This document shows, one piece after another, positions 1 through 64,000 of a stretch of DNA of 64,000 bases. Within the stretch, counting starts at the first letter, position 1. The number at the start of each line of letters is the position of its first letter. Source of the DNA: Candidatus Latescibacterota bacterium. Its GTDB lineage: Bacteria > Latescibacterota > UBA2968 > UBA8231. The notes below the pieces were generated by a model. It did not search any database and was not told where the DNA came from. It saw nothing but the letters and a program-made list of their open reading frames with translations. The stretch covers positions 4,816,079 through 4,880,078 of the forward strand of contig OZ242005.1 in NCBI GenBank assembly GCA_965204725.1. The letters are read 5' to 3'. The position numbers and the translations under genes were made by a program.

Positions 1-679
1 GATCACCGGCGCAATGCCGCTCAAAGCAGGCGTGGACCAAGCGGGCGGCGTCCTCTTGGTGGCACCAGACGGCAAAGTAGCCCCGTTCCGGTGCGCGGGC
101 GTCGTTTTGTGCATTGATGCCGCCCCAGCGCATGGCAACCGCGCTGTGGCCTTGGTCGGCGACCTTTTGCACCCACTCCTCCACGTGGGCTTTTTCGCGT
201 CCGTAGTCGTTGATCGGGTGCGCGGGCACGGCCGCGGGAATCCGCTCGGGCCAAGCGGTTATCTGGTCGAACTGCCGCTCGGCCAACGTCCAATAGAAGC
301 CCGGCTGGTGAAAGTCGTATAGCCCATCAACCGCGTGAACCGAGCTGGACCCGACGATCATCGGCGGCTCGTCTTGGGCCAACACCGCGGCAAAAACCAA
401 GTCGGTCATCCGGTTCATGGCCGCCAAGCCGCCGCCCCGGGCCAGATAGACGACCAAGTCGCATCCGGGGATCAGGGCGCGGAAGTCGTCCGGCGATTCT
501 GTAATATCGAGGTCGATAAAATCCCCGCCGGCATCCGGCTCAGTCGCCTTGTCTAGCGCCCCAGGCAAATCCACGGAAACCATGCGGTAGCGCGGGTCGA
601 GCCGCGGCATATAGGTCCGCAGGCCCGAGCCAATCGCGCCGCGCCCGCCGATGAGCAAAACCTTGTATTCTGACGCCAT
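1..679 (-). CDS. NAD(P)-binding Rossmann-fold protein, epimerase/dehydratase-like; 3' end runs off the window
   Basis: Absent from the ORF track because there is no stop inside the window. Hand translation of the minus strand from ATG 679-677 is open to position 2. It reads MASEYKVLLIGGRGAIGSGLRTYMPRLDP..., with an N-terminal GGxGxxG dinucleotide-binding loop. GGAGG lies 6 nt upstream of the ATG. Track ORFs 14..322(+) and 21..293(-) are other frames of this gene. Confidence 0.55.
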   Translation of the reverse strand, partial: MASEYKVLLIGGRGAIGSGLRTYMPRLDPRYRMVSVDLPGALDKATEPDAGGDFIDLDITESPDDFRALIPGCDLVVYLARGGGLAAMNRMTDLVFAAVLAQDEPPMIVGSSSVHAVDGLYDFHQPGFYWTLAERQFDQITAWPERIPAAVPAHPINDYGREKAHVEEWVQKVADQGHSAVAMRWGGINAQNDARAPERGYFAVWCHQEDAARLVHACFERHCAGD

Positions 680-794
680 GCAACGCCTCCTTTGTGCAGG
701 CAAACCTAAGCGACGAGCCGCCGCTTGACCAGCCTTTGCCGCGCGTCCCGGAAGAAGGCAACCACCCGCCGCTGGGTTTGGATTTCTCGCTTCG

Positions 795-2714
795 TCACAT
801 GTTCGTCAACCAGCGCCCTTTTTCCGCAGTCAGCGCATAGACTGCACCCCATATCCCTGAGACGGAAACCTCGCCCAAAATCAACCCCAGAAAAAACGGC
901 TTGGCGTTCTGGAACAGACGCACGCCGCCAAAGCGGACGATGACCAACTTCAAAAACCAAGCGACCAGCGCCGAAAACCAGATCTGACTCGTCAACCAGC
1001 CCACGGCAATGGCAAAGCCGACCGGGTGCAAAGGCCACCAAAACCACCGATGCTGCGCCCACATTAGAAACCCCTCTACGGCCGCGCCGATTCCCTTGAA
1101 AAGCCAGCCGCGCATGTTGGCCTCGGGCATGTTGAGGATGGTCGGGCCGATGTAGGGCCAGCCGTGGGCACCGGCCCAATCGATCAGGGATAGATTGATC
1201 GCTCCATAGGTGTAGGCCAGTTCCAAGGTCATGTAAGCCGCGCCCACCAAGCTGCACACCAGCGCCAGCATCAGGCCCCAAAACAGCCGCGTCTTGGGGC
1301 CGGGGATCTGTTCGGCGAGTTTGAGACCATTGGCGCAGGCGACCATCGGCGAAGTCCGCGATTCCCCTTGCCAAACAAAGGTGAAGTTGAGGGCGACCAA
1401 GCCCTTGGCCCCGAGGACTGAGGTGCCCAACCCCGAAATGATGAAGTACGCCGGGACAATGGGGCTGCGGGCGGTAGCCACGCCGCCGGTGGCCACCACG
1501 CGCGCGACCAAGATGAAGAACAGCAGGCTGACGACGAGCAAGATCGGGAGCACCGCAATGGGCACCCCCGAACGCCAGAGCCAAACGGCGACGAAGAGCA
1601 GGCTGGCCAAAAAGCCGCAGACGGCCGTGCGATAGCCGAGCAACTCCTCGCTGTCGTCAACGCCGCCGTGCGGGTTCCAGAGCTTGCGCCCGACCTCTTT
1701 GAGATGGGGCCGGGCGGTCCACAGCCCAAAGAGCACCAACACAATGACCGCGCCGGTGGCTTGATGAGTCAGATCGGCCGGTTGCGAGTACTCGTACGCG
1801 CTCAGGCGCTCGGTGCTGGCGATGCCGAGGGTTTTGAAGACCCCTTCCTCCACCTTGGAGAACACATAGAAGAACCAGATGCTGAACGCGATCTCGAGAT
1901 TGACCAAGTAGAAGAAGCCGACCCAAGCCAAGTTGAGCGCGATCGGCAGGTGCAAGGTCTGATTGAAAAGGGAAAAACGGCCTCTAGGGTGGTATTCGGG
2001 TACGAATGGGAAGTAGTGGTTGAGGGCGTTGAGGCTGAGCAGGATGAAGGGCACGGCAAACCCCAGCCACATCCGCTGATTCTTAAAAAAAGGAGCCAAG
2101 CACATATTGGCGTCCTTCTCAATCATGTTCTGCGGCAGTTGGACCATGGGGTAGGTCAGCCGCTCGTGCGTTGACCACTGGCGGTGGAGGATGGTGCTCA
2201 GGCAAATCAGCATGAAGCTCATGGCCACGATCAAGGCCAGCCAGTAGGCCATCGGCTCCATCCAGACGCCCCACGGGATGGACGCACCTTGCGGCAGGCC
2301 CTCGTAGTAATACTTGATGGCCTCGAAATCCTGCGGTGCGATCCACGAGGGAATAAAATCGTAGAACAGCTCGGCGTAGTTGTTTTCTGGGGTCGCGTAG
2401 TAGAAGGGATAGACGATGGTGCCAATGAGGAAGAACATCAGGCCCCAAGTCGGCACCGTGACCGCCATGATCAACATGCAGTAAATCAGGACGAGATCGG
2501 CTTTGGACAGGGCAAAATGGCGGTGGATCAGGGCCACGAACCCATTGACGGCAAAGGTCAGAAAAAAAAAGAGAAACAGGGCACCCGGCGAAGAGGGGTT
2601 AAAGCCGACCCAGTAGTAATTGAACACAACCCCATAAGGGGCGAGCAGACCCACCGCTAGGGAGAGGGCGACGCCGACTAGCAATCCCCGGATGCTGAAA
2701 GGCGAGTGGGGCAT
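795..2714 (-). CDS. Large polytopic membrane protein, function unknown
   Basis: 639-aa ORF dominated by long hydrophobic stretches (LLVGVALSLAVGLLAPYGVVF, ALFLFFFLTFAVNGFVALI and many more). Its start lies 3 nt after the stop of the upstream SDR gene, suggesting an operon. Confidence 0.7.
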   Translation of the reverse strand: MPHSPFSIRGLLVGVALSLAVGLLAPYGVVFNYYWVGFNPSSPGALFLFFFLTFAVNGFVALIHRHFALSKADLVLIYCMLIMAVTVPTWGLMFFLIGTIVYPFYYATPENNYAELFYDFIPSWIAPQDFEAIKYYYEGLPQGASIPWGVWMEPMAYWLALIVAMSFMLICLSTILHRQWSTHERLTYPMVQLPQNMIEKDANMCLAPFFKNQRMWLGFAVPFILLSLNALNHYFPFVPEYHPRGRFSLFNQTLHLPIALNLAWVGFFYLVNLEIAFSIWFFYVFSKVEEGVFKTLGIASTERLSAYEYSQPADLTHQATGAVIVLVLFGLWTARPHLKEVGRKLWNPHGGVDDSEELLGYRTAVCGFLASLLFVAVWLWRSGVPIAVLPILLVVSLLFFILVARVVATGGVATARSPIVPAYFIISGLGTSVLGAKGLVALNFTFVWQGESRTSPMVACANGLKLAEQIPGPKTRLFWGLMLALVCSLVGAAYMTLELAYTYGAINLSLIDWAGAHGWPYIGPTILNMPEANMRGWLFKGIGAAVEGFLMWAQHRWFWWPLHPVGFAIAVGWLTSQIWFSALVAWFLKLVIVRFGGVRLFQNAKPFFLGLILGEVSVSGIWGAVYALTAEKGRWLTNM

Positions 2715-2717
2715 TCC

Positions 2718-3503
2718 CTACTCGGCGGCCGAGGCGGCCAAAAGCCCCCCATCCACCGGCAGGGACGCCCCGGTGATGCAGCCAGCGGCCGGCGAGCAGA
2801 GAAAGGCCACGGCCCGGCCAATGTCTTCGGGGGTTCCCGGACGACGTAGGGGAACGATGTCGTGGAGCCGTTCATGGAGAACGCCCCGTGCCGGAGGCGG
2901 TTCGTTAAAGACGTGATCAGTGTCCATGTATCCGGGCATGATGGCATTGCAGCGGATGCCGTGTTCGCCCAAGTCAACGGCCATGCTTTCGGTCAGGCGC
3001 AAGACGCCGGCTTTGGCGGCTCCGTATGCCGTGTCGTTCTTCCACGCCCGCCGCCCGTGTACCGAGGAGGTGCTGACGATGGCCCCCCCTTCGCCCTGCG
3101 CCACCATGGCGCGCGCCGCCTGCTGCGAGCACAGGAAAAATCCCTTGAGGCCCACGTCGAGGTTTTGATCCCAGTTCTCCTCGCTGAGTTCGAGGAAGGG
3201 CTCGCCCGTGCCGCCGTAGGGGTTGTTGACCAAGATGTCAATGCGGCCAAACCGCTCTAAAAAAGCCGCGAACATCGCCTCGACTTGGTCTCGAGCGGAA
3301 ATATCGCCCGCGAAGAATTCGGCCTCGCGGCCCATAGCGCGGATTAGGCTCAGGGTTTTGTCAACGTCTTCGTCGTCGTGTAGGTCGTTGATCCCCACGT
3401 CGCAGCCAGCTTCGGCTAAAGCGAGAGCAATGCCGCGACCAATGCGGCGCTTACCGCCGGTGACGAGGGCCTTTTTTTCGCGTAGCAAGTAGGGGTCGGA
3501 CAT
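2718..3503 (-). CDS. SDR-family oxidoreductase (3-oxoacyl-ACP reductase-like)
   Basis: Contains the cofactor loop ALVTGGKRRIGRGIA, an NNPYGG block and YGAAK (YxxxK). I moved the start to ATG 3503 (MSDPYLLREKK...), because the first 40 codons of the track ORF overlap the upstream gene. Confidence 0.85.
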   Translation of the reverse strand: MSDPYLLREKKALVTGGKRRIGRGIALALAEAGCDVGINDLHDDEDVDKTLSLIRAMGREAEFFAGDISARDQVEAMFAAFLERFGRIDILVNNPYGGTGEPFLELSEENWDQNLDVGLKGFFLCSQQAARAMVAQGEGGAIVSTSSVHGRRAWKNDTAYGAAKAGVLRLTESMAVDLGEHGIRCNAIMPGYMDTDHVFNEPPPARGVLHERLHDIVPLRRPGTPEDIGRAVAFLCSPAAGCITGASLPVDGGLLAASAAE

Positions 3504-3517
3504 GGTGCGCTCCTTGT

Positions 3518-4252
3518 CTAAACAATTTCGGGGTGGTTGTGCATCGAGGGGGTGGCCATGATGCGCTTTTGTCGCTCGGTTAGCTCGCCGTACTCTTCGA
3601 GGTTGTAAAACTCCTTGGCCCACGTCGAGTAGCCGGGGCTGTACTTATAAAGCAACGTGCGGCGTTGGTGCTCGGCACGCCACGGCATGGTGCCGTGGAT
3701 GAGGGCTTCGGTAAAAAACAAGGCATCCCCGGCTTTGGCCGTGGGTTGGACGACGTAGTGAGCACTGCGCTCGAAGTGCCTGACATCTTGGGGCAGGTTG
3801 CCGGGGTAATTGGTCTTGTGGCTACCCGGTACGCAGGCAAAGCCGCCATCGCCCTCATTGGCATCGGCGAGAAAAAAGGTCACCACGCTCAGGCCGTTGC
3901 GCATCTGGCCGTCGCGGTAGCTAAACCAGTGGTCGGTGTCTTGGCTAGGGCCGCCGTGGAGACCGCCGCGCGCGTCGCCGCGGTTCATGATGATGGCGTA
4001 GTCGTGGTCAATTCGGACCTTGGCGCCGATGAGTTCGATTAAGTAGGGCAGGATTTTGGGGTGGTCGATCAGGTTTTTGGTGGCTTCGCCCCAGCTACTG
4101 ACCTTGTTTAGGTCGTTGCGGGGGTGGTTGTCCCAGCCGGCGAGGTGCTGGTCAACCAGCGCATTGAGGTCGTCTAGTTCCCGTGGGCTGAGGACGTTTT
4201 TGACGACCAGATAGCCCTCCAAGTCAAAGACGAATTTTTCTTCTTCGTTCAT
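3518..4252 (-). CDS. Phytanoyl-CoA dioxygenase (PhyH) family Fe(II)/2-oxoglutarate oxygenase
   Basis: N-terminus MNEEEKFVFDLEGYLVVKNVLS, then blocks VPGSHK and FTEALIHGT typical of PhyH proteins. I moved the start to ATG 4252; the track ORF begins 55 codons upstream, inside the GH32-like gene. Confidence 0.7.
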   Translation of the reverse strand: MNEEEKFVFDLEGYLVVKNVLSPRELDDLNALVDQHLAGWDNHPRNDLNKVSSWGEATKNLIDHPKILPYLIELIGAKVRIDHDYAIIMNRGDARGGLHGGPSQDTDHWFSYRDGQMRNGLSVVTFFLADANEGDGGFACVPGSHKTNYPGNLPQDVRHFERSAHYVVQPTAKAGDALFFTEALIHGTMPWRAEHQRRTLLYKYSPGYSTWAKEFYNLEEYGELTERQKRIMATPSMHNHPEIV

Positions 4253-4265
4253 GGCGTATTCCTTT

Positions 4266-5813
4266 CTATTGCGCGTAGATGTCCTGCATCTGATAGGCGT
4301 CGAGCGCGACGAGTTCGGCGCTCTGGCCCTGTGCCCGCAACGAGACCCCCACGCTGTCGGCGCGGTCGGGATAGACCCGGGCGGCCACGCATTGTTGGCC
4401 GTTGGCAAAGACTTCAACGACGCTTTTATCGACGAAGACCCGCAGCTTGAGCGTCTCGCCCGGGGCGAGGATGACCGGAGCGGTCTCCGGGGCGCGGGAG
4501 AGCACGTCGGGCGCGACCGAAGAATACGAGGTGTCGAGCGAGATTAAGCTCTGGTGGTGGTCGCGGCCAAAGACGCGGTTGCTAAAGCCCCGGTTTTTGA
4601 AGAAGGCAATGCGCGTGTGCTCCTGTTTGCCGGGAGCGCGGAGGACGTTGAGTTCGACCATGGGCGCGTCTTGGGGGTCGATTTCGGCGACGATTTCGAG
4701 GGCGTTGCCGCGGACCGCATCGAGGACGAGCTCTTCGTTGGCCGGGAGAGTGGTTTGGCCGACGCGCTGGTGATCGCGCCGGAGCGACTCCAAGTCGCCA
4801 GCCGGCTCCATCGCGAGCGCGTCGCCGACCACGGTCAGCCGGCGGGGCAGGGTCATAATCTGGTTCCAGCCCTCGGTCGGTTTGCCGGGGTTCATGTTGA
4901 AGAGGGTCAAGACGCCGCCTCGGCCATCGGGGGTCGCCGAAGGGGCGTGGACGCCACAGGGCGCGGCCGCGCCAAAGTTGAATTTGGCTCCGTAGGTCAC
5001 GACAAACTTGTCGCGCTCAGTGTCGTAGTCGCCGAGCAGGTACTGGCCGCCGCTTCGATGGCTGAAGAAGAGGAGGATGTGGCGGTCGCCAATCGGCCAG
5101 AAATAGGGACAGGCTCCGTCGTCGCCGACGAGCGTGTACCCGTCGTCCTCGACGAAGGGGTGGAGATACTCCCAGTGCTCCAGATCGTTGGACTTGAAGA
5201 GGAAGTTGGCGCGCACGGGCTGGCCGGCCGGGCCTTCGGGCTTGGTGCCCGCCGACAGCGAGTAGTACGCGTCGCCCTGCTTCCAGATACAAGGGTCGAA
5301 TACTCGGTAGGGCTGGCCGGGCTGGATGGGAATTACGGCCTTGTTGGCGACCTTTTTCCAGTTGAGCAACAGCGGGTCCGAAGACGTGGCGACCATGTTG
5401 CCGACCTCCGTGCCGTGGTACATGGCAAGGACGCGGTCTTCCTCGACCAGCGTGGCTCCCGAAAAACAGCAGCGTTCTGGGTTCGGATAGATGCAGTAGG
5501 GCAGGTCGCGCCAGTGGACGAGGTCGTCGCTTATGGCGTGGCCCCAGTGCTGGCGGGTGTCCTCTGGCGGGTAGGCTTGGTAGAAGAGATGGTAGCGGCC
5601 CTGCCAGAAGCACAGTCCGTTGGGATCGTTGAGATTGGCTTCGGGATTGATGTAGTGGTAAATGGGGCGGTGCGGATCGCCGGCATACGAGCGGCGTGCG
5701 GCCAGCAGACGCTGCATCAGCGGGTTGGCGGCGAGGGCTTCCTCTTGTTCGGCCAGCGTGTCGGGGAAGGTGTAGTAAGGGACCTTTGAGGTGTAGTCGG
5801 GCGCGGCAGTCAT
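4266..5813 (-). CDS. Glycoside hydrolase family 32-like protein (beta-fructosidase fold)
   Basis: Contains NLNDPNGLCFWQGRYHLFYQ (the GH32 WMNDPNG nucleophile block) and YRVFDPCIW (RDP-like). The usual E-C-P block reads GACPYFW; see findings. Confidence 0.8.
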   Translation of the reverse strand: MTAAPDYTSKVPYYTFPDTLAEQEEALAANPLMQRLLAARRSYAGDPHRPIYHYINPEANLNDPNGLCFWQGRYHLFYQAYPPEDTRQHWGHAISDDLVHWRDLPYCIYPNPERCCFSGATLVEEDRVLAMYHGTEVGNMVATSSDPLLLNWKKVANKAVIPIQPGQPYRVFDPCIWKQGDAYYSLSAGTKPEGPAGQPVRANFLFKSNDLEHWEYLHPFVEDDGYTLVGDDGACPYFWPIGDRHILLFFSHRSGGQYLLGDYDTERDKFVVTYGAKFNFGAAAPCGVHAPSATPDGRGGVLTLFNMNPGKPTEGWNQIMTLPRRLTVVGDALAMEPAGDLESLRRDHQRVGQTTLPANEELVLDAVRGNALEIVAEIDPQDAPMVELNVLRAPGKQEHTRIAFFKNRGFSNRVFGRDHHQSLISLDTSYSSVAPDVLSRAPETAPVILAPGETLKLRVFVDKSVVEVFANGQQCVAARVYPDRADSVGVSLRAQGQSAELVALDAYQMQDIYAQ

Positions 5814-6016
5814 GGAATCCTCCGGCTTGGTAAGGGATCGTTAGGGCGGCGAGAAAGTATAGGGCTTGCGCGAGCGTCAATCCAGTCTGGGGGCAGAAGC
5901 AGCCGAGAGCGGCGCGGTTTGACAGCCGTCGCGTGAATGCGCTCTATTCCCTGCAACGCCATCGCATTGTTCGGGATCGGCGGCTAAACGCGCCATTGCA
6001 AAAGGAGCAGTCTTTT

Positions 6017-6679
6017 ATGGTCAAACCCGAAGTACTAGCAGCCTTTAAGGAATTCGACTCGCCGACGATTTTTAACGCCATCGTCTTAAAATGCGGCCTG
6101 CCCAACGAAGAGTACACCGACCACCGGATCCGCTGTCTGCTGCCGGAATTGGGGCCGATCATCGGCTATGCGGTGACCGTGGAAGTAACGACCAACGACC
6201 CGGACTCCGCAGCCGTGCCTTGGGAAGGGTACTACGAAGCAATCGACGCGATGGAGGGGCCAGCGGTCGCGGTCGTCAAAGACGTAGATTCGCGGCCCGG
6301 GCGCGGGGCCAGCTTTGGCGACGGCATGGCGCGGTTGCACCAGCGGCTCGGCGCGGTGGGGGCCATTGTCGATGGCACGGTGCGCGACTTGGAGGGGATC
6401 CGCCGGGTCGGGCTGCCGATCTTCGCGTGGGGGATGGTGCCCGGGCACGGCGTCTTTAACGCGACGCGGGTCAACGCGCCGGTTTCCGTCGGGTCGGTGC
6501 GGATTCGGCCGGGGGACCTGATCTTTGGCGACGGCGACGGCTGCGTACGCATTCCGCTGGAGCACGCCGCGGACGTGTTGGAATTGGCCGCCGAAGTTCG
6601 GGCCAAAGAAGCGAAGGTTTTTGCCTTGTACGATTCAGACGACTTTTCGCTCGCCAAGTGGCGAGAATCGCGCCAGTAG
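6017..6679 (+). CDS. RraA-family protein (RraA / 4-hydroxy-4-methyl-2-oxoglutarate aldolase-like)
   Basis: Contains GAIVDGTVRDLEGIRRVGLPIFAWG and PGDLIFGDGDGCVRIP, which are typical RraA-fold blocks. I moved the start to ATG 6017, preceded by AAGGAG. Confidence 0.75.
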   Translation: MVKPEVLAAFKEFDSPTIFNAIVLKCGLPNEEYTDHRIRCLLPELGPIIGYAVTVEVTTNDPDSAAVPWEGYYEAIDAMEGPAVAVVKDVDSRPGRGASFGDGMARLHQRLGAVGAIVDGTVRDLEGIRRVGLPIFAWGMVPGHGVFNATRVNAPVSVGSVRIRPGDLIFGDGDGCVRIPLEHAADVLELAAEVRAKEAKVFALYDSDDFSLAKWRESRQ

Positions 6680-6703
6680 CACCGCCGCCCACAGGAGGAC
6701 CGC

Positions 6704-7579
6704 ATGGAGACCACCACGGTAAAAATTGATCCCAAAGAAGAAATCGGCTTTATGACGGTGGACGAGGCCGATTTTGCCGCTTTCTCCCTGAGTCAGCAGA
6801 TCCGCCATCTCGAAGTGGAGGGCTACGTGCTCCTGCCGGAGGTGCTCGGCCCCGAGCACCTTGCCGAGCTGAAGGACGAGCTAAAGGACCTGCCGATGAC
6901 TCACAAGGACTACAGCAAGGCCCAAACCGTCCACCACGAACCCCAGTGCGCGAGCCGAGCGGTGGCCGAGCTGATCGGCCATCCGCCGATCGCAGAGTTC
7001 CTCAGCGCACTCATGGGGCCGGACATCGTGTTCACGCACGGGCTTTTTACCCGCACCCTCTCCGGCTCGCCGGGCATTTCAATGCACACCGACGGCCAGC
7101 CTTATGGCTCATCGATCTTTGGCTACGAAGGCTCTTCGCCGCGCCTTTTGCGGGTGCTCTACTACCTCGACGACCTACCGCCCGAGCGCGCGCCCTTCCG
7201 GCTCATTCCGCGCTCTCATCTCTCGTTTCACGCCCAAGCCAACCCGTATGTGCGCTACATCTCGCATCCACAGGAGATTACCCTCTGTCCCAAGGCCGGT
7301 TCGGTCGTCATGATACCCGCACTGCTCTTCCACGGCACTCATCCCAACCGGGACTTGGCCGCTCGGGAACTGATTCAGTTCGGCTACCGGCCGGCTTGGG
7401 CGGGGCCGGTTCAGCCAATGGACGAGTGGGATTCAGAATGGGTGAAAAACGCGCCGGCCGCGGCCCAACCGTTCCTCCAAAGCCGCAACACGACCGGCAA
7501 GGAATGGAAACAGGCCCACAAACCCCAAGGCATGCAGCGCGACGCCCCGGGTATCAATCCAGACCGCTGGGCGGACTGA
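6704..7579 (+). CDS. Phytanoyl-CoA dioxygenase (PhyH) family oxygenase, second copy
   Basis: Contains an HxD motif (ISMHTDGQ), LIPRSHL and LLFHGTHPN (distal His). It is a paralogue-type relation to 3518..4252. Confidence 0.7.
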   Translation: METTTVKIDPKEEIGFMTVDEADFAAFSLSQQIRHLEVEGYVLLPEVLGPEHLAELKDELKDLPMTHKDYSKAQTVHHEPQCASRAVAELIGHPPIAEFLSALMGPDIVFTHGLFTRTLSGSPGISMHTDGQPYGSSIFGYEGSSPRLLRVLYYLDDLPPERAPFRLIPRSHLSFHAQANPYVRYISHPQEITLCPKAGSVVMIPALLFHGTHPNRDLAARELIQFGYRPAWAGPVQPMDEWDSEWVKNAPAAAQPFLQSRNTTGKEWKQAHKPQGMQRDAPGINPDRWAD

Positions 7580-7655
7580 GGGATGGCTAGAACTTGCCCG
7601 GCCAGCACCAAGTTGCGACCGTAAGGCTGGCCTTCTTTTAGCGGAGGACTACGAC

Positions 7656-8669
7656 ATGGAAATGAAAAAAAACCAGCGCAAAATAAACTGGTATCGGTGT
7701 CCCTTGCCGCGCGAGGCACTCCACGCGCTCAACCAGCGCAGCGACTTCTGGGGGCTCCTACAAACGCTGGGGCACTTGGGGCTGCTGGCGGCGACTAGCG
7801 CGGGGGCTTGGTACGCGGCCGAGCACTTGGCGTGGCCGTGGCTGCTGCTGATCCTCTTTTTTCACGGGACGTTCTACGCCTTTTTGCTCAACGGCTTCCA
7901 CGAATTGTGTCACTCCACAGTCTTCAAGAGCAAGTTCCTCAACTACTTCTTCCTGCGCGTGTTCAGCTTTCTCGGCGCGTACAACCACATCCATTTCTGG
8001 ACCAGTCACACCGAGCACCACAAGTACACGCTGCACCCGCCCGACGATCTCGAAGTGGTTCTGCCGGCCCAACTGCGATTTGTCGATTTTCTCAAGAGCG
8101 CGGTTGTAAATCCGTGGGGCTTGTACGCCCGCTACAAGACGACTGTGCGGCGGGCATTCGGGAGATTAGAGGGCGAATGGGAGCTGGTGCTCTTTCCCGA
8201 GTCGGCACCGGACAAGCGGCGACAGCTCATTCGCTGGGATCGCTTCTTGTTAGTGGGGCACATCCTAATCGTGGGGGTATCCTTGTACTTCGGCCTGTGG
8301 CTGGTGCCGGTGCTCATTACGCTCGCGCCTTTTTACGGGGGCTGGTTGCTGTTTTTGTGCAACAACACCCAGCACATCGGCTTGCAGGATGACGTGCCGG
8401 ATTTTCGGCTCTGCACCCGCACGGTCCTCTTGAATCCGTTTTTCCGCTTTCTCTACTGGCACATGAACTACCACATCGAACACCACATGTACGCCGCGGT
8501 GCCGTGCTACCGGCTCGGCAAGCTACACGCGGCCATCAAAGGCGATCTGCCGCATTGTCCGCACGGGCTGTACGAGGCTTGGACGGAGATCGCGGCCATC
8601 CTCAAGCGGCAAAAGGCCGAGCCGGGCTACGAATACGTGCCAGAATTGCCCACGCCCGTCGCGGCTTGA
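7656..8669 (+). CDS. Membrane fatty-acid desaturase family protein
   Basis: Three histidine boxes (HELCH, HTEHHKY, HIEHHMY) plus hydrophobic segments. Confidence 0.85.
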   Translation: MEMKKNQRKINWYRCPLPREALHALNQRSDFWGLLQTLGHLGLLAATSAGAWYAAEHLAWPWLLLILFFHGTFYAFLLNGFHELCHSTVFKSKFLNYFFLRVFSFLGAYNHIHFWTSHTEHHKYTLHPPDDLEVVLPAQLRFVDFLKSAVVNPWGLYARYKTTVRRAFGRLEGEWELVLFPESAPDKRRQLIRWDRFLLVGHILIVGVSLYFGLWLVPVLITLAPFYGGWLLFLCNNTQHIGLQDDVPDFRLCTRTVLLNPFFRFLYWHMNYHIEHHMYAAVPCYRLGKLHAAIKGDLPHCPHGLYEAWTEIAAILKRQKAEPGYEYVPELPTPVAA

Positions 8670-8747
8670 GGCGGCGGCCTTTCAACGCCAGCGCGAAAGC
8701 CTGCCAAGTGTCAATGTTAGATAAATTACGTAACTCTTTGAAAAACA

Positions 8748-10208
8748 ATGATTTACCCCCCCCCCCCCCGAAAATTCGGTCCTGAGTTTCGGCGTCGCCT
8801 GCCCCAGCTTCTGCTTGTGTTGGCCCTCATGCTGGCGGCCTTCGCCTACGGCGGCCTCGGCGTCCACTACCAGCTATTCCCCTTCCCGGTCATCGCCGAT
8901 GGCATAAAGACCTTGCGGACTCTACACGAGGTACATACCAGAAAGGACCACAACAGCTTCATGCACTTCACCGATGTGCCGCCGGACAGCGTGGCCTCCA
9001 ACCGCTTCGAGTTCGTGGCCGGCGATGCCCTCAGCGGCCCAGTGCTGTGGCAGGGCGGACGCTACCAGTTCCTCGACTATTGCCCCGACTGGGGATGCCT
9101 CGCAGTAGAGTTCACCGCCACCGGCCAAGTCGCCCATGCCTACCCGTTCCGCAACGATGAACTCGAACAGGCGGCAGCCGCTGCCCAATCCGATGAATTC
9201 CCCTACGAACTATCCCCCGCCGCCTCTTTCGTCGAGGTGTATGTGGCAGCCATGTCGCGCTACGCGAATGGCGACCTGCTGGTGATTTTTTACCAAGACG
9301 GGGCTTTCCCCCATGGTGCGGGCGTTGCTCGGATCGACCGCGATGGGCATCCGGTCTGGTTCCGGCGCGACTACAGCCACCACTGGCCACATATCGAAGA
9401 AAACGGCGTCGCGCTGGTGCCCGGCACGTTGGTTGGCAGCGAGAGTATATCCCTTAAGAGAGGGCGAGGTACTATCACGCGCAAGTGCCGCACGGGTCGG
9501 CCGTTGCTCGACGAGATTCGCATGATCGACGGGAATGGCCAGATCCTAAAGCGCATCAGCCTGCTTGACGCTTTGCGCAATTCTCCATTCATGCACCTCC
9601 TGCCCACATTCGGGAACAAGGCTTTTTGTAACCTTCACCTCAACTTCGTTCACCGGCTTCGGGATGACGCCGGCGGGACATGGGGCCTCGCGCCGGGAGA
9701 CTTCGTGGCGTCCCTACGCAACCTGAACGCATTCGCTATTCTCGATGGCGAATCCGGCCGCGTCAAACGGCTGGTTCGGGGAACCTTCCTCAGTCAACAC
9801 AGCGTCCATCACCTAACGGGATCGACCTTCCTGATGTTCGACAATTACGGCGGCGATGGGGTTCACGGCCCCTCGCGGCTGCTCATGATCGACATCGCCG
9901 ATGGCCGGGAGACGACCCTCTTTCCCAACGACCAGACGCCCGAACCCCTGCGAAACCTGTTCTCCAGCTACAAAGGCGCAATCGACATCTCACCCGATCG
10001 CAGTCGGGCGATGATCTTATTCACCGTAGAGGGCGTGGCTGTCGAGGTACGCCTCGCCGATGGCGCGGTGCTGAACGCCTTCCACTCCCTACATAATGTA
10101 TCGAACTTGGAGCAGTTCCCCGAGCAGTTCCCCGAAGAGTACCCCGAAGAACGGCAGCAAAGGGCCGCCGTATTCGAGATAAATGGACTTTACTACATCC
10201 GCAATTGA
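8748..10208 (+). CDS. Membrane-anchored beta-propeller-like protein, arylsulfotransferase (ASST)-like
   Basis: 486-aa ORF with an N-terminal TM helix (LLLVLALMLAAFAYGGLGV). Blocks CNLHLNFVHRL, QHSVHHL and MFDNYGG resemble ASST-family motifs from memory. The family call is tentative. Confidence 0.45.
   Translation: MIYPPPPRKFGPEFRRRLPQLLLVLALMLAAFAYGGLGVHYQLFPFPVIADGIKTLRTLHEVHTRKDHNSFMHFTDVPPDSVASNRFEFVAGDALSGPVLWQGGRYQFLDYCPDWGCLAVEFTATGQVAHAYPFRNDELEQAAAAAQSDEFPYELSPAASFVEVYVAAMSRYANGDLLVIFYQDGAFPHGAGVARIDRDGHPVWFRRDYSHHWPHIEENGVALVPGTLVGSESISLKRGRGTITRKCRTGRPLLDEIRMIDGNGQILKRISLLDALRNSPFMHLLPTFGNKAFCNLHLNFVHRLRDDAGGTWGLAPGDFVASLRNLNAFAILDGESGRVKRLVRGTFLSQHSVHHLTGSTFLMFDNYGGDGVHGPSRLLMIDIADGRETTLFPNDQTPEPLRNLFSSYKGAIDISPDRSRAMILFTVEGVAVEVRLADGAVLNAFHSLHNVSNLEQFPEQFPEEYPEERQQRAAVFEINGLYYIRN
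8756..8769 (+). repeat. C14 homopolymer inside codons 3-8 of the ASST-like ORF
   Basis: Counted directly: 5 C at 8756-8760 plus 9 C at 8761-8769. They encode the PPPP of MIYPPPPRKF. Confidence 0.9.
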
Positions 10209-10263
10209 GAAGAAGCGAGTCGTGGAAGGCGCGGCGTACCGAGAAAAAGAATCCGGTTGCAGA

Positions 10264-11445
10264 CTAAAAGACTTCGCCTTCGTATAGTCGGCGCAAAAAC
10301 TCCTCCAGCGGCCACACGTCTAGGCCGTCGTAGTGATAGGCCCGTCCGCCGGTATAGACGCCGATCATGCGCTCCACCTCAATGCCTGCGGCCTTGTGCA
10401 AGGAGCGCATGGGACGCTCCCAACTCCGGTTCCACTTTTCCGCTAACTTGACTTCCAAACAGACGACCCGCGGCGGCGCGGAAGCCGTGCGCTTGCGCGT
10501 TTCGATGACAAAGTCGATTTCCGCGCCAGCGGGGGTGCGGTAAAAGGCAATGGGGCGGTGTTTGTGGCACACGTGGTTATAGACGCGCAATTCGTGATAG
10601 ACCAAGGTCTCTAAGGCCGTACCCAGCCACAAGCGATCGGCCGGATCATAGGCGAGGCCGGCCGCGGCCCGGGCCACTCCGGCGTCGAACCAGTAGAACT
10701 TGGGACGCGCCTTTTCGCGCACTTTGAGTTGAGGGCGGTAGGCGGGTAGGAAGTGGCCGAGCAAGGTATCTTGGAGAATGGAGAAATACCCATCGACGCT
10801 ACTGCGCGGAATGGCGGCATCGCGGGCGACGTTTTGGCCGTTTACTACTTGGCCGTTGAGTAGCCCCGCGACTTCGAGAAAGCGGAGAAAGGGAGGCAAT
10901 CGGCGCACCAAGCCCTCCTCGCTGATCTCTTCCTTGATATACGTGTGGACATACGCGTACAGCAGGTCGGCAGCGTACCGTGGATCCGCTTGCACGAGGG
11001 GCAAAAGGCCCCATTGCAGGGAAAACGCAGCGTTGAAGCTAGCCCCCAACTCCCGCTGGGAAAATGGGGCCATAAAGCGGGTCAGGGCGCGCCCACCGAG
11101 CAGGTTGACGCCGCCGCGCCGTAACGTGCGCGCCGATGAGCCGCAGAGGGCAAAACGCCAGCTTCGCGTTTCTAGTAGGCGATGCACCTCGTCTAAGAGG
11201 GCGGGTACTTTCTGGATTTCGTCGAGCACGATCCACGAATCCGCCGCCCGGTCGCCGACGAGTGCTTCTAGGTCATGGGGGTTATGAGATAGCTGCAAAT
11301 AGAGGGCCGCGTTGAGCAGGTCAAAGAAGGCGGCATTGGGCAAGGCTTGGCGCAGCCAAGTGCTTTTGCCCACCCCACGCGGACCGAAAAGAAAAAAGGT
11401 GCGCTCGGGCAATTCGAGTAGGCGCTGTATTGAGGAATTCTGCAC
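10264..11445 (-). CDS. AAA ATPase with C-terminal DUF4143-type (restriction-endonuclease-like) domain
   Basis: Walker A in LFGPRGVGKST and Walker B in WIVLDEIQ. The C-terminal AEIDFVIE...VCLEVKL is a D...ExK pattern. GTG start at 11445. Confidence 0.8.
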   Translation of the reverse strand: MQNSSIQRLLELPERTFFLFGPRGVGKSTWLRQALPNAAFFDLLNAALYLQLSHNPHDLEALVGDRAADSWIVLDEIQKVPALLDEVHRLLETRSWRFALCGSSARTLRRGGVNLLGGRALTRFMAPFSQRELGASFNAAFSLQWGLLPLVQADPRYAADLLYAYVHTYIKEEISEEGLVRRLPPFLRFLEVAGLLNGQVVNGQNVARDAAIPRSSVDGYFSILQDTLLGHFLPAYRPQLKVREKARPKFYWFDAGVARAAAGLAYDPADRLWLGTALETLVYHELRVYNHVCHKHRPIAFYRTPAGAEIDFVIETRKRTASAPPRVVCLEVKLAEKWNRSWERPMRSLHKAAGIEVERMIGVYTGGRAYHYDGLDVWPLEEFLRRLYEGEVF

Positions 11446-11524
11446 AATGCAAATTTACGGAACAACCGTAAAAAAACAATGCAAACGTACAGGACAACGG
11501 TAAGAAAACAATGCAAACGTACGG
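11444..11524. repeat. 2.5 tandem copies of a 32-nt unit (ACAATGCAAAyrTACrG..ACAAC.GTAA.AAA)
   Basis: Units at 11444-11475, 11476-11507 and 11508-11524 (partial). They fill the whole spacer between the phosphatase stop and the ATPase start. Confidence 0.85.
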
Positions 11525-11525
11525 C

Positions 11526-12086
11526 CTATTCAGCCCAGAGTCTCTCGAAAACCAATCGCCCATCAGCGGCTTCTTTCAGTGCGAATACGTCTGGATTCGA
11601 TAAAGACTCCCATCCATCGTAGCCGAAATCAGGGTCCAGCGCGCTCAGGACCAGACTCAGGAGGTTCCCGTGGGTCACTGCGATTGGGAGCCGGTGCCCA
11701 CCGTCAAGCAGCTCGGTTATCGCGGCCCAGCCGCGGTCTAACACTGCGCGGGCCGATTCGCCTCCCGGCATCCGCAACTCCAAGTCTCCGAATGAGTCGC
11801 GGATCACCTCGCGCCAGTTGTCAACCGGACGCCCCGAAAGCGTCCGCTCAACTAGGCGGTGATCCAAGTGAACGGGCAATCCCACTGTGGCAGCAAACGG
11901 CTCGACGCTTTGCTGTGCTCGCGTGTAGGTGCTGGAGACGATCCGGTCGATCGGGTAGCAAGACAAGAAACGGGCAAGTCTTTCCGCCTGATGTAAGCCA
12001 ATCTCTGTTAGTGCGGCATCCGAGTCTTGTCCTGATGCCTGACAATGCCTAATCAGCATCAACTTGCTCGTTGCGTTAGCTCGCAA
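11526..12086 (-). CDS. Histidine phosphatase (phosphoglycerate mutase-like) family protein
   Basis: Contains LIRHCQASGQ (RHG-type catalytic His) and VTHGNLL (second His block). Confidence 0.8.
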   Translation of the reverse strand: MRANATSKLMLIRHCQASGQDSDAALTEIGLHQAERLARFLSCYPIDRIVSSTYTRAQQSVEPFAATVGLPVHLDHRLVERTLSGRPVDNWREVIRDSFGDLELRMPGGESARAVLDRGWAAITELLDGGHRLPIAVTHGNLLSLVLSALDPDFGYDGWESLSNPDVFALKEAADGRLVFERLWAE

Positions 12087-12912
12087 GCTGTGTCCACGCC
12101 GTTACATGGGGCAGTAAGGCCACCGGGCGTTTGGCCGTCACCACTTCTTGCCGAACTCGCTCGGCTAGGGTATCTACATCGACTTCCGCGGCCGTGGCAA
12201 TCCCGTACTCTTCTATGAGCGGGAGCAGGCTGCGAAGGCTGTTGGCAACGAATTGGTATCCCGCCCAACCCTCCGGCCCGCCGACCGGCGCCTCAAAGTG
12301 CATGTACGGCTCGGGCAGCCCCGCCTCGACAAATGCGCGGTACAGGTCGAACCCCATGGCACTGTGCGCTCCAGAACGCTCAAACACTTGGATCGCCCAA
12401 TCAATCAGCTTGTTTGCCAGCGGCGTCTCTGAACGATACATCTGCCGGTAGATGGTGAAATCAGCTTCCTGAAAGGCCACGATCCCCCCCGGGCGCAGGC
12501 GCGTCGCTAGCTGTTTTAGGGCGTCGGCGGGATCGGCCATGTACATGAGGACCAGACGGCCGATCAGGGCGTCAAAGTCGTTGCCCAAGTCCAAGGTCCG
12601 GGCGTCCCCAGCGACGAATTCGACGTTGGTACATCCCGCGCCCTGCGCCCGTGCCTGCGCCGTCTCGAGAATCGCCGGATTTACATCCACGCCCACGACG
12701 CTTCCCTCTGGACCGACCAACTCGGCGGCTGTCAGGGCCACATCCCCGGCGCCGCTGCCAACATCGAGCACCTTCATCCCGCTGCTAAGGCCCGCCTCCT
12801 TAAAAAAACGCCGCGTCACCGCGTCGTATAGTTGCGACTGCTGAATCAGACGCTCCTCTTCCCCCTCGGTGCGCCCCATCGTATATCTCGCATCGTTTCT
12901 CGACTCGTTCAT
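12076..12912 (-). CDS. Class I SAM-dependent methyltransferase
   Basis: Motif I is VLDVGSGAGDVAL. I moved the start to ATG 12912 (MNESRND...), which has GGAGG 9 nt upstream. It overlaps the downstream phosphatase start by 11 nt. Confidence 0.8.
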   Translation of the reverse strand: MNESRNDARYTMGRTEGEEERLIQQSQLYDAVTRRFFKEAGLSSGMKVLDVGSGAGDVALTAAELVGPEGSVVGVDVNPAILETAQARAQGAGCTNVEFVAGDARTLDLGNDFDALIGRLVLMYMADPADALKQLATRLRPGGIVAFQEADFTIYRQMYRSETPLANKLIDWAIQVFERSGAHSAMGFDLYRAFVEAGLPEPYMHFEAPVGGPEGWAGYQFVANSLRSLLPLIEEYGIATAAEVDVDTLAERVRQEVVTAKRPVALLPHVTAWTQLAS

Positions 12913-13069
12913 GGAACTCAATCCTCCTTTTCGCTCGTTGTTTTGGTTCGACAATTCGTCCACAGAGCATCTAGTGCGCTGAGAGCAATTCGGTATTCAA
13001 GGTACTTTCAAGCAGAAAGTCAAACGCCACCCGCCCACTGGCCTCGCCATCCGACTTGTCCTTGGGTCC

Positions 13070-14638
13070 TCACATGCCCCAAAGGTCGATCTCCACTCCG
13101 CTGACTGACGCCCGCCGGTCGCGAAACACCTTGTCCTCCCAACGCCGCGCCGCCCGCCGGTCGAAGATCACCAGATGACCCGCCTCAGCCGCACATTGGT
13201 CCATGTATCCAGCGGTCTGCTCCAAGCCCTCGGCAATGGTCTGCTCTAGGCTTTTGTGCAGCACCTTGCACTCAACCACGACCTTGCGCGTTTGCTCGCC
13301 CTGCGGCCAGAGGATGAGCAGGTCGGTGCGCCGCCGCCCCAACCCGTACTCCCGCTCAATGCGACCACCGCTGTTGACGATGCGCTGCAAAAACGCCTGC
13401 AACAGCAACTGCGGGCCGGCCTCTTGGTATTGGAAGCGCGTCACCCAGTGCTCCGAATGCTCGCGGAAGAAGGTCTGGAACGCGGCCATGAGTTTGTCCA
13501 CGTTTAGGTTGCCGTCCGGCTCGACGTACCAAGCGGTTTCCTGCGCCAGTTCCTCTTGGGCTACCCACGTCAGTTCGCGGGGGATGACCTCGGCGTAGAT
13601 GGGGTTGGCGATGCGCAACGGGCGGTCTTGGGCGACGAGGCCGAGATCGCGCACGTACTCCAAATCGCGGTCCATGAAGCGGCGTTTGTCGCCGCCACTC
13701 AACAGCGGCTCGACCACGCGGCGGACGCGGTCTTCTTGGAGTTTGTCGGTCAACTGGTCGAGGTGGGTCTCGCGGCGCTGGATGAGTTGCTCGCGGGCTT
13801 GGCCAATGGCCGTGGCGGTGATGGGTTCTCGCCGGTCAGCGGCTCCATCTCGGAAGCAGGTTTGGTCGGCTAAGGCGTTGACCAGCCACGGCTGCCCTTG
13901 GGTCTGCGTCCAGATCAGGGCCAATGCTTCCGCGGTGAACGCCTGCCCGGTTGCTGCGGTGTGCTGGGCGAGCAGGGCCTGCACTTGGTCGGGCGAGAAG
14001 TCGCCCAAGCGCAGGGAGCGCGCCTTGATGTTGAACGCGCTCCCGCCGGCGATGACGGCGTTGGCCGCCTTGGAATGGATGCGGTAGTCGCGCACGTCGC
14101 GCACTCCGCACAGGAGCACACTCTGCGGAAAGCCCTCGGGTCGGCGGTCGTAGCCGGCCCGTAGCTGCCGCAGCACCGCCAGCAGCGTGTCGCCGACGAG
14201 CGCGTCGATTTCGTCGATGAGCAAGACCAGCGGCTTGGAATCGGCCGCAGCCCAGCGGGCCAATGCCTCGCCCAAGGCCCCCGGACCATACTCGGCGAGA
14301 ATGCCGGACCAGACCTTGGGCAGGAACTCGTCGCCCATGGCACGCGCTCGGGACGCAAACTCGCCGAGTATGACCTGCATGGCCGGCTCCACTGCTTCGC
14401 GCATGGCTTGGCCCCCCTCGACATTGACGTACACGCAACGGCAGGCTCCCTCGGCGTTGAGCAGGTCGCACAGGGCGAGTAGGGTCGAGGTCTTGCCCGT
14501 CTGCCGCGGGGCGTGCAGGACGAAGTACTTCTCGTCGCGGATGAGGGCGAGCACCTCGTTCAGGTCCAAGCGTTCCAGCGGCGGGATGGCGTAGTGGCGG
14601 GTGGGCTTGATGGGGCCGGCGGTGTTGAAGAAGCGCAT
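13070..14638 (-). CDS. AAA-ATPase-like protein with C-terminal PD-(D/E)XK nuclease domain (PDDEXK_9-type architecture)
   Basis: MRFFNTAGPIKPTRHYAIPPLER N-terminus. Walker A in HAPRQTGKTS and Walker B in LLIDEIDAL. C-terminal RRTDLLILW...VVVECKV is a D...ExK pattern. I moved the start to ATG 14638, with GAGGAG upstream. Confidence 0.8.
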   Translation of the reverse strand: MRFFNTAGPIKPTRHYAIPPLERLDLNEVLALIRDEKYFVLHAPRQTGKTSTLLALCDLLNAEGACRCVYVNVEGGQAMREAVEPAMQVILGEFASRARAMGDEFLPKVWSGILAEYGPGALGEALARWAAADSKPLVLLIDEIDALVGDTLLAVLRQLRAGYDRRPEGFPQSVLLCGVRDVRDYRIHSKAANAVIAGGSAFNIKARSLRLGDFSPDQVQALLAQHTAATGQAFTAEALALIWTQTQGQPWLVNALADQTCFRDGAADRREPITATAIGQAREQLIQRRETHLDQLTDKLQEDRVRRVVEPLLSGGDKRRFMDRDLEYVRDLGLVAQDRPLRIANPIYAEVIPRELTWVAQEELAQETAWYVEPDGNLNVDKLMAAFQTFFREHSEHWVTRFQYQEAGPQLLLQAFLQRIVNSGGRIEREYGLGRRRTDLLILWPQGEQTRKVVVECKVLHKSLEQTIAEGLEQTAGYMDQCAAEAGHLVIFDRRAARRWEDKVFRDRRASVSGVEIDLWGM

Positions 14639-14854
14639 TTCTCCTCGTTCTTCTGCGCGAGTGATTGGTGGCCGAGAGGATAGCCCGGCTCGAAAATCTA
14701 CAAAAACAGCCCAGACCACTCAAAGCGGGCTGGGCTGTCGGCGGGAGGGGCCACTGCTTTGCGGGTCACTTGCTGCATCGACCCGGTCGGCTCTGGGGAC
14801 AGCTACTGGATGAACTTCACCTGATAGTTTTCACCAACCCAATTTTTGCTAGGA

Positions 14855-15219
14855 TCATATATATAGGAGATAGTATCCACTGGTGCCTGGAACAGTAAAT
14901 TCTTCATTAGCTCCGCCCCAGATTACCGAGGAAAAATCAACCCAGTAGTAAACCCCATTGTTATTTTCAATTCCAAAAAAGAGGACGGTTGGTTCACTCC
15001 AAGAAGAACTGAGAGGAATCGAAGCATGAGAGGGATTCCCTTCCGTGTAATTCCTATTCAAAATCGTCCCTTCAATGACCTGCACTTCCAGAGCGGTCCC
15101 TTGTGGCCCTTGCGGTCCCTGTGGCCCTATGGGGCCCTGGGGCCCTTGGGTCCCTCGGGTCCCTCACAAGCGGCCAAGCTCACCAGCAAACTCAGAAAGA
15201 TGAGTGCCTGTCTTTTCAT
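14855..15219 (-). pseudogene. Small lipoprotein with collagen-like G-X-Y repeats, interrupted by a 1-nt frameshift
   Basis: From ATG 15219 (GAGGAG upstream) the sequence reads MKRQALIFLSLLVSLAAC (lipobox) EGPEGPKGPRAP and then stops at 15127. A second frame gives GTRGTQGPQGPIGPQGPQGPQGTALEVQVIEGT... and continues as track ORF 14855..15085. This is my own reverse-complement and translation. Confidence 0.55.
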
Positions 15220-15643
15220 CAGCGTTTTACTCCTCGTCGGAAGGTTGGATGGGTCACGGTTGCCGAGCACGACGTAACAAGCGGCACAAACAAGACGCCT
15301 CAAAACTATACTGTCAAGGGAAATCCAGTGTCACCCCCGCTAGCCAACTATGGCCCCCGAGGAATACATCGCCTTGGTCGATGAATTGGGCGGCACCACG
15401 GGCGAGAGCCGCACCATGCTGCACGATACCTAGGCCAGCGAGTTGATGGGACACAATGTCTTTCGCCGCGCTTGGTAAAACGCTCACTCCCTCATCAACG
15501 CCGGCCACGTTGCTCGATCTGCACCCGCCCCAGCGACGATGGCCCCGTCCCTTTGTCCCCGCACGAAACTAGCCCCACAGCCAGCGACACCAACAACGCA
15601 CAGTTAAACATGCCTTGCCTCTATAGGGGCTAGAGCGGTCCTT

Positions 15644-16900
15644 TCAGCCTTCCAATACCGTCCCCTCGTCCTCCAACCGCGCCATCAGCTGAGCGAATTC
15701 AGGTGTGCCGTCGTCGTCCCAGTACTCGGTCTCAACCGGCGCGGCATAGCTGTGGGGTATCCCGCCCCGGGTCCAGTCGGGCCGGATTAGGAAATGGCGC
15801 GTCGTTAAGGGATCGTATCTATGGTACATCCGCGTCCCATTGGCGAATTGCGATTTGACGATCCACGGCTCGATGGGCGGCAATTCCCGGTTCTCTAGCC
15901 GCTCCAACTCGTCGCGGTCCAGAGTCAGACCCAAGCCCGGCTTTTCCGGCACCCGAATAAACCCATTGATCGGCTCTAGACGCTCGCGCACCACCTCGTC
16001 CTTGATAATTTCGCTGCTGTCGATAAAGTGAAAGGTCGCAGAGGGAAAGGCTGCCATCATCTGGCAAACCATGCTCCGGGTGATCGTGCCGCCTACATTT
16101 TGCAGCATGAACGGTATGTTGCCAGCAGCAAATAGACCAGCCGCACGGATAGCCTCGCCAATTTTCTGATGACCGCGCATGTACACATCCCCCGCCCCCA
16201 TTAACACTTCGTACGTAGCATTTAGCGGCGCTTGATGGCGCACAATAGGCAGGGGGATGCGCCGACGCAAGTCAATCGACGCCAAAGTGTCGCCGGCATT
16301 GAGCGAATCTTCAAAGCAGCCGGCAATGGGATATTGGGCCAACCTAGCCAGCAAATCCGGCATGTGGTCATTGGTGCCGCCGCCGGTAAAGTCGTAGTGG
16401 ATCTTGAACCCGGGCGGGGCCACGATCTGCATGGCCTCGGTCTGGTCGAAGACGTTCTCAAAGGGCGATAGGTGGAATTTGAGCCAAGTGTAGCCTTGGG
16501 CGGCGTAGCACTCCACAGCCTCGGCCATCCGGCTGGGGGCACTCGACACGGTCCAACTGCCCACCGGCACCCACGAGCGGTACTTCTGGCCGAAGAGCTT
16601 GTACACCGGCACTCCCGCGGCTTGGCCCATTAAGTCGTACATGGCCGTACCTAGCCCGATGGAGACTTCGTCGCCCATCCATTCAAAGGGGTTGCTGCCT
16701 AGGTACTGGTCAATCACTTCCTGCGGCTCGGTGCGACCACTCTCGCCTAGGCCCACTAGACCGGTATCGGTGTGGGCCACGTACACTGTGCGCCGAGTCA
16801 CGCCTTGGTAGTGGCTAACCGGATAGGCGATCCAGTCTTGGTACTCTAGGCTGATCTCGCGTACTTCTATCTCCGTGACTTTCACGACATCTCCGATCAT
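15644..16900 (-). CDS. Enolase-superfamily enzyme (mandelate racemase/muconate lactonizing enzyme-like)
   Basis: 418-aa ORF. It has an N-terminal capping-domain-like region (TGLVGLGESG) and a barrel region with acidic metal-ligand-type positions. The family-level call is from overall resemblance only. Confidence 0.6.
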   Translation of the reverse strand: MIGDVVKVTEIEVREISLEYQDWIAYPVSHYQGVTRRTVYVAHTDTGLVGLGESGRTEPQEVIDQYLGSNPFEWMGDEVSIGLGTAMYDLMGQAAGVPVYKLFGQKYRSWVPVGSWTVSSAPSRMAEAVECYAAQGYTWLKFHLSPFENVFDQTEAMQIVAPPGFKIHYDFTGGGTNDHMPDLLARLAQYPIAGCFEDSLNAGDTLASIDLRRRIPLPIVRHQAPLNATYEVLMGAGDVYMRGHQKIGEAIRAAGLFAAGNIPFMLQNVGGTITRSMVCQMMAAFPSATFHFIDSSEIIKDEVVRERLEPINGFIRVPEKPGLGLTLDRDELERLENRELPPIEPWIVKSQFANGTRMYHRYDPLTTRHFLIRPDWTRGGIPHSYAAPVETEYWDDDGTPEFAQLMARLEDEGTVLEG

Positions 16901-16969
16901 TTGGTCATCGGCGCCCGTCAGATTACCTGCAAGGGCGGCCGCAGAGGAGGCACGTTCAAAAACCGTAGG

Positions 16970-19900
16970 TCAGTTTTTGACCGCAAAGAGGATTTTGTAG
17001 AGCACCGGCACGAACAGCAAGGTGATCACAGTGGCAAAGAGCAAGCCTACCATGATGGCCACCGCCATTGACTCCCACATCAGCCCGCCGCCCAAATAGA
17101 GGGGAACAAGCCCCAGCGTCGTCGTGCAGCTAGTCAGCAAGATGGGACGAAAACGCTGCTGGGCCGCGGCGACAATCGCTTCTATGGGCTTTTTGCCGGA
17201 TTGGTCCAGTTCGATTTGTATGCGATCTAAGAGCACAATGGCATTGTTGATAACGATACCGGCCAGCGAGATCAATCCAAGAAAGGCGAAAAAACCAAAA
17301 GACGCGCGGAAGATGAGCAGTCCGGCGACGACCCCGATCAGGCCGAGGGGAATCGTGCTCAGCACAATAAAGGTCTTGCGGAATGAGTTGAACTGAACAA
17401 CCAACAGCATCAAAATGATAAAGCCGGACAGAGGCAGCTTGGCGATGACCGCGCCTAGGGCCTCGCCGCTCTGCTCCGACTCGCCGCCTAGCGCGTAGCG
17501 ATAGCCCTGCTTCCAAGACTTGCTGTCTTCTTGGAGCCAAGGGACGAGCGCGTTGGTGACATCCTGTGCTGTAAAACCACTTTTGGCATCGCAGGTCACG
17601 GTCAAAGTGCGGTACAGACCGCGCCGTTTGATCTTGGCGAATTGCCACTGGGGCACAATCTGCGCCACTTGTCCTAGGGGCACGTTTTGGCCCGATCCTT
17701 GGGCGTAGATGTTGATGCTCTCCAGTTGGCGCACATCGACGTTCTGACTGCTTTCGTTGCGCAGGACAATGGGGATACTCTGGTCGCCCTCGCGGAAAGC
17801 ACCCGTATTGAATCCCGCCAGCCCGATCTGCAACGAAAGGGCAATGTCTTGATTGGTTAGGCCGGCATTCTGGGTCTTGGACTGGTCGATGTCAACAGCG
17901 ACCTTTTTGATTTTAGGCCCCCAATCGTCGCCGATGTTCTGCGTACTAGGTAGTTCGTTGAGCTTTTGCTTGACGCGCTCGGCGAGGCCAAACAGTTCGC
18001 TGGGGTCCGGCCCGGTTATCCGCACGGCCACATCTGTGCCACCGCCGCCGCCGCCCGCCAACGTTGAAACCCGGACCTCGGCGTCTGGAAAGGAGCGGAA
18101 GCAAAAGGCGTCTAGGCGGTCAATTACCCACTGGTTATCGTCGCCCGAACTGGTATTGATCAGCAGATGGGCATACCCCGAATTGGCTTCACCCGGCTGA
18201 TACCCTTGGTCGTAGGAGGGCGGCCCTTCGCCGACAAAGGTCGCCCAGTCCGTTACGCCGCGCGGCCGGTGGGTGTTCACCAAGAGGCTATCCGCAATAT
18301 GCGATTCGAGCCGTTCTACCCGAGCGGCCGTCGTCTCAATTTTGGTGCCCAAGGGCAAGTTCAGATTGATGGTCAACAGGTTGCGTTCGCTGTCGGGAAA
18401 AAAGACGAACGGCAAAAAACCAAAGCCAAAAAGCGACAAGACAAACAAACCAGCGATGATCGCCGTGAACGAATAGGGACGCTTGAGGGCCTTGAGGAGC
18501 AACCCTTTATACTGGCCATTGAGGCGGTCGATAAAGGTGCTTTGCCCAGCCTGAGATCCCTGCTGTTTCACCCGGATGAAAAACACCGCCAGCAAAGCGA
18601 CCATGGTCAGGGAGAGCAACCAAGAAGAGAGCAGGGCTATGGAAATCACACTGAAAAGCGGCCCCACGATCTCGCCCATGGTGGACTTGGCTAAGAAGAA
18701 GGACAAGAAGGCGGCCGAAGTGGTCAGCGAAGAGACCAAGAGCGGTACGGCCAGTTCCCGCGTCGATTCGATGGCCGCCGCTCGGGCGTCGGTGCCCTTT
18801 TCCATCTTGACCACAATCGCTTCGGACACCACGATGGCGTTATCCACCAACATGCCCAATGCCATGATCAGCGCGGCCAGCGACACTTGGTTGAGACCGA
18901 TATTGAGCAAACCCATGATGAAGAGGGTCGAGACAATGGTCATGGGAATGAGGCTAGCCACCACTAGGCCGGTGCGCAGCCCCAAAAAAAGCAGCATGGA
19001 CAACAGCACCACGGCGACGCTTTGCAAAAGATTGCTGGTGAAGTTGGTGACCGATTTCGCGACCTCAAAATCTTGGGAGGCCACTCGGTTGAAGGTTATC
19101 CCCAAAGGCAACCGCGCTTGGTGGAGGGCTACGAGTTGGTCGATCTCCTTGCCCAACTTGATGATGTTGGCCCCTTTGCTGAGTGCGACCGAGAGCGACA
19201 GCCCCGGCTGACCGTTGATTTTAACTAGGTGTTGTTGAGGGGTTTGGTATGCTCGCACGATGCGGGTTATATCGCCGAGGGCCACGCTTCCGGCCTTGCC
19301 GACCTCGATCAACGTCCTCCCCAGATCTTCCAGATCGGCGTAACTGCCGGTCGGTTCGAGCACGAGGCGTTCATCCTCTAGGCTGACCTCGCCGCCGGAA
19401 AAAACGATGTTGGTACTGGCGATGCTGTTTTTGATCTTTTGCGCCGAAAGGCCCAGTTCGGCCAGCCGAGCGTCGTTGAATTGCAGGTAGATCCGCTCCT
19501 CTTGGATGCCACTTATTTTTACTGCGGCCGCGTCGGGTAGCTTGATCAGGTCGTCGCGCAGGTCTCGGGCGTAAGCCTTGAGCTCGGCAAAGGTGAAACC
19601 ATCTCCTGTTAGGCCGATCACAATGCCGTACACCATTCCGATCCCATCGTCCTTGACCTCCGGGCCTTGTATGCCTTCGGGCAAGTTCGAGCGGATGGTC
19701 TCGATTTTGCGGCGCAAGCGGTCCCATACGGCTTGGAGTTTGTCCGGCGGCACTTCCTGTTTGAGCGTTACCGACACTATCGACAGCCCGGTCCGCGACT
19801 CACTGGTGACGGTTTTCAGCTCGGGCAATTCTTGCGCGACTTCTTCGATCTTGCTGGTGATCAGGGCTTCGACTCGCTCGGGGCCTGCGCCGGGAAAGCG

Positions 19901-20047
19901 CGTTACCACCGAGGCGACGCGAATGGTGTACGGGGGCATGCTGTCGCGCGGCATCGTCTGATAGCCAGCCAAGCCCAGCAGCACGACGACGAGCAAGGCC
20001 ACGATGGTGACGCGATTGTTTTCTAAGACGATTTGGGTGAGGTTCAT
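16970..20047 (-). CDS. RND efflux transporter, inner-membrane permease (AcrB-like)
   Basis: 1025 aa with a 12-TM/two-large-loop layout and typical blocks (LGMLVDNAIVVSE, GIVINNAIVLLD). Confidence 0.9.
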   Translation of the reverse strand: MNLTQIVLENNRVTIVALLVVVLLGLAGYQTMPRDSMPPYTIRVASVVTRFPGAGPERVEALITSKIEEVAQELPELKTVTSESRTGLSIVSVTLKQEVPPDKLQAVWDRLRRKIETIRSNLPEGIQGPEVKDDGIGMVYGIVIGLTGDGFTFAELKAYARDLRDDLIKLPDAAAVKISGIQEERIYLQFNDARLAELGLSAQKIKNSIASTNIVFSGGEVSLEDERLVLEPTGSYADLEDLGRTLIEVGKAGSVALGDITRIVRAYQTPQQHLVKINGQPGLSLSVALSKGANIIKLGKEIDQLVALHQARLPLGITFNRVASQDFEVAKSVTNFTSNLLQSVAVVLLSMLLFLGLRTGLVVASLIPMTIVSTLFIMGLLNIGLNQVSLAALIMALGMLVDNAIVVSEAIVVKMEKGTDARAAAIESTRELAVPLLVSSLTTSAAFLSFFLAKSTMGEIVGPLFSVISIALLSSWLLSLTMVALLAVFFIRVKQQGSQAGQSTFIDRLNGQYKGLLLKALKRPYSFTAIIAGLFVLSLFGFGFLPFVFFPDSERNLLTINLNLPLGTKIETTAARVERLESHIADSLLVNTHRPRGVTDWATFVGEGPPSYDQGYQPGEANSGYAHLLINTSSGDDNQWVIDRLDAFCFRSFPDAEVRVSTLAGGGGGGTDVAVRITGPDPSELFGLAERVKQKLNELPSTQNIGDDWGPKIKKVAVDIDQSKTQNAGLTNQDIALSLQIGLAGFNTGAFREGDQSIPIVLRNESSQNVDVRQLESINIYAQGSGQNVPLGQVAQIVPQWQFAKIKRRGLYRTLTVTCDAKSGFTAQDVTNALVPWLQEDSKSWKQGYRYALGGESEQSGEALGAVIAKLPLSGFIILMLLVVQFNSFRKTFIVLSTIPLGLIGVVAGLLIFRASFGFFAFLGLISLAGIVINNAIVLLDRIQIELDQSGKKPIEAIVAAAQQRFRPILLTSCTTTLGLVPLYLGGGLMWESMAVAIMVGLLFATVITLLFVPVLYKILFAVKN

Positions 20048-20078
20048 AGTATGATTTCTGTTCGGGACCGGGCGCGTT

Positions 20079-21185
20079 TCACTCCTCCAAAAGGCGCACC
20101 TTCATCCCGTTCAAGAGCGATCTGAGGCCCGCCGTTGCGACCAACTCCCGTTCAGCAAGCCCTTCTTCCACGACAAAGCCGTCTGCCAACAGTTTGCCGA
20201 TGCGGATCGGCCGTCGGCGGACAGTGCCCAAGCCCTCGGCGACCTCGTCGATGACAAAGACATATTGGCCTTTGGCGTCTTCCCCGACTGCTTTGACCGG
20301 CACCACGAGCGGGTCCGATGGCCCATCGGTGCCAAAGCGAAATTCCACCTCGCCGGCCATCCCGGGCCGGATGGCGGGAGCGGGAGCGTTGAGCCGCACG
20401 ATGACCGGGTACGTGCTGGAAGCGTCGAGTGCGTAGGATATTTCGCGGACCCGAGCCGCAAAATCCAAGCCGGGCAGGGCGGAAAAACGCACACTTACCG
20501 GCTCGCCGGTCTGGATTTGGGCGATATAGCCTTCGGGCACCCCTACCCTCATTTCAATGTCCTCACCCGCGCTCAACTCCACCAAGGGCGCACCGGCTTG
20601 GATCACTTCGTTGACCTCGTTGTGAATCGCGGTGACGATGCCGGCGACCGGGGCGTATATCTCGTTGTACCCGAGTTGGCGCTCTTGCAAATCCAAACTC
20701 TTCTGGGCCGATTCGTAACTAGACGTGGCCGAGGCAAAGCCGTTTTTAGCCTGTTCGTATTCGGCGAGGGAGACATTGTTGGCTTGGTAGAGCTGCCGTA
20801 CGCGAATGAGCCTAGACTGGGCATTGGCCTTTTGCACGCGGGCGTTTTCTAGCGCGGCCTTGGCTCGTTGATGCGCCAAGACGGCGTCGCGGTTGTCGAG
20901 GGTGGCAATGCGCTGACCTGCTTTGACTTGATCGCCCACCTTGACGCCGATCGATTCGATGAGGCCGCCCGTTCTAAAGCTGAGTTTGGCTTCGATACCC
21001 GCTTTGGCGGTTCCGGCAAAACGCTGGCTCTGGACAGTGCTGGCAGGATGGACTGCGGCGTATTTTACCGGGCGAATCGGTTCGGCGACCTGCGGTTCGT
21101 CGCCACAACCAACCCACAGGCCCAGCGCCAAAAGATAGCTCCCAACCGCTGCAAAATTCCGCTTTGGCATAATACCTCGCTTCAC
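20079..21185 (-). CDS. RND periplasmic adaptor (membrane fusion protein), lipoprotein
   Basis: Lipobox LWVGC, then coiled-coil, lipoyl and beta-barrel pattern. It overlaps the upstream TolC-like stop by 4 nt. Confidence 0.85.
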   Translation of the reverse strand: MKRGIMPKRNFAAVGSYLLALGLWVGCGDEPQVAEPIRPVKYAAVHPASTVQSQRFAGTAKAGIEAKLSFRTGGLIESIGVKVGDQVKAGQRIATLDNRDAVLAHQRAKAALENARVQKANAQSRLIRVRQLYQANNVSLAEYEQAKNGFASATSSYESAQKSLDLQERQLGYNEIYAPVAGIVTAIHNEVNEVIQAGAPLVELSAGEDIEMRVGVPEGYIAQIQTGEPVSVRFSALPGLDFAARVREISYALDASSTYPVIVRLNAPAPAIRPGMAGEVEFRFGTDGPSDPLVVPVKAVGEDAKGQYVFVIDEVAEGLGTVRRRPIRIGKLLADGFVVEEGLAERELVATAGLRSLLNGMKVRLLEE

Positions 21186-23566
21186 GGTGCATTTTTTCTT
21201 TTGGAGAAGAAGGCCGTCAAGCGCCCGACAAAGGCCTCCTGCTCCTCTGAAGTCATGAACATGGTGTACGCCCCGATGCTGTTTTCCAACTGTAGATAGC
21301 TGACCAAGTATTCATAAACGGCTCTGGCCTCGGCTTGGCGGGCAGAAAGGGCGGCGCGTTGGGCATCCACCAGTTGGGCGATTTCGAGTTGGCCTTTTTG
21401 GTAGGCTTCCTGCACTAGCTCAAAGTTCTTTTGCGCGCTGGTCGCCGCGACCTCGGCAAAGTATAGGTTGGTCCGCCTAGACACCAAGTTTGCCATCCGC
21501 ACCCGGACGGCCTCGGCGAGCTGCTGGCGCAAACCCTCTTCTTGGAGGCGGAGTTGCTGCTGCTGGATCGCGGTCTGATCGATGGCGATCTTGCGCTGAT
21601 TGCCCTGAAAGAGCGGGTACGTGAATTGAAGGGATAGGTTCCAAGTGGCATCAATGGGAGCGGGGGCGGGCGGCGGCATCCCCTTGCCAGCGCGCCAGAA
21701 TGTGTAGTCAGCCTGCCCCCGCAAGGCCACGGTCGGCAGGTAGTACAGCCGGCGGTTCATGGCCTGCTGGCGGTTGGCTACTTTCATGTTGGCCGCTAGC
21801 TGTTTGAGCGAAGGCATGTTTTTAAGCGCCTCTTCAACGAGAAAGTCGGTCAGGATCTCTACGTCGCTGGTGCGGTCGAGCAGGCGGTCGATGCGGGTCG
21901 GGTCGAAACGACTAAAGAGATCGTCGGAAAGCCGGGCATCCTCCACCTCGAACTCCTCGCCGATATCCGCTCGGTGGAGCAAGCGGTTGAGCCGCACTTG
22001 GGCTAGGTAGAGGTTGTTGAAGGCCTCAATCGAGGCTTGGGTGGCCCGGGCCACCTCGCTCTCCCAGCGGAATACATCGGCTACGCCAGCATAGCCAACG
22101 GCATTGCGGGTGCGGGCGATCTTCAAGTTGCTGCGCGAGGCTTCGAGGTTCTCCTCCCCAATCCGCACTCCGGTCTTGGCTAGCAGGATATTGAAGTAGG
22201 CTGTCGCTAGATTCAGCACCAAGTCCAGCGCGACTAGATCGGCTTGATGGCGGGCAGCCTCCGCGAGGTAGCGCTGGATTTGGACGTTGGCCAAGACCGA
22301 CTCGGAAAACACTATCTGCCGCACAGTACCCGTACCCGCGCCGGTGCGCTCGGGCTGCTGGCCCAAGGCGCGCTCGGCGACCGCTGGGTCCCTCTGCAAC
22401 AGGGTGGCTGAGGTCTCTACGGTCGGCAAGAGGGACGACTGGGCGCGGCGCACATTTTGGTCGGCCAAATCGACTTTGTGCTTTTCAATGCGGAGGTCGA
22501 GGTTGCGCTGCAAGCCCTCTGCGATGATCGCTCGTAAGCTCAAGCGGCGATCGGTAACGGGTTCGTCGGCTTTGAGTAAGCGGGCAGAAAACAGCGTTGC
22601 AAAAGAGAGGTCGAGACCGATCTGTCGGGTCGTTCTATCATTCAGGACCCATTGCTCGTCGAGGTTGCGTCGCACAGGTATCGCCGCCAGCTCCTCTCCG
22701 AGCACAACCCCTTCGACGATTAGGGCTAGGTTGCGCAAAATTTGGTCTCGGCCGTTCTCGTCGCCGATACAGGCCATCAGCCCCACATCTACATAAGACC
22801 GGCTCATGGCAAAGGAAGGCAGCTTGCGCTCGACAAGAGACTCAGCCAGCAGGGCGACCTCTTCGGGGGAACGCTCAAAGACCATCGCCAGATAGACCGC
22901 ATCGACCGCGTCGCTCAGCACCGGGAGGGCCGCTTCCTCATCCCAAAAAACCACCTCTACTTGGCTCCCATACAGCGCGGCGAGGCGGTCGAAGAAGCCC
23001 GCAAAATCCAGCGTACCTCTCAGGTTTTCACTGACGATGACGGCTAGATGCGAAAAGGGGTGGATGCGGTGGAGTGCCGCCAAGTCCTCGGCGATCGGGT
23101 GGGTACTGAGAACGTACGTAAAGTTGCGTACCCCGGAGACGCCGGGCTCGACGAGGGGCATCTGCTGTAACTCCACGTCTAGCACCCCCACGGCGATCGT
23201 TGGTTTGGGCAGGTCGCCTTGGGCGGCCAGCATCGCAGCAGTGGCCGGCCCGGCGGCGAGGATCAGATCGACCTTTGGGTCATTGGCTAGGGACAGATAG
23301 TCTTGGTAGTCGGCGGAGAAACGCAAATGCTCGGGGAGGAAATGGACCGACTTATGGACCCCTAGCACCTTGTGGATTTCCTCTTGCAAAGGGGCTAGCT
23401 CGCGCTCGGCATTAGCCGTCTCGGCCGCAAAATCGAGCAGTAGCCCGATGTAGAGGTCGCTCTTTTCGATTTGGGCGTACGTCGGCGGTACTAGGCCCAT
23501 GATCAGAACGACGGATATAGCTATAGCAGTCCTAAATGACTTGAAGCATGGAATGTTGATCGGCAC
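21182..23566 (-). CDS. TolC-family outer-membrane efflux protein with a roughly 330-aa N-terminal periplasmic-binding-protein-like extension
   Basis: Signal peptide AIAISVVLIMGLVPPTYAQ. Residues from about 340 to 794 show the duplicated TolC coiled-coil/beta pattern. The preceding roughly 330 aa look like an ABC substrate-binding-type alpha/beta domain. GTG start. Confidence 0.75.
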   Translation of the reverse strand: MPINIPCFKSFRTAIAISVVLIMGLVPPTYAQIEKSDLYIGLLLDFAAETANAERELAPLQEEIHKVLGVHKSVHFLPEHLRFSADYQDYLSLANDPKVDLILAAGPATAAMLAAQGDLPKPTIAVGVLDVELQQMPLVEPGVSGVRNFTYVLSTHPIAEDLAALHRIHPFSHLAVIVSENLRGTLDFAGFFDRLAALYGSQVEVVFWDEEAALPVLSDAVDAVYLAMVFERSPEEVALLAESLVERKLPSFAMSRSYVDVGLMACIGDENGRDQILRNLALIVEGVVLGEELAAIPVRRNLDEQWVLNDRTTRQIGLDLSFATLFSARLLKADEPVTDRRLSLRAIIAEGLQRNLDLRIEKHKVDLADQNVRRAQSSLLPTVETSATLLQRDPAVAERALGQQPERTGAGTGTVRQIVFSESVLANVQIQRYLAEAARHQADLVALDLVLNLATAYFNILLAKTGVRIGEENLEASRSNLKIARTRNAVGYAGVADVFRWESEVARATQASIEAFNNLYLAQVRLNRLLHRADIGEEFEVEDARLSDDLFSRFDPTRIDRLLDRTSDVEILTDFLVEEALKNMPSLKQLAANMKVANRQQAMNRRLYYLPTVALRGQADYTFWRAGKGMPPPAPAPIDATWNLSLQFTYPLFQGNQRKIAIDQTAIQQQQLRLQEEGLRQQLAEAVRVRMANLVSRRTNLYFAEVAATSAQKNFELVQEAYQKGQLEIAQLVDAQRAALSARQAEARAVYEYLVSYLQLENSIGAYTMFMTSEEQEAFVGRLTAFFSKRKNAP

Positions 23567-23590
23567 GGTCTTTTTTACCTATGAGGCGTC

Positions 23591-23637
23591 ATTCCCGTGA
23601 AAGAACGTCACCCCGTGCCCCGACACGGGGCGGGAAT
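23591..23637 (-). repeat. 47-nt nested-hairpin element, copy 1 (second copy at 57879..57924)
   Basis: The outer stem pairs ATTCCCG with CGGGAAT. The inner hairpin is CCCCGTG-6 nt-CACGGGG. Its reverse complement matches 57879-57924 at most positions. Confidence 0.8.
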
Positions 23638-23722
23638 CCAGTCTTGAAGGATGTAGGATTGCTATATTCCCAGCATTGAGTGGTCCACTCCAAATGGTTT
23701 CGTTCGATAGCCGTTGCGCGGT

Positions 23723-24358
23723 CTATGACGTGACGGATATGGCCTGTTTCCGCCACGCTTCGTCGTTCACCTGCCCGACCAGAAAGTCCGCGAGATCAGC
23801 GCGGCTGATATGACCGACTTGGCCCCAAATGGACCGATTTGTCGGCATATTGTTGACGGAGTAATCTCCCGAGGCCGGTTCGTCTTTCAAAATGGCGGCG
23901 CGCACAATCGTCCAGTTGAGGGTGCTGGCCCTGACGACCGCTTCCTGCGCCTCGTGGTCGGCGTAGATGTTTCGCAGCAGCGTCCTGTACAGCAGGCGTG
24001 CAAACCACGAGACCTGCCCCCAGCTTTCTCCCACTCCTGCGGCGGACACCACGACGAGACGCCCGACGTGGTGTTGGGTCATGCCGTCCACGACGTTCCG
24101 CGTACCAGCGGTGAGGGTGGCCTTGTCGCGCAGGCCGTTGCTGCCCAAGGCGACAATCGCCGCGTCGTGACCGGCGACCGCTGAGGCGACCGACTCGGCG
24201 TCCGTGACGTCGCCCTGAACGACGCGTACGCTGGAATCGCCGCGGTTAATTTTGTCCACCGAGCGTGCGAAGGCCGTGACGTCGTGCCCCTGTTCGAGTG
24301 CCTGCCGCCAGACGTGCTGCCCGGTTTTCCCCGTCGCACCAAAGACGATGATCTTCAT
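23723..24358 (-). CDS. NAD(P)H-binding protein (NmrA/flavin reductase-like atypical SDR)
   Basis: N-terminus MKIIVFGATGKTGQHVWRQALEQGHDVTAFARS. Confidence 0.85.
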   Translation of the reverse strand: MKIIVFGATGKTGQHVWRQALEQGHDVTAFARSVDKINRGDSSVRVVQGDVTDAESVASAVAGHDAAIVALGSNGLRDKATLTAGTRNVVDGMTQHHVGRLVVVSAAGVGESWGQVSWFARLLYRTLLRNIYADHEAQEAVVRASTLNWTIVRAAILKDEPASGDYSVNNMPTNRSIWGQVGHISRADLADFLVGQVNDEAWRKQAISVTS

Positions 24359-24494
24359 GGCGATTCTCCTCAGAGGCTGTCTGAAAACCTATGATGTAGT
24401 CCTCATTTGAATCGGCGTATTCATCAAGGCTCTTATGATGAGTACGCCAAGTGGCCAATATGCTACCGACGTAACCGATGCGCAATGGCGGGAA

Positions 24495-26051
24495 CTACCG
24501 GCGGTACTGCAAATAGATTTCCACGTGTTCGACTCGCAGCGGCACCCGCAGCCGTGCGTCGCGTACTAGCACCCGCAGCCGAACTTGGTGGACGCCTCGC
24601 CCTACCTGTGCCGCGGTCAAGCACCAGCAAAGCCAAGCGTTTTCCGACACATCGCTCGGATCGGCCGCATCTTCAGCGGCCGCATCGCGCACCATCGGCG
24701 TCCCCAGCGCGGCCCCGTCCAACAGTGCTTCGATCTGGTCGGCGGGCGACCAATGGGCCATTTCGATCTGCAACTCGGCGGCCGCCAACGGACCCTCGTC
24801 GGCGACGCGGACGTGGAAAATCGGGCCGCTGTCCGTGCGCGTGGGATACAGCGCTACCGGCACCTCGCCGTACAGGCGGTCATCGCGCTCGGCATCCACC
24901 CGGTTCCCGGTCTTGGGGCCGATGCTGCGGTGCAGGGCGGTGTACACTTTGTCCAAGCCGGCCAGCGTTTTTGCCGATCCCATGGTCGTAAGCAACGGGC
25001 GGTGCGTCTGGGCATGGCCGTGCCAGTTGAACGCATGCACGCCGTCGGCCCCGCGCATTAGCTGGTCTTGCGCCAAGCCGCGGAACCAATCCACCCGCCA
25101 CGATTGGTGGGGACGCAGCCGCCGCGCCTGCTGCCGTCCGTCCGAGTCCAAGCCGGCGTAGAAGCGCACGCCATGGGGACGGCACAACTCGACAAAACGC
25201 TCGACCTCGGCTCCGGGGTCGGTCCCCGAATTGCCGCCGCTGATAACCATATCGCACAATCCATCCCGCACCCAAGCCTCGACATCGTAGCCAATGCGGC
25301 CGCAGGCTTCAAAGGTCGTGGCCACCCGCACGGCCACGTGAAAGGGCCGCCCTCGCTCCTCGGCAATCCGGTCGGTCTGCGCCCGCACGGCCCGCATGAG
25401 ATCGGTCAAAACATAGCGCAAGCGGTACGCGTCGTCGGCTGGCAAATGAAAGGCGTGCCGCTGCCAGTCCAATTCAACGCCGTCCCAGTCGGCCAAGCGG
25501 CAGGCCTCGACGACGCGCTGCAAGAGGTGCGTTCGCACTTCGGGGATCGCCATATTCCACGAAGTCGAAGCCCAGCCCGGTGTTTGCTCCTCGCCCAAAA
25601 GCCACTCGGGGTGTTGCTGCCGCAGCGGCGTCAACTCAGCCCGTTGCAAGCCGCCCAGATCCCCCGGGCGCAAATCCCAGAAGTGATTGTCGTTCATGCG
25701 CAGCGATGGCAGCACCGCCATGCCCAGTTCGCGCCCGCGCTGCACTAGCGCCCCGTACAGGTCGTCCCCCCGCTCGAAAAAGGCGCGGATGTTTTCGCTG
25801 TGGCGCATCGTCTGCACCGAATCGTAGCGTCGCTCGGTTGATGCTCCCACCATGTCCAATTGCTGCGAAGGCCAAGGCACTTCGTGGACGCCTACGCACC
25901 AGCATAGCGCACCCACCTGAGTATCGGCCAACGGCGCGTACACTTTGTCGAGGAACTGCGCCAGCGATTGGGGGTACTCGCTGTAGCCGTGGGGTGCGCC
26001 ATCCCAGTTGTACATAATGCCGTAATTGGGCGCGGCCGTTCGCTCTGCCAT
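24495..26051 (-). CDS. Hypothetical protein, possibly TIM-barrel glycosidase-like
   Basis: Long ORF with codon usage like its neighbours. I moved the start to ATG 26051 (MAERTAAPNYG...), preceded by GGAGGAG; the track start at 26084 is TTG. No motif I can name with confidence. Confidence 0.6.
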   Translation of the reverse strand: MAERTAAPNYGIMYNWDGAPHGYSEYPQSLAQFLDKVYAPLADTQVGALCWCVGVHEVPWPSQQLDMVGASTERRYDSVQTMRHSENIRAFFERGDDLYGALVQRGRELGMAVLPSLRMNDNHFWDLRPGDLGGLQRAELTPLRQQHPEWLLGEEQTPGWASTSWNMAIPEVRTHLLQRVVEACRLADWDGVELDWQRHAFHLPADDAYRLRYVLTDLMRAVRAQTDRIAEERGRPFHVAVRVATTFEACGRIGYDVEAWVRDGLCDMVISGGNSGTDPGAEVERFVELCRPHGVRFYAGLDSDGRQQARRLRPHQSWRVDWFRGLAQDQLMRGADGVHAFNWHGHAQTHRPLLTTMGSAKTLAGLDKVYTALHRSIGPKTGNRVDAERDDRLYGEVPVALYPTRTDSGPIFHVRVADEGPLAAAELQIEMAHWSPADQIEALLDGAALGTPMVRDAAAEDAADPSDVSENAWLCWCLTAAQVGRGVHQVRLRVLVRDARLRVPLRVEHVEIYLQYRR

Positions 26052-26120
26052 GGTCTCCTCCAGCGCGTTACGTTGATCCGCCAAGCTACCGGAAACCTAA
26101 CAAAGAGCGGGCTATCACAC

Positions 26121-26968
26121 TAGAAGCTATCTCATAAATAGTCTGGCTGTGCTACGTTAGTGGTATTCCCTTTCGGAGGTATCTCTTATGGATCTTACAG
26201 ACGAACAGTGGTCGATAGTGTCCCCACTGCTGCCGGCGTGTCCCAAACGCCGCGATGGCCGGGGTCGTCCGTGGCGTTGTAACCGAGCGGTGCTCAATGG
26301 TATTCTGTGGATTCTCCGCACCGGGGCGCCTGGGCATGACCTGCCTGCTCGCTATCCGTCCTACCAGACCTGCCATCGTCGATTCCAACAGTGGTCGTCT
26401 GATGGCACCTTTGAACATATTCTGCGCACCCTCGCGCACGACTTGCATGAGCGCGGGGGCCTTGATGTGAGCGAATGCTTCATCGATGGCCTGTTTGTCG
26501 CGGCGAAAAAAGGGGGGACCAAGTGGGTCCGACCAAGCGGGGCAAAGGTACGAAGCTCATGGCAGTGGCAGACCGCGCTGGTCTTCCTATCGCCGTACTC
26601 ATCCAAAGTGCTTCGCCGCACGAAGTCACCCTCGTAGAAGCCACCCTGGAAAACCGATGGGTCCAGCCCCGACCGCAACGACTCATCGGGGACCGAGCCT
26701 ACGACTCGGATCGATTGGATGCGAGCCTGGCCGACCAAGGCATTGAGATGATCGCGCCGCATCGCCGCAATCGTACGCAGGCCAAAACCCAGGACGGGCG
26801 GCGGTTGCGGGGCTACAAAAGACGCTGGAAAATAGAAAGACTGTTTGCTTGGTTGCATAACTTCCGCCGCATCGTGGTTCGATACGAATACTATGCTGAA
26901 AACTACCTCGGCTTTGTACAACTCGGATGCATCCTCATACTGCTACGGTATTTATGAGATAGCTTCTA
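26121..26968 (+). mobile_element. IS5-family insertion sequence (IS427/IS1031-like), copy 1, 848 bp
   Basis: Perfect 20-bp terminal inverted repeats: TAGAAGCTATCTCATAAATA at 26121-26140, and its reverse complement at 26949-26968. Two overlapping transposase frames. TA at both junctions. An identical copy lies at 35986..36833. Confidence 0.9.
26188..26957 (+). CDS. IS5-family DDE transposase, orfA/orfB joined by a probable -1 frameshift
   Basis: orfA is 26188..26637 ([16 protein letters not shown]...RRDGRGRPW, the DUF4096-type N-terminus). orfB frame runs to 26957 ([21 protein letters not shown]...GDRAYDSD...[16 protein letters not shown], the DDE region). An A6G6 run at 26506-26517 sits in the overlap. 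Confidence 0.85.
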
Positions 26969-28203
26969 ATACCAAACACGCCGAGCACCGGCACATCGAC
27001 CGGACTGTACGCCGGCTCGGCTTGGAGGAGTTGCTGTACGTCGTCGGACGAGACCGAGGGATACGTCAGGTGCAGTCCCTTCTTGTTGGCGCACTCGTAC
27101 AAATCGCCATACTCGGCTCGGGGCACGGCGAGGAAACTGAAGACGTGACAGTCGTGTTCCAGTGCGGTCTCAATGGCCGTGCGCAGCACATCTTGCTTGC
27201 CGATTCGCCCTAATTGATCGACATAGCCGAGGATGAGCGTATCCGCTTCTGCAAGGACCGAAGCGAGCCGGGGCCGAATGCGTACCCCTATGTCGGACAA
27301 GCCCAACACGTGGCCCGCATCCTTACCAACCAGCCCCTTGCCCACTGGGTCGGCGATGCCCGTAATCTCAAACGCGAGTAGATCGTGCGCCCGGACCAAG
27401 GCGTGCATCTCCTTGTTGAACGGGTAGAGAGCCGCCTTCTGAATCCAAGAAAAACTTGAAGGATTGGCAGGAGGCTCCGGCGCGGCCACTGGGCGCGAGC
27501 GCATATTTGGGAGTAGCTCCGGCGTCCCCTGCAGCGCATTGGCCTGCAACTGCTCGCGCACCTGTTCCAACGATGCCCCCGGATGCGCTTGGCGAATCAA
27601 GGCAACCATGCCGGTAACGTGCGGCGCGGCAAAGCTGGTGCCCGACACCATCACATACCGAGGGTCGGTCCAGCAGACCCGCTGGGCATCGCCGCGGGCG
27701 ACGCACTCGATCTCGTCCCCCGGACGATAGTAGTACCCATAGCGTCCGCGGACCTTACCTCCCGCAACGCCAATAACATCTGACAACACGGCTGGGTAGC
27801 TTTCGCGCCCGTCATTGTGCTCGGCAGCGACGAGAATAACCTTGGCTTCACGGGCTTGGCGACAGACCTCGGCGAGTGCGTCCCGGAAGGTAACGTCCGT
27901 CGTGCCTAAGCTGAGGTTGACCACATCCATCCTCTGCTCAACCGCCCAGCGGATCGCCGCCAGCAGAGCCGGACCATCGGCGGTTAGGGACTCGTCAAAG
28001 AGGCGGACATCGTACAGGGTCGCTGTCGGCGCGATTTGGCGGATAATACCCGCGCAAGCCGTGCCGTGCCCCGCACTAGCAGCCGTTGGCGGAGACACCG
28101 AGTCCAAGAGTACCTCGTGAACCGCGCCGATCTTTTCGTGCGTCGGGTCAATACCCGAGTCGATGACGGCGACATGGACGGGATGATCGGGTTGATTCGT
28201 CAA
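26935..28203 (-). CDS. Subtilisin-like S8 serine peptidase, cytoplasmic, with its 3' end replaced by IS sequence
   Basis: Catalytic triad blocks are VAVIDSGID (Asp), GHGTACAG (His) and [12 protein letters not shown] (Ser). No signal peptide. Native sequence ends at about 26969; the last 11 codons ([11 protein letters not shown]) and the stop are encoded by the IS terminus. Confidence 0.85.
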
Positions 28204-28256
28204 GAGCTTCCTTTTGTTATACCTGATACGGCAGGTCCTATTCGGGTTTACGGGTG

Positions 28257-28940
28257 CTACTCTCGGTTAAAGTAGAAGGCGAGTTCTGGTTTTTGGCGGG
28301 CGCGTATGGCAATCGTCGAATCCATGCGGATCGCCGTTGCTAAGTCCGCGCTGGCCAACGCCGTTTCGCCGCGCCAAGCGCGGATGCGGGCTCGGTAATA
28401 CCACGCGACTCCTGTTTCGTGGTCGAGTAACACCGCCCGATTAAGCGCGTTTAACCCTTCGTCTAGTCTGTCTGTTCCTATAAAAAGAAGGCTTCGCTTG
28501 ATCCACGACTCAAGGTGGTCCGGGTCGTGCTGCAACGCGGTCTCAAGTGCTGCTTCTGCGGCCGCATAGTCCTTTTCTTGGAGGTGAAGCGAACCAATAA
28601 GTCCCCAGAAATGCGCGAAATGGGCGTCCGTGGAATCGGCGGCCAAGCAGGTTTTGTAAACATGTACGGCTTTCTCTACTTGTCGTAGGTCGCGCAGAAG
28701 ATCGCCCGTTTTCTGGCATAATCCCACGTTTTTGGGATCTAAGCGAAACGCAGCCGAATAAGACTCAAGTGCTTGCTCATAAGCGCGCCGAGCCATCCGG
28801 CGTTCATTGTTCGCCATGAGTCGATCTCCATGCCGTAAGTAAGTATCCCCATCCGATAGATCATATCTCACCATGAGATATAACAGTGAAAGTATCGTCA
28901 TGGAATTGATTACAACAGTAGAGACGACCCATTTTCTCAC
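28257..28940 (-). CDS. Membrane-anchored TPR-repeat protein
   Basis: N-terminal TM helix (VVSTVVINSMTILSLLYLMV) followed by TPR-like helical repeats (AYEQALESYSAAFRLDP..., AEAALETALQHDP...). Confidence 0.7.
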   Translation of the reverse strand: MRKWVVSTVVINSMTILSLLYLMVRYDLSDGDTYLRHGDRLMANNERRMARRAYEQALESYSAAFRLDPKNVGLCQKTGDLLRDLRQVEKAVHVYKTCLAADSTDAHFAHFWGLIGSLHLQEKDYAAAEAALETALQHDPDHLESWIKRSLLFIGTDRLDEGLNALNRAVLLDHETGVAWYYRARIRAWRGETALASADLATAIRMDSTIAIRARQKPELAFYFNRE

Positions 28941-29686
28941 GGTACAGAATCCAACCTATAAACTCTAGAGGAGAAAACTAATTCTGCTACTATATTGGCA
29001 ACGCCGTGTAGCACAATACAGGCTCCAATTGAACGAGATCGTTCATAGTAAAGAACAAGCACGAGACCTAAACCCAAATGAGGTAAAAGTGCCAAAAACG
29101 TTCCTTCCGTATTGTAGTGACATAAAGCAAACAGTATTACATTGGTTATAACAGCCCATACAAAAGATAAATGCCTTTTGAGGTAGGGATACAGAATACC
29201 TCTAAATAGCCACTCCTCCACTAGAGGAATGACAATGACACCCTGTAATAATCTTATAATTGATAAATCGGGTAGGTGCATTACGGGGGGGACATAACCG
29301 GCTGATCGAGATAGATTCGCTGGAACCGTAATCAACAAGACTAAGAAAACAGCCAGCCAGACTTCTCTACCCATACCATATAGAGACAGTTCTATCTGCT
29401 TGGGCACAGTTCCTACAATGAGATGAAAACAGGCAAGCATCAAAATCATCGCGGCAGCATGGGATCCAAAGAGGTAAATCGTGACGATTTTCATATCCCG
29501 CAACAGCAAAGACTCCTCTACCCAGTTATCGACACAAGCGTTTCTGAGTGCAATAAAAAAGAATAAAATGGCGAACTGTAGGATGACCAAGATAAGGTTC
29601 CATGGACACTCCCATTCTTGCCCTCGCATGGTATCCCAAGTGTTGATCACGATCCTATATCCCGTCTTAATGTACACACGATGCAC
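28937..29686 (-). CDS. CPBP (CAAX protease/bacteriocin-processing, Abi) family intramembrane protease-like protein
   Basis: Contains EEWLFRG (the EExxxR motif), FALCH and HGVAN blocks within a multi-TM protein. The true start may be an internal Met. Confidence 0.75.
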   Translation of the reverse strand: MHRVYIKTGYRIVINTWDTMRGQEWECPWNLILVILQFAILFFFIALRNACVDNWVEESLLLRDMKIVTIYLFGSHAAAMILMLACFHLIVGTVPKQIELSLYGMGREVWLAVFLVLLITVPANLSRSAGYVPPVMHLPDLSIIRLLQGVIVIPLVEEWLFRGILYPYLKRHLSFVWAVITNVILFALCHYNTEGTFLALLPHLGLGLVLVLYYERSRSIGACIVLHGVANIVAELVFSSRVYRLDSVP

Positions 29687-29808
29687 TCTGAGTGCTGGCT
29701 GTGCGGATGTATCTGCATCCTGCTCAGGTAGTTATAAGACGATGACAGCCTATGGGCATCCGCTTTGGCTGCAATGGATACCGTGATGGCTGTTCCAAAT
29801 AACCTAGT

Positions 29809-30510
29809 TTACCCTGCGCTGATCGAGTATTTTACCCAAGTGGCCCCCGCTGCAAAGAGTGTCTGTAGAGACCAGAAGATTGCAACGGCGAAGGCCGCTT
29901 GGAGGCGTTTGAGTGCGCATATGCGACTCAAGCCCAAGACGAGAAGCCCATAGTACCAGAAGCTGAAGGGGTTGATATTCATAAGTACAGTTTTGGTTAT
30001 CGGATGCAGTTCCCCATGCCAGAGGAGGTCTAAGCCAATAGAAATAGCTAGCTCATCTACCGTTGCTTGGCCTGTCTGAACTTTCATTATGCTTATACCC
30101 GCCATCAGCACCCCAGCAATGAAAGTCGTCATGTTGGAATAGGCGACTAGAGAGAAGATCATCTTGAATTCCGCCAAGCCCTCTAAGACTTGGACGATGA
30201 GCCATATCGCGAACGAGGAAAAGAACCATAGAAGCAGTATGCTGGGAAGGGTGGCGATGGTCGCCACGTAGTGGACAGTACGATTGACCTCCCTGACCTG
30301 TTTCAAGTCCGCCGATGGTATGGAGACTGACATCTGTTCTATAACAGCCTCTTGCAGCAGGGGGAAGGTGAGCCAAGTTATCAGAGTGGATCCCATACCG
30401 ATAGCGAGGAAGGGGGCTAACCAGTTAGGGTGCTCGAGGATCTGCCGAAAAGCATGTGAAGGCGACCAAATTATCCAGTATAAATTGCGAAAGGTAAGTG
30501 CGGTATCCAT
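29809..30510 (-). CDS. Yip1-domain-like polytopic membrane protein
   Basis: 233 aa. The N-terminus MDTALTFRNLYWIIWSPSHAFRQILEHPNWLAPFL followed by five hydrophobic helices is a layout typical of bacterial Yip1/DUF1282 proteins. The family call is by resemblance. Confidence 0.55.
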   Translation of the reverse strand: MDTALTFRNLYWIIWSPSHAFRQILEHPNWLAPFLAIGMGSTLITWLTFPLLQEAVIEQMSVSIPSADLKQVREVNRTVHYVATIATLPSILLLWFFSSFAIWLIVQVLEGLAEFKMIFSLVAYSNMTTFIAGVLMAGISIMKVQTGQATVDELAISIGLDLLWHGELHPITKTVLMNINPFSFWYYGLLVLGLSRICALKRLQAAFAVAIFWSLQTLFAAGATWVKYSISAG

Positions 30511-30529
30511 GGCGGTCGTATTCTTGGTT

Positions 30530-31081
30530 TTAGAGCAGGTGGCTACTTGGGTTTAGGGACCTATAACCCACTTCCCGACGTTGCAGTATGCCCTGTTCAT
30601 TTAAAAAAAGCAGCGTCGGGACGCGAACTATCCCTAGACGTTCGCGCAACTGAGTTTGGCAACCGAATAATACCAGAAATGAGCCGGTGATGTGCTGCCC
30701 GGCACCGCTAGGCAGTAAGGGGTGTTCTCTGATTACAGCAACGATCTCGACATTCATGATCGACCTGCGGCTTTGCCACTGTTTCAACTCGTCTAATTTA
30801 GTATGGCAAAAGCTGCATTCGAGATCGAGAACGGCGACAATCAGTTTTTTTTCTCGAAAGTCTTCGAGGTGGACGGCATTGCCTTGTCCGTCTTTGAGAT
30901 CAATTGAGGGCAAAGGTTGACCGATGCGGGCACTGTGTTTCGTTTTGCTGGTCGTTCCCATCCATAGGAACCCGACGGTTGTCGCTAAGGCGAGTGAAGA
31001 TAGTACCACGAGTGCCCGTATTCGGCGATTTACGCGCCTTCCACTAGCCATTGTCCTGCCGCTTCTGTAGGATCGAATCAA
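30530..31081 (-). CDS. TlpA-like thioredoxin-fold thiol:disulfide oxidoreductase, membrane-anchored
   Basis: Signal anchor (ALVVLSSLALATTVGF), a CxxC motif in LDLECSFCHTKL, and a cis-Pro region VRVPTLLFL. Confidence 0.75.
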   Translation of the reverse strand: MIRSYRSGRTMASGRRVNRRIRALVVLSSLALATTVGFLWMGTTSKTKHSARIGQPLPSIDLKDGQGNAVHLEDFREKKLIVAVLDLECSFCHTKLDELKQWQSRRSIMNVEIVAVIREHPLLPSGAGQHITGSFLVLFGCQTQLRERLGIVRVPTLLFLNEQGILQRREVGYRSLNPSSHLL

Positions 31082-31502
31082 AGAGGATTTTGGCCAGAGC
31101 TACTCGTTCCCTCTCTACGAGCTTTGCCTGCACCACAGTACCTTCCAAGTTGTACGCGAGGCGGTCGAAATCGACTTCCCCTTTGAGGGTGATCCAGACC
31201 CGGGTCGCGTCAGGTTCGTAGTCGATACGCCCGTTGATCTGTGCTATAATGGCACGGAGAACCTCTTGTTCGTCATAAGTAATATCAGCATAGTGGCATT
31301 CGCGTAGCAGACTCAGGCGCATATCTGGGATGTCCGCCTCCAATATCCAATCTGGTCCTCTGCGGTGGAGCAAACCCTCCAATTCTAGACCGACGTTCAC
31401 ACGTATAGTAGCTAGCCCGATCACCATAAACATCAGGATAAGCGTCGTGCCGAATAACAGGACGCCAACTTTCCATTCCAGCTTACGGGGGATTTTCATC
31501 AC
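31044..31502 (-). CDS. Membrane-anchored hypothetical protein
   Basis: 152-aa ORF with one N-terminal TM helix (VGVLLFGTTLILMFMVIGLATI). It is tightly packed between ABC and thioredoxin genes. Confidence 0.55.
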   Translation of the reverse strand: MMKIPRKLEWKVGVLLFGTTLILMFMVIGLATIRVNVGLELEGLLHRRGPDWILEADIPDMRLSLLRECHYADITYDEQEVLRAIIAQINGRIDYEPDATRVWITLKGEVDFDRLAYNLEGTVVQAKLVERERVALAKILFDSILQKRQDNG

Positions 31503-31510
31503 GAGTTTAC

Positions 31511-33271
31511 CTAGATATAAGGCTGATGAAAATTTGCAAAAGGGCCATTTTGATTGATAAGCTCGTTATAGGTACCTGCTTCGACAATTTTCCCTCCAGA
31601 GAGGACGTGGATGATGTCGGCAAGAACCAAGGACGTAGATTGATGAGCTATCAAGAGCGTTGTCCGGTCCCTAGTTGCCCTTTTGAGTATGCGAAGGACT
31701 GTCTGTTCCGTGTTGCTGTCGAGCGAGGACGTTGCTTCATCGAGAATGAGAATCTGCGGATTGCGTATAATTGCCCTAGCCAAAGCTAGGCACTGCTTTT
31801 GACCGCCCGAAAGCTGGACTCCCCCAGATCCGATGCGTGTATCGATACCTGCGGGAAAGTGCTGTATGAACTCCATACAATCCATCTCTTCTAGGGTCTG
31901 TTCTATCGCATGGTAAGTAGCATTAGAAGTCCCGTAAGCAACATTCTCTCGAATGCTGCCTGTAAAGAAAGACGCATCTTGTCCTACCCATCCGACAACA
32001 CCACGCAGATGATCCAGATTGTAGGAGTTTGCGTTGACTCCGTCTATGCGAAGCTCACCGGAGGTTGGCTCGTAGAACCGGACCAACAGGTGAGCCAAGG
32101 TGGTCTTCCCCGATCCTATCTTCCCGACCACGGCAGTGACTTGGCTGGGCTCCAACGTCAAGTCGATTCCGTTTAGCACCGGTAGCCCCTTGTCATAGGA
32201 AAAGTAGATGTTTTCGTACACCACTTTGCCTTTTCTAATCCGGTATTTGTTCTGAGGAACCTTTTTTTCGAGAGGCGTTTCCATCATTTCGACGACTCGC
32301 TTCAAAATACCTATGCCTTGGCGAAAACTGACGTATAGTACCGACAACTGGTTGACGGGACCGTAAACGTACGCCACCAAAGTGTGGAAGGCCATAAACT
32401 GCCCGAGGGTAAGCAGACCTTCCATGATCGAGTACGCGCCGTACCAGAGGACAGCCAGTCCACTTATGCTGTAGAGAAATATCTGCAGCAATTGAGCACT
32501 GACCATTGTCGCGTCACGTTGTAGGCGGCTCTCGGCTTCTCGACGCAAATAACCCGAAAGCCTCAGAACCTCCTTCCTCGTTCCGCCAAAGACCTTGGCT
32601 GCCAAGGCCGAATCCAAAGACTCTATGCGCATAGAGTTGGTCTGACTCTTCCTCTCCTGTGTCGCGGCACTGTATTTTTGGATGCGTCGCCCGAAGCGGA
32701 TATTCGTCCAGACAAAGGCTGGCAGAACTAGGAGAACGACTGAGGTCAGTGTTGAATTGAGGGAGAACATGATCACCAAGGCAATGGCGATGAGCGACAA
32801 ACTGCTCAAACCCTCAATGTACGTTCCTGCCATCAGCGTGTTTAACTGACGTACATCGTCACTGATGCGGGTGGAAAAGTAGCCAGGGCCGCGATTGAGG
32901 AGAAAGGAAACAGGAGCCTCAAGTACGGAGCGAAACAGTTTCAATTCCATATTGAAAAAAACGCGCCGCGAAAACACCAGTAGAAGGTAGCGATGTAGAA
33001 AACCTAGACCCAATCCCAGCAAGGTGGTAAGGATCAGGGTCGCGCATATGACGTTCAGTGCATGGATTTGGCCATTGGCTATAACCCGATCAATGATATA
33101 GATGGTCAATACTGGCATCGGTGACGCGAGGATGGTAGTGAACAGCATGCATACACCCGCTTCCACAGCACGCAGCCAGTAAGGAGAGAAGAAAGGGAGC
33201 AACCGTTGAAGTGATGCTAGCATCTCCAGCGATCTTTCCATTCTATTTCGTATATCTTCTTTTATAGTCAT
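31511..33271 (-). CDS. ABC exporter, fused permease + ATPase (type I exporter), no visible N-terminal C39 peptidase domain
   Basis: Six-TM N-terminal half. Walker A is GKIGSGKTT, signature is LSGGQKQ, and Walker B is ILILDEATSSLD. Confidence 0.85.
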   Translation of the reverse strand: MTIKEDIRNRMERSLEMLASLQRLLPFFSPYWLRAVEAGVCMLFTTILASPMPVLTIYIIDRVIANGQIHALNVICATLILTTLLGLGLGFLHRYLLLVFSRRVFFNMELKLFRSVLEAPVSFLLNRGPGYFSTRISDDVRQLNTLMAGTYIEGLSSLSLIAIALVIMFSLNSTLTSVVLLVLPAFVWTNIRFGRRIQKYSAATQERKSQTNSMRIESLDSALAAKVFGGTRKEVLRLSGYLRREAESRLQRDATMVSAQLLQIFLYSISGLAVLWYGAYSIMEGLLTLGQFMAFHTLVAYVYGPVNQLSVLYVSFRQGIGILKRVVEMMETPLEKKVPQNKYRIRKGKVVYENIYFSYDKGLPVLNGIDLTLEPSQVTAVVGKIGSGKTTLAHLLVRFYEPTSGELRIDGVNANSYNLDHLRGVVGWVGQDASFFTGSIRENVAYGTSNATYHAIEQTLEEMDCMEFIQHFPAGIDTRIGSGGVQLSGGQKQCLALARAIIRNPQILILDEATSSLDSNTEQTVLRILKRATRDRTTLLIAHQSTSLVLADIIHVLSGGKIVEAGTYNELINQNGPFANFHQPYI

Positions 33272-33330
33272 TAAGAAGCGTTCTTAAAACTAGGGTTTCG
33301 TACTCTCACTCGGCTCAAAGTATCTTAGGA

Positions 33331-33366
33331 TTAGCACGGCGCGACTATTTATGAGATAACTTCTAG
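33331..33366. mobile_element. Solo relic of the IS left terminus
   Basis: 33343-33366 (GACTATTTATGAGATAACTTCTAG) matches the outer end of IS copy 2 (36811-36834) at 23 of 24 positions. Weaker identity extends about 12 nt further inward. Confidence 0.7.
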
Positions 33367-34160
33367 CAATCGCCGGTCGCCTTCGTTAAACGTAGGAACA
33401 GGTCTTCCAATGTAGAGTCATTGGCTTTCTGTTGCAGTTCCCTCACCTTCACCTTGTCGTTCAATGATTCGGTTGAGGCGGAGAAGACTATCTTGCCTTT
33501 ATGACAGATCGCTACCTTTTCACACAATTCTTCCACTATGGGTAGAATATGGGACGTCAAGAAGACCGTCTTGCCTTTTCCAGCGGCATCCTTGAGGAGG
33601 TCCTTTATCATCTTGACCGACCGGGGATCGATTCCGGTAAAGGGTTCGTCGAGGAAGAGAAGTTCTGGGTCGTGCAGCAAAACCGCCGCCAGTGCCAGTT
33701 TCTTCTTCATCCCCGCGGAGTAGGTGCTGATCTGCGCGTCGCTAGCACTGCCTAGATCGAAAAGCTCTAGGAGATCGGCGGTACGTTGACGCAGTGTCGG
33801 CTTGTCGAGGCCGAACATCGCTCCGGAGAAATACAGATGTTCCTGGCCTGTGAGCGATTCGTAAAGGGCAAGGTCCTCGGCCATGATACCGATGCGCTTC
33901 TTGATCTCTGTCGCGTTGACCGTCATCTCTTCCCCCAGAATGTGAACCGTCCCCGCGCTAGGTGCCAAGAGCCCCGACAGCAAGTTGGTCAGCGTGGACT
34001 TTCCTGCCCCGTTTGGTCCGATGAGTCCGAGTATCACCCCTGGAATAACGTCGATGTCGACATTGTCTATCGCCAAGAGTCTTCCGTATTTCTTTGTTAG
34101 TCCGACCGCACGAATTGCGTATTCCATGAGACGACCTTCGTTTGCTTTATATTCTTCCAA
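33363..34160 (-). CDS. ABC transporter ATP-binding protein (ABC-2 type)
   Basis: Walker A is GPNGAGKST, signature is YSAGMKKK, and Walker B is LLFLDEPFTGID. Its stop codon lies inside the IS relic. Confidence 0.85.
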   Translation of the reverse strand: MEEYKANEGRLMEYAIRAVGLTKKYGRLLAIDNVDIDVIPGVILGLIGPNGAGKSTLTNLLSGLLAPSAGTVHILGEEMTVNATEIKKRIGIMAEDLALYESLTGQEHLYFSGAMFGLDKPTLRQRTADLLELFDLGSASDAQISTYSAGMKKKLALAAVLLHDPELLFLDEPFTGIDPRSVKMIKDLLKDAAGKGKTVFLTSHILPIVEELCEKVAICHKGKIVFSASTESLNDKVKVRELQQKANDSTLEDLFLRLTKATGDC

Positions 34161-34170
34161 AGCCCATTCT

Positions 34171-35856
34171 TTATGAGCAGAAACGGATGAGAAACAAGTC
34201 CCTTTTATCCAGCCACACCTCGGCTGCCTTCTGCAAAGTGAGAGTATAGAAAATCGCTGTGGTAATACACATAGCTGCTAGCAGCGACAGTAGGATTATC
34301 GGCTGCCTGACGACCTCGTGAAAGTAATACAGGCCCGCGCCAATTATTATAGCGGAAAGGCTCAGGCCTACTATGGCTAGAAAATCGGCCTGTAGAGAAA
34401 GGTAACGCCCGACGATGTTACCCGGTGAGAGCTTGAGCGGATAGAGTACAGAGGCTATGTTACCAATTAAGGTATGCAGCAGAGACAGGTACAGCATGAT
34501 CAAGATGATCGCCAGCCTTTCGGACCAGTCGGTATGTCCCCAACTAAGGTAGAAGGTCCACGCCATACTCGGCCCTGCAATCGCCCCTTGGACAAGCAGA
34601 TATGCTAGATTTTTACCGACTAGGATGGTTTTTGGCTGGATTGGAGCTAAAAAATTAAAGACGACTCCCGTAGATTCGAGACCGAAAATATTGTAGAAAA
34701 TCGCATAGGGTATTACACATATTGGCAATAACAACAGCAGTGAATAGGGGCCGACGACGACCCCTTTTGCGACGTGTATCAGAGGGATGGCAATGCCCCA
34801 AAGCAGGGTGGATAACAGAATGAGACGCAGCCGATTTTCGCGTAAGATATAAATCAATTCTTTGGCCGCGACGTTGGCCACTTGGCAGTTGAACAGCCCC
34901 TCGAACGCGCTGGTCAGTTTCTCGAACGTGTTGACATTGTATAAAATCGCCTCTCCCCCTTGAAGAGGCCGCTCGTACAATCTCTTCTTGAGCAGAAAAT
35001 AGGCAATTATTCCACAGCTAACGGCATAGACGATAAGGCCAACCGCTGGCCAGCCTGCGAGCCTGCCAGCGTGAAAACCAAGTAGCAGTTCGCTGACTAG
35101 GCCGGGAGGGGTCAAAACCCAATACGCGGCAGAGTGGTTGATCGGGGCGATGAGAGTATCGATATCGACATAGTGTCCAAGCATCGAATAGACGGAACCG
35201 AGCAGGATAGCAGAGAAGAAGATCAGCTTCCCACGATGCCTACTAAGCGACCGGATCAAGTCAGCCAGCAGCAGGCTAAGCATGTATACTAGCATGTGGT
35301 TGGCTAGCACGAATAGGGCGATAATGAAAAGTAAACCGACTGCAGGAACGAGACCTTGCTTCATTCCATAGAGCGTACCTAGCCACACAGCAAGAAGATA
35401 AAAGATCAAAAGCCAAGGGTTGAAGAGCCCCAACGTTACATCGGCTGCGTAGAGTCTCCATAGCCTGTAAGGGAACCGGACTAGTCGGAACAGTCGAGAC
35501 ATATCGGGCGTGGATATACCTCGGAACAAGCCCAGCAGTACCCATGCTATGGACAGATAGGCAAAGGTGGCTAGTACCAAACGGGGCAGAATATATGCAC
35601 CCTGGGTAGTTAGAAGTAGCTGAGTCGAATAGTAGAACTGAGTTATAAAAAAAATACCCCAGCTAATACCTAAAACGAGTACGGTGCCCATTAATAAACA
35701 CCATGTCCTCTCCCTCTTTGCCCAGTTGAGCGAAGCGTGGTATTTCAACCAGAGTATATAGACGACCATCATCATATTGGCGCAAATTCCTAAGTTGTGG
35801 CAGAAATCCCATTGCAGCCGTTCACTACGACGGTACGATATACCTAATAGCTGCAC
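34171..35856 (-). CDS. Polytopic membrane protein, probable permease partner of the adjacent ABC ATPase
   Basis: 561-aa ORF, almost entirely hydrophobic helices, 11 nt upstream of the ATPase gene. GTG start on the track, so the true start is uncertain. Confidence 0.65.
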   Translation of the reverse strand: MQLLGISYRRSERLQWDFCHNLGICANMMMVVYILWLKYHASLNWAKRERTWCLLMGTVLVLGISWGIFFITQFYYSTQLLLTTQGAYILPRLVLATFAYLSIAWVLLGLFRGISTPDMSRLFRLVRFPYRLWRLYAADVTLGLFNPWLLIFYLLAVWLGTLYGMKQGLVPAVGLLFIIALFVLANHMLVYMLSLLLADLIRSLSRHRGKLIFFSAILLGSVYSMLGHYVDIDTLIAPINHSAAYWVLTPPGLVSELLLGFHAGRLAGWPAVGLIVYAVSCGIIAYFLLKKRLYERPLQGGEAILYNVNTFEKLTSAFEGLFNCQVANVAAKELIYILRENRLRLILLSTLLWGIAIPLIHVAKGVVVGPYSLLLLLPICVIPYAIFYNIFGLESTGVVFNFLAPIQPKTILVGKNLAYLLVQGAIAGPSMAWTFYLSWGHTDWSERLAIILIMLYLSLLHTLIGNIASVLYPLKLSPGNIVGRYLSLQADFLAIVGLSLSAIIIGAGLYYFHEVVRQPIILLSLLAAMCITTAIFYTLTLQKAAEVWLDKRDLFLIRFCS

Positions 35857-35985
35857 CGTCAGCAGCGAAGCTACCCCAGAGTCCTGACCCTAGGGTAGCT
35901 TCTAAGTTGCTGCGTCGCTGCTGATACTGCTATAGTTATGATTCTGCGAGTAAGCCTAATTCGCAAAATCAAAACACCACGGTAT

Positions 35986-36833
35986 TAGAAGCTATCTCAT
36001 AAATACCGTAGCAGTATGAGGATGCATCCGAGTTGTACAAAGCCGAGGTAGTTTTCAGCATAGTATTCGTATCGAACCACGATGCGGCGGAAGTTATGCA
36101 ACCAAGCAAACAGTCTTTCTATTTTCCAGCGTCTTTTGTAGCCCCGCAACCGCCGCCCGTCCTGGGTTTTGGCCTGCGTACGATTGCGGCGATGCGGCGC
36201 GATCATCTCAATGCCTTGGTCGGCCAGGCTCGCATCCAATCGATCCGAGTCGTAGGCTCGGTCCCCGATGAGTCGTTGCGGTCGGGGCTGGACCCATCGG
36301 TTTTCCAGGGTGGCTTCTACGAGGGTGACTTCGTGCGGCGAAGCACTTTGGATGAGTACGGCGATAGGAAGACCAGCGCGGTCTGCCACTGCCATGAGCT
36401 TCGTACCTTTGCCCCGCTTGGTCGGACCCACTTGGTCCCCCCTTTTTTCGCCGCGACAAACAGGCCATCGATGAAGCATTCGCTCACATCAAGGCCCCCG
36501 CGCTCATGCAAGTCGTGCGCGAGGGTGCGCAGAATATGTTCAAAGGTGCCATCAGACGACCACTGTTGGAATCGACGATGGCAGGTCTGGTAGGACGGAT
36601 AGCGAGCAGGCAGGTCATGCCCAGGCGCCCCGGTGCGGAGAATCCACAGAATACCATTGAGCACCGCTCGGTTACAACGCCACGGACGACCCCGGCCATC
36701 GCGGCGTTTGGGACACGCCGGCAGCAGTGGGGACACTATCGACCACTGTTCGTCTGTAAGATCCATAAGAGATACCTCCGAAAGGGAATACCACTAACGT
36801 AGCACAGCCAGACTATTTATGAGATAGCTTCTA
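35986..36833 (-). mobile_element. IS5-family insertion sequence, copy 2, inverted relative to copy 1
   Basis: Same 20-bp termini as copy 1. All six-frame ORF translations are identical to copy 1. TA at both junctions. Confidence 0.9.
35997..36766 (-). CDS. IS5-family DDE transposase (orfA/orfB, probable -1 frameshift), copy 2
   Basis: Protein sequences identical to 26188..26957. The C6T6 run at 36437-36448 is the complement of the A6G6 slippery run. Confidence 0.85.
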
Positions 36834-36843
36834 GCAAGACTGG

Positions 36844-37038
36844 CTAGAAGCAAGAAAAAGCGACGCTATGGACTGCTACGGAAACAGCGAAAGCACCGAC
36901 TATGCCGCCCGTGGGGACGAACGTGGCTACGCTAAGGCCGAGACCTAGAACGGACAATCCGCATTCGACCCCGTATCCGCACACAGACGCGTTTCCGCCA
37001 TACGGACGCAACGTGCGTTTCCTCAAAGTACGGGTCAT
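36844..37038 (-). CDS. 64-aa Gly/Ala/Val-rich, 3-Cys hydrophobic peptide (candidate bacteriocin-like precursor or membrane toxin)
   Basis: AGGAGG lies 8 nt upstream of ATG 37038 (AAAGGAGGTGATAGATATG). Product: MTRTLRKRTLRPYGGNASVCGYGVECGLSVLGLGLSVATFVPTGGIVGAFAVSVAVHSVAFSCF. The track ORF starts 3 codons earlier at a GTG inside the RBS. Confidence 0.6.
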   Translation of the reverse strand: MTRTLRKRTLRPYGGNASVCGYGVECGLSVLGLGLSVATFVPTGGIVGAFAVSVAVHSVAFSCF

Positions 37039-37140
37039 ATCTATCACCTCCTTTCTATATTGGATTTGTGAATCCGTTCGGCGACCCGCGGGTCTGCAAC
37101 TATGTAACTAGTATTAGACACGCGTCTACTGAACGGTTCA

Positions 37141-38595
37141 TTAAGTCAACCTGTGGGAGATGCCCATGCTTTGAAAAATAGCCTGGGCCGTAGCCTTGTA
37201 TTCCGCAGCTGCATTAGTCCTCCCTTCTTGAGTGGCGATCTGAGACAAAGCTTCTAGTGCCTTGCCTTGGTCAATTCGACTGCCAACTTGCTCGCTCTTA
37301 TGCAACACCTCTTGGCAACATGAAGCAGCCTTCTCGAAATGTCCCTGACTAGTATATACTGAGCTTAAGTAATGGCCTATCTGCATTTCTAAGGTAGGTA
37401 GGCCCATCTTATAGCATTGGTCTACGAACCGTCGGAGAGAGAGAATTGTCGCCTCCACATCACTTCCGCCGGACAGCATTGAGAGCAGGATTTCGCACTC
37501 TAGAGCCAAGGGACGCAACCCTGATTGCTGAGCTAGAGTCAGAGCCTTGGCCAAGAGCTCCTGAGCTTGGGCGGTAATTCCCAACCGCAACAGGCACCTG
37601 CCCCATGTCAAACGGCTTCTGACTTGACCGCGCCTGTAGCGGAGGTGTTCCTCTAAGTCAATCGCCTCTGCGAAATAGCGGCCGCCGTTTTTCATGTCAC
37701 CGCTGCTTAGATGCATTAGTCCGCGTAAGCCCAACACTCTCCCTTTGGCGTGAGCGTCGTCCAAGCTCTCGTATAGCTCTTGCGCTGCGTCAATGTGGTG
37801 GCTAGCGTCATTCCTCCCTTGCAAAAGCCATAGGTAGGCCAATTGCAGGTGCAGCCGGCCTACGACATTAATTCTCCGCCTGCTTATTTGGACCAGTGCT
37901 TCACGGAGCACCGTTTCGCCATCGTGGAACTTGCCCATGGCCGTGAGCAATCCGCCTTTGACCAACGCTCTCGACGCGGCTGCCTCCACTGTATCCTGTC
38001 GTTTCGTGATGCTGTAAATTCCTTCGTCGCAAAGCTGGAGGCCTTGGTAGTATTGTCCGCGGTGCATGCAGAGAAGAGCTAATCGAGTCTTGACGAAATT
38101 CACGTGGTGGCCCTCGTCTTCCGTTTTCAATACGCCGGTCGCCTCTTCGAGACACCTGTTAGCCCCGGTCCAATCCCCCATATCTTGCAGGACTTGGGCG
38201 CGATTGATTTGTATCAGTCCTTGGAACTGCTCCCATCCGCGCTCTGCGGCGAGGTTTGCGGAACGAGAGAAGACAGCTTCGGCACTGTATAGATCGGATG
38301 TGAGGACACAGGCTACTCCTTGTGCCGCTTGGGCTATCAGGCTTGCGGTGGCCGTGTCGGAAGAAGCGTACAATTCCGCCGCTTCCTCGTATTTCTTAGC
38401 TGCGAAAGCCTCTTCGCCCCGCCGAAAACGATCGATTGCTAGTTCGTGCTTTGGCTCGGGTAGGGACTGTAATTCTTCCTGTAAGTCTTTTTCATTTGGC
38501 TTGAAAAACTGCTGACTATCGTCGGGTAGTTGAACTTCTGCGAAACCCTCTACCTCTTTCGCTTTCAGCTTGCGTATCCAGTGGTTCCTGATCAT
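37141..38595 (-). CDS. Soluble TPR-repeat protein (484 aa), no other recognisable domain
   Basis: Repeated about 40-residue helical hairpins with TPR-like A/L/Y/G spacing along the whole length. No TM helix, no HTH that I can see. Confidence 0.7.
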   Translation of the reverse strand: MIRNHWIRKLKAKEVEGFAEVQLPDDSQQFFKPNEKDLQEELQSLPEPKHELAIDRFRRGEEAFAAKKYEEAAELYASSDTATASLIAQAAQGVACVLTSDLYSAEAVFSRSANLAAERGWEQFQGLIQINRAQVLQDMGDWTGANRCLEEATGVLKTEDEGHHVNFVKTRLALLCMHRGQYYQGLQLCDEGIYSITKRQDTVEAAASRALVKGGLLTAMGKFHDGETVLREALVQISRRRINVVGRLHLQLAYLWLLQGRNDASHHIDAAQELYESLDDAHAKGRVLGLRGLMHLSSGDMKNGGRYFAEAIDLEEHLRYRRGQVRSRLTWGRCLLRLGITAQAQELLAKALTLAQQSGLRPLALECEILLSMLSGGSDVEATILSLRRFVDQCYKMGLPTLEMQIGHYLSSVYTSQGHFEKAASCCQEVLHKSEQVGSRIDQGKALEALSQIATQEGRTNAAAEYKATAQAIFQSMGISHRLT

Positions 38596-39037
38596 ATGGT
38601 GCGTCCCTCAGTTTTAGCAGCCTTTCGCTTCTATGGTTGAAATCACTAAGAGAAACGAGCGCACGAAACAGAAGCCCGGCCCATGGAATTCCCCCACGCT
38701 TAGGACATTACTTCGGCTATCCGGTCCCGAGGGACGGTCGTTTTGCCCAAGCACTTGGGATTCAGCGGTTAGAGCCGGCATCTTCTAACTCCATGCGCTG
38801 AAAGGGAAGGCCCCGAGCACAAGTGGCTCAAGGTTGACTTTATCTGGGGAAGGTCCGCACCGCGCAACCGCGCATACCGGCGCACCCATAGCGGCTCCCA
38901 AGGCATACTCCGCTGTGGTAATAGAGCCGTACAGACCGCTACCCACTCGGCACCGAATGGCTCGCCAAGGGTGAGCAAGGCGATCCTCCGGCCCTTGATG
39001 GGGCTTAAAAACTCGTAGCCTAGAGGTCGAAAATTGA

Positions 39038-39050
39038 GGGGGGGGGGGGG
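39038..39050 (+). repeat. G13 homopolymer in a gene-poor spacer
   Basis: Counted directly: 3 G at 39038-39040 plus 10 G at 39041-39050. Confidence 0.9.
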
Positions 39051-39364
39051 TAAGTCCTTGTCTTACAACGACTTACGACGATTTTCTTAGGTAAAATTTT
39101 AGGACTGGAAGCAGATGTAAATATCGCGGCGGGCTTTGCCGGCGGCAACGTCGTCGCAAATGTGGGGTGATTTCTCATCTTCCAGTTCGTCCGTACGATG
39201 GGCGGAACAGCAGGCTCCGCGTTAGGGCTATAAGCATAAGGAAACGCCAAAAGGCTTGTCAAGAGAAAATTTAGCACATCCTGCCGCAAGCCGCGTCCCT
39301 TCCACGGCGATTGCGGCCGGCGGCCCATTTGCCTAATCTGAGTATTCTTCCCAAAGGAACGGCC

Positions 39365-39862
39365 ATGAGCCCCGAAGAACTCGACTATACCGAGTGGCGC
39401 GACAGCACGGGCGCACCGCTGACGAAAAGGCCCGACCGGCTCGGCGTGGCGACCAACGGCTTTATCCGCGACAAGACCGGCAAAATCCTACTGCAACAGC
39501 GTGCGGACAACGGCTTTTGGGGCATGCCCGGCGGCCAAGTCGAACTCGGGGAATCCGTTGAGCAGGGCGTGGTGCGCGAAGTCCATGAGGAAACTGGCTT
39601 ACAGGTGCGCGTTGAGCGGCTGATTGGGGTGTACTCGGGGCTAGAAAGCTATCCGTTCATGCGCTATCCCAACGGCACCATCGTCCACTACCTCACCGTC
39701 GTCTTTGCCTGCGACCCGGTCGCCGGCGCGTTGCGGCTCTCGGCCGAAAGCACGGACCTCGGCTATTTTGCCGCCGATGCCCTGCCCGCCCAGACCTTGC
39801 TCTCGCACCGCATCCGCATTGAGGACGCCCTGACCGGCCTAGTGTACCCGTTTATTCGCTGA
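39365..39862 (+). CDS. NUDIX hydrolase
   Basis: Nudix box GMPGGQVELGESVEQGVVREVHEETGL. I moved the start to ATG 39365 (MSPEELDY...). Confidence 0.85.
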   Translation: MSPEELDYTEWRDSTGAPLTKRPDRLGVATNGFIRDKTGKILLQQRADNGFWGMPGGQVELGESVEQGVVREVHEETGLQVRVERLIGVYSGLESYPFMRYPNGTIVHYLTVVFACDPVAGALRLSAESTDLGYFAADALPAQTLLSHRIRIEDALTGLVYPFIR

Positions 39863-39950
39863 ATCCGCTGCTGTTGACCGCACTTTGCCCAACAGCAGAT
39901 ATTTCTTTTTCGCTCGCCCCAACCTTCACCTCGCCAAGAAGAGGAACGAT

Positions 39951-40928
39951 ATGATCAAAATTGCCGAAGTTCTGCCCGATCACCCCACGCCGCTGTGGCG
40001 GATGGTCAAGCAATGCGGCGTCGACCACGTGGTCGGCGGCTTCTCCACCCCAGGCGACCCCGCCGACATCCATCCCGAGCAACGGCCTTGGAGCTACACC
40101 AACCTCGTGCGGCTAAAGACCGCGTTCAACGATGGCGGCTTCTCCCTCGACGTCATCGAGGCCCGCCCACCGCTCAACAAGGCCAAGCTCGGCCTCTCTG
40201 ACCGCGACGAGGAGATCGAATACGCCTGCGAGTTGATTCGCAACATGGGCCGGGTCGGCATTCCGGTCTGGTGCCCCGAGTGGATGCCCGTGCTCAACTG
40301 GACTCGCACCTCTATGGCGGCACCCGGGCGCGGCGGCGCCATGGTAACCGGCTTTGACAACGAGCTGATGAAAAACGCGCCCCTGACCGACGCGGGCGTC
40401 GTCACCGAGGAACAGCTTTGGGACAACCTGAAGTACTTCCTCGAAAAGGTCGTGCCGGTCGCCGAGGAAGCCGGCGTCAAACTCGCCATGCACCCGGACG
40501 ACCCGCCGCTATCGCCCCTCCGCGGCATGGGGCGGATCATGCGCAGCGTCGAAAACTACCAGAAGCTCCTCGACCTAGTCCCCAGTCCAGCCAACGGGAT
40601 ATGTCTGTGCCAAGGCAACTTTACCCTAATGACCGACAACTTGCCCGAAGTCATCCGCCACTTTGGCGACCGCATCTACTTCGTCCACTTCCGCGACGTG
40701 CGCGGCACACCCGAAAAATTCGTCGAGACCTTCCACGACGAAGGCAAAACCGACATGCGCGCCTGCATGGAAGCCTACCGCGACATTGGCTTTGAAGGCG
40801 TCCTGCGCCCCGACCACGTGCCGACGATGGAGGGCGACCGCAACGACAGCCCGGGCTATTCGTCGATCGGGCGCTTGTTTGCCATCGGCTACATTAAGGG
40901 GCTGCGCGAAGCCGTGTACGCGAATTAA
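39951..40928 (+). CDS. Mannonate dehydratase (UxuA)-family protein, copy 1
   Basis: Contains YFVHFRDVRGTPEKFVETFHDEGKTDM...GFEGVLRPDHVP, typical UxuA C-terminal blocks. I moved the start to ATG 39951, with GAGGA upstream. Confidence 0.75.
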   Translation: MIKIAEVLPDHPTPLWRMVKQCGVDHVVGGFSTPGDPADIHPEQRPWSYTNLVRLKTAFNDGGFSLDVIEARPPLNKAKLGLSDRDEEIEYACELIRNMGRVGIPVWCPEWMPVLNWTRTSMAAPGRGGAMVTGFDNELMKNAPLTDAGVVTEEQLWDNLKYFLEKVVPVAEEAGVKLAMHPDDPPLSPLRGMGRIMRSVENYQKLLDLVPSPANGICLCQGNFTLMTDNLPEVIRHFGDRIYFVHFRDVRGTPEKFVETFHDEGKTDMRACMEAYRDIGFEGVLRPDHVPTMEGDRNDSPGYSSIGRLFAIGYIKGLREAVYAN

Positions 40929-41036
40929 AGCCTGCTGCTAGGCGAGTCGTGTAGTAAGCATTCCATCTATAAACGCGCCCGGCGTCGTCAGAGCCGCACG
41001 CGAGCGCATGGGCACACAACAGGAGGTCGTCACCGC

Positions 41037-41867
41037 GTGAAACTCTACTACAGCACCTATGGCATGAAGCAACTCGATGTTTTTGAAGCCTTGCCGCGCC
41101 TCGCGGACATGGGGTACGAGGGCATGGAAATCGCCGTCACCCCGGGCTGGCCGACCGAGCCGGCCAACATGGACGCGGCCGGGCGCACAAGGCTCGCCGA
41201 CCTGTTCCGCCAGCTCGGCTTCCCGACGCCGGCACTCATGGCTCTGCTCTCGCCCTGCGTCGAGGGCGAGGGACGCGCTGCCGCGCTGGCGCAGTTCAGG
41301 GCGACCTTTGAACTGAGCCGGGCGCTTAGGCTCGACGACCGCCCAATGGTCGTCAGCACCACCCTCGGCCATCCCAAGCCCGCTTGGGAGACCGGCAAAG
41401 AGCGGATCGTCGAGCTAGTGCTCGAAGTGGCCGACATGGCCGCCGAATACGACGTCACCGTCGCCATCGAGCCACATGCCGGCGACGACTTTGAGACGCC
41501 GGAAAAGGCTGCTTGGCTCATGCAGCAAACCAACCACCCGCACCTCGGCCTCAATTTCGACTACAGCCACTTCTGGGTTGAGGGGATCGGCTTGCAGCGC
41601 TCGATTGACCTGAATCTCCAGTACTCGGTCCACAATCACATCAAGGACGGCTATCTCGACGAGGAAGGACGGGTCCGCTATCTCCTGCCCGGCAGCGGCA
41701 AGTTGGACGTGACGGCTTACTGCAAAGCCATGCAAGACGCTGGCTGGAACAAGTACCTTTGCCCAGAGGTCACCGGCCAAATATGGAACGCACCTGGGTA
41801 CGACGCTTGGAGCACAGCGCAATTTTGCTACGACTCGCTGGACGCGGCGCGGCAGGCATTGCGCTGA
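41037..41867 (+). CDS. Sugar phosphate isomerase/epimerase (xylose-isomerase-like TIM barrel)
   Basis: Contains MGYEGMEIAV, AIEPHAGD and the NFDYSHF pattern of the AP_endonuc_2 fold. GTG start with AGGAGG upstream. Confidence 0.7.
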   Translation: MKLYYSTYGMKQLDVFEALPRLADMGYEGMEIAVTPGWPTEPANMDAAGRTRLADLFRQLGFPTPALMALLSPCVEGEGRAAALAQFRATFELSRALRLDDRPMVVSTTLGHPKPAWETGKERIVELVLEVADMAAEYDVTVAIEPHAGDDFETPEKAAWLMQQTNHPHLGLNFDYSHFWVEGIGLQRSIDLNLQYSVHNHIKDGYLDEEGRVRYLLPGSGKLDVTAYCKAMQDAGWNKYLCPEVTGQIWNAPGYDAWSTAQFCYDSLDAARQALR

Positions 41868-41890
41868 GGACGAGTTGCCGACTTGCTGCC

Positions 41891-42838
<948 letters not shown>

Positions 42839-43047
42839 TCAGGGTGATAAAGTATAGTCAAATTATCGTATTGGGCGTGAGGCGATACTAGACCAGCGTC
42901 CTCATTTCCCGCTGGCCATCGGGCACCCCTTGCCATTTAGCAAGAGCTCGACATAATAACTGTAGGCCGAACAACCGCCGAAAGCATCGGATAAGTTGCT
43001 CGCTGCGCTCCCGATTCGGCGCGGCGTTGAACGAACAGGAGCATGAC

Positions 43048-44226
43048 ATGACCAAGACCGTGATTCTCGATACGAATGTGCTTTACGATATAGGATTGAA
43101 TCGAGTCCGCGTTGAGGACGTCAGGCGGCCTAGAGAGCATCTCTGTTACTCTCCAATCTCAATTATTGAGTTGGTATCTAAACTAGATGGCGGGTCGTTT
43201 GCAGACCGAAAGGCAGCGGCTGGCGTTATCCTCAAGCACCGCATAGACGAACTCCCGGACCCCGAATCACATCTGACTACGGCATTTGGCTACAAGCTAG
43301 CGGAACCTGCCCCTTCATACTCCGACGCTGTCCGAGCCTTGGCTAAAGGTCAGAGCCTTGAAGAGGTGAGGCGCGGCGTACCAGACTACGAGGTTCGGGT
43401 CCGACGGAGCTTGAATGTACCGTTTGCAGCGACTTGGCGTGAGAAGGGTGAGCAAGAATGGGTGGATTCTCTCATCACCCTGATGGAGGATAATATCCCG
43501 GGGTTTCAAAAGTGGTACACAAAGGATCCAGCAAAACGGTTCTCGTCTGTGCCTAAACTTCGAGGAGAGGAGAAAGAGAGGTTTCTCGCCGGAATGAAGT
43601 CAAGAGAGTGGTCTGCTCGAATTATATCCGCTTGTCAGATGCGCGCCTTCTTCAAAGCGGACAAAAACGACCTCCGTGTATTTACTAAGCAGAGAGCAAA
43701 TGGATTAGCCGCGGCCATTCCCAAGATAGAGTGCTACTCCCATATATACACGCACTACTTGATTCGCCTAATGACTGAGGGGGTCTTACCCAAGAAGAAC
43801 GATAGCGGGGATATTGATTTCTTTCTCTACTCGACTGACGATGACCACGTCGTGGCGACCAAAGACAATAGGTGGATCAACATTGCGGAGGCCGCAGGGT
43901 TCGCCCGAAGGATACGCCGGCACGGATGCGAGCTCAGAGAAGCCGCATCGGCTGAAAGTCGGAATCGTCCAGAGGAGGAGGCCGCCAGATATGGCAATAT
44001 GGACTTTGAAGACTGCATTGAAATCCGACCCGGTGTTCGCAGTGGCAAGCCCTGTTTCAAAGGCACCCGAATTACGGTCTATGATGTATTGGAATACTTA
44101 GAGGGGGGGATGACGGAGGTTGAGCTTTTAGACGATTTTCCGACTCTGACACCGCAGCACATCCGCGCCGCCCGGGCCTTTGCCGATGCCCATAAACTTC
44201 AGTTCGCACCCGGTTCCACGGCGTGA
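43048..44226 (+). CDS. Fusion protein: roughly 320-aa PIN-like N-terminal domain + C-terminal DUF433 (COG2442) domain
   Basis: N-terminus MTKTVILDTNVLYD (PIN first Asp), SPISIIEL, GDIDFFLY and HVVATKDNRW (PIN last-strand-like). C-terminus IEIRPGVRSGKPCFKGTRITVYDVLEYLEGGMTEVELLDDFPTLTPQHIRAA is a typical DUF433 sequence. AGGAG lies 6 nt before ATG 43048. Confidence 0.6.
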   Translation: MTKTVILDTNVLYDIGLNRVRVEDVRRPREHLCYSPISIIELVSKLDGGSFADRKAAAGVILKHRIDELPDPESHLTTAFGYKLAEPAPSYSDAVRALAKGQSLEEVRRGVPDYEVRVRRSLNVPFAATWREKGEQEWVDSLITLMEDNIPGFQKWYTKDPAKRFSSVPKLRGEEKERFLAGMKSREWSARIISACQMRAFFKADKNDLRVFTKQRANGLAAAIPKIECYSHIYTHYLIRLMTEGVLPKKNDSGDIDFFLYSTDDDHVVATKDNRWINIAEAAGFARRIRRHGCELREAASAESRNRPEEEAARYGNMDFEDCIEIRPGVRSGKPCFKGTRITVYDVLEYLEGGMTEVELLDDFPTLTPQHIRAARAFADAHKLQFAPGSTA

Positions 44227-44594
44227 AACTGCTCCTTGACGAGAACCTTAGCCATCGGCTCGTTGCACGACTTGAGACATCTTTTCCCGGCACCGTCAGT
44301 GTCGATTATATTGGGCTTCACAGCCAGCCTGATATCGCTATTTGGGCTTATGCCGCCGCACAGGGCTTTGCAATTGTGTCGAAGGATGAGGACCTTCGTC
44401 AACTCAGTTTCTTCCGAGGCCATCCGCCAAAGGTAATATGGCTTAATGTGGGAAACGCTGGGACCGACCGGGTTGCGGACTTGTTGCTGTGGAACAAAGA
44501 TCGGATCATCGCTTTTCTCGGCCAGCGTGAAGACTCTCTTCTCACTCTAGAATCGAGACAATCTGCCGATTATTCAGTTATGAACCGCCAATAA
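44223..44594 (+). CDS. DUF5615 (COG4634) PIN-like/Mut7-C-type putative toxin
   Basis: N-terminus MKLLLDENLSHRLVARLETSFPG...AIVSKDEDL. Its GTG start overlaps the upstream stop (GTGA at 44223-44226). Confidence 0.7.
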   Translation: MKLLLDENLSHRLVARLETSFPGTVSVDYIGLHSQPDIAIWAYAAAQGFAIVSKDEDLRQLSFFRGHPPKVIWLNVGNAGTDRVADLLLWNKDRIIAFLGQREDSLLTLESRQSADYSVMNRQ

Positions 44595-44630
44595 TCTGTA
44601 CACCCCAAGAACTCATGGAGGAATAACACC

Positions 44631-44810
44631 ATGTGGCGCGATATCATCGTAGAAGAAATTCGCCGCAATCGTCAGGTGTATGCAGCAAAATTTCATCACG
44701 ACATCAAAGCGATCTGCCGCGCCGCCCGCGAGCAGCAAAGAAAAAGCGGGCACAAGATCGTTTCTTTGCCGCCGCGACCTGTCGCAACAGCTACGGAGGA
44801 TAGAGGATAA
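44631..44810 (+). CDS. 59-aa hypothetical protein (below the ORF-track cutoff)
   Basis: Hand translation gives MWRDIIVEEIRRNRQVYAAKFHHDIKAICRAAREQQRKSGHKIVSLPPRPVATATEDRG. GGAGGA lies upstream (ATGGAGGAATAACACCATG). It ends 4 nt before the likely start of the RM gene. Confidence 0.5.
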   Translation: MWRDIIVEEIRRNRQVYAAKFHHDIKAICRAAREQQRKSGHKIVSLPPRPVATATEDRG

Positions 44811-44814
44811 TTTT

Positions 44815-47800
44815 GTGAACCAAAGATCTATCTTCTCAACATATCTGAACGACCTGACCGCCGTCGTCCGGCAGGGCGACGCACGGGAGGAGAGCTTCTA
44901 CCCGGCACTGGCGGATATGCTCAGGGAAACGGCTCGCGCCACCGGGCGGACACACGTACACGTCACCACACTGCCCAAGCCCACTGAGGGCGGCAACCCG
45001 GACTTCCGGTTGTGGAATGGGACGGATCGCATCGTGGGCTATGTCGAGGCCAAGAAGCCGACGGAGGAGCGGTTGGATCTCGTCGAGAACTCCGAACAAC
45101 TCAAACGCTACCGTTCAACGTTTCCCAATCTCATCCTCACCAACTTTCTCGAGTTCCGCCTGTATCGCGATGGCGAGCGCGTGGACGCGGTCAGCGTTGG
45201 TCGGCCTTCGGTGCTCAACGCGCTGGGCACAACGCCGCCGCTGGAAAATCAAGCCGAACTCGCCGCTCTTCTCGACCGCTTTCTCGACTTTGCGCTGCCC
45301 TCGATGTTCACCGCCGAATCCTTCGCCGTTGAACTGGCAAAACGCACACGCCTGCTCCGCGATGTGATCGGCGAGCAGTTTGAGCAGGAACGCAACGCGC
45401 CCAAGATGCTCTCCGGTTTCTTCGAGGCGTTTCAGACTTATCTCATCGGGTCGCTGACAACGGACGATTTCGCCGATCTGTTCGCGCAGACGATAGCCTA
45501 CGGCCTGTTTGCCGCTCGCACTCGGGCTGGGGATGGATTCAACCGCCGCGTTGCGTTCGACAATATCCCACACACCATCGGCGTCTTGCGCGACCTGTTC
45601 CGCTACATCTCGCTCGACGAATTGCCCGCCCCACTCGCTTGGTGTGTGGATGACCTCGCCGAGGTGCTATCCGTGGCCGACGCGCCGGGCATTCTGGACA
45701 GCTACTACCGCGAGGGCAAGGGCGGCGATCCCATCGTGCATTTTTACGAGACGTTCTTGGCGCAATACGATCCCGACGAGCGCGAGCGGCGAGGGGTTTA
45801 TTACACGCCCGAACCGGTCGTTGGGTACATCGTCCGTTCCCTAAATGGCCTGCTCAAAACCGAATTTGACAAACGCGACGGCCTCGCTTCGGATGGCGTT
45901 ATGTTGCTCGATCCAGCAGCCGGGACGATGACCTTTGTCGCCCGTGCGGCGCAACAGGCGGTTGCCGAGTTTGAGGAGAAATACGGCAGTGGCGGCCGGG
46001 CGGACTTCATCCGTCGGCACATCCTTGAGAATTTCTACGCGCTGGAGTTGATGATGGCTCCTTACGCGGTCGGCCATCTCAAGATGAGCTTCTTCTTAGA
46101 GGAACTCGGGCACCGCCTCGCCGATGACGAGCGGGTGCCCTTTTATCTCACAAATACGCTCGACATGGAGGAACTAGAGGAAAGCCGGTTGCCCGGCCTG
46201 TCCGCACTGGCCGAGGAGTCCCGTTTGGCTGGCGCGGTTAAGAAACAGACGCCGATCTTGGTCATCTTGGGCAATCCGCCCTATTCGGGGCATTCGAGCA
46301 ACACAGGCGATTGGATTACGGAGTTAATCAACGATTACAAGCAGGTGGATGGAGAGCCGTTGGGAGAGAGAAATCTGAAATGGTTGCAAGATGACTATGT
46401 CAAGTTCCTACGTTTTGCCCAGTGGAAAGTAGAACAAGCCGGTCGCGGCGTCGTGGGGATGATCACCAACCACAGTTATCTCGATAACCCGACGTTTCGC
46501 GGGATGCGACAGAGTCTGATGCAGACTTTCGATGACATTTACATCCTCGACTTGCACGGCAATTCGCTGAAAAAGGAAACCAGTCCAGATGGTAGCCCTG
46601 ATCAAAATGTCTTTGACATCCGGCAAGGCGTGGCCATCGCCTTTTTCGTCAAGCGCGGCGAAGGTCGAGAATCGGAAGCCGTCGTCCAGCACGCCGAATG
46701 TTACGGAATGCGGGAGAGCAAGTATGAACGGCTCGACGCCCATGACCTCGGTAGCACCAAATGGCAACAAATAAATCCAGCATCGCCGTTCTATCTGTTC
46801 GTGCCCCGCGACGCCGCGCTTGAAGCCGAGTATCGTCGGTTCCTTTCTATTCCCGAAGTATTTTCTATCTCCGAAGTATTTCCGATCAACAGCGTCGGCG
46901 TTGTAACCGCCCGCGACCGTCTGACAATCCATTGGTCTGAGCAAGAGACATGGGATACGGTGCGGGCTTTTTTAGAGATGGACCCGGAACTAGCTCGGCA
47001 GGGATATAAACTCGGCGACGATACGCAAGAGTGGAAAGTGACGATGGCGCAAAAGGACTTGCGGGATTCCGGCCCGAAACGTGAGAATGTGATTCCGCTC
47101 CTGTATCGGCCCTTTGACGTGCGCCATACCTATTACACCGGCCACTCGCGGGGATTCATCTGTAGGCCCCGTTCCGAAGTCATGCGGCACATGTTGGCTG
47201 GGGGGAATCTGGCGTTGTGTGTTGGGCGTCAAGGGCAGGTTATCGGCGCGGGCGAGTGGAATTTGGTCTATTGCTCGCAGAACATAGGGGATCTTAACTT
47301 GTTCTACCGCGGCGGAAACGTGAACTTCCCTCTCTACCTCTATCCCACCGCTGACCGCGACGACCTTTTCGCGCAACACGAATCGTCCGAGCGTCAGCCG
47401 AATCTGAGTCCCAAACTGGTTGAGATGCTTGAGGAAGCACATGGTCAAGCGCCCTCGCCCGAAGCGATCTTTTACTACACATATTCAGTCTTGCACGCGC
47501 CTGCGTACCGCGAGAAATACGCCGAATTTCTGCGGATCGATTTCCCCCGCATCCCGTTCACAAAGGACAGCGCGTTGTTCGCCAAACTCGCCGAACTCGG
47601 TGAGCGATTGGTCGGCCTACACCTGCTCACGTCGCCCGAACTCGACCCACCGGCCTGTCGCTTTGACGGCGAAGGCGACGCGGTTGTCGCACGGACGAAG
47701 GCGCAGGGCTTTCGCTATGACGCCGATGAGCAACGCATGTACGTCAACAAGACGCAGTACTTCGGCCCCGTCCCCCCAGCGGTTTACGCCTACCCCATCG

Positions 47801-48006
47801 GCGGCTACCAAGTCTGCAACAAATGGTTGAAAGATCGCAAAGATCGCCGCCTCACCCTCGACGACATCCGCACCTACTGCCGGATGGTAACAGCCATCGG
47901 GCTGACGCTCGATATTCAGCAAGAACTTGACGTGGTATATGGCGGTGTGGAGAATAGCTGTGTGTCGGTTGGGGCCGAAACAATCACCGAAAGGGGCTTG
48001 ACATGA
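44815..48006 (+). CDS. Single-chain restriction-modification enzyme, MmeI-like (type IIL/IIG): PD-(D/E)XK nuclease + gamma-class N6-adenine methyltransferase + C-terminal specificity region
   Basis: Contains GNPDFRLW...VGYVEAKKP (a D-x13-ExK nuclease motif), LLDPAAGTMTF (SAM motif I) and ILGNPPYSG (motif IV NPPY). The C-terminal LHAPAYREKYAEFLRIDFPRIPF block is seen in type ISP/PglX/MmeI-like proteins. I moved the start to GTG 44815, because the track start at 44680 overlaps the 59-aa ORF in another frame. Confidence 0.65.
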   Translation: MNQRSIFSTYLNDLTAVVRQGDAREESFYPALADMLRETARATGRTHVHVTTLPKPTEGGNPDFRLWNGTDRIVGYVEAKKPTEERLDLVENSEQLKRYRSTFPNLILTNFLEFRLYRDGERVDAVSVGRPSVLNALGTTPPLENQAELAALLDRFLDFALPSMFTAESFAVELAKRTRLLRDVIGEQFEQERNAPKMLSGFFEAFQTYLIGSLTTDDFADLFAQTIAYGLFAARTRAGDGFNRRVAFDNIPHTIGVLRDLFRYISLDELPAPLAWCVDDLAEVLSVADAPGILDSYYREGKGGDPIVHFYETFLAQYDPDERERRGVYYTPEPVVGYIVRSLNGLLKTEFDKRDGLASDGVMLLDPAAGTMTFVARAAQQAVAEFEEKYGSGGRADFIRRHILENFYALELMMAPYAVGHLKMSFFLEELGHRLADDERVPFYLTNTLDMEELEESRLPGLSALAEESRLAGAVKKQTPILVILGNPPYSGHSSNTGDWITELINDYKQVDGEPLGERNLKWLQDDYVKFLRFAQWKVEQAGRGVVGMITNHSYLDNPTFRGMRQSLMQTFDDIYILDLHGNSLKKETSPDGSPDQNVFDIRQGVAIAFFVKRGEGRESEAVVQHAECYGMRESKYERLDAHDLGSTKWQQINPASPFYLFVPRDAALEAEYRRFLSIPEVFSISEVFPINSVGVVTARDRLTIHWSEQETWDTVRAFLEMDPELARQGYKLGDDTQEWKVTMAQKDLRDSGPKRENVIPLLYRPFDVRHTYYTGHSRGFICRPRSEVMRHMLAGGNLALCVGRQGQVIGAGEWNLVYCSQNIGDLNLFYRGGNVNFPLYLYPTADRDDLFAQHESSERQPNLSPKLVEMLEEAHGQAPSPEAIFYYTYSVLHAPAYREKYAEFLRIDFPRIPFTKDSALFAKLAELGERLVGLHLLTSPELDPPACRFDGEGDAVVARTKAQGFRYDADEQRMYVNKTQYFGPVPPAVYAYPIGGYQVCNKWLKDRKDRRLTLDDIRTYCRMVTAIGLTLDIQQELDVVYGGVENSCVSVGAETITERGLT

Positions 48007-48125
48007 TCACGCAACAGAAGGTATGGAACAGCCGGAAATGTTGCGCTGGGACTAGACATGCCATAGAGGAGTCTAAATTTATTTTTACCTTAAACTAACG
48101 GCTTTTCTGCTTTCTTTCCCTTCTC

Positions 48126-49040
48126 ATGCCCTTTCGTCGAGCCTCCGCCCCCACGCCAACCTGCTACCGCGACCGCCGAACCGGGGCGATAGTCGAAGAG
48201 CGCGTTCCGGGGGAGTCGCTCCTCCGCTGGTTCTACGGCACGAGCACGGGGCATCTTGTTTTTCGCGCTGTCCTCAACCGGCCCCTTTGCTCTCGCCTCT
48301 ATGGCTGGTGGCAGCAAAGCCCTTGGACCCGGCGTCAAATCCGCCGCTTTGTCGAGCACTACCGCATTGACCTCGACGAAATCGAACATCCTCTCAGCCA
48401 CTATTCGAGCTTCAACGACTTTTTCATTCGCCGCCTCAAGCCCGGCGCTAGGCCCTGCGACCCCGACCCCAAGCGCCTGTGTTGCCCAGCCGATGGCAAG
48501 GTTCTCGTCTATCCGCAGCTCGCAGCCGAGGAGGGGTTGCCGGTCAAAAGCAGCCAACTCTCAGCCTGTGCGCTCCTAGCCGCAGCAATCGATCCCACCC
48601 CGTATCGCGGCGGTTCCGCCCTCGTCGTGCGTCTCGCCCCCTACGACTATCACCGCTTCCACTTTCCAGCCGACGGCCAAGTCAGTCAGACGCAGTGGAT
48701 CGACGGCACTTACCACTCGGTCAATCCAATCGCCCTCGCCCGCGTACCCGATGTTTTCCACCGCAACCGGCGCTCGGTCTGCGAGCTGGCGACGCCCGCC
48801 TTCGGCAGGATTGCCTATATCGAGGTCGGGGCCATCAACGTCGCCAGCATCGTCCAGACGCATTCGATAGGGCCTTGTGAGCGCGGCCAAGAAAAGGGCT
48901 TTTTCCAGTTCGGCGGCTCGACCGTGGTGCTGCTTTTTGAGCCGGGGGCGATTGCCTTTGACAGCGACCTAGTGGCCGACTCCGCGGCTGGCCTAGAGGT
49001 ACACGTCCGCACCGGGGCCGGCGTCGGGGACCGCGCTTGA
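48126..49040 (+). CDS. psd: Phosphatidylserine decarboxylase proenzyme
   Basis: Contains YDYHRFHFP and the self-cleavage region FQFGGSTVVLLFE (GST motif). Confidence 0.85.
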   Translation: MPFRRASAPTPTCYRDRRTGAIVEERVPGESLLRWFYGTSTGHLVFRAVLNRPLCSRLYGWWQQSPWTRRQIRRFVEHYRIDLDEIEHPLSHYSSFNDFFIRRLKPGARPCDPDPKRLCCPADGKVLVYPQLAAEEGLPVKSSQLSACALLAAAIDPTPYRGGSALVVRLAPYDYHRFHFPADGQVSQTQWIDGTYHSVNPIALARVPDVFHRNRRSVCELATPAFGRIAYIEVGAINVASIVQTHSIGPCERGQEKGFFQFGGSTVVLLFEPGAIAFDSDLVADSAAGLEVHVRTGAGVGDRA

Positions 49041-49102
49041 CCCGCTCCGGGCGCTTAAGCAAATTTCCCGCCCTTCAACCCCTTACCTTCTGGAGGCTAC
49101 TT

Positions 49103-50083
49103 ATGTCCCTGCAAATGCGCGTGGGCTTGGGCCAGTTCAACGAACTCACCGACGAGAAACTCGCCTTTATCAAGCAGATGGGCTGCGACGATTTCCTGAT
49201 GAATACCCCCAAACTCCCCGGCGATAAGCAGTGGGAATACAGCGACTTGGCCGCCCTCAAAAAGCGGGCTGACGACGCCGAGCTGCGCCTAATGGCACTG
49301 GAAAACGTCCCCACATCGTTTTACGACAAAATCATGCTCGGCCAAGCCGGGCGCGAAGAACAGCTCCAGTTTATGATCAACACCGTGCGGAATATGGGCC
49401 GGGCTGGCATCCCGATCCTCGGCTACCACTGGATTCCCAACAGCGTCTGGCGCACGCCCGAGCCAGCGACCTTGCGCGGCGGCGCCCGCGCCACTCGCTT
49501 TACCCTCGCCGAACACGACCCCGAGGAACGGACTCACGGCCGCGTCTTCACCCACGAGGAGATGTGGGAAAACTACTGCTGGTATTTGGAGCGCGTCCTG
49601 CCCGTCGCCGAGGAAGCCAATGTGCGCCTAGCCCTGCACCCGGACGACCCACCCACCGGCACGACTCTCGGCGGTATAGCGCGGATATGCAGCTCTTTCG
49701 ACGACTTCAAGCGCAACATGGACACCTTCAACAGCCCGCATCACGGCCTCGACTTCTGCATGGGGTGCTGGTCGGAGATGGGCGGCCACGACAACGTCAT
49801 CCGCGCCATCCGCTACTTCGGCGGCCAAAAGAAGATCATCTACATCCACTTTCGCGACGTCATCGGGTCGGTAGAAGACTTCCACGAGACCTTCATCGAC
49901 TGCGGCCAAGTCGATACCTTTGAGGTCGTCAAGACGCTCAAGGCAGTCGGTTTCAACGGCTTTATGATCACGGATCACGTGCCTCATGTTGTCGATGACT
50001 CGCCTTGGGGGCACCGGGGACGCGCCCATTGCGTGGGCTTCATGCAGGCCCTCATCCAAGTGGTCAACAAGCTCGGCGCGTGA
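49103..50083 (+). CDS. Mannonate dehydratase (UxuA)-family protein, copy 2
   Basis: Contains IYIHFRDVIGSVEDFHETFIDCGQVD...GFNGFMITDHVP, parallel to 39951..40928. I moved the start to ATG 49103, with GGAGG upstream. Confidence 0.7.
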   Translation: MSLQMRVGLGQFNELTDEKLAFIKQMGCDDFLMNTPKLPGDKQWEYSDLAALKKRADDAELRLMALENVPTSFYDKIMLGQAGREEQLQFMINTVRNMGRAGIPILGYHWIPNSVWRTPEPATLRGGARATRFTLAEHDPEERTHGRVFTHEEMWENYCWYLERVLPVAEEANVRLALHPDDPPTGTTLGGIARICSSFDDFKRNMDTFNSPHHGLDFCMGCWSEMGGHDNVIRAIRYFGGQKKIIYIHFRDVIGSVEDFHETFIDCGQVDTFEVVKTLKAVGFNGFMITDHVPHVVDDSPWGHRGRAHCVGFMQALIQVVNKLGA

Positions 50084-50126
50084 CCCAAATCGCCACGGCG
50101 CGACCGCTGTACCCCGCTGCGTCCGG

Positions 50127-50171
50127 GATCGAGGGCGTCCCGCCCTCGACGAGGGCAAGATGCCCTCGATC
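50127..50171. repeat. 45-nt nested palindromic element built from four CGAGGGC/GCCCTCG arms
   Basis: Sequence is GATCGAGGGCG-TCC-CGCCCTCGA-C-GAGGGCA-AGA-TGCCCTCGATC. Arms 1:2 and 3:4 pair, or alternatively 1:4. Confidence 0.75.
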
Positions 50172-50222
50172 CTTGGGAGGCTGGTGTCTGGTGTCGTGTA
50201 ATAAAAAGCCACCCTTTCACCA

Positions 50223-51140
50223 ATGAACGCCAACCGACCAGCCGGTGCCAGCGGCGATCTCCTGCTCCTGCTCACGGCCTTGATCTGGGGCTTCGCCTTC
50301 GTCGCCCAACGCGCCGGCATGGAGCACGTCGGCCCCTTCTTTTTTAATGGCGTGCGCTTTGCCCTCGGCTGCTTGCCGCTGTTGCCCTTTGTCCTGCGAA
50401 CCACCACCGCGCCGCTCGCATCCCGCTTCCGGCGCGCCGTCCCGGGCGGCCTGCTCGCCGGGCTTTTCCTGTTTGTCGCCGCTTCCCTGCAACAGGTCGG
50501 CATCGTCTCGACTACGGCCGGCAAGGCCGGGTTCATCACCGGGCTATACGTAATTCTGGTGCCGATTCTCGCCCTGTTGCTGCGGCATCGCAGCCGCAGC
50601 AGCACTTGGACCGGCGCGCTGGTGGCGACCGCCGGCCTGTACCTGCTGAGCGTGGAGCCGCCACTGGCCATTGCCCGCGGCGACGCGCTCGTGCTCGTCA
50701 GCGCGTTCTTTTGGGCCGGGCACGTGCTGGTCATCGGCAACCTTTCGCGTCGGCTCGATTGGGCGATGCTGGCCTTTTTGCAGTTCCTCGTCTGCGCGCT
50801 CCTCAGCACGGCCCTCGCCCTCGGCACCGAGCCTATCGCCCTGCAACCGCTTGTCCAAGCGGCCGTACCCGTATTTTACGGGGGCGTCTTGTCGGTGGGG
50901 GTGGCCTATACCCTACAGGTAGTGGCTCAGCGGCGAGCGGCCCCCGGCCACGCAGCCATCATCCTCAGCCTAGAGACGGTTTTCGCCGCGTTGGGAGGGT
51001 GGCTTTTGCTGGACGAGGAAATGCCCTTGCGCGGGCTGGCCGGGTGTGGGCTGATGTTGGCGGGGATGCTGATCTCGCAGGTGGGATTGGGGCGGCGGGC
51101 CAAAACGCAGCGGCTTACCGCGACCGACCCGCCCCGGTGA
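50223..51140 (+). CDS. DMT-superfamily (EamA-type) transporter
   Basis: Ten hydrophobic helices and a duplicated EamA pattern (LLLLTALIWGFAFVAQR...). Confidence 0.8.
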   Translation: MNANRPAGASGDLLLLLTALIWGFAFVAQRAGMEHVGPFFFNGVRFALGCLPLLPFVLRTTTAPLASRFRRAVPGGLLAGLFLFVAASLQQVGIVSTTAGKAGFITGLYVILVPILALLLRHRSRSSTWTGALVATAGLYLLSVEPPLAIARGDALVLVSAFFWAGHVLVIGNLSRRLDWAMLAFLQFLVCALLSTALALGTEPIALQPLVQAAVPVFYGGVLSVGVAYTLQVVAQRRAAPGHAAIILSLETVFAALGGWLLLDEEMPLRGLAGCGLMLAGMLISQVGLGRRAKTQRLTATDPPR

Positions 51141-51218
51141 TAGCTTGCTCCCCCAACCCCCTTCTCCTACCTTCCCCAAGCCGTTGCCCCCCTACGCCCC
51201 TGTCGAGGGATTACCATC

Positions 51219-52430
51219 ATGGTCGACCGCCCCAAAATCGCCGCTATCAGCACCATTTTCCACAAATACTCCCACACCCAGCACATCGTCGATCGCTTCT
51301 TGGAAGGCTACGGCTGGAACGGCCGCCACCACCGGCCGGCGATGGACTTGGTCTCGCTCTACGTCGATCAGGTCGACCCCGACCCGGAGGCCGACCGCCC
51401 CGACCTGAGCCGCGACCGCCAAGCGCGCTTTCCGCAGCTAACGATCTATCCGACCGTGGCCGACGCCCTGACGCTGGGCGGCTCAACCCTCGCCGTGGAT
51501 GGCGTCCTGCTCATCGGCGAGCACGGCCGCTACGGCCACAATGAAAAGGGCCAGCACCTCTACCCGCGCTACGAGCTGTTCAAACAAATCGCCTCGGTCT
51601 ATCGCACGACCGGCAAGAGCGCGCCCGTGTTCAACGACAAGCATCTTTCTTGGAACTGGGACTGGTGCCAAGCGATGTACGATGTTGCGCAAGAGCTCGA
51701 TTTCGCCTTTATGGCCGGTTCTTCGCTGCCCGTTACTTGGCGCACCCCGTCGCTCGACATGCCCCTCGGGGCCGAGGTTGAAGAAGCCGTCTGCGTCTGC
51801 TATGGCGGCGTTGATAGCTACGACTTCCACGGCTTGGAGACCGTACAGTGCATGGTCGAGCGCAGAAAGGGCGGCGAGACGGGCGTCAACCGGCTCCGGG
51901 CCTTTCGCGACGACCACTTCTGGCAGGCCCACGCCCAAGGGATGTGGTCGCCGGCGCTCTTTGCCGCCTGCCTGTGCCGCAGCCACACGCTCGCGCCAGC
52001 GAGGCCCGGGTTCAACAACCCCTTCCCCACCATCGACGAACTCAAGCACCTAGTCAAAAGCCCGGTCGCCTACCAGTACGAGCACGCCGATGGCCTCCGC
52101 TCGACCATGATCTTGATGAACGGACTCGTCGAAGATTTCAACTTCGCCGCTCGGCTCAATGGACGGGCCGAGCCGCTCTCGACGCAGATGTACTTGCCCA
52201 TGCCCCCGGCCCGCACCACGCTGGCCAACTTCTTCAGCCCGCTGGTCAACAACATTGAGCGGATGTTCCTGACCGGCCAAGCCTCCTATCCGGTTGAACG
52301 CACCCTGCTCACTTCGGGCTTGGTCATCGCCGGCGTCGATAGCCTCCACCAAGGCCAAGCCGCAGTCGAGACGCCCCATCTAAACATCGCCTACCAACCC
52401 ACCGCAGAATCTACCTTCTGGAGAACGTAG
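51219..52430 (+). CDS. Conserved hypothetical protein, tandem paralogue A
   Basis: 403 aa, clearly homologous along its full length to 52457..53638. Shared blocks include VSLYVDQ, IGEHG.Y..NEKGQ.LYPRYE.F, NDKHLS, AGSSLPVTWR and ERR.GGETG. Confidence 0.7.
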   Translation: MVDRPKIAAISTIFHKYSHTQHIVDRFLEGYGWNGRHHRPAMDLVSLYVDQVDPDPEADRPDLSRDRQARFPQLTIYPTVADALTLGGSTLAVDGVLLIGEHGRYGHNEKGQHLYPRYELFKQIASVYRTTGKSAPVFNDKHLSWNWDWCQAMYDVAQELDFAFMAGSSLPVTWRTPSLDMPLGAEVEEAVCVCYGGVDSYDFHGLETVQCMVERRKGGETGVNRLRAFRDDHFWQAHAQGMWSPALFAACLCRSHTLAPARPGFNNPFPTIDELKHLVKSPVAYQYEHADGLRSTMILMNGLVEDFNFAARLNGRAEPLSTQMYLPMPPARTTLANFFSPLVNNIERMFLTGQASYPVERTLLTSGLVIAGVDSLHQGQAAVETPHLNIAYQPTAESTFWRT

Positions 52431-52456
52431 CCTCTTTCCTTGGAGCCTTCCCACTC

Positions 52457-53638
52457 ATGGCCACCAAACGCATCGCCGTCATCGCCACCATCTATCGCTA
52501 TCTCTCGCACGCCCAGCACTTTGCCGACCGCTTCTTAGTCGGCTATCCCTACGGCGGTCGCTGGCAGCGCCCCGACTGCAAGATCGTCTCGCTCTACGTC
52601 GATCAGCAGCCCGAAGGCGACCAAAGCCAAGACCGGGCGCGCGAGTTCGGCTTTGCCGTGTACCCCACCATTGCCCAAGCCCTGCGCTGCGGCGGCGACG
52701 AACTCGCTTGCGACGCCGTCCTGATCATCGGCGAGCACGGCGAGTACCCCAACAACGAAAAGGGGCAAAAGCTCTACCCGCGCTACGAGTTTTTCAAAGA
52801 ATGCGTCCAAGTCTTTGAAGAAGACGGCCGCACCGCGCCCATCTACAACGACAAGCACCTCTCATACAGCTTCGACAAGGCACGCGAGATGGTCGCCGAT
52901 GGCCACCGGCTCGGCTTCCCAATTTTGGCCGGTTCCTCGCTGCCCGTAACTTGGCGTCTGCCCGATGTCGAGTTGCCTTTGGGCTGCCAGATCGAAGAGG
53001 CCCTAATGATCGGCTGCGGCGGCTCCGACCCGATGGACTACCACGCCCTAGAGGCCATGCAGTGCATGATCGAGCGCCGCTCCGGCGGCGAGACCGGGAT
53101 CCGAGCCGTTCAACTGATCGAAGGAGACGACGTGTGGAAAGCGGGCGAGGAGGGGCGTTATTCGTTGGAATTGCTCGAAGCCGCCCTCTCGCGCAGCGAC
53201 ACCCCGTGCGGCAAAACCGACGAGGACGGCCGCACCCAAGACTTGCTGGGCAACGGCGAGTTGCCGCGGCTCGTCAAGGAGCCAGCCGCGTACTTCATCG
53301 AGCACAACGACGGCCTCAAGACGACCCTGCTGATGCTCAACGGCGCCATCCGCGACTACTGCTTCGCCGGCAAGCTGGCGGGCGAAGACGCGCCCATCTC
53401 GACCCAGTTTTTCTTGCCGCCGACGCCCAACGTCACCTACTCGGCCTGTCTGGTCGCCAAGATATGGGAAATGATCGAGACCGGCCGCGCACCCTTTCCC
53501 GCCGAGCGCACCCTAATCGTCAGCGGCGCGCTCGAAAGCTGCCTGACCTCCAAGGTGGAGGGGCACAAGCGGCTCGAAACGCCTCATCTCAAGGTAGAGT
53601 ACCAAGCGCCTGCCGAGTCGCATCACGGCCGCTTTTAG
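52457..53638 (+). CDS. Conserved hypothetical protein, tandem paralogue B
   Basis: 393 aa; see paralogue A. Confidence 0.7.
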   Translation: MATKRIAVIATIYRYLSHAQHFADRFLVGYPYGGRWQRPDCKIVSLYVDQQPEGDQSQDRAREFGFAVYPTIAQALRCGGDELACDAVLIIGEHGEYPNNEKGQKLYPRYEFFKECVQVFEEDGRTAPIYNDKHLSYSFDKAREMVADGHRLGFPILAGSSLPVTWRLPDVELPLGCQIEEALMIGCGGSDPMDYHALEAMQCMIERRSGGETGIRAVQLIEGDDVWKAGEEGRYSLELLEAALSRSDTPCGKTDEDGRTQDLLGNGELPRLVKEPAAYFIEHNDGLKTTLLMLNGAIRDYCFAGKLAGEDAPISTQFFLPPTPNVTYSACLVAKIWEMIETGRAPFPAERTLIVSGALESCLTSKVEGHKRLETPHLKVEYQAPAESHHGRF

Positions 53639-53667
53639 TTGGAGCACATACAACGACACACCTGCAA

Positions 53668-54705
53668 ATGAAAGGAAGCATCATGCCTACCATCCCCACG
53701 CGCTCTTTGCGCACCGGCGTTGAGTTGAGCACCCTCGGCTTTGGCGGTGCCCCTTTGGGCGAGCTTTTCGATCCGGTCAGCGAAACCCAAGCCCAAGACA
53801 CCCTGCAAGCGGCTTGGGACGCCGGTATCCGCTACTACGACACCGCCCCGTTTTACGGCTATGGCAAAAGCGAGCACCGCCTCGGCCACTTTCTCCGCCA
53901 GCAGGAGCGCGGCGACTTCGTGCTCTCGACCAAGGTCGGCCGAGTGCTCACCGCCACCCGCAATCTCCATTCTTTCGAGCAGGGCTTCTGGATCGGCGGC
54001 CTGCCCTTTGACTTCCGCTTCGACTACGGGTACGATGGCATCATGCGCTCGTGGGAAGACAGCTTGCAGCGGCTGAGCCTCAACTCCATTGACCTGCTGT
54101 TGATCCACGACCTCGACAGCTTCTTCCACGACAGCGAGCAGCGCTTCTCCGCCCACCTCAACCGCCTGATCACCAGCGGCTGGCGCGCCCTCGACGAGCT
54201 GCGCTCCCACGGGCTGATCAAGGCCGTTGGTGCTGGCCTCAACCGCATGGGGGCCATGCCGCGCCTGCTCGACGGGGTGGACCTCGACTTCTGCATCGTC
54301 GCCATGCCCTATACGCTCTTGGACCAAGACTCTCTCGACGAGGAGTTTCCCCTCTGCGAGGAGCGCGACGTGCGCATCGTCATCGGCGCGGTTTTCGCTT
54401 CCGGCATCCTCGCCTCCGGCCCGGTCGAGGGTGCTCGCTACGCCTACGACACTGCGTCGCCCGAAATCCTCGCCAAGACTCGCCGCATCCAAGCCGTCTG
54501 CCAGCGGCACGATGTCCCCTTGCCGGCCGCGGCCATGCAGTTCCCGCTCGGGCACCCCCTCGTCGCGGCCATCATCCCCGGTGCCCTCGTCCCGGCGCAT
54601 GTCGAGACCAATGCCCAGTGGTTTAAGCACACCATACCAACCGATCTGTGGGCCGAGCTAAAGGCCGAGGGATTGTTGCGGGCAGATGCCCCGACGCCGA
54701 ACTAA
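53668..54705 (+). CDS. Aldo/keto reductase
   Basis: Contains LGFGGAPLG, IRYYDTAPFYGYGKSEHRLG and LLLIHD. Only the last roughly 345 codons of track ORF 52951..54705 are real. The start is either ATG 53668 or ATG 53683. Confidence 0.8.
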   Translation: MKGSIMPTIPTRSLRTGVELSTLGFGGAPLGELFDPVSETQAQDTLQAAWDAGIRYYDTAPFYGYGKSEHRLGHFLRQQERGDFVLSTKVGRVLTATRNLHSFEQGFWIGGLPFDFRFDYGYDGIMRSWEDSLQRLSLNSIDLLLIHDLDSFFHDSEQRFSAHLNRLITSGWRALDELRSHGLIKAVGAGLNRMGAMPRLLDGVDLDFCIVAMPYTLLDQDSLDEEFPLCEERDVRIVIGAVFASGILASGPVEGARYAYDTASPEILAKTRRIQAVCQRHDVPLPAAAMQFPLGHPLVAAIIPGALVPAHVETNAQWFKHTIPTDLWAELKAEGLLRADAPTPN

Positions 54706-54715
54706 GAGGTTGAGC

Positions 54716-57700
54716 ATGAACCATAAGCAGGTATTTGATCACATCCTCGGGCGGCACTACACGAACTTCGACGGGCTGGCCGGGATGCACGTGGAAGACA
54801 TCTACCAAGACCGCCGCGGCCTGCTCTGGATCGCCACGGCCGACGGCGGCGTGGGCCGGTTCGACGGAGCGAATTTCGACATCTTTAGCCTCTCGAGAGG
54901 GGTTCCCCATATCACGGTAATGACGATTGCTGAGGACCCAGACGGGCGAATGCTCTTCGGCACTCTCGGCGGCGGGCTAGCCGTATATGACGGGCAGGGG
55001 TTTCAGGTGCATACCACCGAGCACGGGCTGCCGTCCAATGAGATCATGAGCCTGCAACCCCAAGCCGATGGCTCAATGCGGATGCTGACCGGCGCGGGGA
55101 TAGGCCGGTTCGTCGATGGCCAGTGCGTAGAGTGCGTGACAGAAATTGCGGGGCAGCCGCTAGGCCCGGTGTACGACATGGCGACCGACGCGGCCGGTAC
55201 GACGTGGTTGGCGACGCGGGAGCGCGGGGTTCTCAGCCTAGAGGGCCAGCCCCTGAGTGGGGACTTAGGCACGGGAAGCGGCGCGATGCAGTGGCCGTGG
55301 AAATTCGCCCAAGGCCCCTCCGGCCCTCTGTGGATCGCCTTTCGCTACACCGGTCGCAAACCCATTATCGGCTGCTATGATCCAGCGAGCAACCAGCTCG
55401 AACTCGTCGAGGTGGATGACCCAGCCGAGGAAGCCGAGATCGTCTGGCACGGTACGCGGCACGTGCGCGTCGATGATAGAGGCTTGCTGTGGATGACCTG
55501 CCGGGGCGTCTTGGTGTACGACGGACGGGCTTGGCATCCATTCGCCACCGAGTTGCCGGATAGCCATTTTTCGGCGACGCGACTGACGTATGAAGACCGC
55601 GAGGGGAACATCTGGTTGGGGCTGTGGGGCGGCGGGCTGGTTTTTTGCGATCCGGTCAGCGTCCAGCTATACACCCAAGCCGATGGCCTGCCCGACAGCG
55701 AGGTCCAGTGTCTGAGCGAAGACCGCGAAGGTCGGCTGTGGATCGGTACGATGGGGGGCTTGGCCTGCCGCCAAGACGACCGGATTCGCCCGGTAGATCC
55801 AAGGCGGGAGGTCTCAACGCTGGTGATTGACCAACAGGGGCAAGTCTGGAGCACAGGACCTGAGGGAGACATATTCAAGGCGACGGGTGGAGAGGCCGAG
55901 GCGATTGAGGGGGCCGAGACGACCCTCACGGAAGGAATCGCGGGGCTGTGGGAAGACCAAGCAGGACGCCTAAACGTCTGCACTTCCGAGGGGCGATTGG
56001 GGCGGATCGAACAAGGTCGCTTTACGCCACTTGCGGAGCGGTTTCCCCGCGGTTGCACGGTCGTGTTACAGGATGGAGCAGGGACCCTCTGGGTCGGCCT
56101 CAGTAGGAAAGAGTCCGCGCTATGCTATTATGAGGATGGTCGTTTCCACACGCCGACGGTGGCCGGCGTGAAAGACATCGGGAGTGTGAGTGCTTTGTGC
56201 GAGCACCAAGGCGCACTCTGGATCGGGACGGAAAACTATGGCCTGTTCGCCTTGGACTACGCTTCCGAGGAGATCCGCCGGTTTACGGTGGATCAGGGGG
56301 GGCTGTCGGTCAATGGGATCTCGGCTCTGATGAGCGATCCGCAAGGCGATCTGTGGATTGGGACCAGCGGTGGGGGCGTCCTGAAGTACGACGGCCGGAC
56401 CTTCCATACCATTCGGCTGGGACAGGGCGCGTTGGAAAACATCGTCGAGGCCATTGTGCGCGACAGCCGGGGCCGGCTGTGGTTTGGGACGCGCAGGGGT
56501 CTCATTGCGTATCGGCCCGGGGAGACGCCGCCGCGCATCCTAATCCGCCAAGTCGTGGCCGGCCGAACTTGGGACGACCCCCAAGCCGTGTCCTGCCCAG
56601 ACAGCACCCCCGAGATTCAGTTTCACTTCCAAGGCATCAGTTTCAGGAGTGGGGCCGGGCAGATGCGCTACAGCCACCGGCTCGTCGGCCCCGGCCGGGC
56701 CGAAGAGTGGAGCGCGTTCACGCCCGCCAATAAGGCGACGTACCGAGACGTGCCGGCCGGCCAGTTCCACTTTGAGGTGCGGACCACCGATCGGGATGGC
56801 TTGCTATCGGACATCGCCCGCCTAGAGGTTCGAGTGACCCCCTCTCCCCAGCGGCACATAGAGCACATGCTGCGGGCCTCGCATCAGGGTTTTATCAGCC
56901 AAAGTCCGGCCATGGCCGAGGTTCTCGAACGGGTCGACTCAATGGCCGAGGCGGACCTGCCGGTGCTGGTGCTGGGCGAGACCGGGGTTGGCAAGGGGGT
57001 GTTGGCGCGGCTTATCCACGACCTTAGTCCGCGCCGAGCGAAACCCTTTATAGCGGTCAATTCCGGGGGCTTGTCCACCGGGGTGATACACAGCGAACTG
57101 TTTGGCCACGAAAAGGGGTCCTTTACCGACGCGCATGCCCAAAGAATCGGCTATTTTGAACGGGCTGATGGCGGCACCTTGTTCCTCGACGAGATAGGCG
57201 ATTTGTCCGTAGAGTCCCAACAGCTCTTGCTCCACATCTTAGAGGATAAGAACCTGATGCGCCTCGGCGGCGGAAAGCCGATCCCGATAGATGTGCGGAT
57301 TGTTGCTGCGACCAACAAGGACCTCGAAGAGGCCATTCAGGCGGGCGTGTTCCGGGATGATCTGCTCTATCGGCTGAGGACATTATCAGTATTAGTACCG
57401 CCGCTGCGGGAGCGTCGGGAGGATATCCCGCTCTTGGCGGCGTATTTTGCGAACCAGTGTGCCCAAACCCTAAAGCGGCCGGTGCCGACCTTAAGCGACG
57501 AAGTACTCGCGCACTTGCAGGAATATCCTTGGCCGGGGAATGTGCGCGAATTGGCGCATCTGATACAGCAGGCGGTGGTGCTGGGCAAAGGGGATGTCAT
57601 GCGGATAGAGGATGTACCGCTGATGGCGGCCCCACCTGTTGAACAAGGCTCCGACGAGGGCACTGACGATGACGCCAAAAAGTGGGGATTCTTCGACGAG

Positions 57701-57871
57701 GATGCTAGAAATGAAGCCGAAAAGCAGCGAATTCTGAAGGCTCTCCAAACCACGAACTGGCGGGTCTCTGGCCCGCGGGGGGCGGCTCAGTTGTTGGAGA
57801 TAAGCCCGGAGAAGCTGCGCTATCGCATGCGTAAGTACGGGTTGAAACGGCCCGGGAAGGCGTCGCAGTAA
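54716..57871 (+). CDS. Sigma-54-dependent transcriptional activator with N-terminal beta-propeller repeats + Y_Y_Y sensor region (no TM, no receiver, no kinase)
   Basis: About a dozen repeats of the form G.LWIGT..GGL..YDG (two-component-regulator propeller type). A Y_Y_Y-like block follows (MRYSHRLVGPGRAEEWSAF...GQFHFEVRT). The AAA+ core has GETGVGKG, ELFGHEKGSFTDA (a GAFTGA variant), LFLDEIG and PWPGNVREL. The C-terminal Fis-type HTH is RGAAQLLEISPEKLRYRMRKYGL. I moved the start to ATG 54716. Confidence 0.8.
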   Translation: MNHKQVFDHILGRHYTNFDGLAGMHVEDIYQDRRGLLWIATADGGVGRFDGANFDIFSLSRGVPHITVMTIAEDPDGRMLFGTLGGGLAVYDGQGFQVHTTEHGLPSNEIMSLQPQADGSMRMLTGAGIGRFVDGQCVECVTEIAGQPLGPVYDMATDAAGTTWLATRERGVLSLEGQPLSGDLGTGSGAMQWPWKFAQGPSGPLWIAFRYTGRKPIIGCYDPASNQLELVEVDDPAEEAEIVWHGTRHVRVDDRGLLWMTCRGVLVYDGRAWHPFATELPDSHFSATRLTYEDREGNIWLGLWGGGLVFCDPVSVQLYTQADGLPDSEVQCLSEDREGRLWIGTMGGLACRQDDRIRPVDPRREVSTLVIDQQGQVWSTGPEGDIFKATGGEAEAIEGAETTLTEGIAGLWEDQAGRLNVCTSEGRLGRIEQGRFTPLAERFPRGCTVVLQDGAGTLWVGLSRKESALCYYEDGRFHTPTVAGVKDIGSVSALCEHQGALWIGTENYGLFALDYASEEIRRFTVDQGGLSVNGISALMSDPQGDLWIGTSGGGVLKYDGRTFHTIRLGQGALENIVEAIVRDSRGRLWFGTRRGLIAYRPGETPPRILIRQVVAGRTWDDPQAVSCPDSTPEIQFHFQGISFRSGAGQMRYSHRLVGPGRAEEWSAFTPANKATYRDVPAGQFHFEVRTTDRDGLLSDIARLEVRVTPSPQRHIEHMLRASHQGFISQSPAMAEVLERVDSMAEADLPVLVLGETGVGKGVLARLIHDLSPRRAKPFIAVNSGGLSTGVIHSELFGHEKGSFTDAHAQRIGYFERADGGTLFLDEIGDLSVESQQLLLHILEDKNLMRLGGGKPIPIDVRIVAATNKDLEEAIQAGVFRDDLLYRLRTLSVLVPPLRERREDIPLLAAYFANQCAQTLKRPVPTLSDEVLAHLQEYPWPGNVRELAHLIQQAVVLGKGDVMRIEDVPLMAAPPVEQGSDEGTDDDAKKWGFFDEDARNEAEKQRILKALQTTNWRVSGPRGAAQLLEISPEKLRYRMRKYGLKRPGKASQ

Positions 57872-57878
57872 GGCTGGC

Positions 57879-57924
57879 TTCCCGCCCCGTGTCGGGGCAC
57901 GGGGGGACGGTCTGGCTCGGGAAG
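57879..57924 (+). repeat. Nested-hairpin element, copy 2 (8 nt after the activator stop)
   Basis: The outer stem pairs CTTCCCG with CGGGAAG. The inner hairpin is CCCCGTG-TCGGGG-CACGGGG at 57885-57904. It is the reverse-complement relative of 23591-23637. Confidence 0.8.
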
Positions 57925-57993
57925 GACGGAGACCGGCTCTACGGCTTGTTCAACACGCCCCAATTTTCAGATCGCTTCTTAGAGGACGCTGTA

Positions 57994-58062
57994 AAAAGTT
58001 GTGCAAAAGTTGTGCAAAATCTGTTCACTTGCACAAGTTTTGCACAAGTTTTGCACAAAAAA
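57994..58062. promoter_or_regulatory. Array of five phased 8-mer sites: TTGTGCAA x2 then its complement TTGCACAA x3 (candidate activator UAS)
   Basis: Sites at 57999-58006, 58010-58017, 58029-58036, 58040-58047 and 58051-58058. Spacing is 11 bp within each arm. Confidence 0.6.
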
Positions 58063-58140
58063 GTCGCAAATCAACTTGCGATGACGCCTCATGCTGGCCT
58101 CGTTGAGATTTTTTTTTGCTATCCAACGTCTTGTTTTTCA

Positions 58141-58170
58141 ATCCTTTAGGTATTCCTAAAGGATTTTTTT
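58141..58170 (+). terminator. Intrinsic-terminator-like hairpin (10-bp perfect stem, 4-nt loop, T run)
   Basis: Sequence is ATCCTTTAGG-TATT-CCTAAAGGAT followed by TTTTTT. An A/T-rich stretch with a T9 run lies at 58109-58117 just upstream. Confidence 0.6.
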
Positions 58171-58188
58171 GTGCCGGACCGGCATCTT

Positions 58189-58204
58189 TGGCACGAAATT
58201 TGCA
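58189..58204 (+). promoter_or_regulatory. Sigma-54 (-24/-12) promoter
   Basis: TGGCACGAAATTTGCA matches the TGGCACG-N4-TTGCW consensus exactly. The GG is at 58190-58191 and the GC at 58202-58203. It lies 46 nt upstream of ATG 58250. Confidence 0.75.
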
Positions 58205-58249
58205 ATAGTCTTTACAAGCGCATTTCATCTACCATGAGGCGTAACGGAT

Positions 58250-59395
58250 ATGGAAGCCCTGCTCAACGATTTTGGCCGCGTGTTTTTGCTGGAGTTGGTT
58301 ATGGCCTGCGCCATTACCATCTGCGGTTGCTATACAACCTATACCGATATTCACTTCCGCCATATCCCCCATTGGGCTAGTTGGGGACTGCTGGCCGTAG
58401 GTTTAATAGGCCAAGGTCTATTTTGGATTTGGGGTGCGGTCGAACTGGACCAAGCAGGCATCGTCTTGTTGGTCGGTTTTGTTGTTGGTTACGTACTCTA
58501 TATCTACGGATTTTGGGCACCCGGCGACGCCAAGTTGTTTTGGGCTTTTGTCTTGGTGCTGCCGCCGACGTTCTTCCCCTCCACTTCCCTCTCCTCCTTT
58601 GACGCGCCGATTTGGGCGCTCCTGCTCAACGCCTTAGTGCTCACCTGTTTTGTCTTGCTGGCGCTGTGGGCGGTTTTGCGTCGGGGGCGGTCGGCGGAAG
58701 TCGAGGGGGATTGGGGGCCATCGCAATGGCTGTATCTAGGCTTGGAGTTGGCCGGCCTGATAGGGCTCGTGCTGGGGTTTGGCTCCTTCCTGCTGGCCGA
58801 GACGATGACCTTTGTAGAGGTCGTGGTCGCCATCTTGGTGCTCTATCTGCTCGTTGACCACTTCGTCCCCCAGAGTTACCGGCTGACCTTGGCCCTGCCC
58901 GGTCTTATCCTCGGCGGCTACACGGCCCTGCAATCGGGAGAATGGCTGATCTATCTGGTGCTGTGGGTCCTCGCTTGGGGGGTGTTCTCCCTCTATAGCA
59001 TCATCCGGCATCTAGTCCCTCGGCACTTCGTACAGGCGATTCCTATTCAGGCGTTGCGCGCCGGCATGGTGCCGCAGGTAGCGATCTACGCGGCGGATAC
59101 CGGCGGAGCGGCGGAATACCGTTGTGGCGCAGAGGTTGGGCCGGGGCAAGATGTGCTGTGTTATCCTGGCCGGCCGTTGACCAAGGGGCAGGTGCGGACG
59201 TTGCACGAAAAATCGGCGGGCGGTGCTTTCGCGCCGTTTGGCCATGAGTTGGCAGTGGAACTGGCCGTCCCTTTCGCGCCGATAATCGCCGTCGCTGGGG
59301 TGCTGACCCTAGTCTTGGGCGGCAGTCTAATCAGACCCCTGATACAGTTGTTCTCTCCGTGGCTGCCGTCGCTTCAGCAGTTGTTGGTGGGGTAA
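58250..59395 (+). CDS. Peptidase A24 (prepilin/preflagellin peptidase)-like polytopic membrane protein
   Basis: Two Asp motifs in the expected context: TYTDIHFRHIP and FWAPGDAKLFW (GxGDxKL-like). Multiple TM helices. Confidence 0.65.
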   Translation: MEALLNDFGRVFLLELVMACAITICGCYTTYTDIHFRHIPHWASWGLLAVGLIGQGLFWIWGAVELDQAGIVLLVGFVVGYVLYIYGFWAPGDAKLFWAFVLVLPPTFFPSTSLSSFDAPIWALLLNALVLTCFVLLALWAVLRRGRSAEVEGDWGPSQWLYLGLELAGLIGLVLGFGSFLLAETMTFVEVVVAILVLYLLVDHFVPQSYRLTLALPGLILGGYTALQSGEWLIYLVLWVLAWGVFSLYSIIRHLVPRHFVQAIPIQALRAGMVPQVAIYAADTGGAAEYRCGAEVGPGQDVLCYPGRPLTKGQVRTLHEKSAGGAFAPFGHELAVELAVPFAPIIAVAGVLTLVLGGSLIRPLIQLFSPWLPSLQQLLVG

Positions 59396-59397
59396 TC

Positions 59398-60015
59398 ATG
59401 AACCGAGATAGAAAAGACCCTGTAACACTGGCCTTTGGCGTCCTGTTGGTCGCCTTGCTGCCAACCTTTTTCCTGTTGGTGAGCCACTACCCGTCGTTAG
59501 AGGAGCGCGTGCAACAGTTGAAGCCTAAGCCCTTGGTGCCCGCGCCTTCACTGGAGGATCTGTTGGCGCAAGTCAGCCAAGCCGTATCCGACAGTACGCT
59601 CCAACTCCAACAGGTATGGGCTGCCGAGCCGGAACCGACTTCTGGCCTAGTGGCCGACTACAAGGTCGTGCGCGGCGGCCTAGCGGTCTATCGGCTGGTT
59701 CTATTCCGCCACGACATCGCCTGTAGCGTGTGCCGGGACGTGTTGGCCGCCGCTCTGTACGATGGCGACTCACTGGTGCAGATCTTTCTGCTCGACGATT
59801 GGGAGGTGCGCGGCGAGCGGGTTGATACCGCACAGTTTTTGCGCCAATTCGCGGGTCGCCCGCTGGCAACCGAACTGGCTCTTGAGGCCAATGTCGATGG
59901 GATCAGCGGGGCCACGTTTTCAACCGGGGGCCTCGTCGAACAGCTCAACACGGCGGCGGCGTGGGTGCGGGCGCATCCGCTGGAGCCGCCGGCAAGCGAG
60001 GGAGAAAACCTGTGA
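59398..60015 (+). CDS. Membrane-anchored FMN-binding (FMN_bind) domain protein
   Basis: N-terminal TM helix (LAFGVLLVALLPTFFLLV). C-terminal FLRQFAGRPL...NVDGISGATFSTGG is the flavinylation-type SGAT motif. I moved the start to ATG 59398. Confidence 0.7.
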   Translation: MNRDRKDPVTLAFGVLLVALLPTFFLLVSHYPSLEERVQQLKPKPLVPAPSLEDLLAQVSQAVSDSTLQLQQVWAAEPEPTSGLVADYKVVRGGLAVYRLVLFRHDIACSVCRDVLAAALYDGDSLVQIFLLDDWEVRGERVDTAQFLRQFAGRPLATELALEANVDGISGATFSTGGLVEQLNTAAAWVRAHPLEPPASEGENL

Positions 60016-60551
60016 ACGCTCTCAGACCCAATCGCTGGGCTACGACCTTGATCGTGGCTACGGGCCTCCTGTTGGGAGCCTGTGTATTCCTAGCGGCCAA
60101 GATCGTCAATCCTCCGCCGATTGATCGGCTCGATGTGGCGTTTTGGGATTTGCTGGGTACGCAAGCGGCTATCCTCGAATTAGAGAGCCTGACGGGCACA
60201 GACAAGGTTTCCAACGCGCAGTTTGCGGGCGAGCCCTATCTGCTCATTTTCGCCGACCCGACTTGCAGTGCCTGCGAGGCCATTTATCCCCACTTGCTGC
60301 GCGCCTCGCAAGTGCAGGGCGTGAATGTCCTGTTCATTGCCTCGGGCGACCGGCAGGCGATGCAAGACAAAGTGGAGGAACACAGTTTTGCATTCCCGGT
60401 CGCCTTTGATTCCCTGTTGACGGCCAATAAGCCCTTTGAGGTGGGTGCTTTTCCCGCCTCTGTACTGGTGGATGCCGAAGGCAACATTGCCAAAGCCGCT
60501 ACCGGCGATCAGGGTGCTGTCGCCGTAATACGCTTGGCTGGTAGTTCCTGA
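60012..60551 (+). CDS. Thioredoxin-fold (TlpA/redoxin-like) protein, CSAC active site, membrane-anchored
   Basis: TM helix ATTLIVATGLLLGACVFLAA, and LLIFADPTCSACEAIYP. Its GTG start overlaps the upstream stop (GTGA at 60012-60015). Confidence 0.7.
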   Translation: MNALRPNRWATTLIVATGLLLGACVFLAAKIVNPPPIDRLDVAFWDLLGTQAAILELESLTGTDKVSNAQFAGEPYLLIFADPTCSACEAIYPHLLRASQVQGVNVLFIASGDRQAMQDKVEEHSFAFPVAFDSLLTANKPFEVGAFPASVLVDAEGNIAKAATGDQGAVAVIRLAGSS

Positions 60552-60566
60552 AAGGATGGATGCGCC

Positions 60567-61271
60567 ATGTACGTTGTAACTCTCTTGCGTCGTCCGGTGG
60601 TGTGGACGGTGGTGGCCAGCGTCGCGGTCGTGGTCTTTTTGGCCTTGCGTCCCTCTTCGTCGGCCCTCTCGCCGGTGGTGTGGACCGAGCCCTCGGCTAA
60701 TCCGCTGGCCGAGGTGCTGCGGCCGGGGGATACCGCGCCGGACTTCGCGCTGCCGGCGGTACAGGGCGGCACGGTCGCCTTGAGTGCGTTGCGGGGAAAG
60801 CCCGCTTTGCTGGCCTTTGTTACGGCGGAGTGTCCGTATTGTCAGAAGCTATACAAGCAACTCGAAGCCTTTGAACTGAATGCGGACCAACAACTCGTAT
60901 TCATCTGCCCAAGCGAGGAGGGTGCTCGGAAAATCAGCGAGACCTATTCCTTTACGTATCCGGTGTTGATCGACTCGGCTGGGGCGATTTCACAGGCGTA
61001 CAAAACCCCTGGGGTGCCTGCGGTGTATCGGGTCGGCCCCGAGGGGAAGATTGTGGATTTGGCGGTGGGATGGCCGACGGCTTGGACGTTTGTTCGGGGT
61101 TTTGGCCGCCTCCAGCTTAGCGAAGGCTCTGAAGGTTATTCGTTTAATGGCTCAATCATCATGCTGGCCCAGAAAGGAGGTGCATCCCGTGCTCGTAGGT
61201 TTGATGCTCGTCAGCAACCACAACGGTTTGCTGATCCTTTTTCCAATTACTCAAGGAGAATTGCGTTATGA
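60567..61271 (+). CDS. Thioredoxin-fold (TlpA/redoxin-like) protein, CPYC active site, membrane-anchored
   Basis: TM helix VVWTVVASVAVVVFLAL, then PGDTAPDFALP...ALLAFVTAECPYCQKL...GVPAVYRVGPEG. Confidence 0.7.
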   Translation: MYVVTLLRRPVVWTVVASVAVVVFLALRPSSSALSPVVWTEPSANPLAEVLRPGDTAPDFALPAVQGGTVALSALRGKPALLAFVTAECPYCQKLYKQLEAFELNADQQLVFICPSEEGARKISETYSFTYPVLIDSAGAISQAYKTPGVPAVYRVGPEGKIVDLAVGWPTAWTFVRGFGRLQLSEGSEGYSFNGSIIMLAQKGGASRARRFDARQQPQRFADPFSNYSRRIAL

Positions 61272-61609
61272 AATCTCTACTTTTGTTCTTGCAGGCGGTG
61301 CTGGTGCTGCCGCTGGTGGCTCCGCTGGTGGAGTTCGCCACGTCAACCAGCGGGCACGTTGAGCCGCGTGAGGGGTTGGCGCTGGGCTGGCTGGGCAGCG
61401 TGGTGGCGGGGCTGGCGGTGGTGTTCGGCACGGCCGACCAGACCCAGGCCGATTCCTGCTACGGAATCTCGGAGGGAAGCAAGGGATCGTACACAACGTC
61501 GGATCCATGCGAGTGGAGGGACCATAAACCCTTCAGGTATTGGGTGAATTATTATCGCCACTACGAAGGGGGACCGGGCTGTGTCTATCTGTATTCTGTA
61601 TGCGTATAG
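61268..61609 (+). CDS. Small secreted/membrane protein with a 4-Cys, Tyr/Trp-rich C-terminal module
   Basis: ATG overlaps the upstream stop (ATGA at 61268-61271). It has a signal-like N-terminus, a second hydrophobic segment (LALGWLGSVVAGLAVVFG), and then DSCYGISEGSKGSYTTSDPCEWRDHKPFRYWVNYYRHYEGGPGCVYLYSVCV. Confidence 0.55.
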   Translation: MKSLLLFLQAVLVLPLVAPLVEFATSTSGHVEPREGLALGWLGSVVAGLAVVFGTADQTQADSCYGISEGSKGSYTTSDPCEWRDHKPFRYWVNYYRHYEGGPGCVYLYSVCV

Positions 61610-61720
61610 CCCGGTCGCCCAGTAGCCCCGTCGCTACGGCTCCCGGCTGTATCTATCAGCGTTTTGCATGCGGTCAGGTGAGCTCCTGTGACGTTATACG
61701 GTAGTTGCCAAGACGACGCG

Positions 61721-61755
61721 CCCCTGTGGTACTTTCGGGCCAAGTACCACAGGGG
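61721..61755 (+). terminator. 14-bp perfect hairpin downstream of the small Cys-rich gene
   Basis: Sequence is CCCCTGTGGTACTT-TCGGGCC-AAGTACCACAGGGG. No T run follows, so its terminator function is inferred only from position. Confidence 0.5.
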
Positions 61756-61817
61756 TAGGCGTCCTTATGTCGCTCAGAACATCCTAAAACAAATCTATCA
61801 CGCTTTGGAGGTTCGTT

Positions 61818-63956
61818 ATGCGCGGTTTGCTCGTTGCGATTGGATTGGTGGTGGCTCCATTTAAGGTCTTGGCTTTAACATGGGATTTTGACGCGGGCAC
61901 GACTTGGGGATGGGCAGCCCAAGAGAGCGCCTTCGGCTCAGACCATGGTACGACCACGGTGTACAGCGAAGTCGCAGATGGCGTCTGGCGCATTGCGCCG
62001 GTGCCGCACGGGAAAAGACCAGCCATTCGCTTGCTCTCGCCGCTGATTGGGGAAGACTCTGACCTGTTCGACTGGGTCACCCTACGGCTACGCATCATCC
62101 ACGATCTCCCCACCGAGGGGGTCCTTGAAATGTCGTGGTCCAATGTCGAGTACAGACGCCGCAAGAAGGAAGAACCCAGCGTAGGGTTGGGATTTTTTGT
62201 AAGCCGTCCTCAAGTTTATTCCACCGAATGGGAAGACATCACCATAGATATACGGGCTTTGGAAGCGGCTCCAGCAGGAGAGATCGATTGGGAGGTCACT
62301 TGGGAGGACACTCTCTTCCACTTCTTCTTAGACCTAGACTTATTGCATCTACACGACATACAAGAATCCAGCTTAAGCCCGGCGGCTCGTCCGACCTTTG
62401 TCGAAGTCGATTGGATTCAACTGACGGGTGCTGAAGAGTTGCTGCTGGGGGAGTTGCAGCCTCGGGCGAGCATCGTGGAGGCCGGGTTGCCTGGGACGTT
62501 GTTTGCGGAACCGCGTTTTTCGGTGTTGGGTCGAAATATCGGTAACCCAGGATCGCATGGTACTTTGGGCGATGTGGATGGCGATGGGGATGCCGATCTG
62601 GTCGTGAAATGGGAGGAAATAATGGCGAGCGATGGCTGGTCCATAGCGACCAGCGATGGCTTGGGGAGCTTGGTCCCTACCCAAGAGGTCCTCCTCCCAC
62701 AGGAGGCTTATTCGATTCCGATGATTACGGGAGGCGATTTCGACGGGGATGGGCTTCTCGATCTGGCCTTTAGTACCGGTCGAACTATCGAATTGTGGCT
62801 CAACCGGGGCGAGGATGGATTTGAAACCATCCTACAGCTATCCGATAGCTATTTCATCGGTCTAGCCGATGGCGACGGCGATGGCGATGTGGACCTGTTG
62901 GCGGTAGAAGACCGCGACGACCTATGGTCTAACTTGACTATGTGGATCAACGATGGCGCGGGCGGGTTTGCCCACAGCGATCGGTTCGTCCTCGACACCG
63001 AAGAAGAGCTCGGTCGTTTCCTGCTGGCAGGGCAACCGGAGGGCGAGGCCGTGCGTGTGCTGTGGATCCGACCCTGCTGGAAGCCGCAGGGGCCGTGGCG
63101 GCTGACCCAGCCATGGGCGGCAAACGAGGAGCCACCGCTGTTTTTTGAGCTTGGGGAGGTCAACCCCTGCGACATGGACCTGCTGGCCGATCTGGATGGG
63201 GATGGAGCGGTAGAGTTAGTCGGAACGCCCGAGCGGAACCTGTTCCCGGGCTTTTCTCGGGGCAACACCCATCACGGTTTAGCCCTGTGGCGCGTGAACC
63301 CTTCGGGCGGAGTGGAACGCCACACCCTGCTCGGTCCGCAGGTGATCGTGCCGTATTCGTGGCCTAAAAGTGGGGTCATTGCCAGCGACCTGACCGGCGA
63401 TGGCCTTTTGGACTTGGCCGTAATCAATACCAACTTAGCGATGAATCCGGCCCTGATTGTCTTGGTTGGCCAGCGCGATGGCCTGCCCGTCGTCGAAGGG
63501 CACTACCCCCTGCCCACCATCGGCCGCAGCCTGCTCGCAGGCGACGTCAACGGCGATGGGGCGACCGATCTGGTCGTGCTGGGGCGGAGTCAGCGCGGCG
63601 ACGGCGGAGCCTTCGTCTTCCTCAACCAAGGCGTTCCCGCCACTGCCATCGCCGCCGAGACGACGACCATGCCTACGACCTTTGCCCTCGGTGCCAACTA
63701 TCCCAACCCGTTCAACCCGGCCACGACCATTCCCGTGTCGGTGGCGGTGGGTGCGGGCGAGGTCGATTTAACCATCTATAACGTCTTGGGGCAGCCGGTG
63801 CGCCGCGTGTGGGCGGGTTCGTTGGCGGCGGGCGAACACCGGCTGGCTTGGGATGGCCGGGACACGCAGGGGCAACCCGTTGCCGCTGGAGTCTATTTGT
63901 ATCGGTTGCAGGTGGGCGACCAGACGCGCATTCGCAAGATGGTCAAAATTGAGTAG
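61818..63956 (+). CDS. FG-GAP/VCBS-repeat protein with T9SS-type (Por/FlgD-Ig-like) C-terminal sorting domain
   Basis: Repeated DxDGDGxxDL calcium-binding-type loops (GDVDGDGDADLVV, GDFDGDGLLDLAF, DGDGDGDVDLLAV, DLDGDGAVELVG, DLTGDGLLDLAV, GDVNGDGATDLVV). The C-terminus is LGANYPNPFNPATTIPV...GVYLYRLQVGDQTRIRKMVKIE. Confidence 0.8.
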   Translation: MRGLLVAIGLVVAPFKVLALTWDFDAGTTWGWAAQESAFGSDHGTTTVYSEVADGVWRIAPVPHGKRPAIRLLSPLIGEDSDLFDWVTLRLRIIHDLPTEGVLEMSWSNVEYRRRKKEEPSVGLGFFVSRPQVYSTEWEDITIDIRALEAAPAGEIDWEVTWEDTLFHFFLDLDLLHLHDIQESSLSPAARPTFVEVDWIQLTGAEELLLGELQPRASIVEAGLPGTLFAEPRFSVLGRNIGNPGSHGTLGDVDGDGDADLVVKWEEIMASDGWSIATSDGLGSLVPTQEVLLPQEAYSIPMITGGDFDGDGLLDLAFSTGRTIELWLNRGEDGFETILQLSDSYFIGLADGDGDGDVDLLAVEDRDDLWSNLTMWINDGAGGFAHSDRFVLDTEEELGRFLLAGQPEGEAVRVLWIRPCWKPQGPWRLTQPWAANEEPPLFFELGEVNPCDMDLLADLDGDGAVELVGTPERNLFPGFSRGNTHHGLALWRVNPSGGVERHTLLGPQVIVPYSWPKSGVIASDLTGDGLLDLAVINTNLAMNPALIVLVGQRDGLPVVEGHYPLPTIGRSLLAGDVNGDGATDLVVLGRSQRGDGGAFVFLNQGVPATAIAAETTTMPTTFALGANYPNPFNPATTIPVSVAVGAGEVDLTIYNVLGQPVRRVWAGSLAAGEHRLAWDGRDTQGQPVAAGVYLYRLQVGDQTRIRKMVKIE

Positions 63957-64000
63957 GGTGAAGGCTCTTGAGCCATGGACTCAATCGCGGCTACGGGCCA

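Follow-up and report, generated by a model that had tools for sequence, protein, structure and literature searches.

The hybrid two-component systems (HTCS) of Bacteroides thetaiotaomicron sense their environment with two seven-bladed Reg_prop beta-propellers and a Y_Y_Y domain, as found in BT4663 (4A2L/4A2M), BT3049 (3V9F) and BT4673 (3OTT/3VA6). This sensor is periplasmic and is followed by a transmembrane (TM) segment, a histidine kinase, a receiver and an AraC-type helix-turn-helix (HTH), signalling being carried out by phosphorelay. A ligand-induced change within the sensor dimer of BT4663 is described in PMC8534201 and PMC11253607. In marine Bacteroidota, the one-component beta-glucan regulator BguR (bioRxiv 10.64898/2026.01.10.698779) spans the membrane and joins a propeller/Y_Y_Y sensor straight to a DNA-binding output without phosphorelay. 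Besides a signal peptide and a TM segment, BguR has a sensor located in the periplasm and an HTH of the GerE type, and it is independent of sigma-54. Cytoplasmic sensors linked to an AAA+ domain and a Fis-type HTH, acting from an upstream enhancer on a -24/-12 promoter, are found in the bacterial enhancer-binding proteins (bEBPs) XylR/DmpR (V4R sensor), NorR and NifA (GAF), PrpR and TyrR-like proteins. In the response regulators NtrC1, DctD, ZraR and FlrC, which have a receiver domain, control is by phosphorylation.

The 64-kb stretch of DNA analysed here (the window) encodes a protein that combines elements of these systems (Table 1). As judged from its sequence it is a one-component enhancer-binding protein whose pairing of sensor and motor is real and apparently undescribed. 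It has the HTCS sensor but lacks the signal peptide, TM segment, kinase and receiver, the Y_Y_Y domain leading over ~16 residues to the AAA+ domain. Relay-free output is shared with BguR, whereas membrane insertion and independence from sigma-54 are not. It follows the logic of the XylR/DmpR, NorR, NifA and PrpR class but differs by a sensor of ~710 residues made of a double propeller and an Ig-like domain, a sensor not listed for bEBPs in the reviews and surveys that could be searched. The closest structures to residues ~727-975 are the cores of NtrC1, DctD, ZraR and FlrC (1NY5, 1NY6, 4LZZ, 1OJL, 4QHT; 38-45% identity), but the receiver of those proteins is missing. A propeller fold so far known only from glycan sensors of the periplasm or the cell exterior would thus lie inside the cell and be connected without relay to a sigma-54 motor. 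This would widen the known sensor repertoire of bEBPs and raises the question of what a propeller senses in the cytoplasm. The best explanation of the locus as a whole is a functional, soluble one-component bEBP that drives the downstream operon from a sigma-54 promoter (probability of about 0.8).

Table 1. Positions in the window of the activator gene, its domains and the elements downstream.
Feature	Position	Strand	Basis
Sigma-54 activator gene with propeller/Y_Y_Y sensor	54716..57871, stop included	+	ORF, 1051 aa, Pfam domains
Two seven-bladed Reg_prop beta-propellers, 14 blades, residues 1-604	54716..56527	+	Pfam, blade motifs, AF2, Foldseek
Blades 9-11, residues 363-484, candidate specificity region	55802..56167	+	column entropy
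Y_Y_Y / Ig-like beta-sandwich, residues 605-710	56528..56845	+	Pfam, phmmer, AF2
Short linker at the position of the HTCS transmembrane helix, residues 711-726	56846..56893	+	no hydrophobic segment
Sigma-54 AAA+ core and lid, residues 727-971	56894..57628	+	Sigma54_activat, AAA_lid_14
L1 loop GSFTDA, sigma-54 contact motif, residues 801-806	57116..57133	+	sequence, alignment
Fis-type HTH (HTH_8), helix SPEKLRYRMRKYG, residues 1000-1041	57713..57838	+	Pfam HTH_8
Putative enhancer (UAS), TTGTGCAA/TTGCACAA array	57999..58060	+	sequence, pattern matches
AT-rich hairpin, 11-bp stem, 4-nt loop, then T7, between enhancer and promoter	58140..58172	+	RNA fold
Sigma-54 promoter TGGCACGAAATTTGCA, perfect -24/-12 match	58189..58204	+	pattern search
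Likely target operon, five genes	58250..63956	+	Pfam

Architecture of the activator and its sensor

The open reading frame on the + strand spans 54686/54716..57871, with an AAGAGG Shine-Dalgarno sequence 6 nt 5' of ATG 54716. An in-frame TAA (54659-54661) is found only 8 codons before ATG 54686, making an N-terminal extension of the 1051-aa activator impossible. The order of the parts from the N- to the C-terminus is 14 Reg_prop blades, the Y_Y_Y beta-sandwich, the linker, the sigma-54 AAA+ domain and the Fis-type HTH. Over the whole protein the Kyte-Doolittle 19-residue mean peaks at 1.18, at the Walker A strand, a maximum too low for a TM segment or the h-region of a signal peptide. There is no Pfam match to a HisKA/HATPase_c kinase, a receiver or an AraC-type HTH in the activator even at E 0.1. 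The NCBIfam matches over residues 713-1043 (NifA, NtrC, RtcR and others) are partial, and none reaches its equivalog cut-off. The Pfam map agrees with the sequence-only reading, which had proposed that a propeller/Y_Y_Y module is joined directly to a sigma-54 activator core and a Fis-type HTH, with neither signal peptide nor hydrophobic segment. Of the findings that could have overturned that proposal, a TM segment was sought and not found, and an upstream extension carrying a signal peptide is excluded by the TAA codon. A cytoplasmic, one-component, propeller/Y_Y_Y-sensing sigma-54 activator, as then suggested, is supported by the absence of a TM segment, by the full AAA+ catalytic set, by rpoN and by the predicted enhancer and promoter downstream.

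The propeller region scores 131.8 bits with Reg_prop. Propeller repeats had been noted as "about a dozen"; they are present, but the motif D..G..W[IV][GA]T..G counts 14 blades. In the AF2 model this region is all-beta with a pLDDT mostly of 80-90, and its best Foldseek matches are BT4663, BT3049 and BT4673. The earlier assignment of the module to the periplasmic sensors of Bacteroides HTCS is borne out by matches of the sensor sequence to BT3049 (3V9F, E 1e-46) and BT4663 (4A2L, E 3e-39), the predicted fold matching the latter at E 1e-40 over ~780 columns (Foldseek). The Y_Y_Y domain (residues 646-707) scores 23.2 bits, slightly below the Pfam cut-off of 26.6, and 27.7 bits when the same stretch is scored in the genome search. 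Furthermore, phmmer aligns activator residues 568-709 to residues 623-776 of 3V9F, and AF2 places strands at 607-708. The linker is hydrophilic, leaving no single TM helix between Y_Y_Y and output, and is modelled with two short helices at pLDDT <50; its entropy (1.68) is the highest of all segments in the 119-sequence family alignment. At a pTM of 0.49, the relative placement of the domains in the AF2 model is not confident.

Blades 9-11 are the part of the sensor that varies most in the same 119-sequence alignment (mean column entropy of 1.34-1.55 bits versus 0.5-1.0 for the other blades) and probably carry ligand specificity. It is possible, though unlikely, that the propeller module is a protein-docking platform and not a ligand sensor, receiving a partner protein or peptide such as an anti-activator or an operon product or precursor. 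Beta-propellers are common protein-interaction scaffolds, and control by partner proteins is known from PspA acting on PspF and NifL acting on NifA. The variability of blades 9-11 together with rapidly changing target genes (dN/dS of 0.24 for the A24-like and 0.35 for the FG-GAP gene) could mean co-evolution of regulator and partner. However, the nearest solved relatives, BT4663 and its kin, are glycan sensors, and no conserved small partner gene adjoins the activator in the loci examined.

The downstream regulatory cassette

A putative enhancer begins 128 bp past the stop codon of the activator gene and has its centre ~165 bp before the -24 element. It is composed of direct TTGTGCAA sites (two exact, one degenerate) followed by three inverted TTGCACAA sites, helically phased with an 11 bp spacing within each set. 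The array, like the promoter, is kept in the orthologous loci L002 and L003, and a second copy is found in the genome (C1:4887357-4887581). The Fis-type HTH matches the phased TTGTGCAA/TTGCACAA array at the sequence level and is predicted to bind it. An ORF of 86 aa (57889-58149) has no Pfam match and is made of a dispersed repeat and the enhancer; it was discarded as spurious.

The hairpin that follows has an RNA fold of -18.4 kcal/mol (z -5.3), is scored as terminator-like and is found in nearly all cassettes examined. It probably stops read-through, serves as a bend site, or both. An Rfam search of 57800-58300 gave only sub-threshold microRNA-hairpin matches on the palindrome and no known RNA family. 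The promoter, of the form TGGCAC-N5-TTGCA, is the sole zero-mismatch match within the window, and 21 perfect sigma-54 sites are found genome-wide where ~5 are expected by our own composition estimate. It lies 46 nt ahead of the ATG (58250) of the next operon. The genes of that operon, all intact, code for an A24-peptidase-like membrane protein, a 218-aa protein, two AhpC/TSA-thioredoxin-like proteins and an FG-GAP/FlgD_ig secreted protein. Gene order is identical behind the orthologous activator in L003, while in L002 the promoter stands directly ahead of the FG-GAP gene. An rpoN gene (C1:2530248) is intact in the genome; its 489-aa product includes region I and the RpoN box. The second propeller activator of this genome comes with a separate array, of ATCGTATAAA sites, found at three promoters.

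AAA+ motor, contact loop and rate of change

Sigma54_activat (PF00158) matches residues 727-891 with 205.9 bits (cut-off 20.2), AAA_lid_14 scores 83.6 bits, and HTH_8 exceeds its cut-off of 22 with 29 bits. Foldseek matches the AAA+ fold to ZraR (1OJL), NtrC1 (1NY5/1NY6/4LZZ) and FlrC. All catalytic residues are retained and are invariant in a 27-sequence family alignment: Walker A (GETGVGKG, 754-761), Walker B (DE, 825-826), sensor I (TN, 866-867), the arginine fingers R880 and R886, and sensor II R944.

The contact loop, in the context GHEKGSFTDA, reads GSFTDA and not GAFTGA, as the sequence-only reading had stated. Four of its positions (G801, F803, T804 and A806) are fixed in the 27-sequence alignment, and the other two, 802 and 805, are variable; the exact combination is absent among the 120 closest homologues. 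Loss of the loop Phe or Thr, the positions of F803 and T804, abolishes bEBP activity. The departure from GAFTGA is not a warning sign: A2S is found in LevR (Bacillus) and G5D in FlgR (Campylobacter/Helicobacter), both validated activators (PMC3162934), and among Desulfovibrio bEBPs to which regulons have been assigned there are loops reading GAFTDA and GSFTGA (PMC4641369). Since each substitution occurs singly in a validated activator, GSFTDA is not a real oddity. The loop combines both changes, whereas neither LevR nor FlgR carries the two, and the sensor domains of those proteins are unrelated to the one described here. With the central F803 and T804 retained, GSFTDA fits a GAFTGA-type loop, and engagement of sigma-54 by the double variant is predicted.

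The activator gene changes fast for a bEBP. Its dN/dS relative to L003 is 0.37 for the whole gene and 0.53 for the AAA+ domain, and that of the AAA+ domain relative to L002 reaches ~0.9, while neighbouring metabolic genes have values of ~0.1-0.16. Departures from near-invariant family columns number 18 in the sensor and 8 in the AAA+ domain of the activator's lineage (means of 5.6 and 1.5, respectively). Those of the AAA+ domain include C783S, E792H and A802S, in or beside the L1 loop. Relative to a 98% identical twin (L104), 32 codons differ synonymously and 19 non-synonymously, which gives a dN/dS of ~0.2 by our own estimate. A pseudogene was considered and rejected, the reading frame being free of stops and frameshifts and the recent dN/dS ~0.2.

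These changes could be those of an activator that has decayed or been re-purposed and no longer engages sigma-54, acting only as a DNA-binding repressor or sigma-70-type regulator, as do TyrR, DhaR and Rhodobacter NtrC. The high AAA+ dN/dS, the eight altered near-invariant columns (E792H and A802S among them) and a stepwise drift of the loop in the ortholog clade, from GAFTGA through GAFTSA and GAFTDA to GSFTDA, point that way. We consider it quite improbable, however: F803, T804 and every ATPase residue are retained, both loop substitutions have validated precedents, and recent selection is purifying. Furthermore, the sigma-54 promoter is perfect and the enhancer and target operon genes are intact.

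Family, distribution and proposed mode of action

The architecture is not a one-off but belongs to a large lineage-expanded family. A survey across phyla found the direct Y_Y_Y-to-AAA+ junction in 91 of the phylum's 168 genomes, some of which have at least 13-14 copies, and in none of the 50 genomes of other phyla. The latter panel has ordinary bEBPs and was picked via the generic WPGNVREL motif, matching only residues ~700-1045. The phylum is probably Latescibacterota because the panel genomes labelled Gemmatimonadota lack the junction; the few labelled homologues are inconsistent between the two names. More than half of the genomes in this poorly known phylum thus have the family, and no paper describing a Y_Y_Y-to-AAA+ fusion family was found in the literature that could be searched.

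Close homologues all begin at the same conserved first blade, and an AAA+ tree puts the activator in an all-soluble set of 36 clusters (support of 97), apart from membrane forms. Membrane-spanning propeller/Y_Y_Y sigma-54 activators do exist, ~16-23 of the best 150 representative clusters being hydrophobic at the N-terminus and having a TM segment ahead of the AAA+ domain, but an extracytoplasmic sensor whose signal peptide or TM segment was missed through a wrong start or an assembly error can be practically dismissed here, given the upstream stop, the low hydrophobicity, the shared start, the place in the tree and a junction that is contiguous in 91 genomes.

Among 20 relatives fetched from related genomes, 18 have a TGGCAC-N5-xTGC sequence 190-350 bp past the stop codon on the same strand, with the same hairpin. 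The type of HTH helix tracks the repeat sequence in all 19 cassettes compared: LRYRM[RQ]K is paired with [CT]GT[TG][CG]AA repeats (11/11) and LRSRMR[VAY] with CGTA-type repeats (8/8), seven of the latter showing clear CGTAT repeats and L097 weaker CGTA sites. Repeats were assigned by visual reading and a core-motif count. A screen of the cassettes for exact 8-mer repeats (>=2 forward, >=2 reverse) found none because the repeats are imperfect. The family is a large one, each member being placed directly upstream of its own matching predicted enhancer and promoter. Regulon prediction should be unusually tractable in these uncultured bacteria, since each copy is accompanied by an enhancer, an insulating hairpin and a promoter of its own.

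The soluble-activator reading implies the following sequence of events. The cytoplasmic double propeller and Y_Y_Y domain would take up an intracellular ligand or partner, with specificity probably in blades 9-11. The unliganded sensor would keep the AAA+ domains out of the ring state, and the signal would free them to form a hexamer. Such negative control, or derepression, of the AAA+ domain by the sensor is suggested by analogy; the step is modelled on the ligand-induced change in the dimeric BT4663 sensor and on negative control of the NtrC1/DctD/XylR type. The dimer-to-ring model applied to the activator is the one provided by NtrC1, DctD, ZraR and FlrC. The hexamer ring would then meet sigma-54 through GSFTDA and use ATP to open the promoter, switching on the A24-like/thioredoxin/FG-GAP operon. 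A near-identical cassette (C1:4887557) would probably be co-activated, and a related one (C1:1005230) less surely. The hairpin most likely blocks read-through from the activator gene, and we therefore propose that the operon depends solely on activation.

The match of helix and repeat suggests a small recognition code that could be tested by residue swaps: if true, Y1036S/K1040V would shift preference from TTGTGCAA to TCGTATAA arrays, and the code could offer orthogonal sigma-54 switches for engineering. A more tentative reading, less likely than not, is that the family consists of mutually orthogonal, self-contained sigma-54 switches, each with its own intracellular signal (read by blades 9-11 of an HTCS-type propeller transferred to the cytoplasm), an HTH code and arrays offering roughly one HTH per subunit. 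The code would pair LRYRM.K with GT[TG][CG]AA and LRSRMRV with GTATAA, and the arrays would put about one HTH per hexamer subunit on one face of the DNA. NtrC-type sites are paired palindromes, from which such a phased geometry would differ. The 11-bp-phased arrays have three direct and three inverted sites in some cassettes, and four or five direct sites and one inverted site elsewhere.

Domain order and predicted fold of the activator

The ATG at 54716 is preceded, 6 nt upstream, by AAGAGG. An in-frame TAA (54659-54661) sits just 8 codons before the alternative ATG at 54686, so that a longer N-terminus is impossible, which rules out the upstream in-frame extension considered in the sequence-only reading. 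Pfam mapping of the product bears out that reading's fusion of a propeller sensor to a sigma-54 core and a Fis-type HTH (see the table). The Y_Y_Y block it had placed between them was recovered as well and scores 27.7 bits in a six-frame search of the genome, where this domain is restricted to the two propeller activators. The repeats are likewise present, but their number, estimated at about a dozen, has to be revised: 14 blade motifs were counted, giving two seven-bladed propellers. A full-length Kyte-Doolittle scan found no TM helix or signal-peptide core, in agreement with the soluble protein proposed; the 19-residue mean peaks at 1.18, over the Walker A strand. Matches to NCBIfam models (NifA, RtcR, NtrC, NorR, others) are confined to residues ~680-1045 and all lie below equivalog cut-offs; the activator is therefore a bacterial enhancer-binding protein (bEBP) of no named subfamily.

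Features of the activator locus and of related loci (C1, contig of the same genome)
Feature	Position	Strand	Remarks
Restriction-modification-like protein	44680-48006		1108 aa, single chain
Tandem paralogs	51219-53638		403 and 393 aa
Long activator ORF	54686..57871	+	product 1051 aa from ATG 54716
Reg_prop			activator; Pfam, 131.8 bits
Y_Y_Y	residues 646-707		activator; Pfam, 23.2 bits, slightly below cut-off
Sigma54_activat	residues 727-891		activator; Pfam, 205.9 bits
AAA_lid_14			activator; Pfam, 83.6 bits
HTH_8	residues 1000-1041		activator; Pfam, 29 bits
Dispersed repeat, REP/MITE-like	57872-57985		directly 3' of stop codon; >100 partial or full copies in genome
Enhancer	57999-58060		direct TTGTGCAA sites (two exact, one degenerate), then three inverted TTGCACAA; 11-bp spacing per set
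Hairpin	58140-58172		11-bp stem and T7; -18.4 kcal/mol, z -5.3; terminator-like score
Sigma-54 promoter TGGCACGAAATTTGCA	58189-58204		46 nt 5' of ATG 58250
Target-operon protein	59359-60015		218 aa
Related unit with TGTTCAAAA repeats	C1:1005215-1005417
Second propeller activator	C1:2185193-2187565		open frame 1065 aa
Secreted double-propeller protein	C1:3307845-3309380	-	731 aa
Second enhancer-hairpin-promoter unit	C1:4887357-4887581		89% identity; ~7.5 kb past window 3' end

By sequence, the sensor half matches the periplasmic domain of BT3049 (3V9F; E 1e-46), BT4663 (4A2L/4A2M; E 3e-39) and BT4673 (3OTT/3VA6), sensors of Bacteroides hybrid two-component systems (HTCS). The AlphaFold2 model, computed from an alignment of 27 sequences, has a mean pLDDT of 73, with the propellers and Y_Y_Y mostly at 80-90 and values below 50 in linkers and the L1 loop. 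Foldseek against the PDB ranked BT4663, BT3049 and BT4673 at the top (E 1e-40 to 1e-34, ~780 columns), followed by PorZ and then by ZraR, NtrC1 and FlrC for the AAA+ part. The layout of PorZ is also resembled by a secreted Reg_prop double-propeller protein of the genome (731 aa), which carries a signal peptide as well as a FlgD_ig/T9SS-like tail at its C-terminus and hints at type IX secretion in the source organism.

ATPase motor, contact loop and rate of evolution

Walker A (GETGVGKG), the Walker B DE pair (825-826), TN 866-867, R880, R886 and R944 are family-invariant and retained in the activator, and by every sequence-level test of bEBP membership it is classed as one. A single rpoN, whose product has region I and the RpoN box in normal form, is encoded in the genome (5.43 Mb, 2 contigs), alongside ~15 bEBPs. 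The contact loop was correctly read as GSFTDA, within GHEKGSFTDA. Both departures from GAFTGA have precedents in experimentally validated activators, A2 to S in LevR and G5 to D in FlgR (Francke et al., PMC3162934), and Desulfovibrio vulgaris bEBPs, several with assigned regulons, carry GAFTDA, GAYTDA and GSFTGA (PMC4641369). In the closest 120 homologues the loop is GAFTGA (67), GAFTSA (43, the form of the ortholog clade), GAFTNA (5), GAFTDA (2, the form of a 98% identical twin), GSFTGA (2) or GSFTSA (1); position 5 is therefore tolerant and position 2 less often so. The second propeller activator of the genome has GSFTGA, and the loop F and T are constant throughout the family.

The activator gene evolves rapidly, with dN/dS of 0.37-0.49 relative to its orthologs at the related loci L003 and L002, and 0.53 and ~0.9, respectively, for the AAA+ part. 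Relative to L003, values are 0.09 for the aldo-keto reductase (AKR) gene, 0.24 for the A24-like gene and 0.35 for the FG-GAP gene. The activator and its twin depart from near-invariant columns at 18 sensor and 7-8 AAA+ core positions (family means 5.6 and 1.5), including C783S and E792H in both proteins and A802S in the activator alone. Decay of the gene was rejected: of the codon differences between the twins, 32 are synonymous and 19 non-synonymous, an estimated dN/dS of roughly 0.2, and no stop or frameshift was found in the activator gene. We read the activator as a fast-evolving yet selected regulator, co-evolving with its probable target operon, which is likewise fast-evolving.

Purifying selection is strong on the tandem 403- and 393-aa paralogs (dN/dS 0.10-0.16 relative to L003), which match no Pfam family and share synteny with an EamA transporter, a UxuA-like gene and the AKR gene. 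The restriction-modification-like protein combines N6_Mtase with a Type_ISP_C specificity domain (296.9 bits).

Distribution and relation to known regulators

A word-indexed search returned >3800 relatives. Almost all of the top 120 match over the full length, with identities of 56-98%, and the few relatives that are named appear as 'sigma 54-interacting transcriptional regulator' under Gemmatimonadota or Latescibacterota labels. A survey of the kind called for by the sequence-only reading used the Y_Y_Y-AAA+ junction (residues 520-800) as query. Of 168 genomes of the phylum, 91 contain matches along the whole query, spread over 26 of 49 genera, with at least 13-14 copies in some genomes; in 50 genomes of other phyla, six labelled Gemmatimonadota among them, the AAA+ end alone was matched. 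The architecture is thus common in its phylum. Among the best 150 matches in a 50%-identity representative library, 55 clusters join a propeller sensor to the AAA+ core without a hydrophobic segment; in ~16-23 others, a hydrophobic stretch at the N-terminus is combined with a TM segment ahead of the AAA+ domain. A FastTree phylogeny of the AAA+ domain places the activator inside an all-soluble set of 36 clusters (support 97), with the membrane forms on the opposite side.

Its mode of action resembles that of the one-component bEBPs XylR, NorR and NifA. The lack of signal peptide, TM segment, kinase, receiver and AraC domain excludes it from the HTCS, and it does not belong to the BguR-type membrane one-component regulators either. 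No publication describing this architecture emerged from full-text literature searches, and Francke et al. do not mention propellers in their survey of sigma-54. Our verdict is a propeller-sensor version of the one-component bEBP, unstudied so far.

The regulatory cassette 3' of the activator gene

The promoter of the target operon, TGGCACGAAATTTGCA, is the sole perfect match to the consensus within the 64-kb window. No sigma-70-like promoter was found in the interval of enhancer, hairpin and promoter, which has no real Rfam match. Three HU/IHF-family proteins are encoded in the genome, so a protein-assisted bend between enhancer and promoter is possible. A GC-rich hairpin, CCGCCCCGTGTCGGGGCACGGGG, opens the dispersed repeat that fills ~110 bp after the activator stop. 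An 86-aa ORF (57889-58149) overlapping this repeat and the enhancer, without family match, is almost certainly no gene. The 218-aa protein of the operon has an N-terminal TM segment, no Pfam match at E 0.001 and a DGISGATFS motif that we take to resemble the flavinylation motif of extracytoplasmic FMN-binding domains.

L002 and L003 preserve the gene order (EamA, two unknown genes, AKR, activator), along with repeats, hairpin and promoter. L002 has lost the A24-to-thioredoxin genes, and its promoter lies directly 5' of the FG-GAP/FlgD_ig gene; the second unit on C1 is likewise followed by the first A24-like codons (MEALLND...) and then by a 711-aa FG-GAP paralog. From this common pattern, cassettes seem to spread while retaining a stub of the first gene. 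Downstream from the second propeller activator lie a ATCGTATAAA array (three direct, three inverted) and, beyond it, a perfect promoter preceded by the same hairpin; the array recurs at C1:2247022 and C1:2170712, and recurrences are mostly 5' of secreted FG-GAP paralogs with a 'AIRWEFDDGTTQGW' N-terminus.

Among 20 family members fetched from related genomes, 18 have TGGCAC-N5-xTGC with a hairpin 190-350 bp 3' of the stop, on the same strand. Across 19 cassettes, phylogenetically non-independent and representing perhaps 3-5 underlying changes, helix LRYRM[RQ]K is paired with [CT]GT[TG][CG]AA repeats (11/11) and helix LRSRMR[VAY] with CGTA-type repeats (8/8, those of locus L097 being weaker). 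This is the pattern predicted by direct recognition. At another family locus, L101 (G142:C1:2732970-2737270), a second propeller activator starts right after the first, without a cassette between them, a tandem arrangement that shows local family duplication.

The elements seen at the sequence level are domain order, a predicted location in the cytoplasm, ATPase and loop residues that are all intact, a sigma-54 gene in the genome, the cassette and the helix-enhancer match. In the mechanism we propose, the sensor would bind an intracellular ligand or partner, and blades 9-11, its most variable segment, may set specificity. NtrC1/DctD/XylR-type activators are under negative control. By analogy with these and with the BT4663 dimer, the sensor would keep the AAA+ domains off until a signal arrives; the ligand-induced change within that dimer is cited in PMC11253607 and PMC8534201. 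The hairpin would most likely shield the operon from read-through.

Three more perfect sigma-54 promoters (TGGCACGATAATTGCA), at C1:2123485, 2128331 and 2137698 (+), have another upstream motif in common, GACGCATTTGTGCGAT...GCGCAC, and are probably the regulon of another bEBP.

What the first reader, a model, noticed from the sequence alone, without database searches (positions are those of the whole stretch)
58250..61609. Sigma-54-controlled operon: A24-type aspartic peptidase-like protein, extracytoplasmic FMN-binding protein, two CxxC thioredoxins and a Cys-rich small protein
Five genes are packed with overlapping or abutting stops and starts: TAA-2 nt-ATG at 59393-59400, GTGA at 60012, a 15-nt gap at 60552-60566, and ATGA at 61268. 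This implies co-translation and fixed stoichiometry. The parts are:
- a polytopic protein with both prepilin-peptidase Asp motifs
- a TM-anchored FMN_bind domain with the SGAT flavinylation motif
- two TM-anchored thioredoxin-fold proteins with different active sites (CSAC and CPYC)
- a small exported protein with four cysteines

This looks like an envelope redox and processing module acting on the small protein or on the downstream FG-GAP protein. It does not correspond to a Tad/type IV pilus, Rnf/Nqr, Nos or Ccm system as I know them. No pilin-like (class III signal) substrate and no ApbE flavin transferase are present in the window.
Basis: partly seen in the sequence, partly recalled or inferred. 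Interest (0 to 1): 0.7.

Follow-up and report, generated by a model that had tools for sequence, protein, structure and literature searches.

The report
Dedicated maturation operon for cysteine-rich peptides
A sigma-54-switched gene set in an uncultured marine Latescibacterota bacterium appears to cut, fold and export a large family of small cysteine-rich peptides that share one invariant leader and have highly variable bodies, using a relative of the pilin-cutting membrane protease and a private disulfide-forming kit. No such system was found in the literature searched.

Summary
Five tightly packed genes (58250-61609) sit behind a textbook sigma-54 promoter next to a propeller-type activator.

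The fifth gene, the small Cys-rich protein, is the likely substrate.
- It belongs to a family of at least 335 proteins, with several copies per genome.
- Its first ~60 residues are nearly invariant: ...EF-x-TS-x-SG-x4-R-x-G|L-x-LGW, then ~18 hydrophobic residues, then an AxA-like site.
- Its last 45-60 residues are hypervariable, with an even number of cysteines in 116 of 119 members.

The peptidase keeps both A24 catalytic motifs (invariant D33 and G-D93-AKL). In ~30 loci of three divergent paralogue types it is always found with such a small gene, thioredoxin-fold genes and an RnfG-fold FMN-binding-like protein. That protein carries an invariant CxxC and a mostly kept [S/T]GAT motif.

Distant full-length relatives of the peptidase sit beside radical-SAM/SPASM, HxsD-like and glycosyltransferase genes and other small leader-bearing ORFs.

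Best reading: a leader-dependent maturation and oxidative-folding system for exported peptides. All of this is inferred from sequence; nothing has been tested experimentally.

The parts
54686..57871 (+). Sigma-54 enhancer-binding protein. It has an N-terminal Reg_prop beta-propeller(s) plus a Y_Y_Y domain, no TM segment (so cytoplasmic), an AAA+ domain with GSFTDA, and an HTH_8 domain.
   Evidence: Pfam: Sigma54_activat 205.9 bits, Reg_prop 131.6, AAA_lid_14, HTH_8. No hydrophobic segment. An orthologous or paralogous EBP lies next to the system in most loci.
57990..58064 (.). Putative upstream activator sites. TGTGCAAAA(GT) occurs twice, followed by the inverted TTGCACAA(GTT) three times, at -189 to -138 from the promoter.
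   Evidence: Read and positioned. Other loci have tandem or inverted repeats at the same position but with a different sequence for each EBP paralogue.
58140..58172 (+). Inverted repeat AATCCTTTAGG-TATT-CCTAAAGGATT followed by a T-run, about 20 nt upstream of the -24 box. It could be an insulating terminator for the EBP gene, or an IHF or regulator site.
   Evidence: Flagged as terminator-like (11 pairs). It is nearly identical in sequence upstream of the sigma-54 promoters of type A and type B loci.
58189..58204 (+). Sigma-54 promoter, -24/-12 boxes: TGGCAC-GAAAT-TTGCA.
   Evidence: It is the only match in the window, and it is conserved about 61-66 nt upstream of the peptidase gene in the type A loci listed (L008, L012, L015, L037).
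58250..59395 (+). Long A24-family (GxGD) intramembrane aspartyl peptidase, 381 aa. It has about 10 TM helices and a beta-rich soluble domain (residues ~256-340) predicted to be cytoplasmic. The proposed catalytic residues are D33 and D93. I propose it as the leader peptidase for the small protein.
   Evidence: - PF01478: 26.9 bits against cut-off 26.5, covering residues 21-134.
- Invariant TD33 and GD93AK, and a PFAP motif.
- AF2 model with pLDDT 72; topology from hydropathy and charge.
- Full-length homologues: 573 representatives at E<=1e-10.
- hhalign probability 99.6% to the L046 member.
59398..60015 (+). TM-anchored periplasmic RnfG-fold FMN-binding-like protein, 205 aa. It carries an invariant R-x-D-I-[AT]-C-x-x-C-[RL]-D motif and DGISGAT. 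I propose it as the redox partner for the thioredoxins.
   Evidence: - FMN_bind: 19.1 bits, below the cut-off.
- AF2 pLDDT 80.
- The Foldseek top 5 hits are all RnfG (7zc6_G, E 6e-6, probability 1.0).
- Motif conservation shown.
- It is always adjacent to, or near, the peptidase gene.
60012..60551 (+). TM-anchored thioredoxin-fold protein 1 (TlpA/ResA-like), active site CSAC.
   Evidence: AhpC-TSA 36.9 bits; ResA and MauD subfamily hits are far below their cut-offs. The motif C-[SRDN]-A-C is conserved in most type A and B loci. TM anchor shown.
60567..61271 (+). TM-anchored thioredoxin-fold protein 2, active site CPYC. It has a 46-aa C-terminal extension specific to this lineage.
   Evidence: AhpC-TSA 63.8 bits. 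CPYC is conserved in nearly all loci, with CPHC in L027. It is 234 aa here against 188 aa in L009.
61268..61609 (+). Precursor of a small exported Cys-rich peptide, 113 aa.
- Conserved leader: ...PLVEFATSTSGHVEPREG|LALGWLGSVVAGLAVVFGTADQTQA|D.
- Hypervariable 4-Cys core of about 52 aa.
   Evidence: - Strong RBS.
- The family has at least 335 members.
- Leader identity is 88% against 40% for the core, and Cys counts are even in 116 of 119.
- Found in every complete related locus.
- No Pfam, NCBIfam or PDB match.
61721..61755 (+). Perfect 14-bp hairpin (CCCCTGTGGTACTT / AAGTACCACAGGGG) after the small gene, with no T-run. It is a putative attenuator or mRNA stabiliser that would raise precursor output relative to the downstream genes.
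   Evidence: dG about -35 kcal/mol. Hairpins of 14-20 bp with different sequences occupy the same position in about 25 loci.
61818..63956 (+). Secreted FG-GAP/VCBS beta-propeller protein with a Sec signal peptide and a T9SS type A C-terminal sorting domain. Its genes are regularly paired with small-precursor genes.
   Evidence: FG-GAP_3 74.9 bits and FlgD_ig 46.5 bits. TIGR04183 scores 35 bits against a cut-off of 23. Small+FG-GAP tandem pairs occur in L006, L012, L024, L026, L027 and L028.

Best explanation
The locus is a sigma-54-switched production line for exported, disulfide-rich small peptides.

**Proposed mechanism**
1. The cytoplasmic propeller-type activator binds the upstream repeats and fires the -24/-12 promoter.
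2. The precursor (113 aa here; many paralogues elsewhere in the genome) inserts into the inner membrane through its hydrophobic segment. Its invariant N-terminal region stays on the cytoplasmic side and its Cys-rich C-terminal body faces the periplasm.
3. The long A24-type GxGD aspartyl protease recognises the invariant leader, possibly through its cytoplasmic beta-domain. It cuts at the conserved Gly at the boundary between the leader and the hydrophobic segment (R-x-G|L-x-L-G-W), as prepilin peptidases do.
4. An AxA-type site after the hydrophobic segment probably allows release of the ~50-residue body by signal peptidase I.
5. In the periplasm the three membrane-anchored redox proteins form and proof-read the 2-5 disulfides. 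These are Trx2 (CPYC, a DsbA/glutaredoxin-like dipeptide), Trx1 (CSAC), and the RnfG-fold protein with a CxxC next to a flavinylation-type SGAT site.
6. The downstream FG-GAP/T9SS surface proteins, and in relatives the cytoplasmic GT1-transglutaminase fusion and GT2, are co-expressed partners whose roles are unknown (carrier, receptor or further modification).

**What is shown**
- Gene content, motifs and promoter.
- The leader/core conservation pattern.
- Co-occurrence of the genes across loci.
- The RnfG fold.

**What is inferred**
- That the small protein is the peptidase's substrate.
- The cleavage site.
- The direction of the redox chemistry.
- Flavinylation of the RnfG-fold protein.
- The biological role of the peptides.
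For: 1. **Peptidase.** Both A24 catalytic motifs are invariant in 13 sequences down to 30% identity. The Pfam score is above its cut-off.
2. **Precursor pattern.**
   - The small-protein family has at least 335 members, several per genome.
   - Leader identity is 88% against 40% for the core.
   - Cys counts are even in 116 of 119 members.
   - The invariant Gly lies a fixed 28 residues before the first Cys in 102 of 119.
   - In tandem copies the leader is also conserved at silent sites: dS 0.02-0.22 against about 1.0 in the core.
3. **Linkage.**
   - The peptidase, a small leader-bearing gene, thioredoxin-fold gene(s) and the FMN-like gene co-occur in about 30 loci of three paralogue types (80%, 41% and 33% identity).
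   - The most divergent loci keep only FMNl-Trx-peptidase-small, with the small gene directly after the peptidase.
4. **Regulation.** The sigma-54 promoter sits before the peptidase gene in type A loci and before the small gene in type B loci.
5. **Hairpin.** A hairpin conserved in structure follows the small gene, as after structural genes of bacteriocin and pilin operons (the comparison rests on my own knowledge).
6. **Location of the redox proteins.** All three have an N-in TM anchor and acidic periplasmic domains. The FMN-like protein has the RnfG fold plus an invariant CxxC and a [S/T]-x-AT motif. CPYC/CPHC is conserved.
7. **Wider family.**
   - Distant full-length homologues of the peptidase (hhalign 99.6%; 573 representatives) lie next to small ORFs of similar layout (polar n-region, hydrophobic stretch, small-x-small, then a Cys- or His-rich body).
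   - These loci also carry peptide-tailoring genes: rSAM/SPASM, PqqD, HxsD-like, GTs, a DSBA/GILT protein and Transglut_core.
Against: - There is no experimental evidence of any kind. The Pfam A24 score is borderline, and neither Foldseek nor a PDB profile search recovered FlaK or any A24 structure.
- The hydrophobic segment followed by AxA looks like an ordinary Sec signal peptide. Signal peptidase I alone could mature the peptide, leaving the A24-like enzyme another role.
- In this lineage the leader has an extra N-terminal hydrophobic stretch (residues 3-21). This makes the topology ambiguous.
- TlpA/ResA-like thioredoxins are usually reductants, and no DsbD/CcdA, DsbB or ApbE was seen in the window or the loci. 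The electron source or sink and the flavinylation are therefore unsupported. One homologue has TQAT and one TEAT instead of [S/T]GAT.
- A leader HMM built from the Latescibacterota families does not detect the small ORFs of the distant rSAM-type loci. That resemblance is architectural only.
- Coreless 45-aa versions (L001-L004) do not fit a simple model in which the core is the product.
Confidence: 0.55

Rival explanations
1. Signal-peptide-peptidase reading. Signal peptidase I releases the Cys-rich body at the AxA site. The A24-like GxGD enzyme then cleaves the remaining, unusually long and invariant signal peptide inside the membrane. This either clears it or liberates the invariant N-terminal fragment as a cytoplasmic signal, for example feedback onto the ligand-binding propeller of the sigma-54 activator.
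For: - AxA-type sites sit immediately before the first Cys in nearly all members.
- The leader is far more conserved than the body, even at silent sites.
- 45-aa ORFs consisting of the leader plus hydrophobic segment only, ending exactly at ...FSA, follow the peptidase in L001-L004.
- Gly residues lie inside the start of the hydrophobic segment (G-L-x-L-G-W).
- GxGD proteases include eukaryotic signal peptide peptidase (my own knowledge; PMC2947513).
- The activator is cytoplasmic and has a large sensor propeller with no known ligand.
Against: - No bacterial A24 enzyme is known to act as a signal peptide peptidase.
- The catalytic Asp positions and the conserved Gly at the n/h boundary fit the prepilin-type cut equally well.
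- The feedback idea has no direct support.
- The L001-L004 ORFs come from a single species and could be gene remnants.
Confidence: 0.18
2. Pilin-like reading. The small proteins are miniature type IV pilin or pseudopilin-like subunits, with a class III signal, a hydrophobic N-terminal helix and a disulfide-bonded head. They would be processed by their own prepilin peptidase and assembled into a fibre or surface array by machinery encoded elsewhere, with the FG-GAP propeller proteins as PilY1-like tip adhesins.
For: - An A24 peptidase with both Asp motifs.
- The R-x-G|hydrophobic layout, and a periplasmic Cys-containing head.
- Variable heads and many paralogues, as in pilin families.
Against: - No assembly ATPase, platform protein, secretin or minor pilins in any of about 30 loci.
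- Position +5 is Trp, not the Glu used in pilin assembly.
- The hydrophobic stretch is short (~18 aa) and is followed by a signal-peptidase-type AxA site.
- The FG-GAP proteins carry T9SS sorting domains and ordinary Sec signals.
- Distant relatives of the peptidase sit in rSAM/SPASM-type peptide clusters.
Confidence: 0.07
3. General envelope module. The peptidase-like protein, flavoprotein and thioredoxins act on the FG-GAP/T9SS proteins or on envelope proteins at large (redox repair, or cytochrome or cofactor maturation). The small protein would then be an accessory subunit.
For: - FG-GAP/T9SS genes accompany most type A and type B loci.
- TlpA/ResA/MauD-like thioredoxins usually serve maturation of other proteins (weak NCBIfam hits).
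Against: - The FG-GAP protein has only 2 Cys.
- FG-GAP genes are missing from several of the divergent loci (L030, L031, L033-L035), which still keep peptidase, Trx and small gene.
- No Ccm/Res/CcdA genes, and no CxxCH in the small proteins.
- An accessory subunit would not be hypervariable, multi-copy and even-Cys.
Confidence: 0.08

Closest known systems
Prepilin / preflagellin peptidases (MEROPS A24: PilD, TadV/CpaA, FlaK, PibD) with class III signal-peptide substrates
   Same: - A polytopic membrane protein with the first Asp after TM1 (YTD33) and the second in a G-x-G-D-type motif (APGD93AKL).
- A P-F-A-P motif in the last TM.
- A substrate candidate with a polar leader ending in Gly followed directly by a hydrophobic helix.
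- Some full-length relatives hit Arc_PepC, the domain C-terminal to archaeal A24 peptidases.
   Different: - About 130 extra residues of TM helices plus a cytoplasmic beta-domain.
- No methyltransferase or DiS_P_DiS region.
- No pilus, archaellum or T2SS genes nearby.
- The substrate has Trp rather than Glu at +5 and a long invariant leader with an S-x-S-G motif.
- The substrate also has an AxA site after the helix and a hypervariable Cys-rich body.
- No NCBIfam model hits the protein.
Leader-dependent peptide families with invariant leader and hypervariable core (prochlorosin-type lanthipeptide libraries; conotoxin precursors)
   Same: - Many paralogous precursor genes per genome.
- A near-identical leader, also conserved at silent sites.
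- A sharply more divergent Cys-rich body with conserved Cys parity.
- One shared maturation machinery.
   Different: - No LanM or other core-modifying RiPP enzyme, and no RRE, in this locus.
- The only inferred modification here is disulfide formation, with possible glycosylation in relatives.
- The leader includes a membrane segment, and the proposed leader peptidase is an intramembrane aspartyl protease.
- The comparison rests on my own knowledge of those systems.
Glycocin / sublancin-type operons (precursor, glycosyltransferase, dedicated thiol-disulfide oxidoreductases BdbA/BdbB, peptidase-exporter)
   Same: A small Cys-rich precursor, private thioredoxin-type oxidoreductases in the operon, and glycosyltransferase genes in the extended cluster of relatives.
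   Different: - No C39-peptidase ABC exporter and no double-glycine leader.
- GT1-transglutaminase fusion architecture.
- A Gram-negative envelope with T9SS partners.
- This is a resemblance from memory and was not tested.
Extracytosolic flavinylated electron-transfer modules (RnfG/NqrC-type FMN_bind domains; hybrid thioredoxin-like/flavinylation clusters, Meheust et al. 2021, PMC8238504)
   Same: - A TM-anchored periplasmic FMN_bind/RnfG fold with a [S/T]GA[S/T] motif.
- It is encoded beside thioredoxin-like proteins. The paper describes DsbD-DUF3570-thioredoxin-DUF4266 clusters and FMN-binding/thioredoxin interchange in P19 systems.
   Different: - No ApbE, DsbD, DUF3570 or DUF4266 here.
- The FMN-like domain itself carries an invariant CxxC.
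- It is linked to an A24-type peptidase and a peptide precursor, which that survey does not mention in the passages retrieved.
His-Xaa-Ser (HXS) rSAM system, a periplasmic antiphage effector matured by HxsB/C/D (PMC13128918)
   Same: Distant homologues of this peptidase sit beside HxsD-like and radical-SAM genes and small His-rich exported ORFs. Both systems mature an exported effector with N-terminal processing.
   Different: - The window has no rSAM or HxsD gene.
- The retrieved passages describe a four-component system (HxsA-D), and the word 'peptidase' does not occur in that paper's main text.
- HxsA there is a larger protein with a peptidoglycan-binding domain.
- PADLOC models do not hit any of the five products; only the activator's AAA+ part matches.

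Membership tests
Peptidase A24 (Pfam PF01478; GxGD aspartyl intramembrane proteases) | Profile HMM score at or above the curated cut-off | tested here: met
   26.9 bits against a cut-off of 26.5, residues 21-134. This is borderline. Most homologues carry a precomputed PF01478 hit. No NCBIfam hit.
Peptidase A24 (Pfam PF01478; GxGD aspartyl intramembrane proteases) | Two catalytic Asp: one after TM1, and one in a G-x-G-D-like motif at the start of a later TM | tested here: met
   T32-D33 and G92-D93-A94-K95 are invariant in 13 sequences of 30-87% identity. They are also present in distant members from L045-L051. Their positions at the cytoplasmic ends of helices come from the AF2 model and hydropathy.
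Peptidase A24 (Pfam PF01478; GxGD aspartyl intramembrane proteases) | Structural similarity to a solved A24 enzyme (FlaK) | tested here: inconclusive
   Foldseek against the PDB gave no hit with E<1. phmmer and hmmsearch against PDB sequences gave none. The model has pLDDT 72, and the comparison of helical membrane proteins is weak.
Peptidase A24 (Pfam PF01478; GxGD aspartyl intramembrane proteases) | Proteolytic activity on a class III signal peptide | not testable with these tools
   Only the candidate substrate motif R-x-G|L-x-LGW and its genomic linkage are available.
Bifunctional PilD-type prepilin peptidase (A24A) | N-terminal Cys-rich methyltransferase region (DiS_P_DiS) and linkage to pilus or T2SS genes | tested here: not met
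   No such Pfam domain at E<=0.1. No pilus or T2SS genes in about 30 loci.
Type IV pilin / class III signal-peptide substrates | Short polar leader ending in Gly, directly followed by ~20 hydrophobic residues | tested here: met
   An ...R-[EQ]-G followed by LALGWLGSVVAGLAVVFG. The Gly is conserved in types A, B and most of C.
Type IV pilin / class III signal-peptide substrates | Glu at +5 and an extended alpha-1 helix used for fibre assembly; assembly machinery present | tested here: not met
   Position +5 is Trp (Phe in L032). An AxA-like site follows 18 hydrophobic residues. No assembly genes are nearby.
FMN_bind domain / RnfG-NqrC-like flavinylated proteins (PF04205) | Profile HMM score at or above the cut-off | tested here: not met
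   19.1 bits against a cut-off of 22, C-terminal part only. RnfG NCBIfam models score 23 and 16 bits against cut-offs of 205 and 230. The type B homologue has no Pfam hit.
FMN_bind domain / RnfG-NqrC-like flavinylated proteins (PF04205) | RnfG/FMN_bind fold | tested here: met
   The AF2 model has pLDDT 80. The Foldseek top five hits are all RnfG chains (E 6e-6 to 2e-4, probability 1.0, TM about 0.5), followed by isolated FMN-binding domains 8p2a and 8p2b.
FMN_bind domain / RnfG-NqrC-like flavinylated proteins (PF04205) | [S/T]GA[S/T] flavinylation motif (PMC8238504) | tested here: met
   DGISGAT in the window. SGAT or TGAT in nearly all homologues, with the exceptions TQAT (L005) and TEAT (L022).
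FMN_bind domain / RnfG-NqrC-like flavinylated proteins (PF04205) | ApbE flavin transferase in the genome; covalent FMN | not testable with these tools
   No ApbE among the main ORFs of the window or the annotated neighbours. The whole genome is not available here.
Rnf / Nqr complexes | Other subunits (RnfA-E / NqrA-F) encoded together | tested here: not met
   None in any locus.
Thioredoxin-fold TlpA/ResA-like oxidoreductases (AhpC-TSA/Redoxin) | Profile score above the cut-off, and a conserved CxxC | tested here: met
   AhpC-TSA 36.9 and 63.8 bits against a cut-off of 26. C-[SRDN]-A-C and CPYC are conserved across loci. The equivalog models ResA, MauD and StoA score far below their cut-offs, so these are not those specific proteins.
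Cytochrome c maturation (Ccm / ResBC-CcdA) | CcmF/ResB/ResC/CcdA genes and a CxxCH apocytochrome substrate | tested here: not met
   None were seen among the called or matched genes of the loci. No CxxCH is evident in the small proteins printed (read by eye, not scanned).
Sigma-54-dependent operon | A -24 GG / -12 GC promoter with correct spacing, an adjacent bEBP with a GAFTGA-type loop, and upstream activator sites | tested here: met
   TGGCAC-N5-TTGCA at 58189. The bEBP has GSFTDA and Sigma54_activat at 205.9 bits. Repeats lie at -138 to -189. rpoN itself is not in the window (not tested).
RiPP / leader-dependent peptide biosynthetic cluster | A precursor with a conserved leader and a variable core, encoded with its processing enzymes | tested here: met
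RiPP / leader-dependent peptide biosynthetic cluster | A core-modifying enzyme beyond disulfide formation, or an RRE, in the locus | tested here: not met
   None in the window. GT1-transglutaminase and GT2 occur in relatives only. rSAM/SPASM and PqqD occur only in distant loci.
T9SS cargo (downstream FG-GAP protein) | Type A C-terminal sorting domain above the cut-off, plus a Sec signal | tested here: met
   TIGR04183 scores 35 bits against a cut-off of 23. FlgD_ig scores 46.5 bits. An N-terminal hydrophobic segment is present.

The most novel reading that the evidence does not exclude
The long A24-like GxGD protease, together with its membrane-embedded leader, defines a previously unrecognised and widespread platform in Bacteria and Archaea for making exported ribosomal peptides.

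- The tailoring enzymes would be interchangeable: radical-SAM/SPASM with HxsD-like proteins, glycosyltransferases, or, as here, a private oxidative-folding kit.
- Within that kit, the RnfG-fold protein with a CxxC beside a flavinylation site would be a new kind of periplasmic flavin-linked disulfide catalyst. It would do the job of DsbB or Erv-type sulfhydryl oxidases.
- In these marine-invertebrate-associated Latescibacterota, the platform would generate a conotoxin-like combinatorial library of knotted peptides.
Probability: 0.3. Interest if true: 0.88.

Novelty: new variant of a known kind. Interest (0 to 1): 0.74.

Why it matters
- **A new job for GxGD proteases.** In prokaryotes these enzymes are known almost only as pilin and archaellin leader peptidases. 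A clade that processes non-pilin exported peptides would widen their role. It would also give peptide-mining tools a new marker gene and leader signature, since current tools would not flag this locus.
- **A new source of disulfide-rich peptides.** Hundreds of hypervariable, even-Cys, ~50-residue peptides with a common leader would be a natural library of disulfide-rich scaffolds. They come from uncultured bacteria whose isolate names suggest sponge and coral hosts. Sponge extracts are a known source of knottin-like peptides whose makers and folding catalysts are largely unknown (PMC12426817).
- **A testable redox candidate.** The FMN/CxxC RnfG-like protein is a concrete candidate for how disulfides could be generated outside the DsbA/DsbB paradigm.
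- **A new regulatory input.** The cytoplasmic propeller-type sigma-54 activator offers an unexplored signal input.

Tried and rejected
- **Structure search with the peptidase model** (Foldseek vs PDB): no meaningful hit.
- **Sequence and profile searches of the PDB with the peptidase**: no A24 structure recovered.
- **PDB sequence search with two peptide cores**: nothing significant.
- **NCBIfam**: no model for the peptidase or the small protein. ResA, MauD, StoA and RnfG equivalogs score far below their cut-offs, so those identities are rejected.
- **PADLOC**: no defence-system model hits the five products.
- **Leader HMM** built from nine Latescibacterota leaders, scanned over the distant rSAM-type loci. 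It found further precursors in L031 and L041 but not the L046, L047 or L051 small ORFs. I therefore claim a shared layout, not homology, for those.
- **dN/dS for L006 and L019 pairs**: unusable because of misregistered leaders. Only the L012 pairs are cited.
- **Literature searches**: combinations of Latescibacteria, sponge, cysteine-rich, prepilin peptidase, RiPP, A24 and SPASM found no description of this system.
- **Other copies in the window**: there is only one precursor and one peptidase.
- **ApbE, DsbD or T4P genes among the larger ORFs of the window**: none found.
- **Readings considered and rejected:** Tad/T4P, Rnf/Nqr, Nos and Ccm/Res. Their defining partner genes are absent from every locus.

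Full report

Yes. The ORF list shows the five + strand genes:
- 58250-59395 (381 aa)
- 59398-60015 (205 aa from the ATG)
- 60012-60551 (179 aa from the GTG)
- 60567-61271 (234 aa)
- 61268-61609 (113 aa)

They are flanked upstream by a 1061-aa gene (54686-57871) and downstream by a 712-aa gene (61818-63956).

I read each junction directly:
- TAA-tc-ATG at 59393-59400.
- GTGA at 60012-60015, with GGGAG 8 nt upstream.
- TGA ending at 60551, then the 15 nt aaggatggatgcgcc, then ATG at 60567.
- ATGA at 61268, with AAGGAG upstream.

The promoter TGGCACGAAATTTGCA is at 58189-58204. It is the only match to TGGCA[CT]-N5-TTGC[AT] on either strand of the window. No sigma-70-like site is found between 57800 and 61900.

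**2. What the products are**

- **Upstream gene.** A sigma-54 enhancer-binding protein: Sigma54_activat 205.9 bits, AAA_lid_14 and HTH_8, with an N-terminal Reg_prop propeller and a Y_Y_Y domain. It has no hydrophobic segment, so its sensor part is cytoplasmic. It carries GSFTDA in place of GAFTGA.
- **Gene 1.** It reaches Pfam Peptidase_A24 only just (26.9 against 26.5 bits), and only over residues 21-134. No NCBIfam model hits it.
  - In an alignment of 13 homologues down to 30% identity, T32-D33 (YTDI..R.IPN) and G92-D93-A94-K95 (APGDAKLFWA) are invariant. A PFAP motif in the last helix is also kept.
  - The AlphaFold model (pLDDT 72) has about ten helices and a beta-rich soluble domain at ~256-340.
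  - Counting helices and charges puts both Asp residues and this domain on the cytoplasmic side (inference).
- **Gene 2.** It is below the FMN_bind cut-off (19.1 against 22 bits). However, its model (pLDDT 80) matches RnfG in the five best Foldseek hits (E 6e-6 to 2e-4, probability 1.0), followed by isolated FMN-binding domains.
  - Across all paralogue types it keeps R-x-D-I-[AT]-C-x-x-C-[RL]-D and DG[IV][ST]-x-AT. This is SGAT in the window, with TQAT and TEAT in two homologues.
- **Genes 3 and 4.** Both are AhpC-TSA/Redoxin thioredoxin-fold proteins (36.9 and 63.8 bits).
  - Their motifs C-[SRDN]-A-C and CPYC (CPHC once) are conserved.
  - The ResA, MauD and StoA models score far below their cut-offs.
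- **Topology of genes 2-4.** All three have an N-in single TM anchor and an acidic extracytoplasmic domain.
- **Downstream gene.** An FG-GAP propeller with a Sec signal and a T9SS type A sorting domain (TIGR04183, 35 against 23 bits). It has only two cysteines.

**3. The small protein is the key**

Related loci were reached through homologues of gene 1. Their small ORFs share an N-terminus and differ completely afterwards.

A profile search found at least 335 such proteins. All are unnamed and from metagenomes or MAGs, and several come from the same long contig.

Measured on the 119 listed members that carry the anchor motif:
- The window from -14 to +28 around the conserved Gly is 88% identical within type A and 85% within type B. 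The cores are 40% and 60% identical.
- 117 of the 119 cores are unique.
- The first Cys lies 28 residues after the Gly in 102 of 119.
- Cysteine counts are 4, 6, 8 or 10 in 116 of 119.

The most divergent loci still show the same leader pattern: Phi-x-[EDF]-F-x-x-S-x-S-G-x4-[RKE]-x-G, then [LFI]-x-[LV]-[GA]-[WF], then ~18 hydrophobic residues, then a small-x-small site (AQA|D, AEA|E, STA|C, AAA|H) just before the first Cys.

In three tandem copies in L012 the leader is conserved even at silent sites (dS 0.02-0.22), while the core has dS about 1.0 and dN 0.69.

This is the layout of a class III signal (cut between the n- and h-regions) superimposed on a Sec-type c-region.

**4. Co-occurrence**

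One scan of 185,579 species genomes returned 35 loci.
- Nearly all are in MAGs titled Candidatus Latescibacterota. A few are labelled Gemmatimonadota or Rhodothermales.
- Judging by isolate names and the assembly series, they come from sponges or corals. This is an inference and was not verified.
- There are two or three paralogous loci per genome: type A ~80% identity to the window, type B ~41%, type C ~33%.

I mapped gene order with my own ORF calls, phmmer and an HMM:
- **Type A:** EBP, peptidase, FMN-like, Trx, Trx, small, FG-GAP (1-4 copies), GT1-transglutaminase fusion, GT2.
- **Type B:** EBP, small (1-2 copies), FG-GAP, FMN-like, peptidase, Trx, Trx, TPR, transglutaminase-core protein, GT2, DUF4159, F5/8-type-C/FlgD_ig.
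- **Type C:** FMN-like, Trx, peptidase, small. Most type C loci have no FG-GAP gene, and none has a glycosyltransferase.

The conserved core is therefore peptidase + small precursor + thioredoxin(s) + FMN-like protein.

The sigma-54 promoter pattern occurs 18 times in 751 kb of these loci. All but one occurrence (inside an FG-GAP gene in L015) lie just upstream of a gene of the system:
- before the peptidase gene in type A;
- before a small gene in type B;
- before the Trx-peptidase-small unit in L035.

Each promoter is preceded by locus-specific tandem or inverted repeats at about -140 to -190. In most of the type A and type B loci it is also preceded by the same inverted repeat plus T-run (58140-58172 in the window, terminator-like).

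A 14-20-bp hairpin follows the small gene in about 25 loci, with a different sequence in each lineage (61721-61755 in the window).

**5. The wider family of the peptidase**

An exhaustive profile search of 1.84 billion representatives gave 1714 proteins at E<=1e-3, 573 at E<=1e-10 and 84 at E<=1e-30. Most of the best 150 match over nearly the full profile (about 330-400 aa); the rest are shorter fragments.

I looked up six distant members:
- **L046:** CCP_MauG, HxsD, PqqD, two radical-SAM genes (one SPASM), and two small ORFs directly upstream of the peptidase. Then HxsD, FGE-sulfatase and GT1.
- **L047/L048:** a sigma-54 activator, a 96-aa ORF, a Big_5/Transglut_core protein, the peptidase and a radical-SAM gene.
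- **L049:** a GT1::peptidase fusion beside a DSBA/GILT/cytochrome protein, a second peptidase, a methyltransferase-GT1, a radical-SAM gene and a GT2.
- **L045:** two GT1 genes.
- **L050:** peptidase, HxsD, a 66-aa ORF and a radical-SAM gene. Its neighbours suggest an archaeon.
- **L051:** rSAM-SPASM, an 83-aa ORF, the peptidase, HxsD and an ABC/FtsX exporter.

The L046 member aligns with the window family over 339 columns (hhalign 99.6%).

The small ORFs there have the same layout. For example, L051 reads MNKKVTDFIKLENGNIGRKAAVMTGAALAASVLGALLTSPVEA|GHC..., with six Cys. My leader HMM does not detect them, so I claim architectural similarity only.

**6. Most likely mechanism**

Steps marked as inferred are not shown by any result here.
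1. The activator turns on the operon (promoter and EBP shown; the signal is unknown).
2. The precursor inserts with its leader in the cytoplasm and its body in the periplasm (inferred from type B, whose leader has no extra hydrophobic stretch).
3. The A24-like enzyme cuts after the conserved Gly (inferred from family chemistry, the motif and the linkage).
4. Signal peptidase I may release the body at the AxA site (inferred).
5. The CPYC thioredoxin, whose dipeptide is of the oxidising DsbA/glutaredoxin kind (my own knowledge), the CSAC thioredoxin and the FMN/CxxC RnfG-like protein make and correct the 2-5 disulfides (inferred from location, motifs and even-Cys substrates).

The roles of the FG-GAP/T9SS, glycosyltransferase and transglutaminase-like proteins remain open.

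The main rival is that the enzyme works like a signal peptide peptidase on the cleaved leader. Two things favour it: the 45-aa leader-only ORFs that end exactly at ...FSA in L001-L004, and the extreme conservation of the leader.

**7. Comparison with known systems**

- The peptidase passes the sequence tests for A24. It is not a PilD-type enzyme, and it has no pilus context.
- The FMN-like protein has the RnfG fold and motif. It fails the HMM cut-off, lacks Rnf/Nqr partners and adds a CxxC.
- A survey of flavinylation clusters describes thioredoxin-like/flavinylated hybrids with DsbD, DUF3570 and DUF4266, which are absent here (PMC8238504).
- The HXS antiphage system (PMC13128918) shares rSAM and HxsD-like genes with some distant loci. 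It has no such peptidase and no gene in common with the window.
- Nine literature searches found no description of this gene set.

**8. Verdict**

The feature is real and well conserved.

It is a new variant of known kinds (prepilin-type processing; leader/core peptide clusters with private disulfide catalysts). A plausible but unproven wider reading is a new peptide-production platform. Everything mechanistic is inference from sequence.

Noticed in passing
window 58140-58172: The inverted repeat AATCCTTTAGG-TATT-CCTAAAGGATT plus a T-run sits about 20 nt upstream of the sigma-54 -24 box. It is terminator-like. Its sequence, not just its structure, is almost identical in most of the type A and type B loci whose proteins are only ~41% identical. 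It could be an insulating terminator, an IHF-type site or a regulator operator.
   Followed up: partly
window 61721-61755, and the equivalent position in about 25 loci: A perfect 14-bp hairpin (about -35 kcal/mol, no T-run) sits between the small gene and the FG-GAP gene. Other lineages have 14-20-bp hairpins of different sequence at the same place, so the structure is conserved with covariation.
   Followed up: partly
window ~26900-35900, minus strand: A low-GC island (0.49-0.51 against ~0.60 elsewhere). It encodes an S8 subtilase, a TPR protein, a CPBP-like membrane protease (EEWLFRG), a Yip1-like membrane protein, a thioredoxin-like CSFC protein, two ABC transporter proteins and a 561-aa protein with no family. 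It may be a second, horizontally acquired peptide or bacteriocin export cluster.
   Followed up: no
L001-L004, just downstream of the peptidase gene (e.g. L001 9300-9437): A 45-aa ORF consisting only of the leader and hydrophobic segment (MKTFLFFVNSRSGFVRSRESLKVGWFAVVLMAFSLVILDDQVFSA). It ends exactly where the signal-peptidase-type site lies in other members and has no Cys-rich body.
   Followed up: partly
L012 12993-19003: Three tandem small-gene/FG-GAP pairs. The leaders are 93-99% identical in DNA (dS 0.02-0.22), while the cores are ~53% identical (dS about 1.0, dN 0.69). This suggests leader homogenisation or core cassette exchange.
   Followed up: partly
L033 and L035 (e.g. L033 11560-12579, L035 13475-15148): Several ~240-340-aa proteins next to the small genes have no Pfam hit. 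All end in ...AVESVTWGRIKA[SG]LSE, which looks like an unrecognised C-terminal sorting tag.
   Followed up: no
upstream of the sigma-54 promoters in L006, L013, L014, L021, L026, L036 and the window (57990-58064): Each locus has its own 3-5 tandem or inverted ~11-20-bp repeats at -140 to -190. Examples are TGTGCAAAAGT, AAAATCGTATA, CATACGGAAAATCGTATGA and GTTCCACGGAAAAGTCGTGGA. This suggests that each activator paralogue has its own DNA specificity.
   Followed up: partly
L049 8001-10358: A 785-aa fusion of a GT1 glycosyltransferase with a long A24-like peptidase. It sits beside a 677-aa DSBA/GILT/cytochrome c554 protein and a second stand-alone A24-like gene.
   Followed up: no
window 44680-48006: A Type ISP restriction-modification enzyme (Type_ISP_C 296.9 bits, N6_Mtase). 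There is also an RND efflux set (AcrB, HlyD, OEP) at 16970-23566.
   Followed up: no
window 60567-61271: The CPYC thioredoxin is 234 aa here but 188 aa in most relatives. The 46-aa basic tail creates the ATGA overlap with the small gene. In L009 and others a ~128-nt gap replaces it, so this coupling is specific to the lineage.
   Followed up: yes
window 51219-53638: Two adjacent ~400-aa proteins (403 and 393 aa) with no Pfam match lie upstream of the aldo/keto reductase and the activator gene. They are also present in L008.
   Followed up: no
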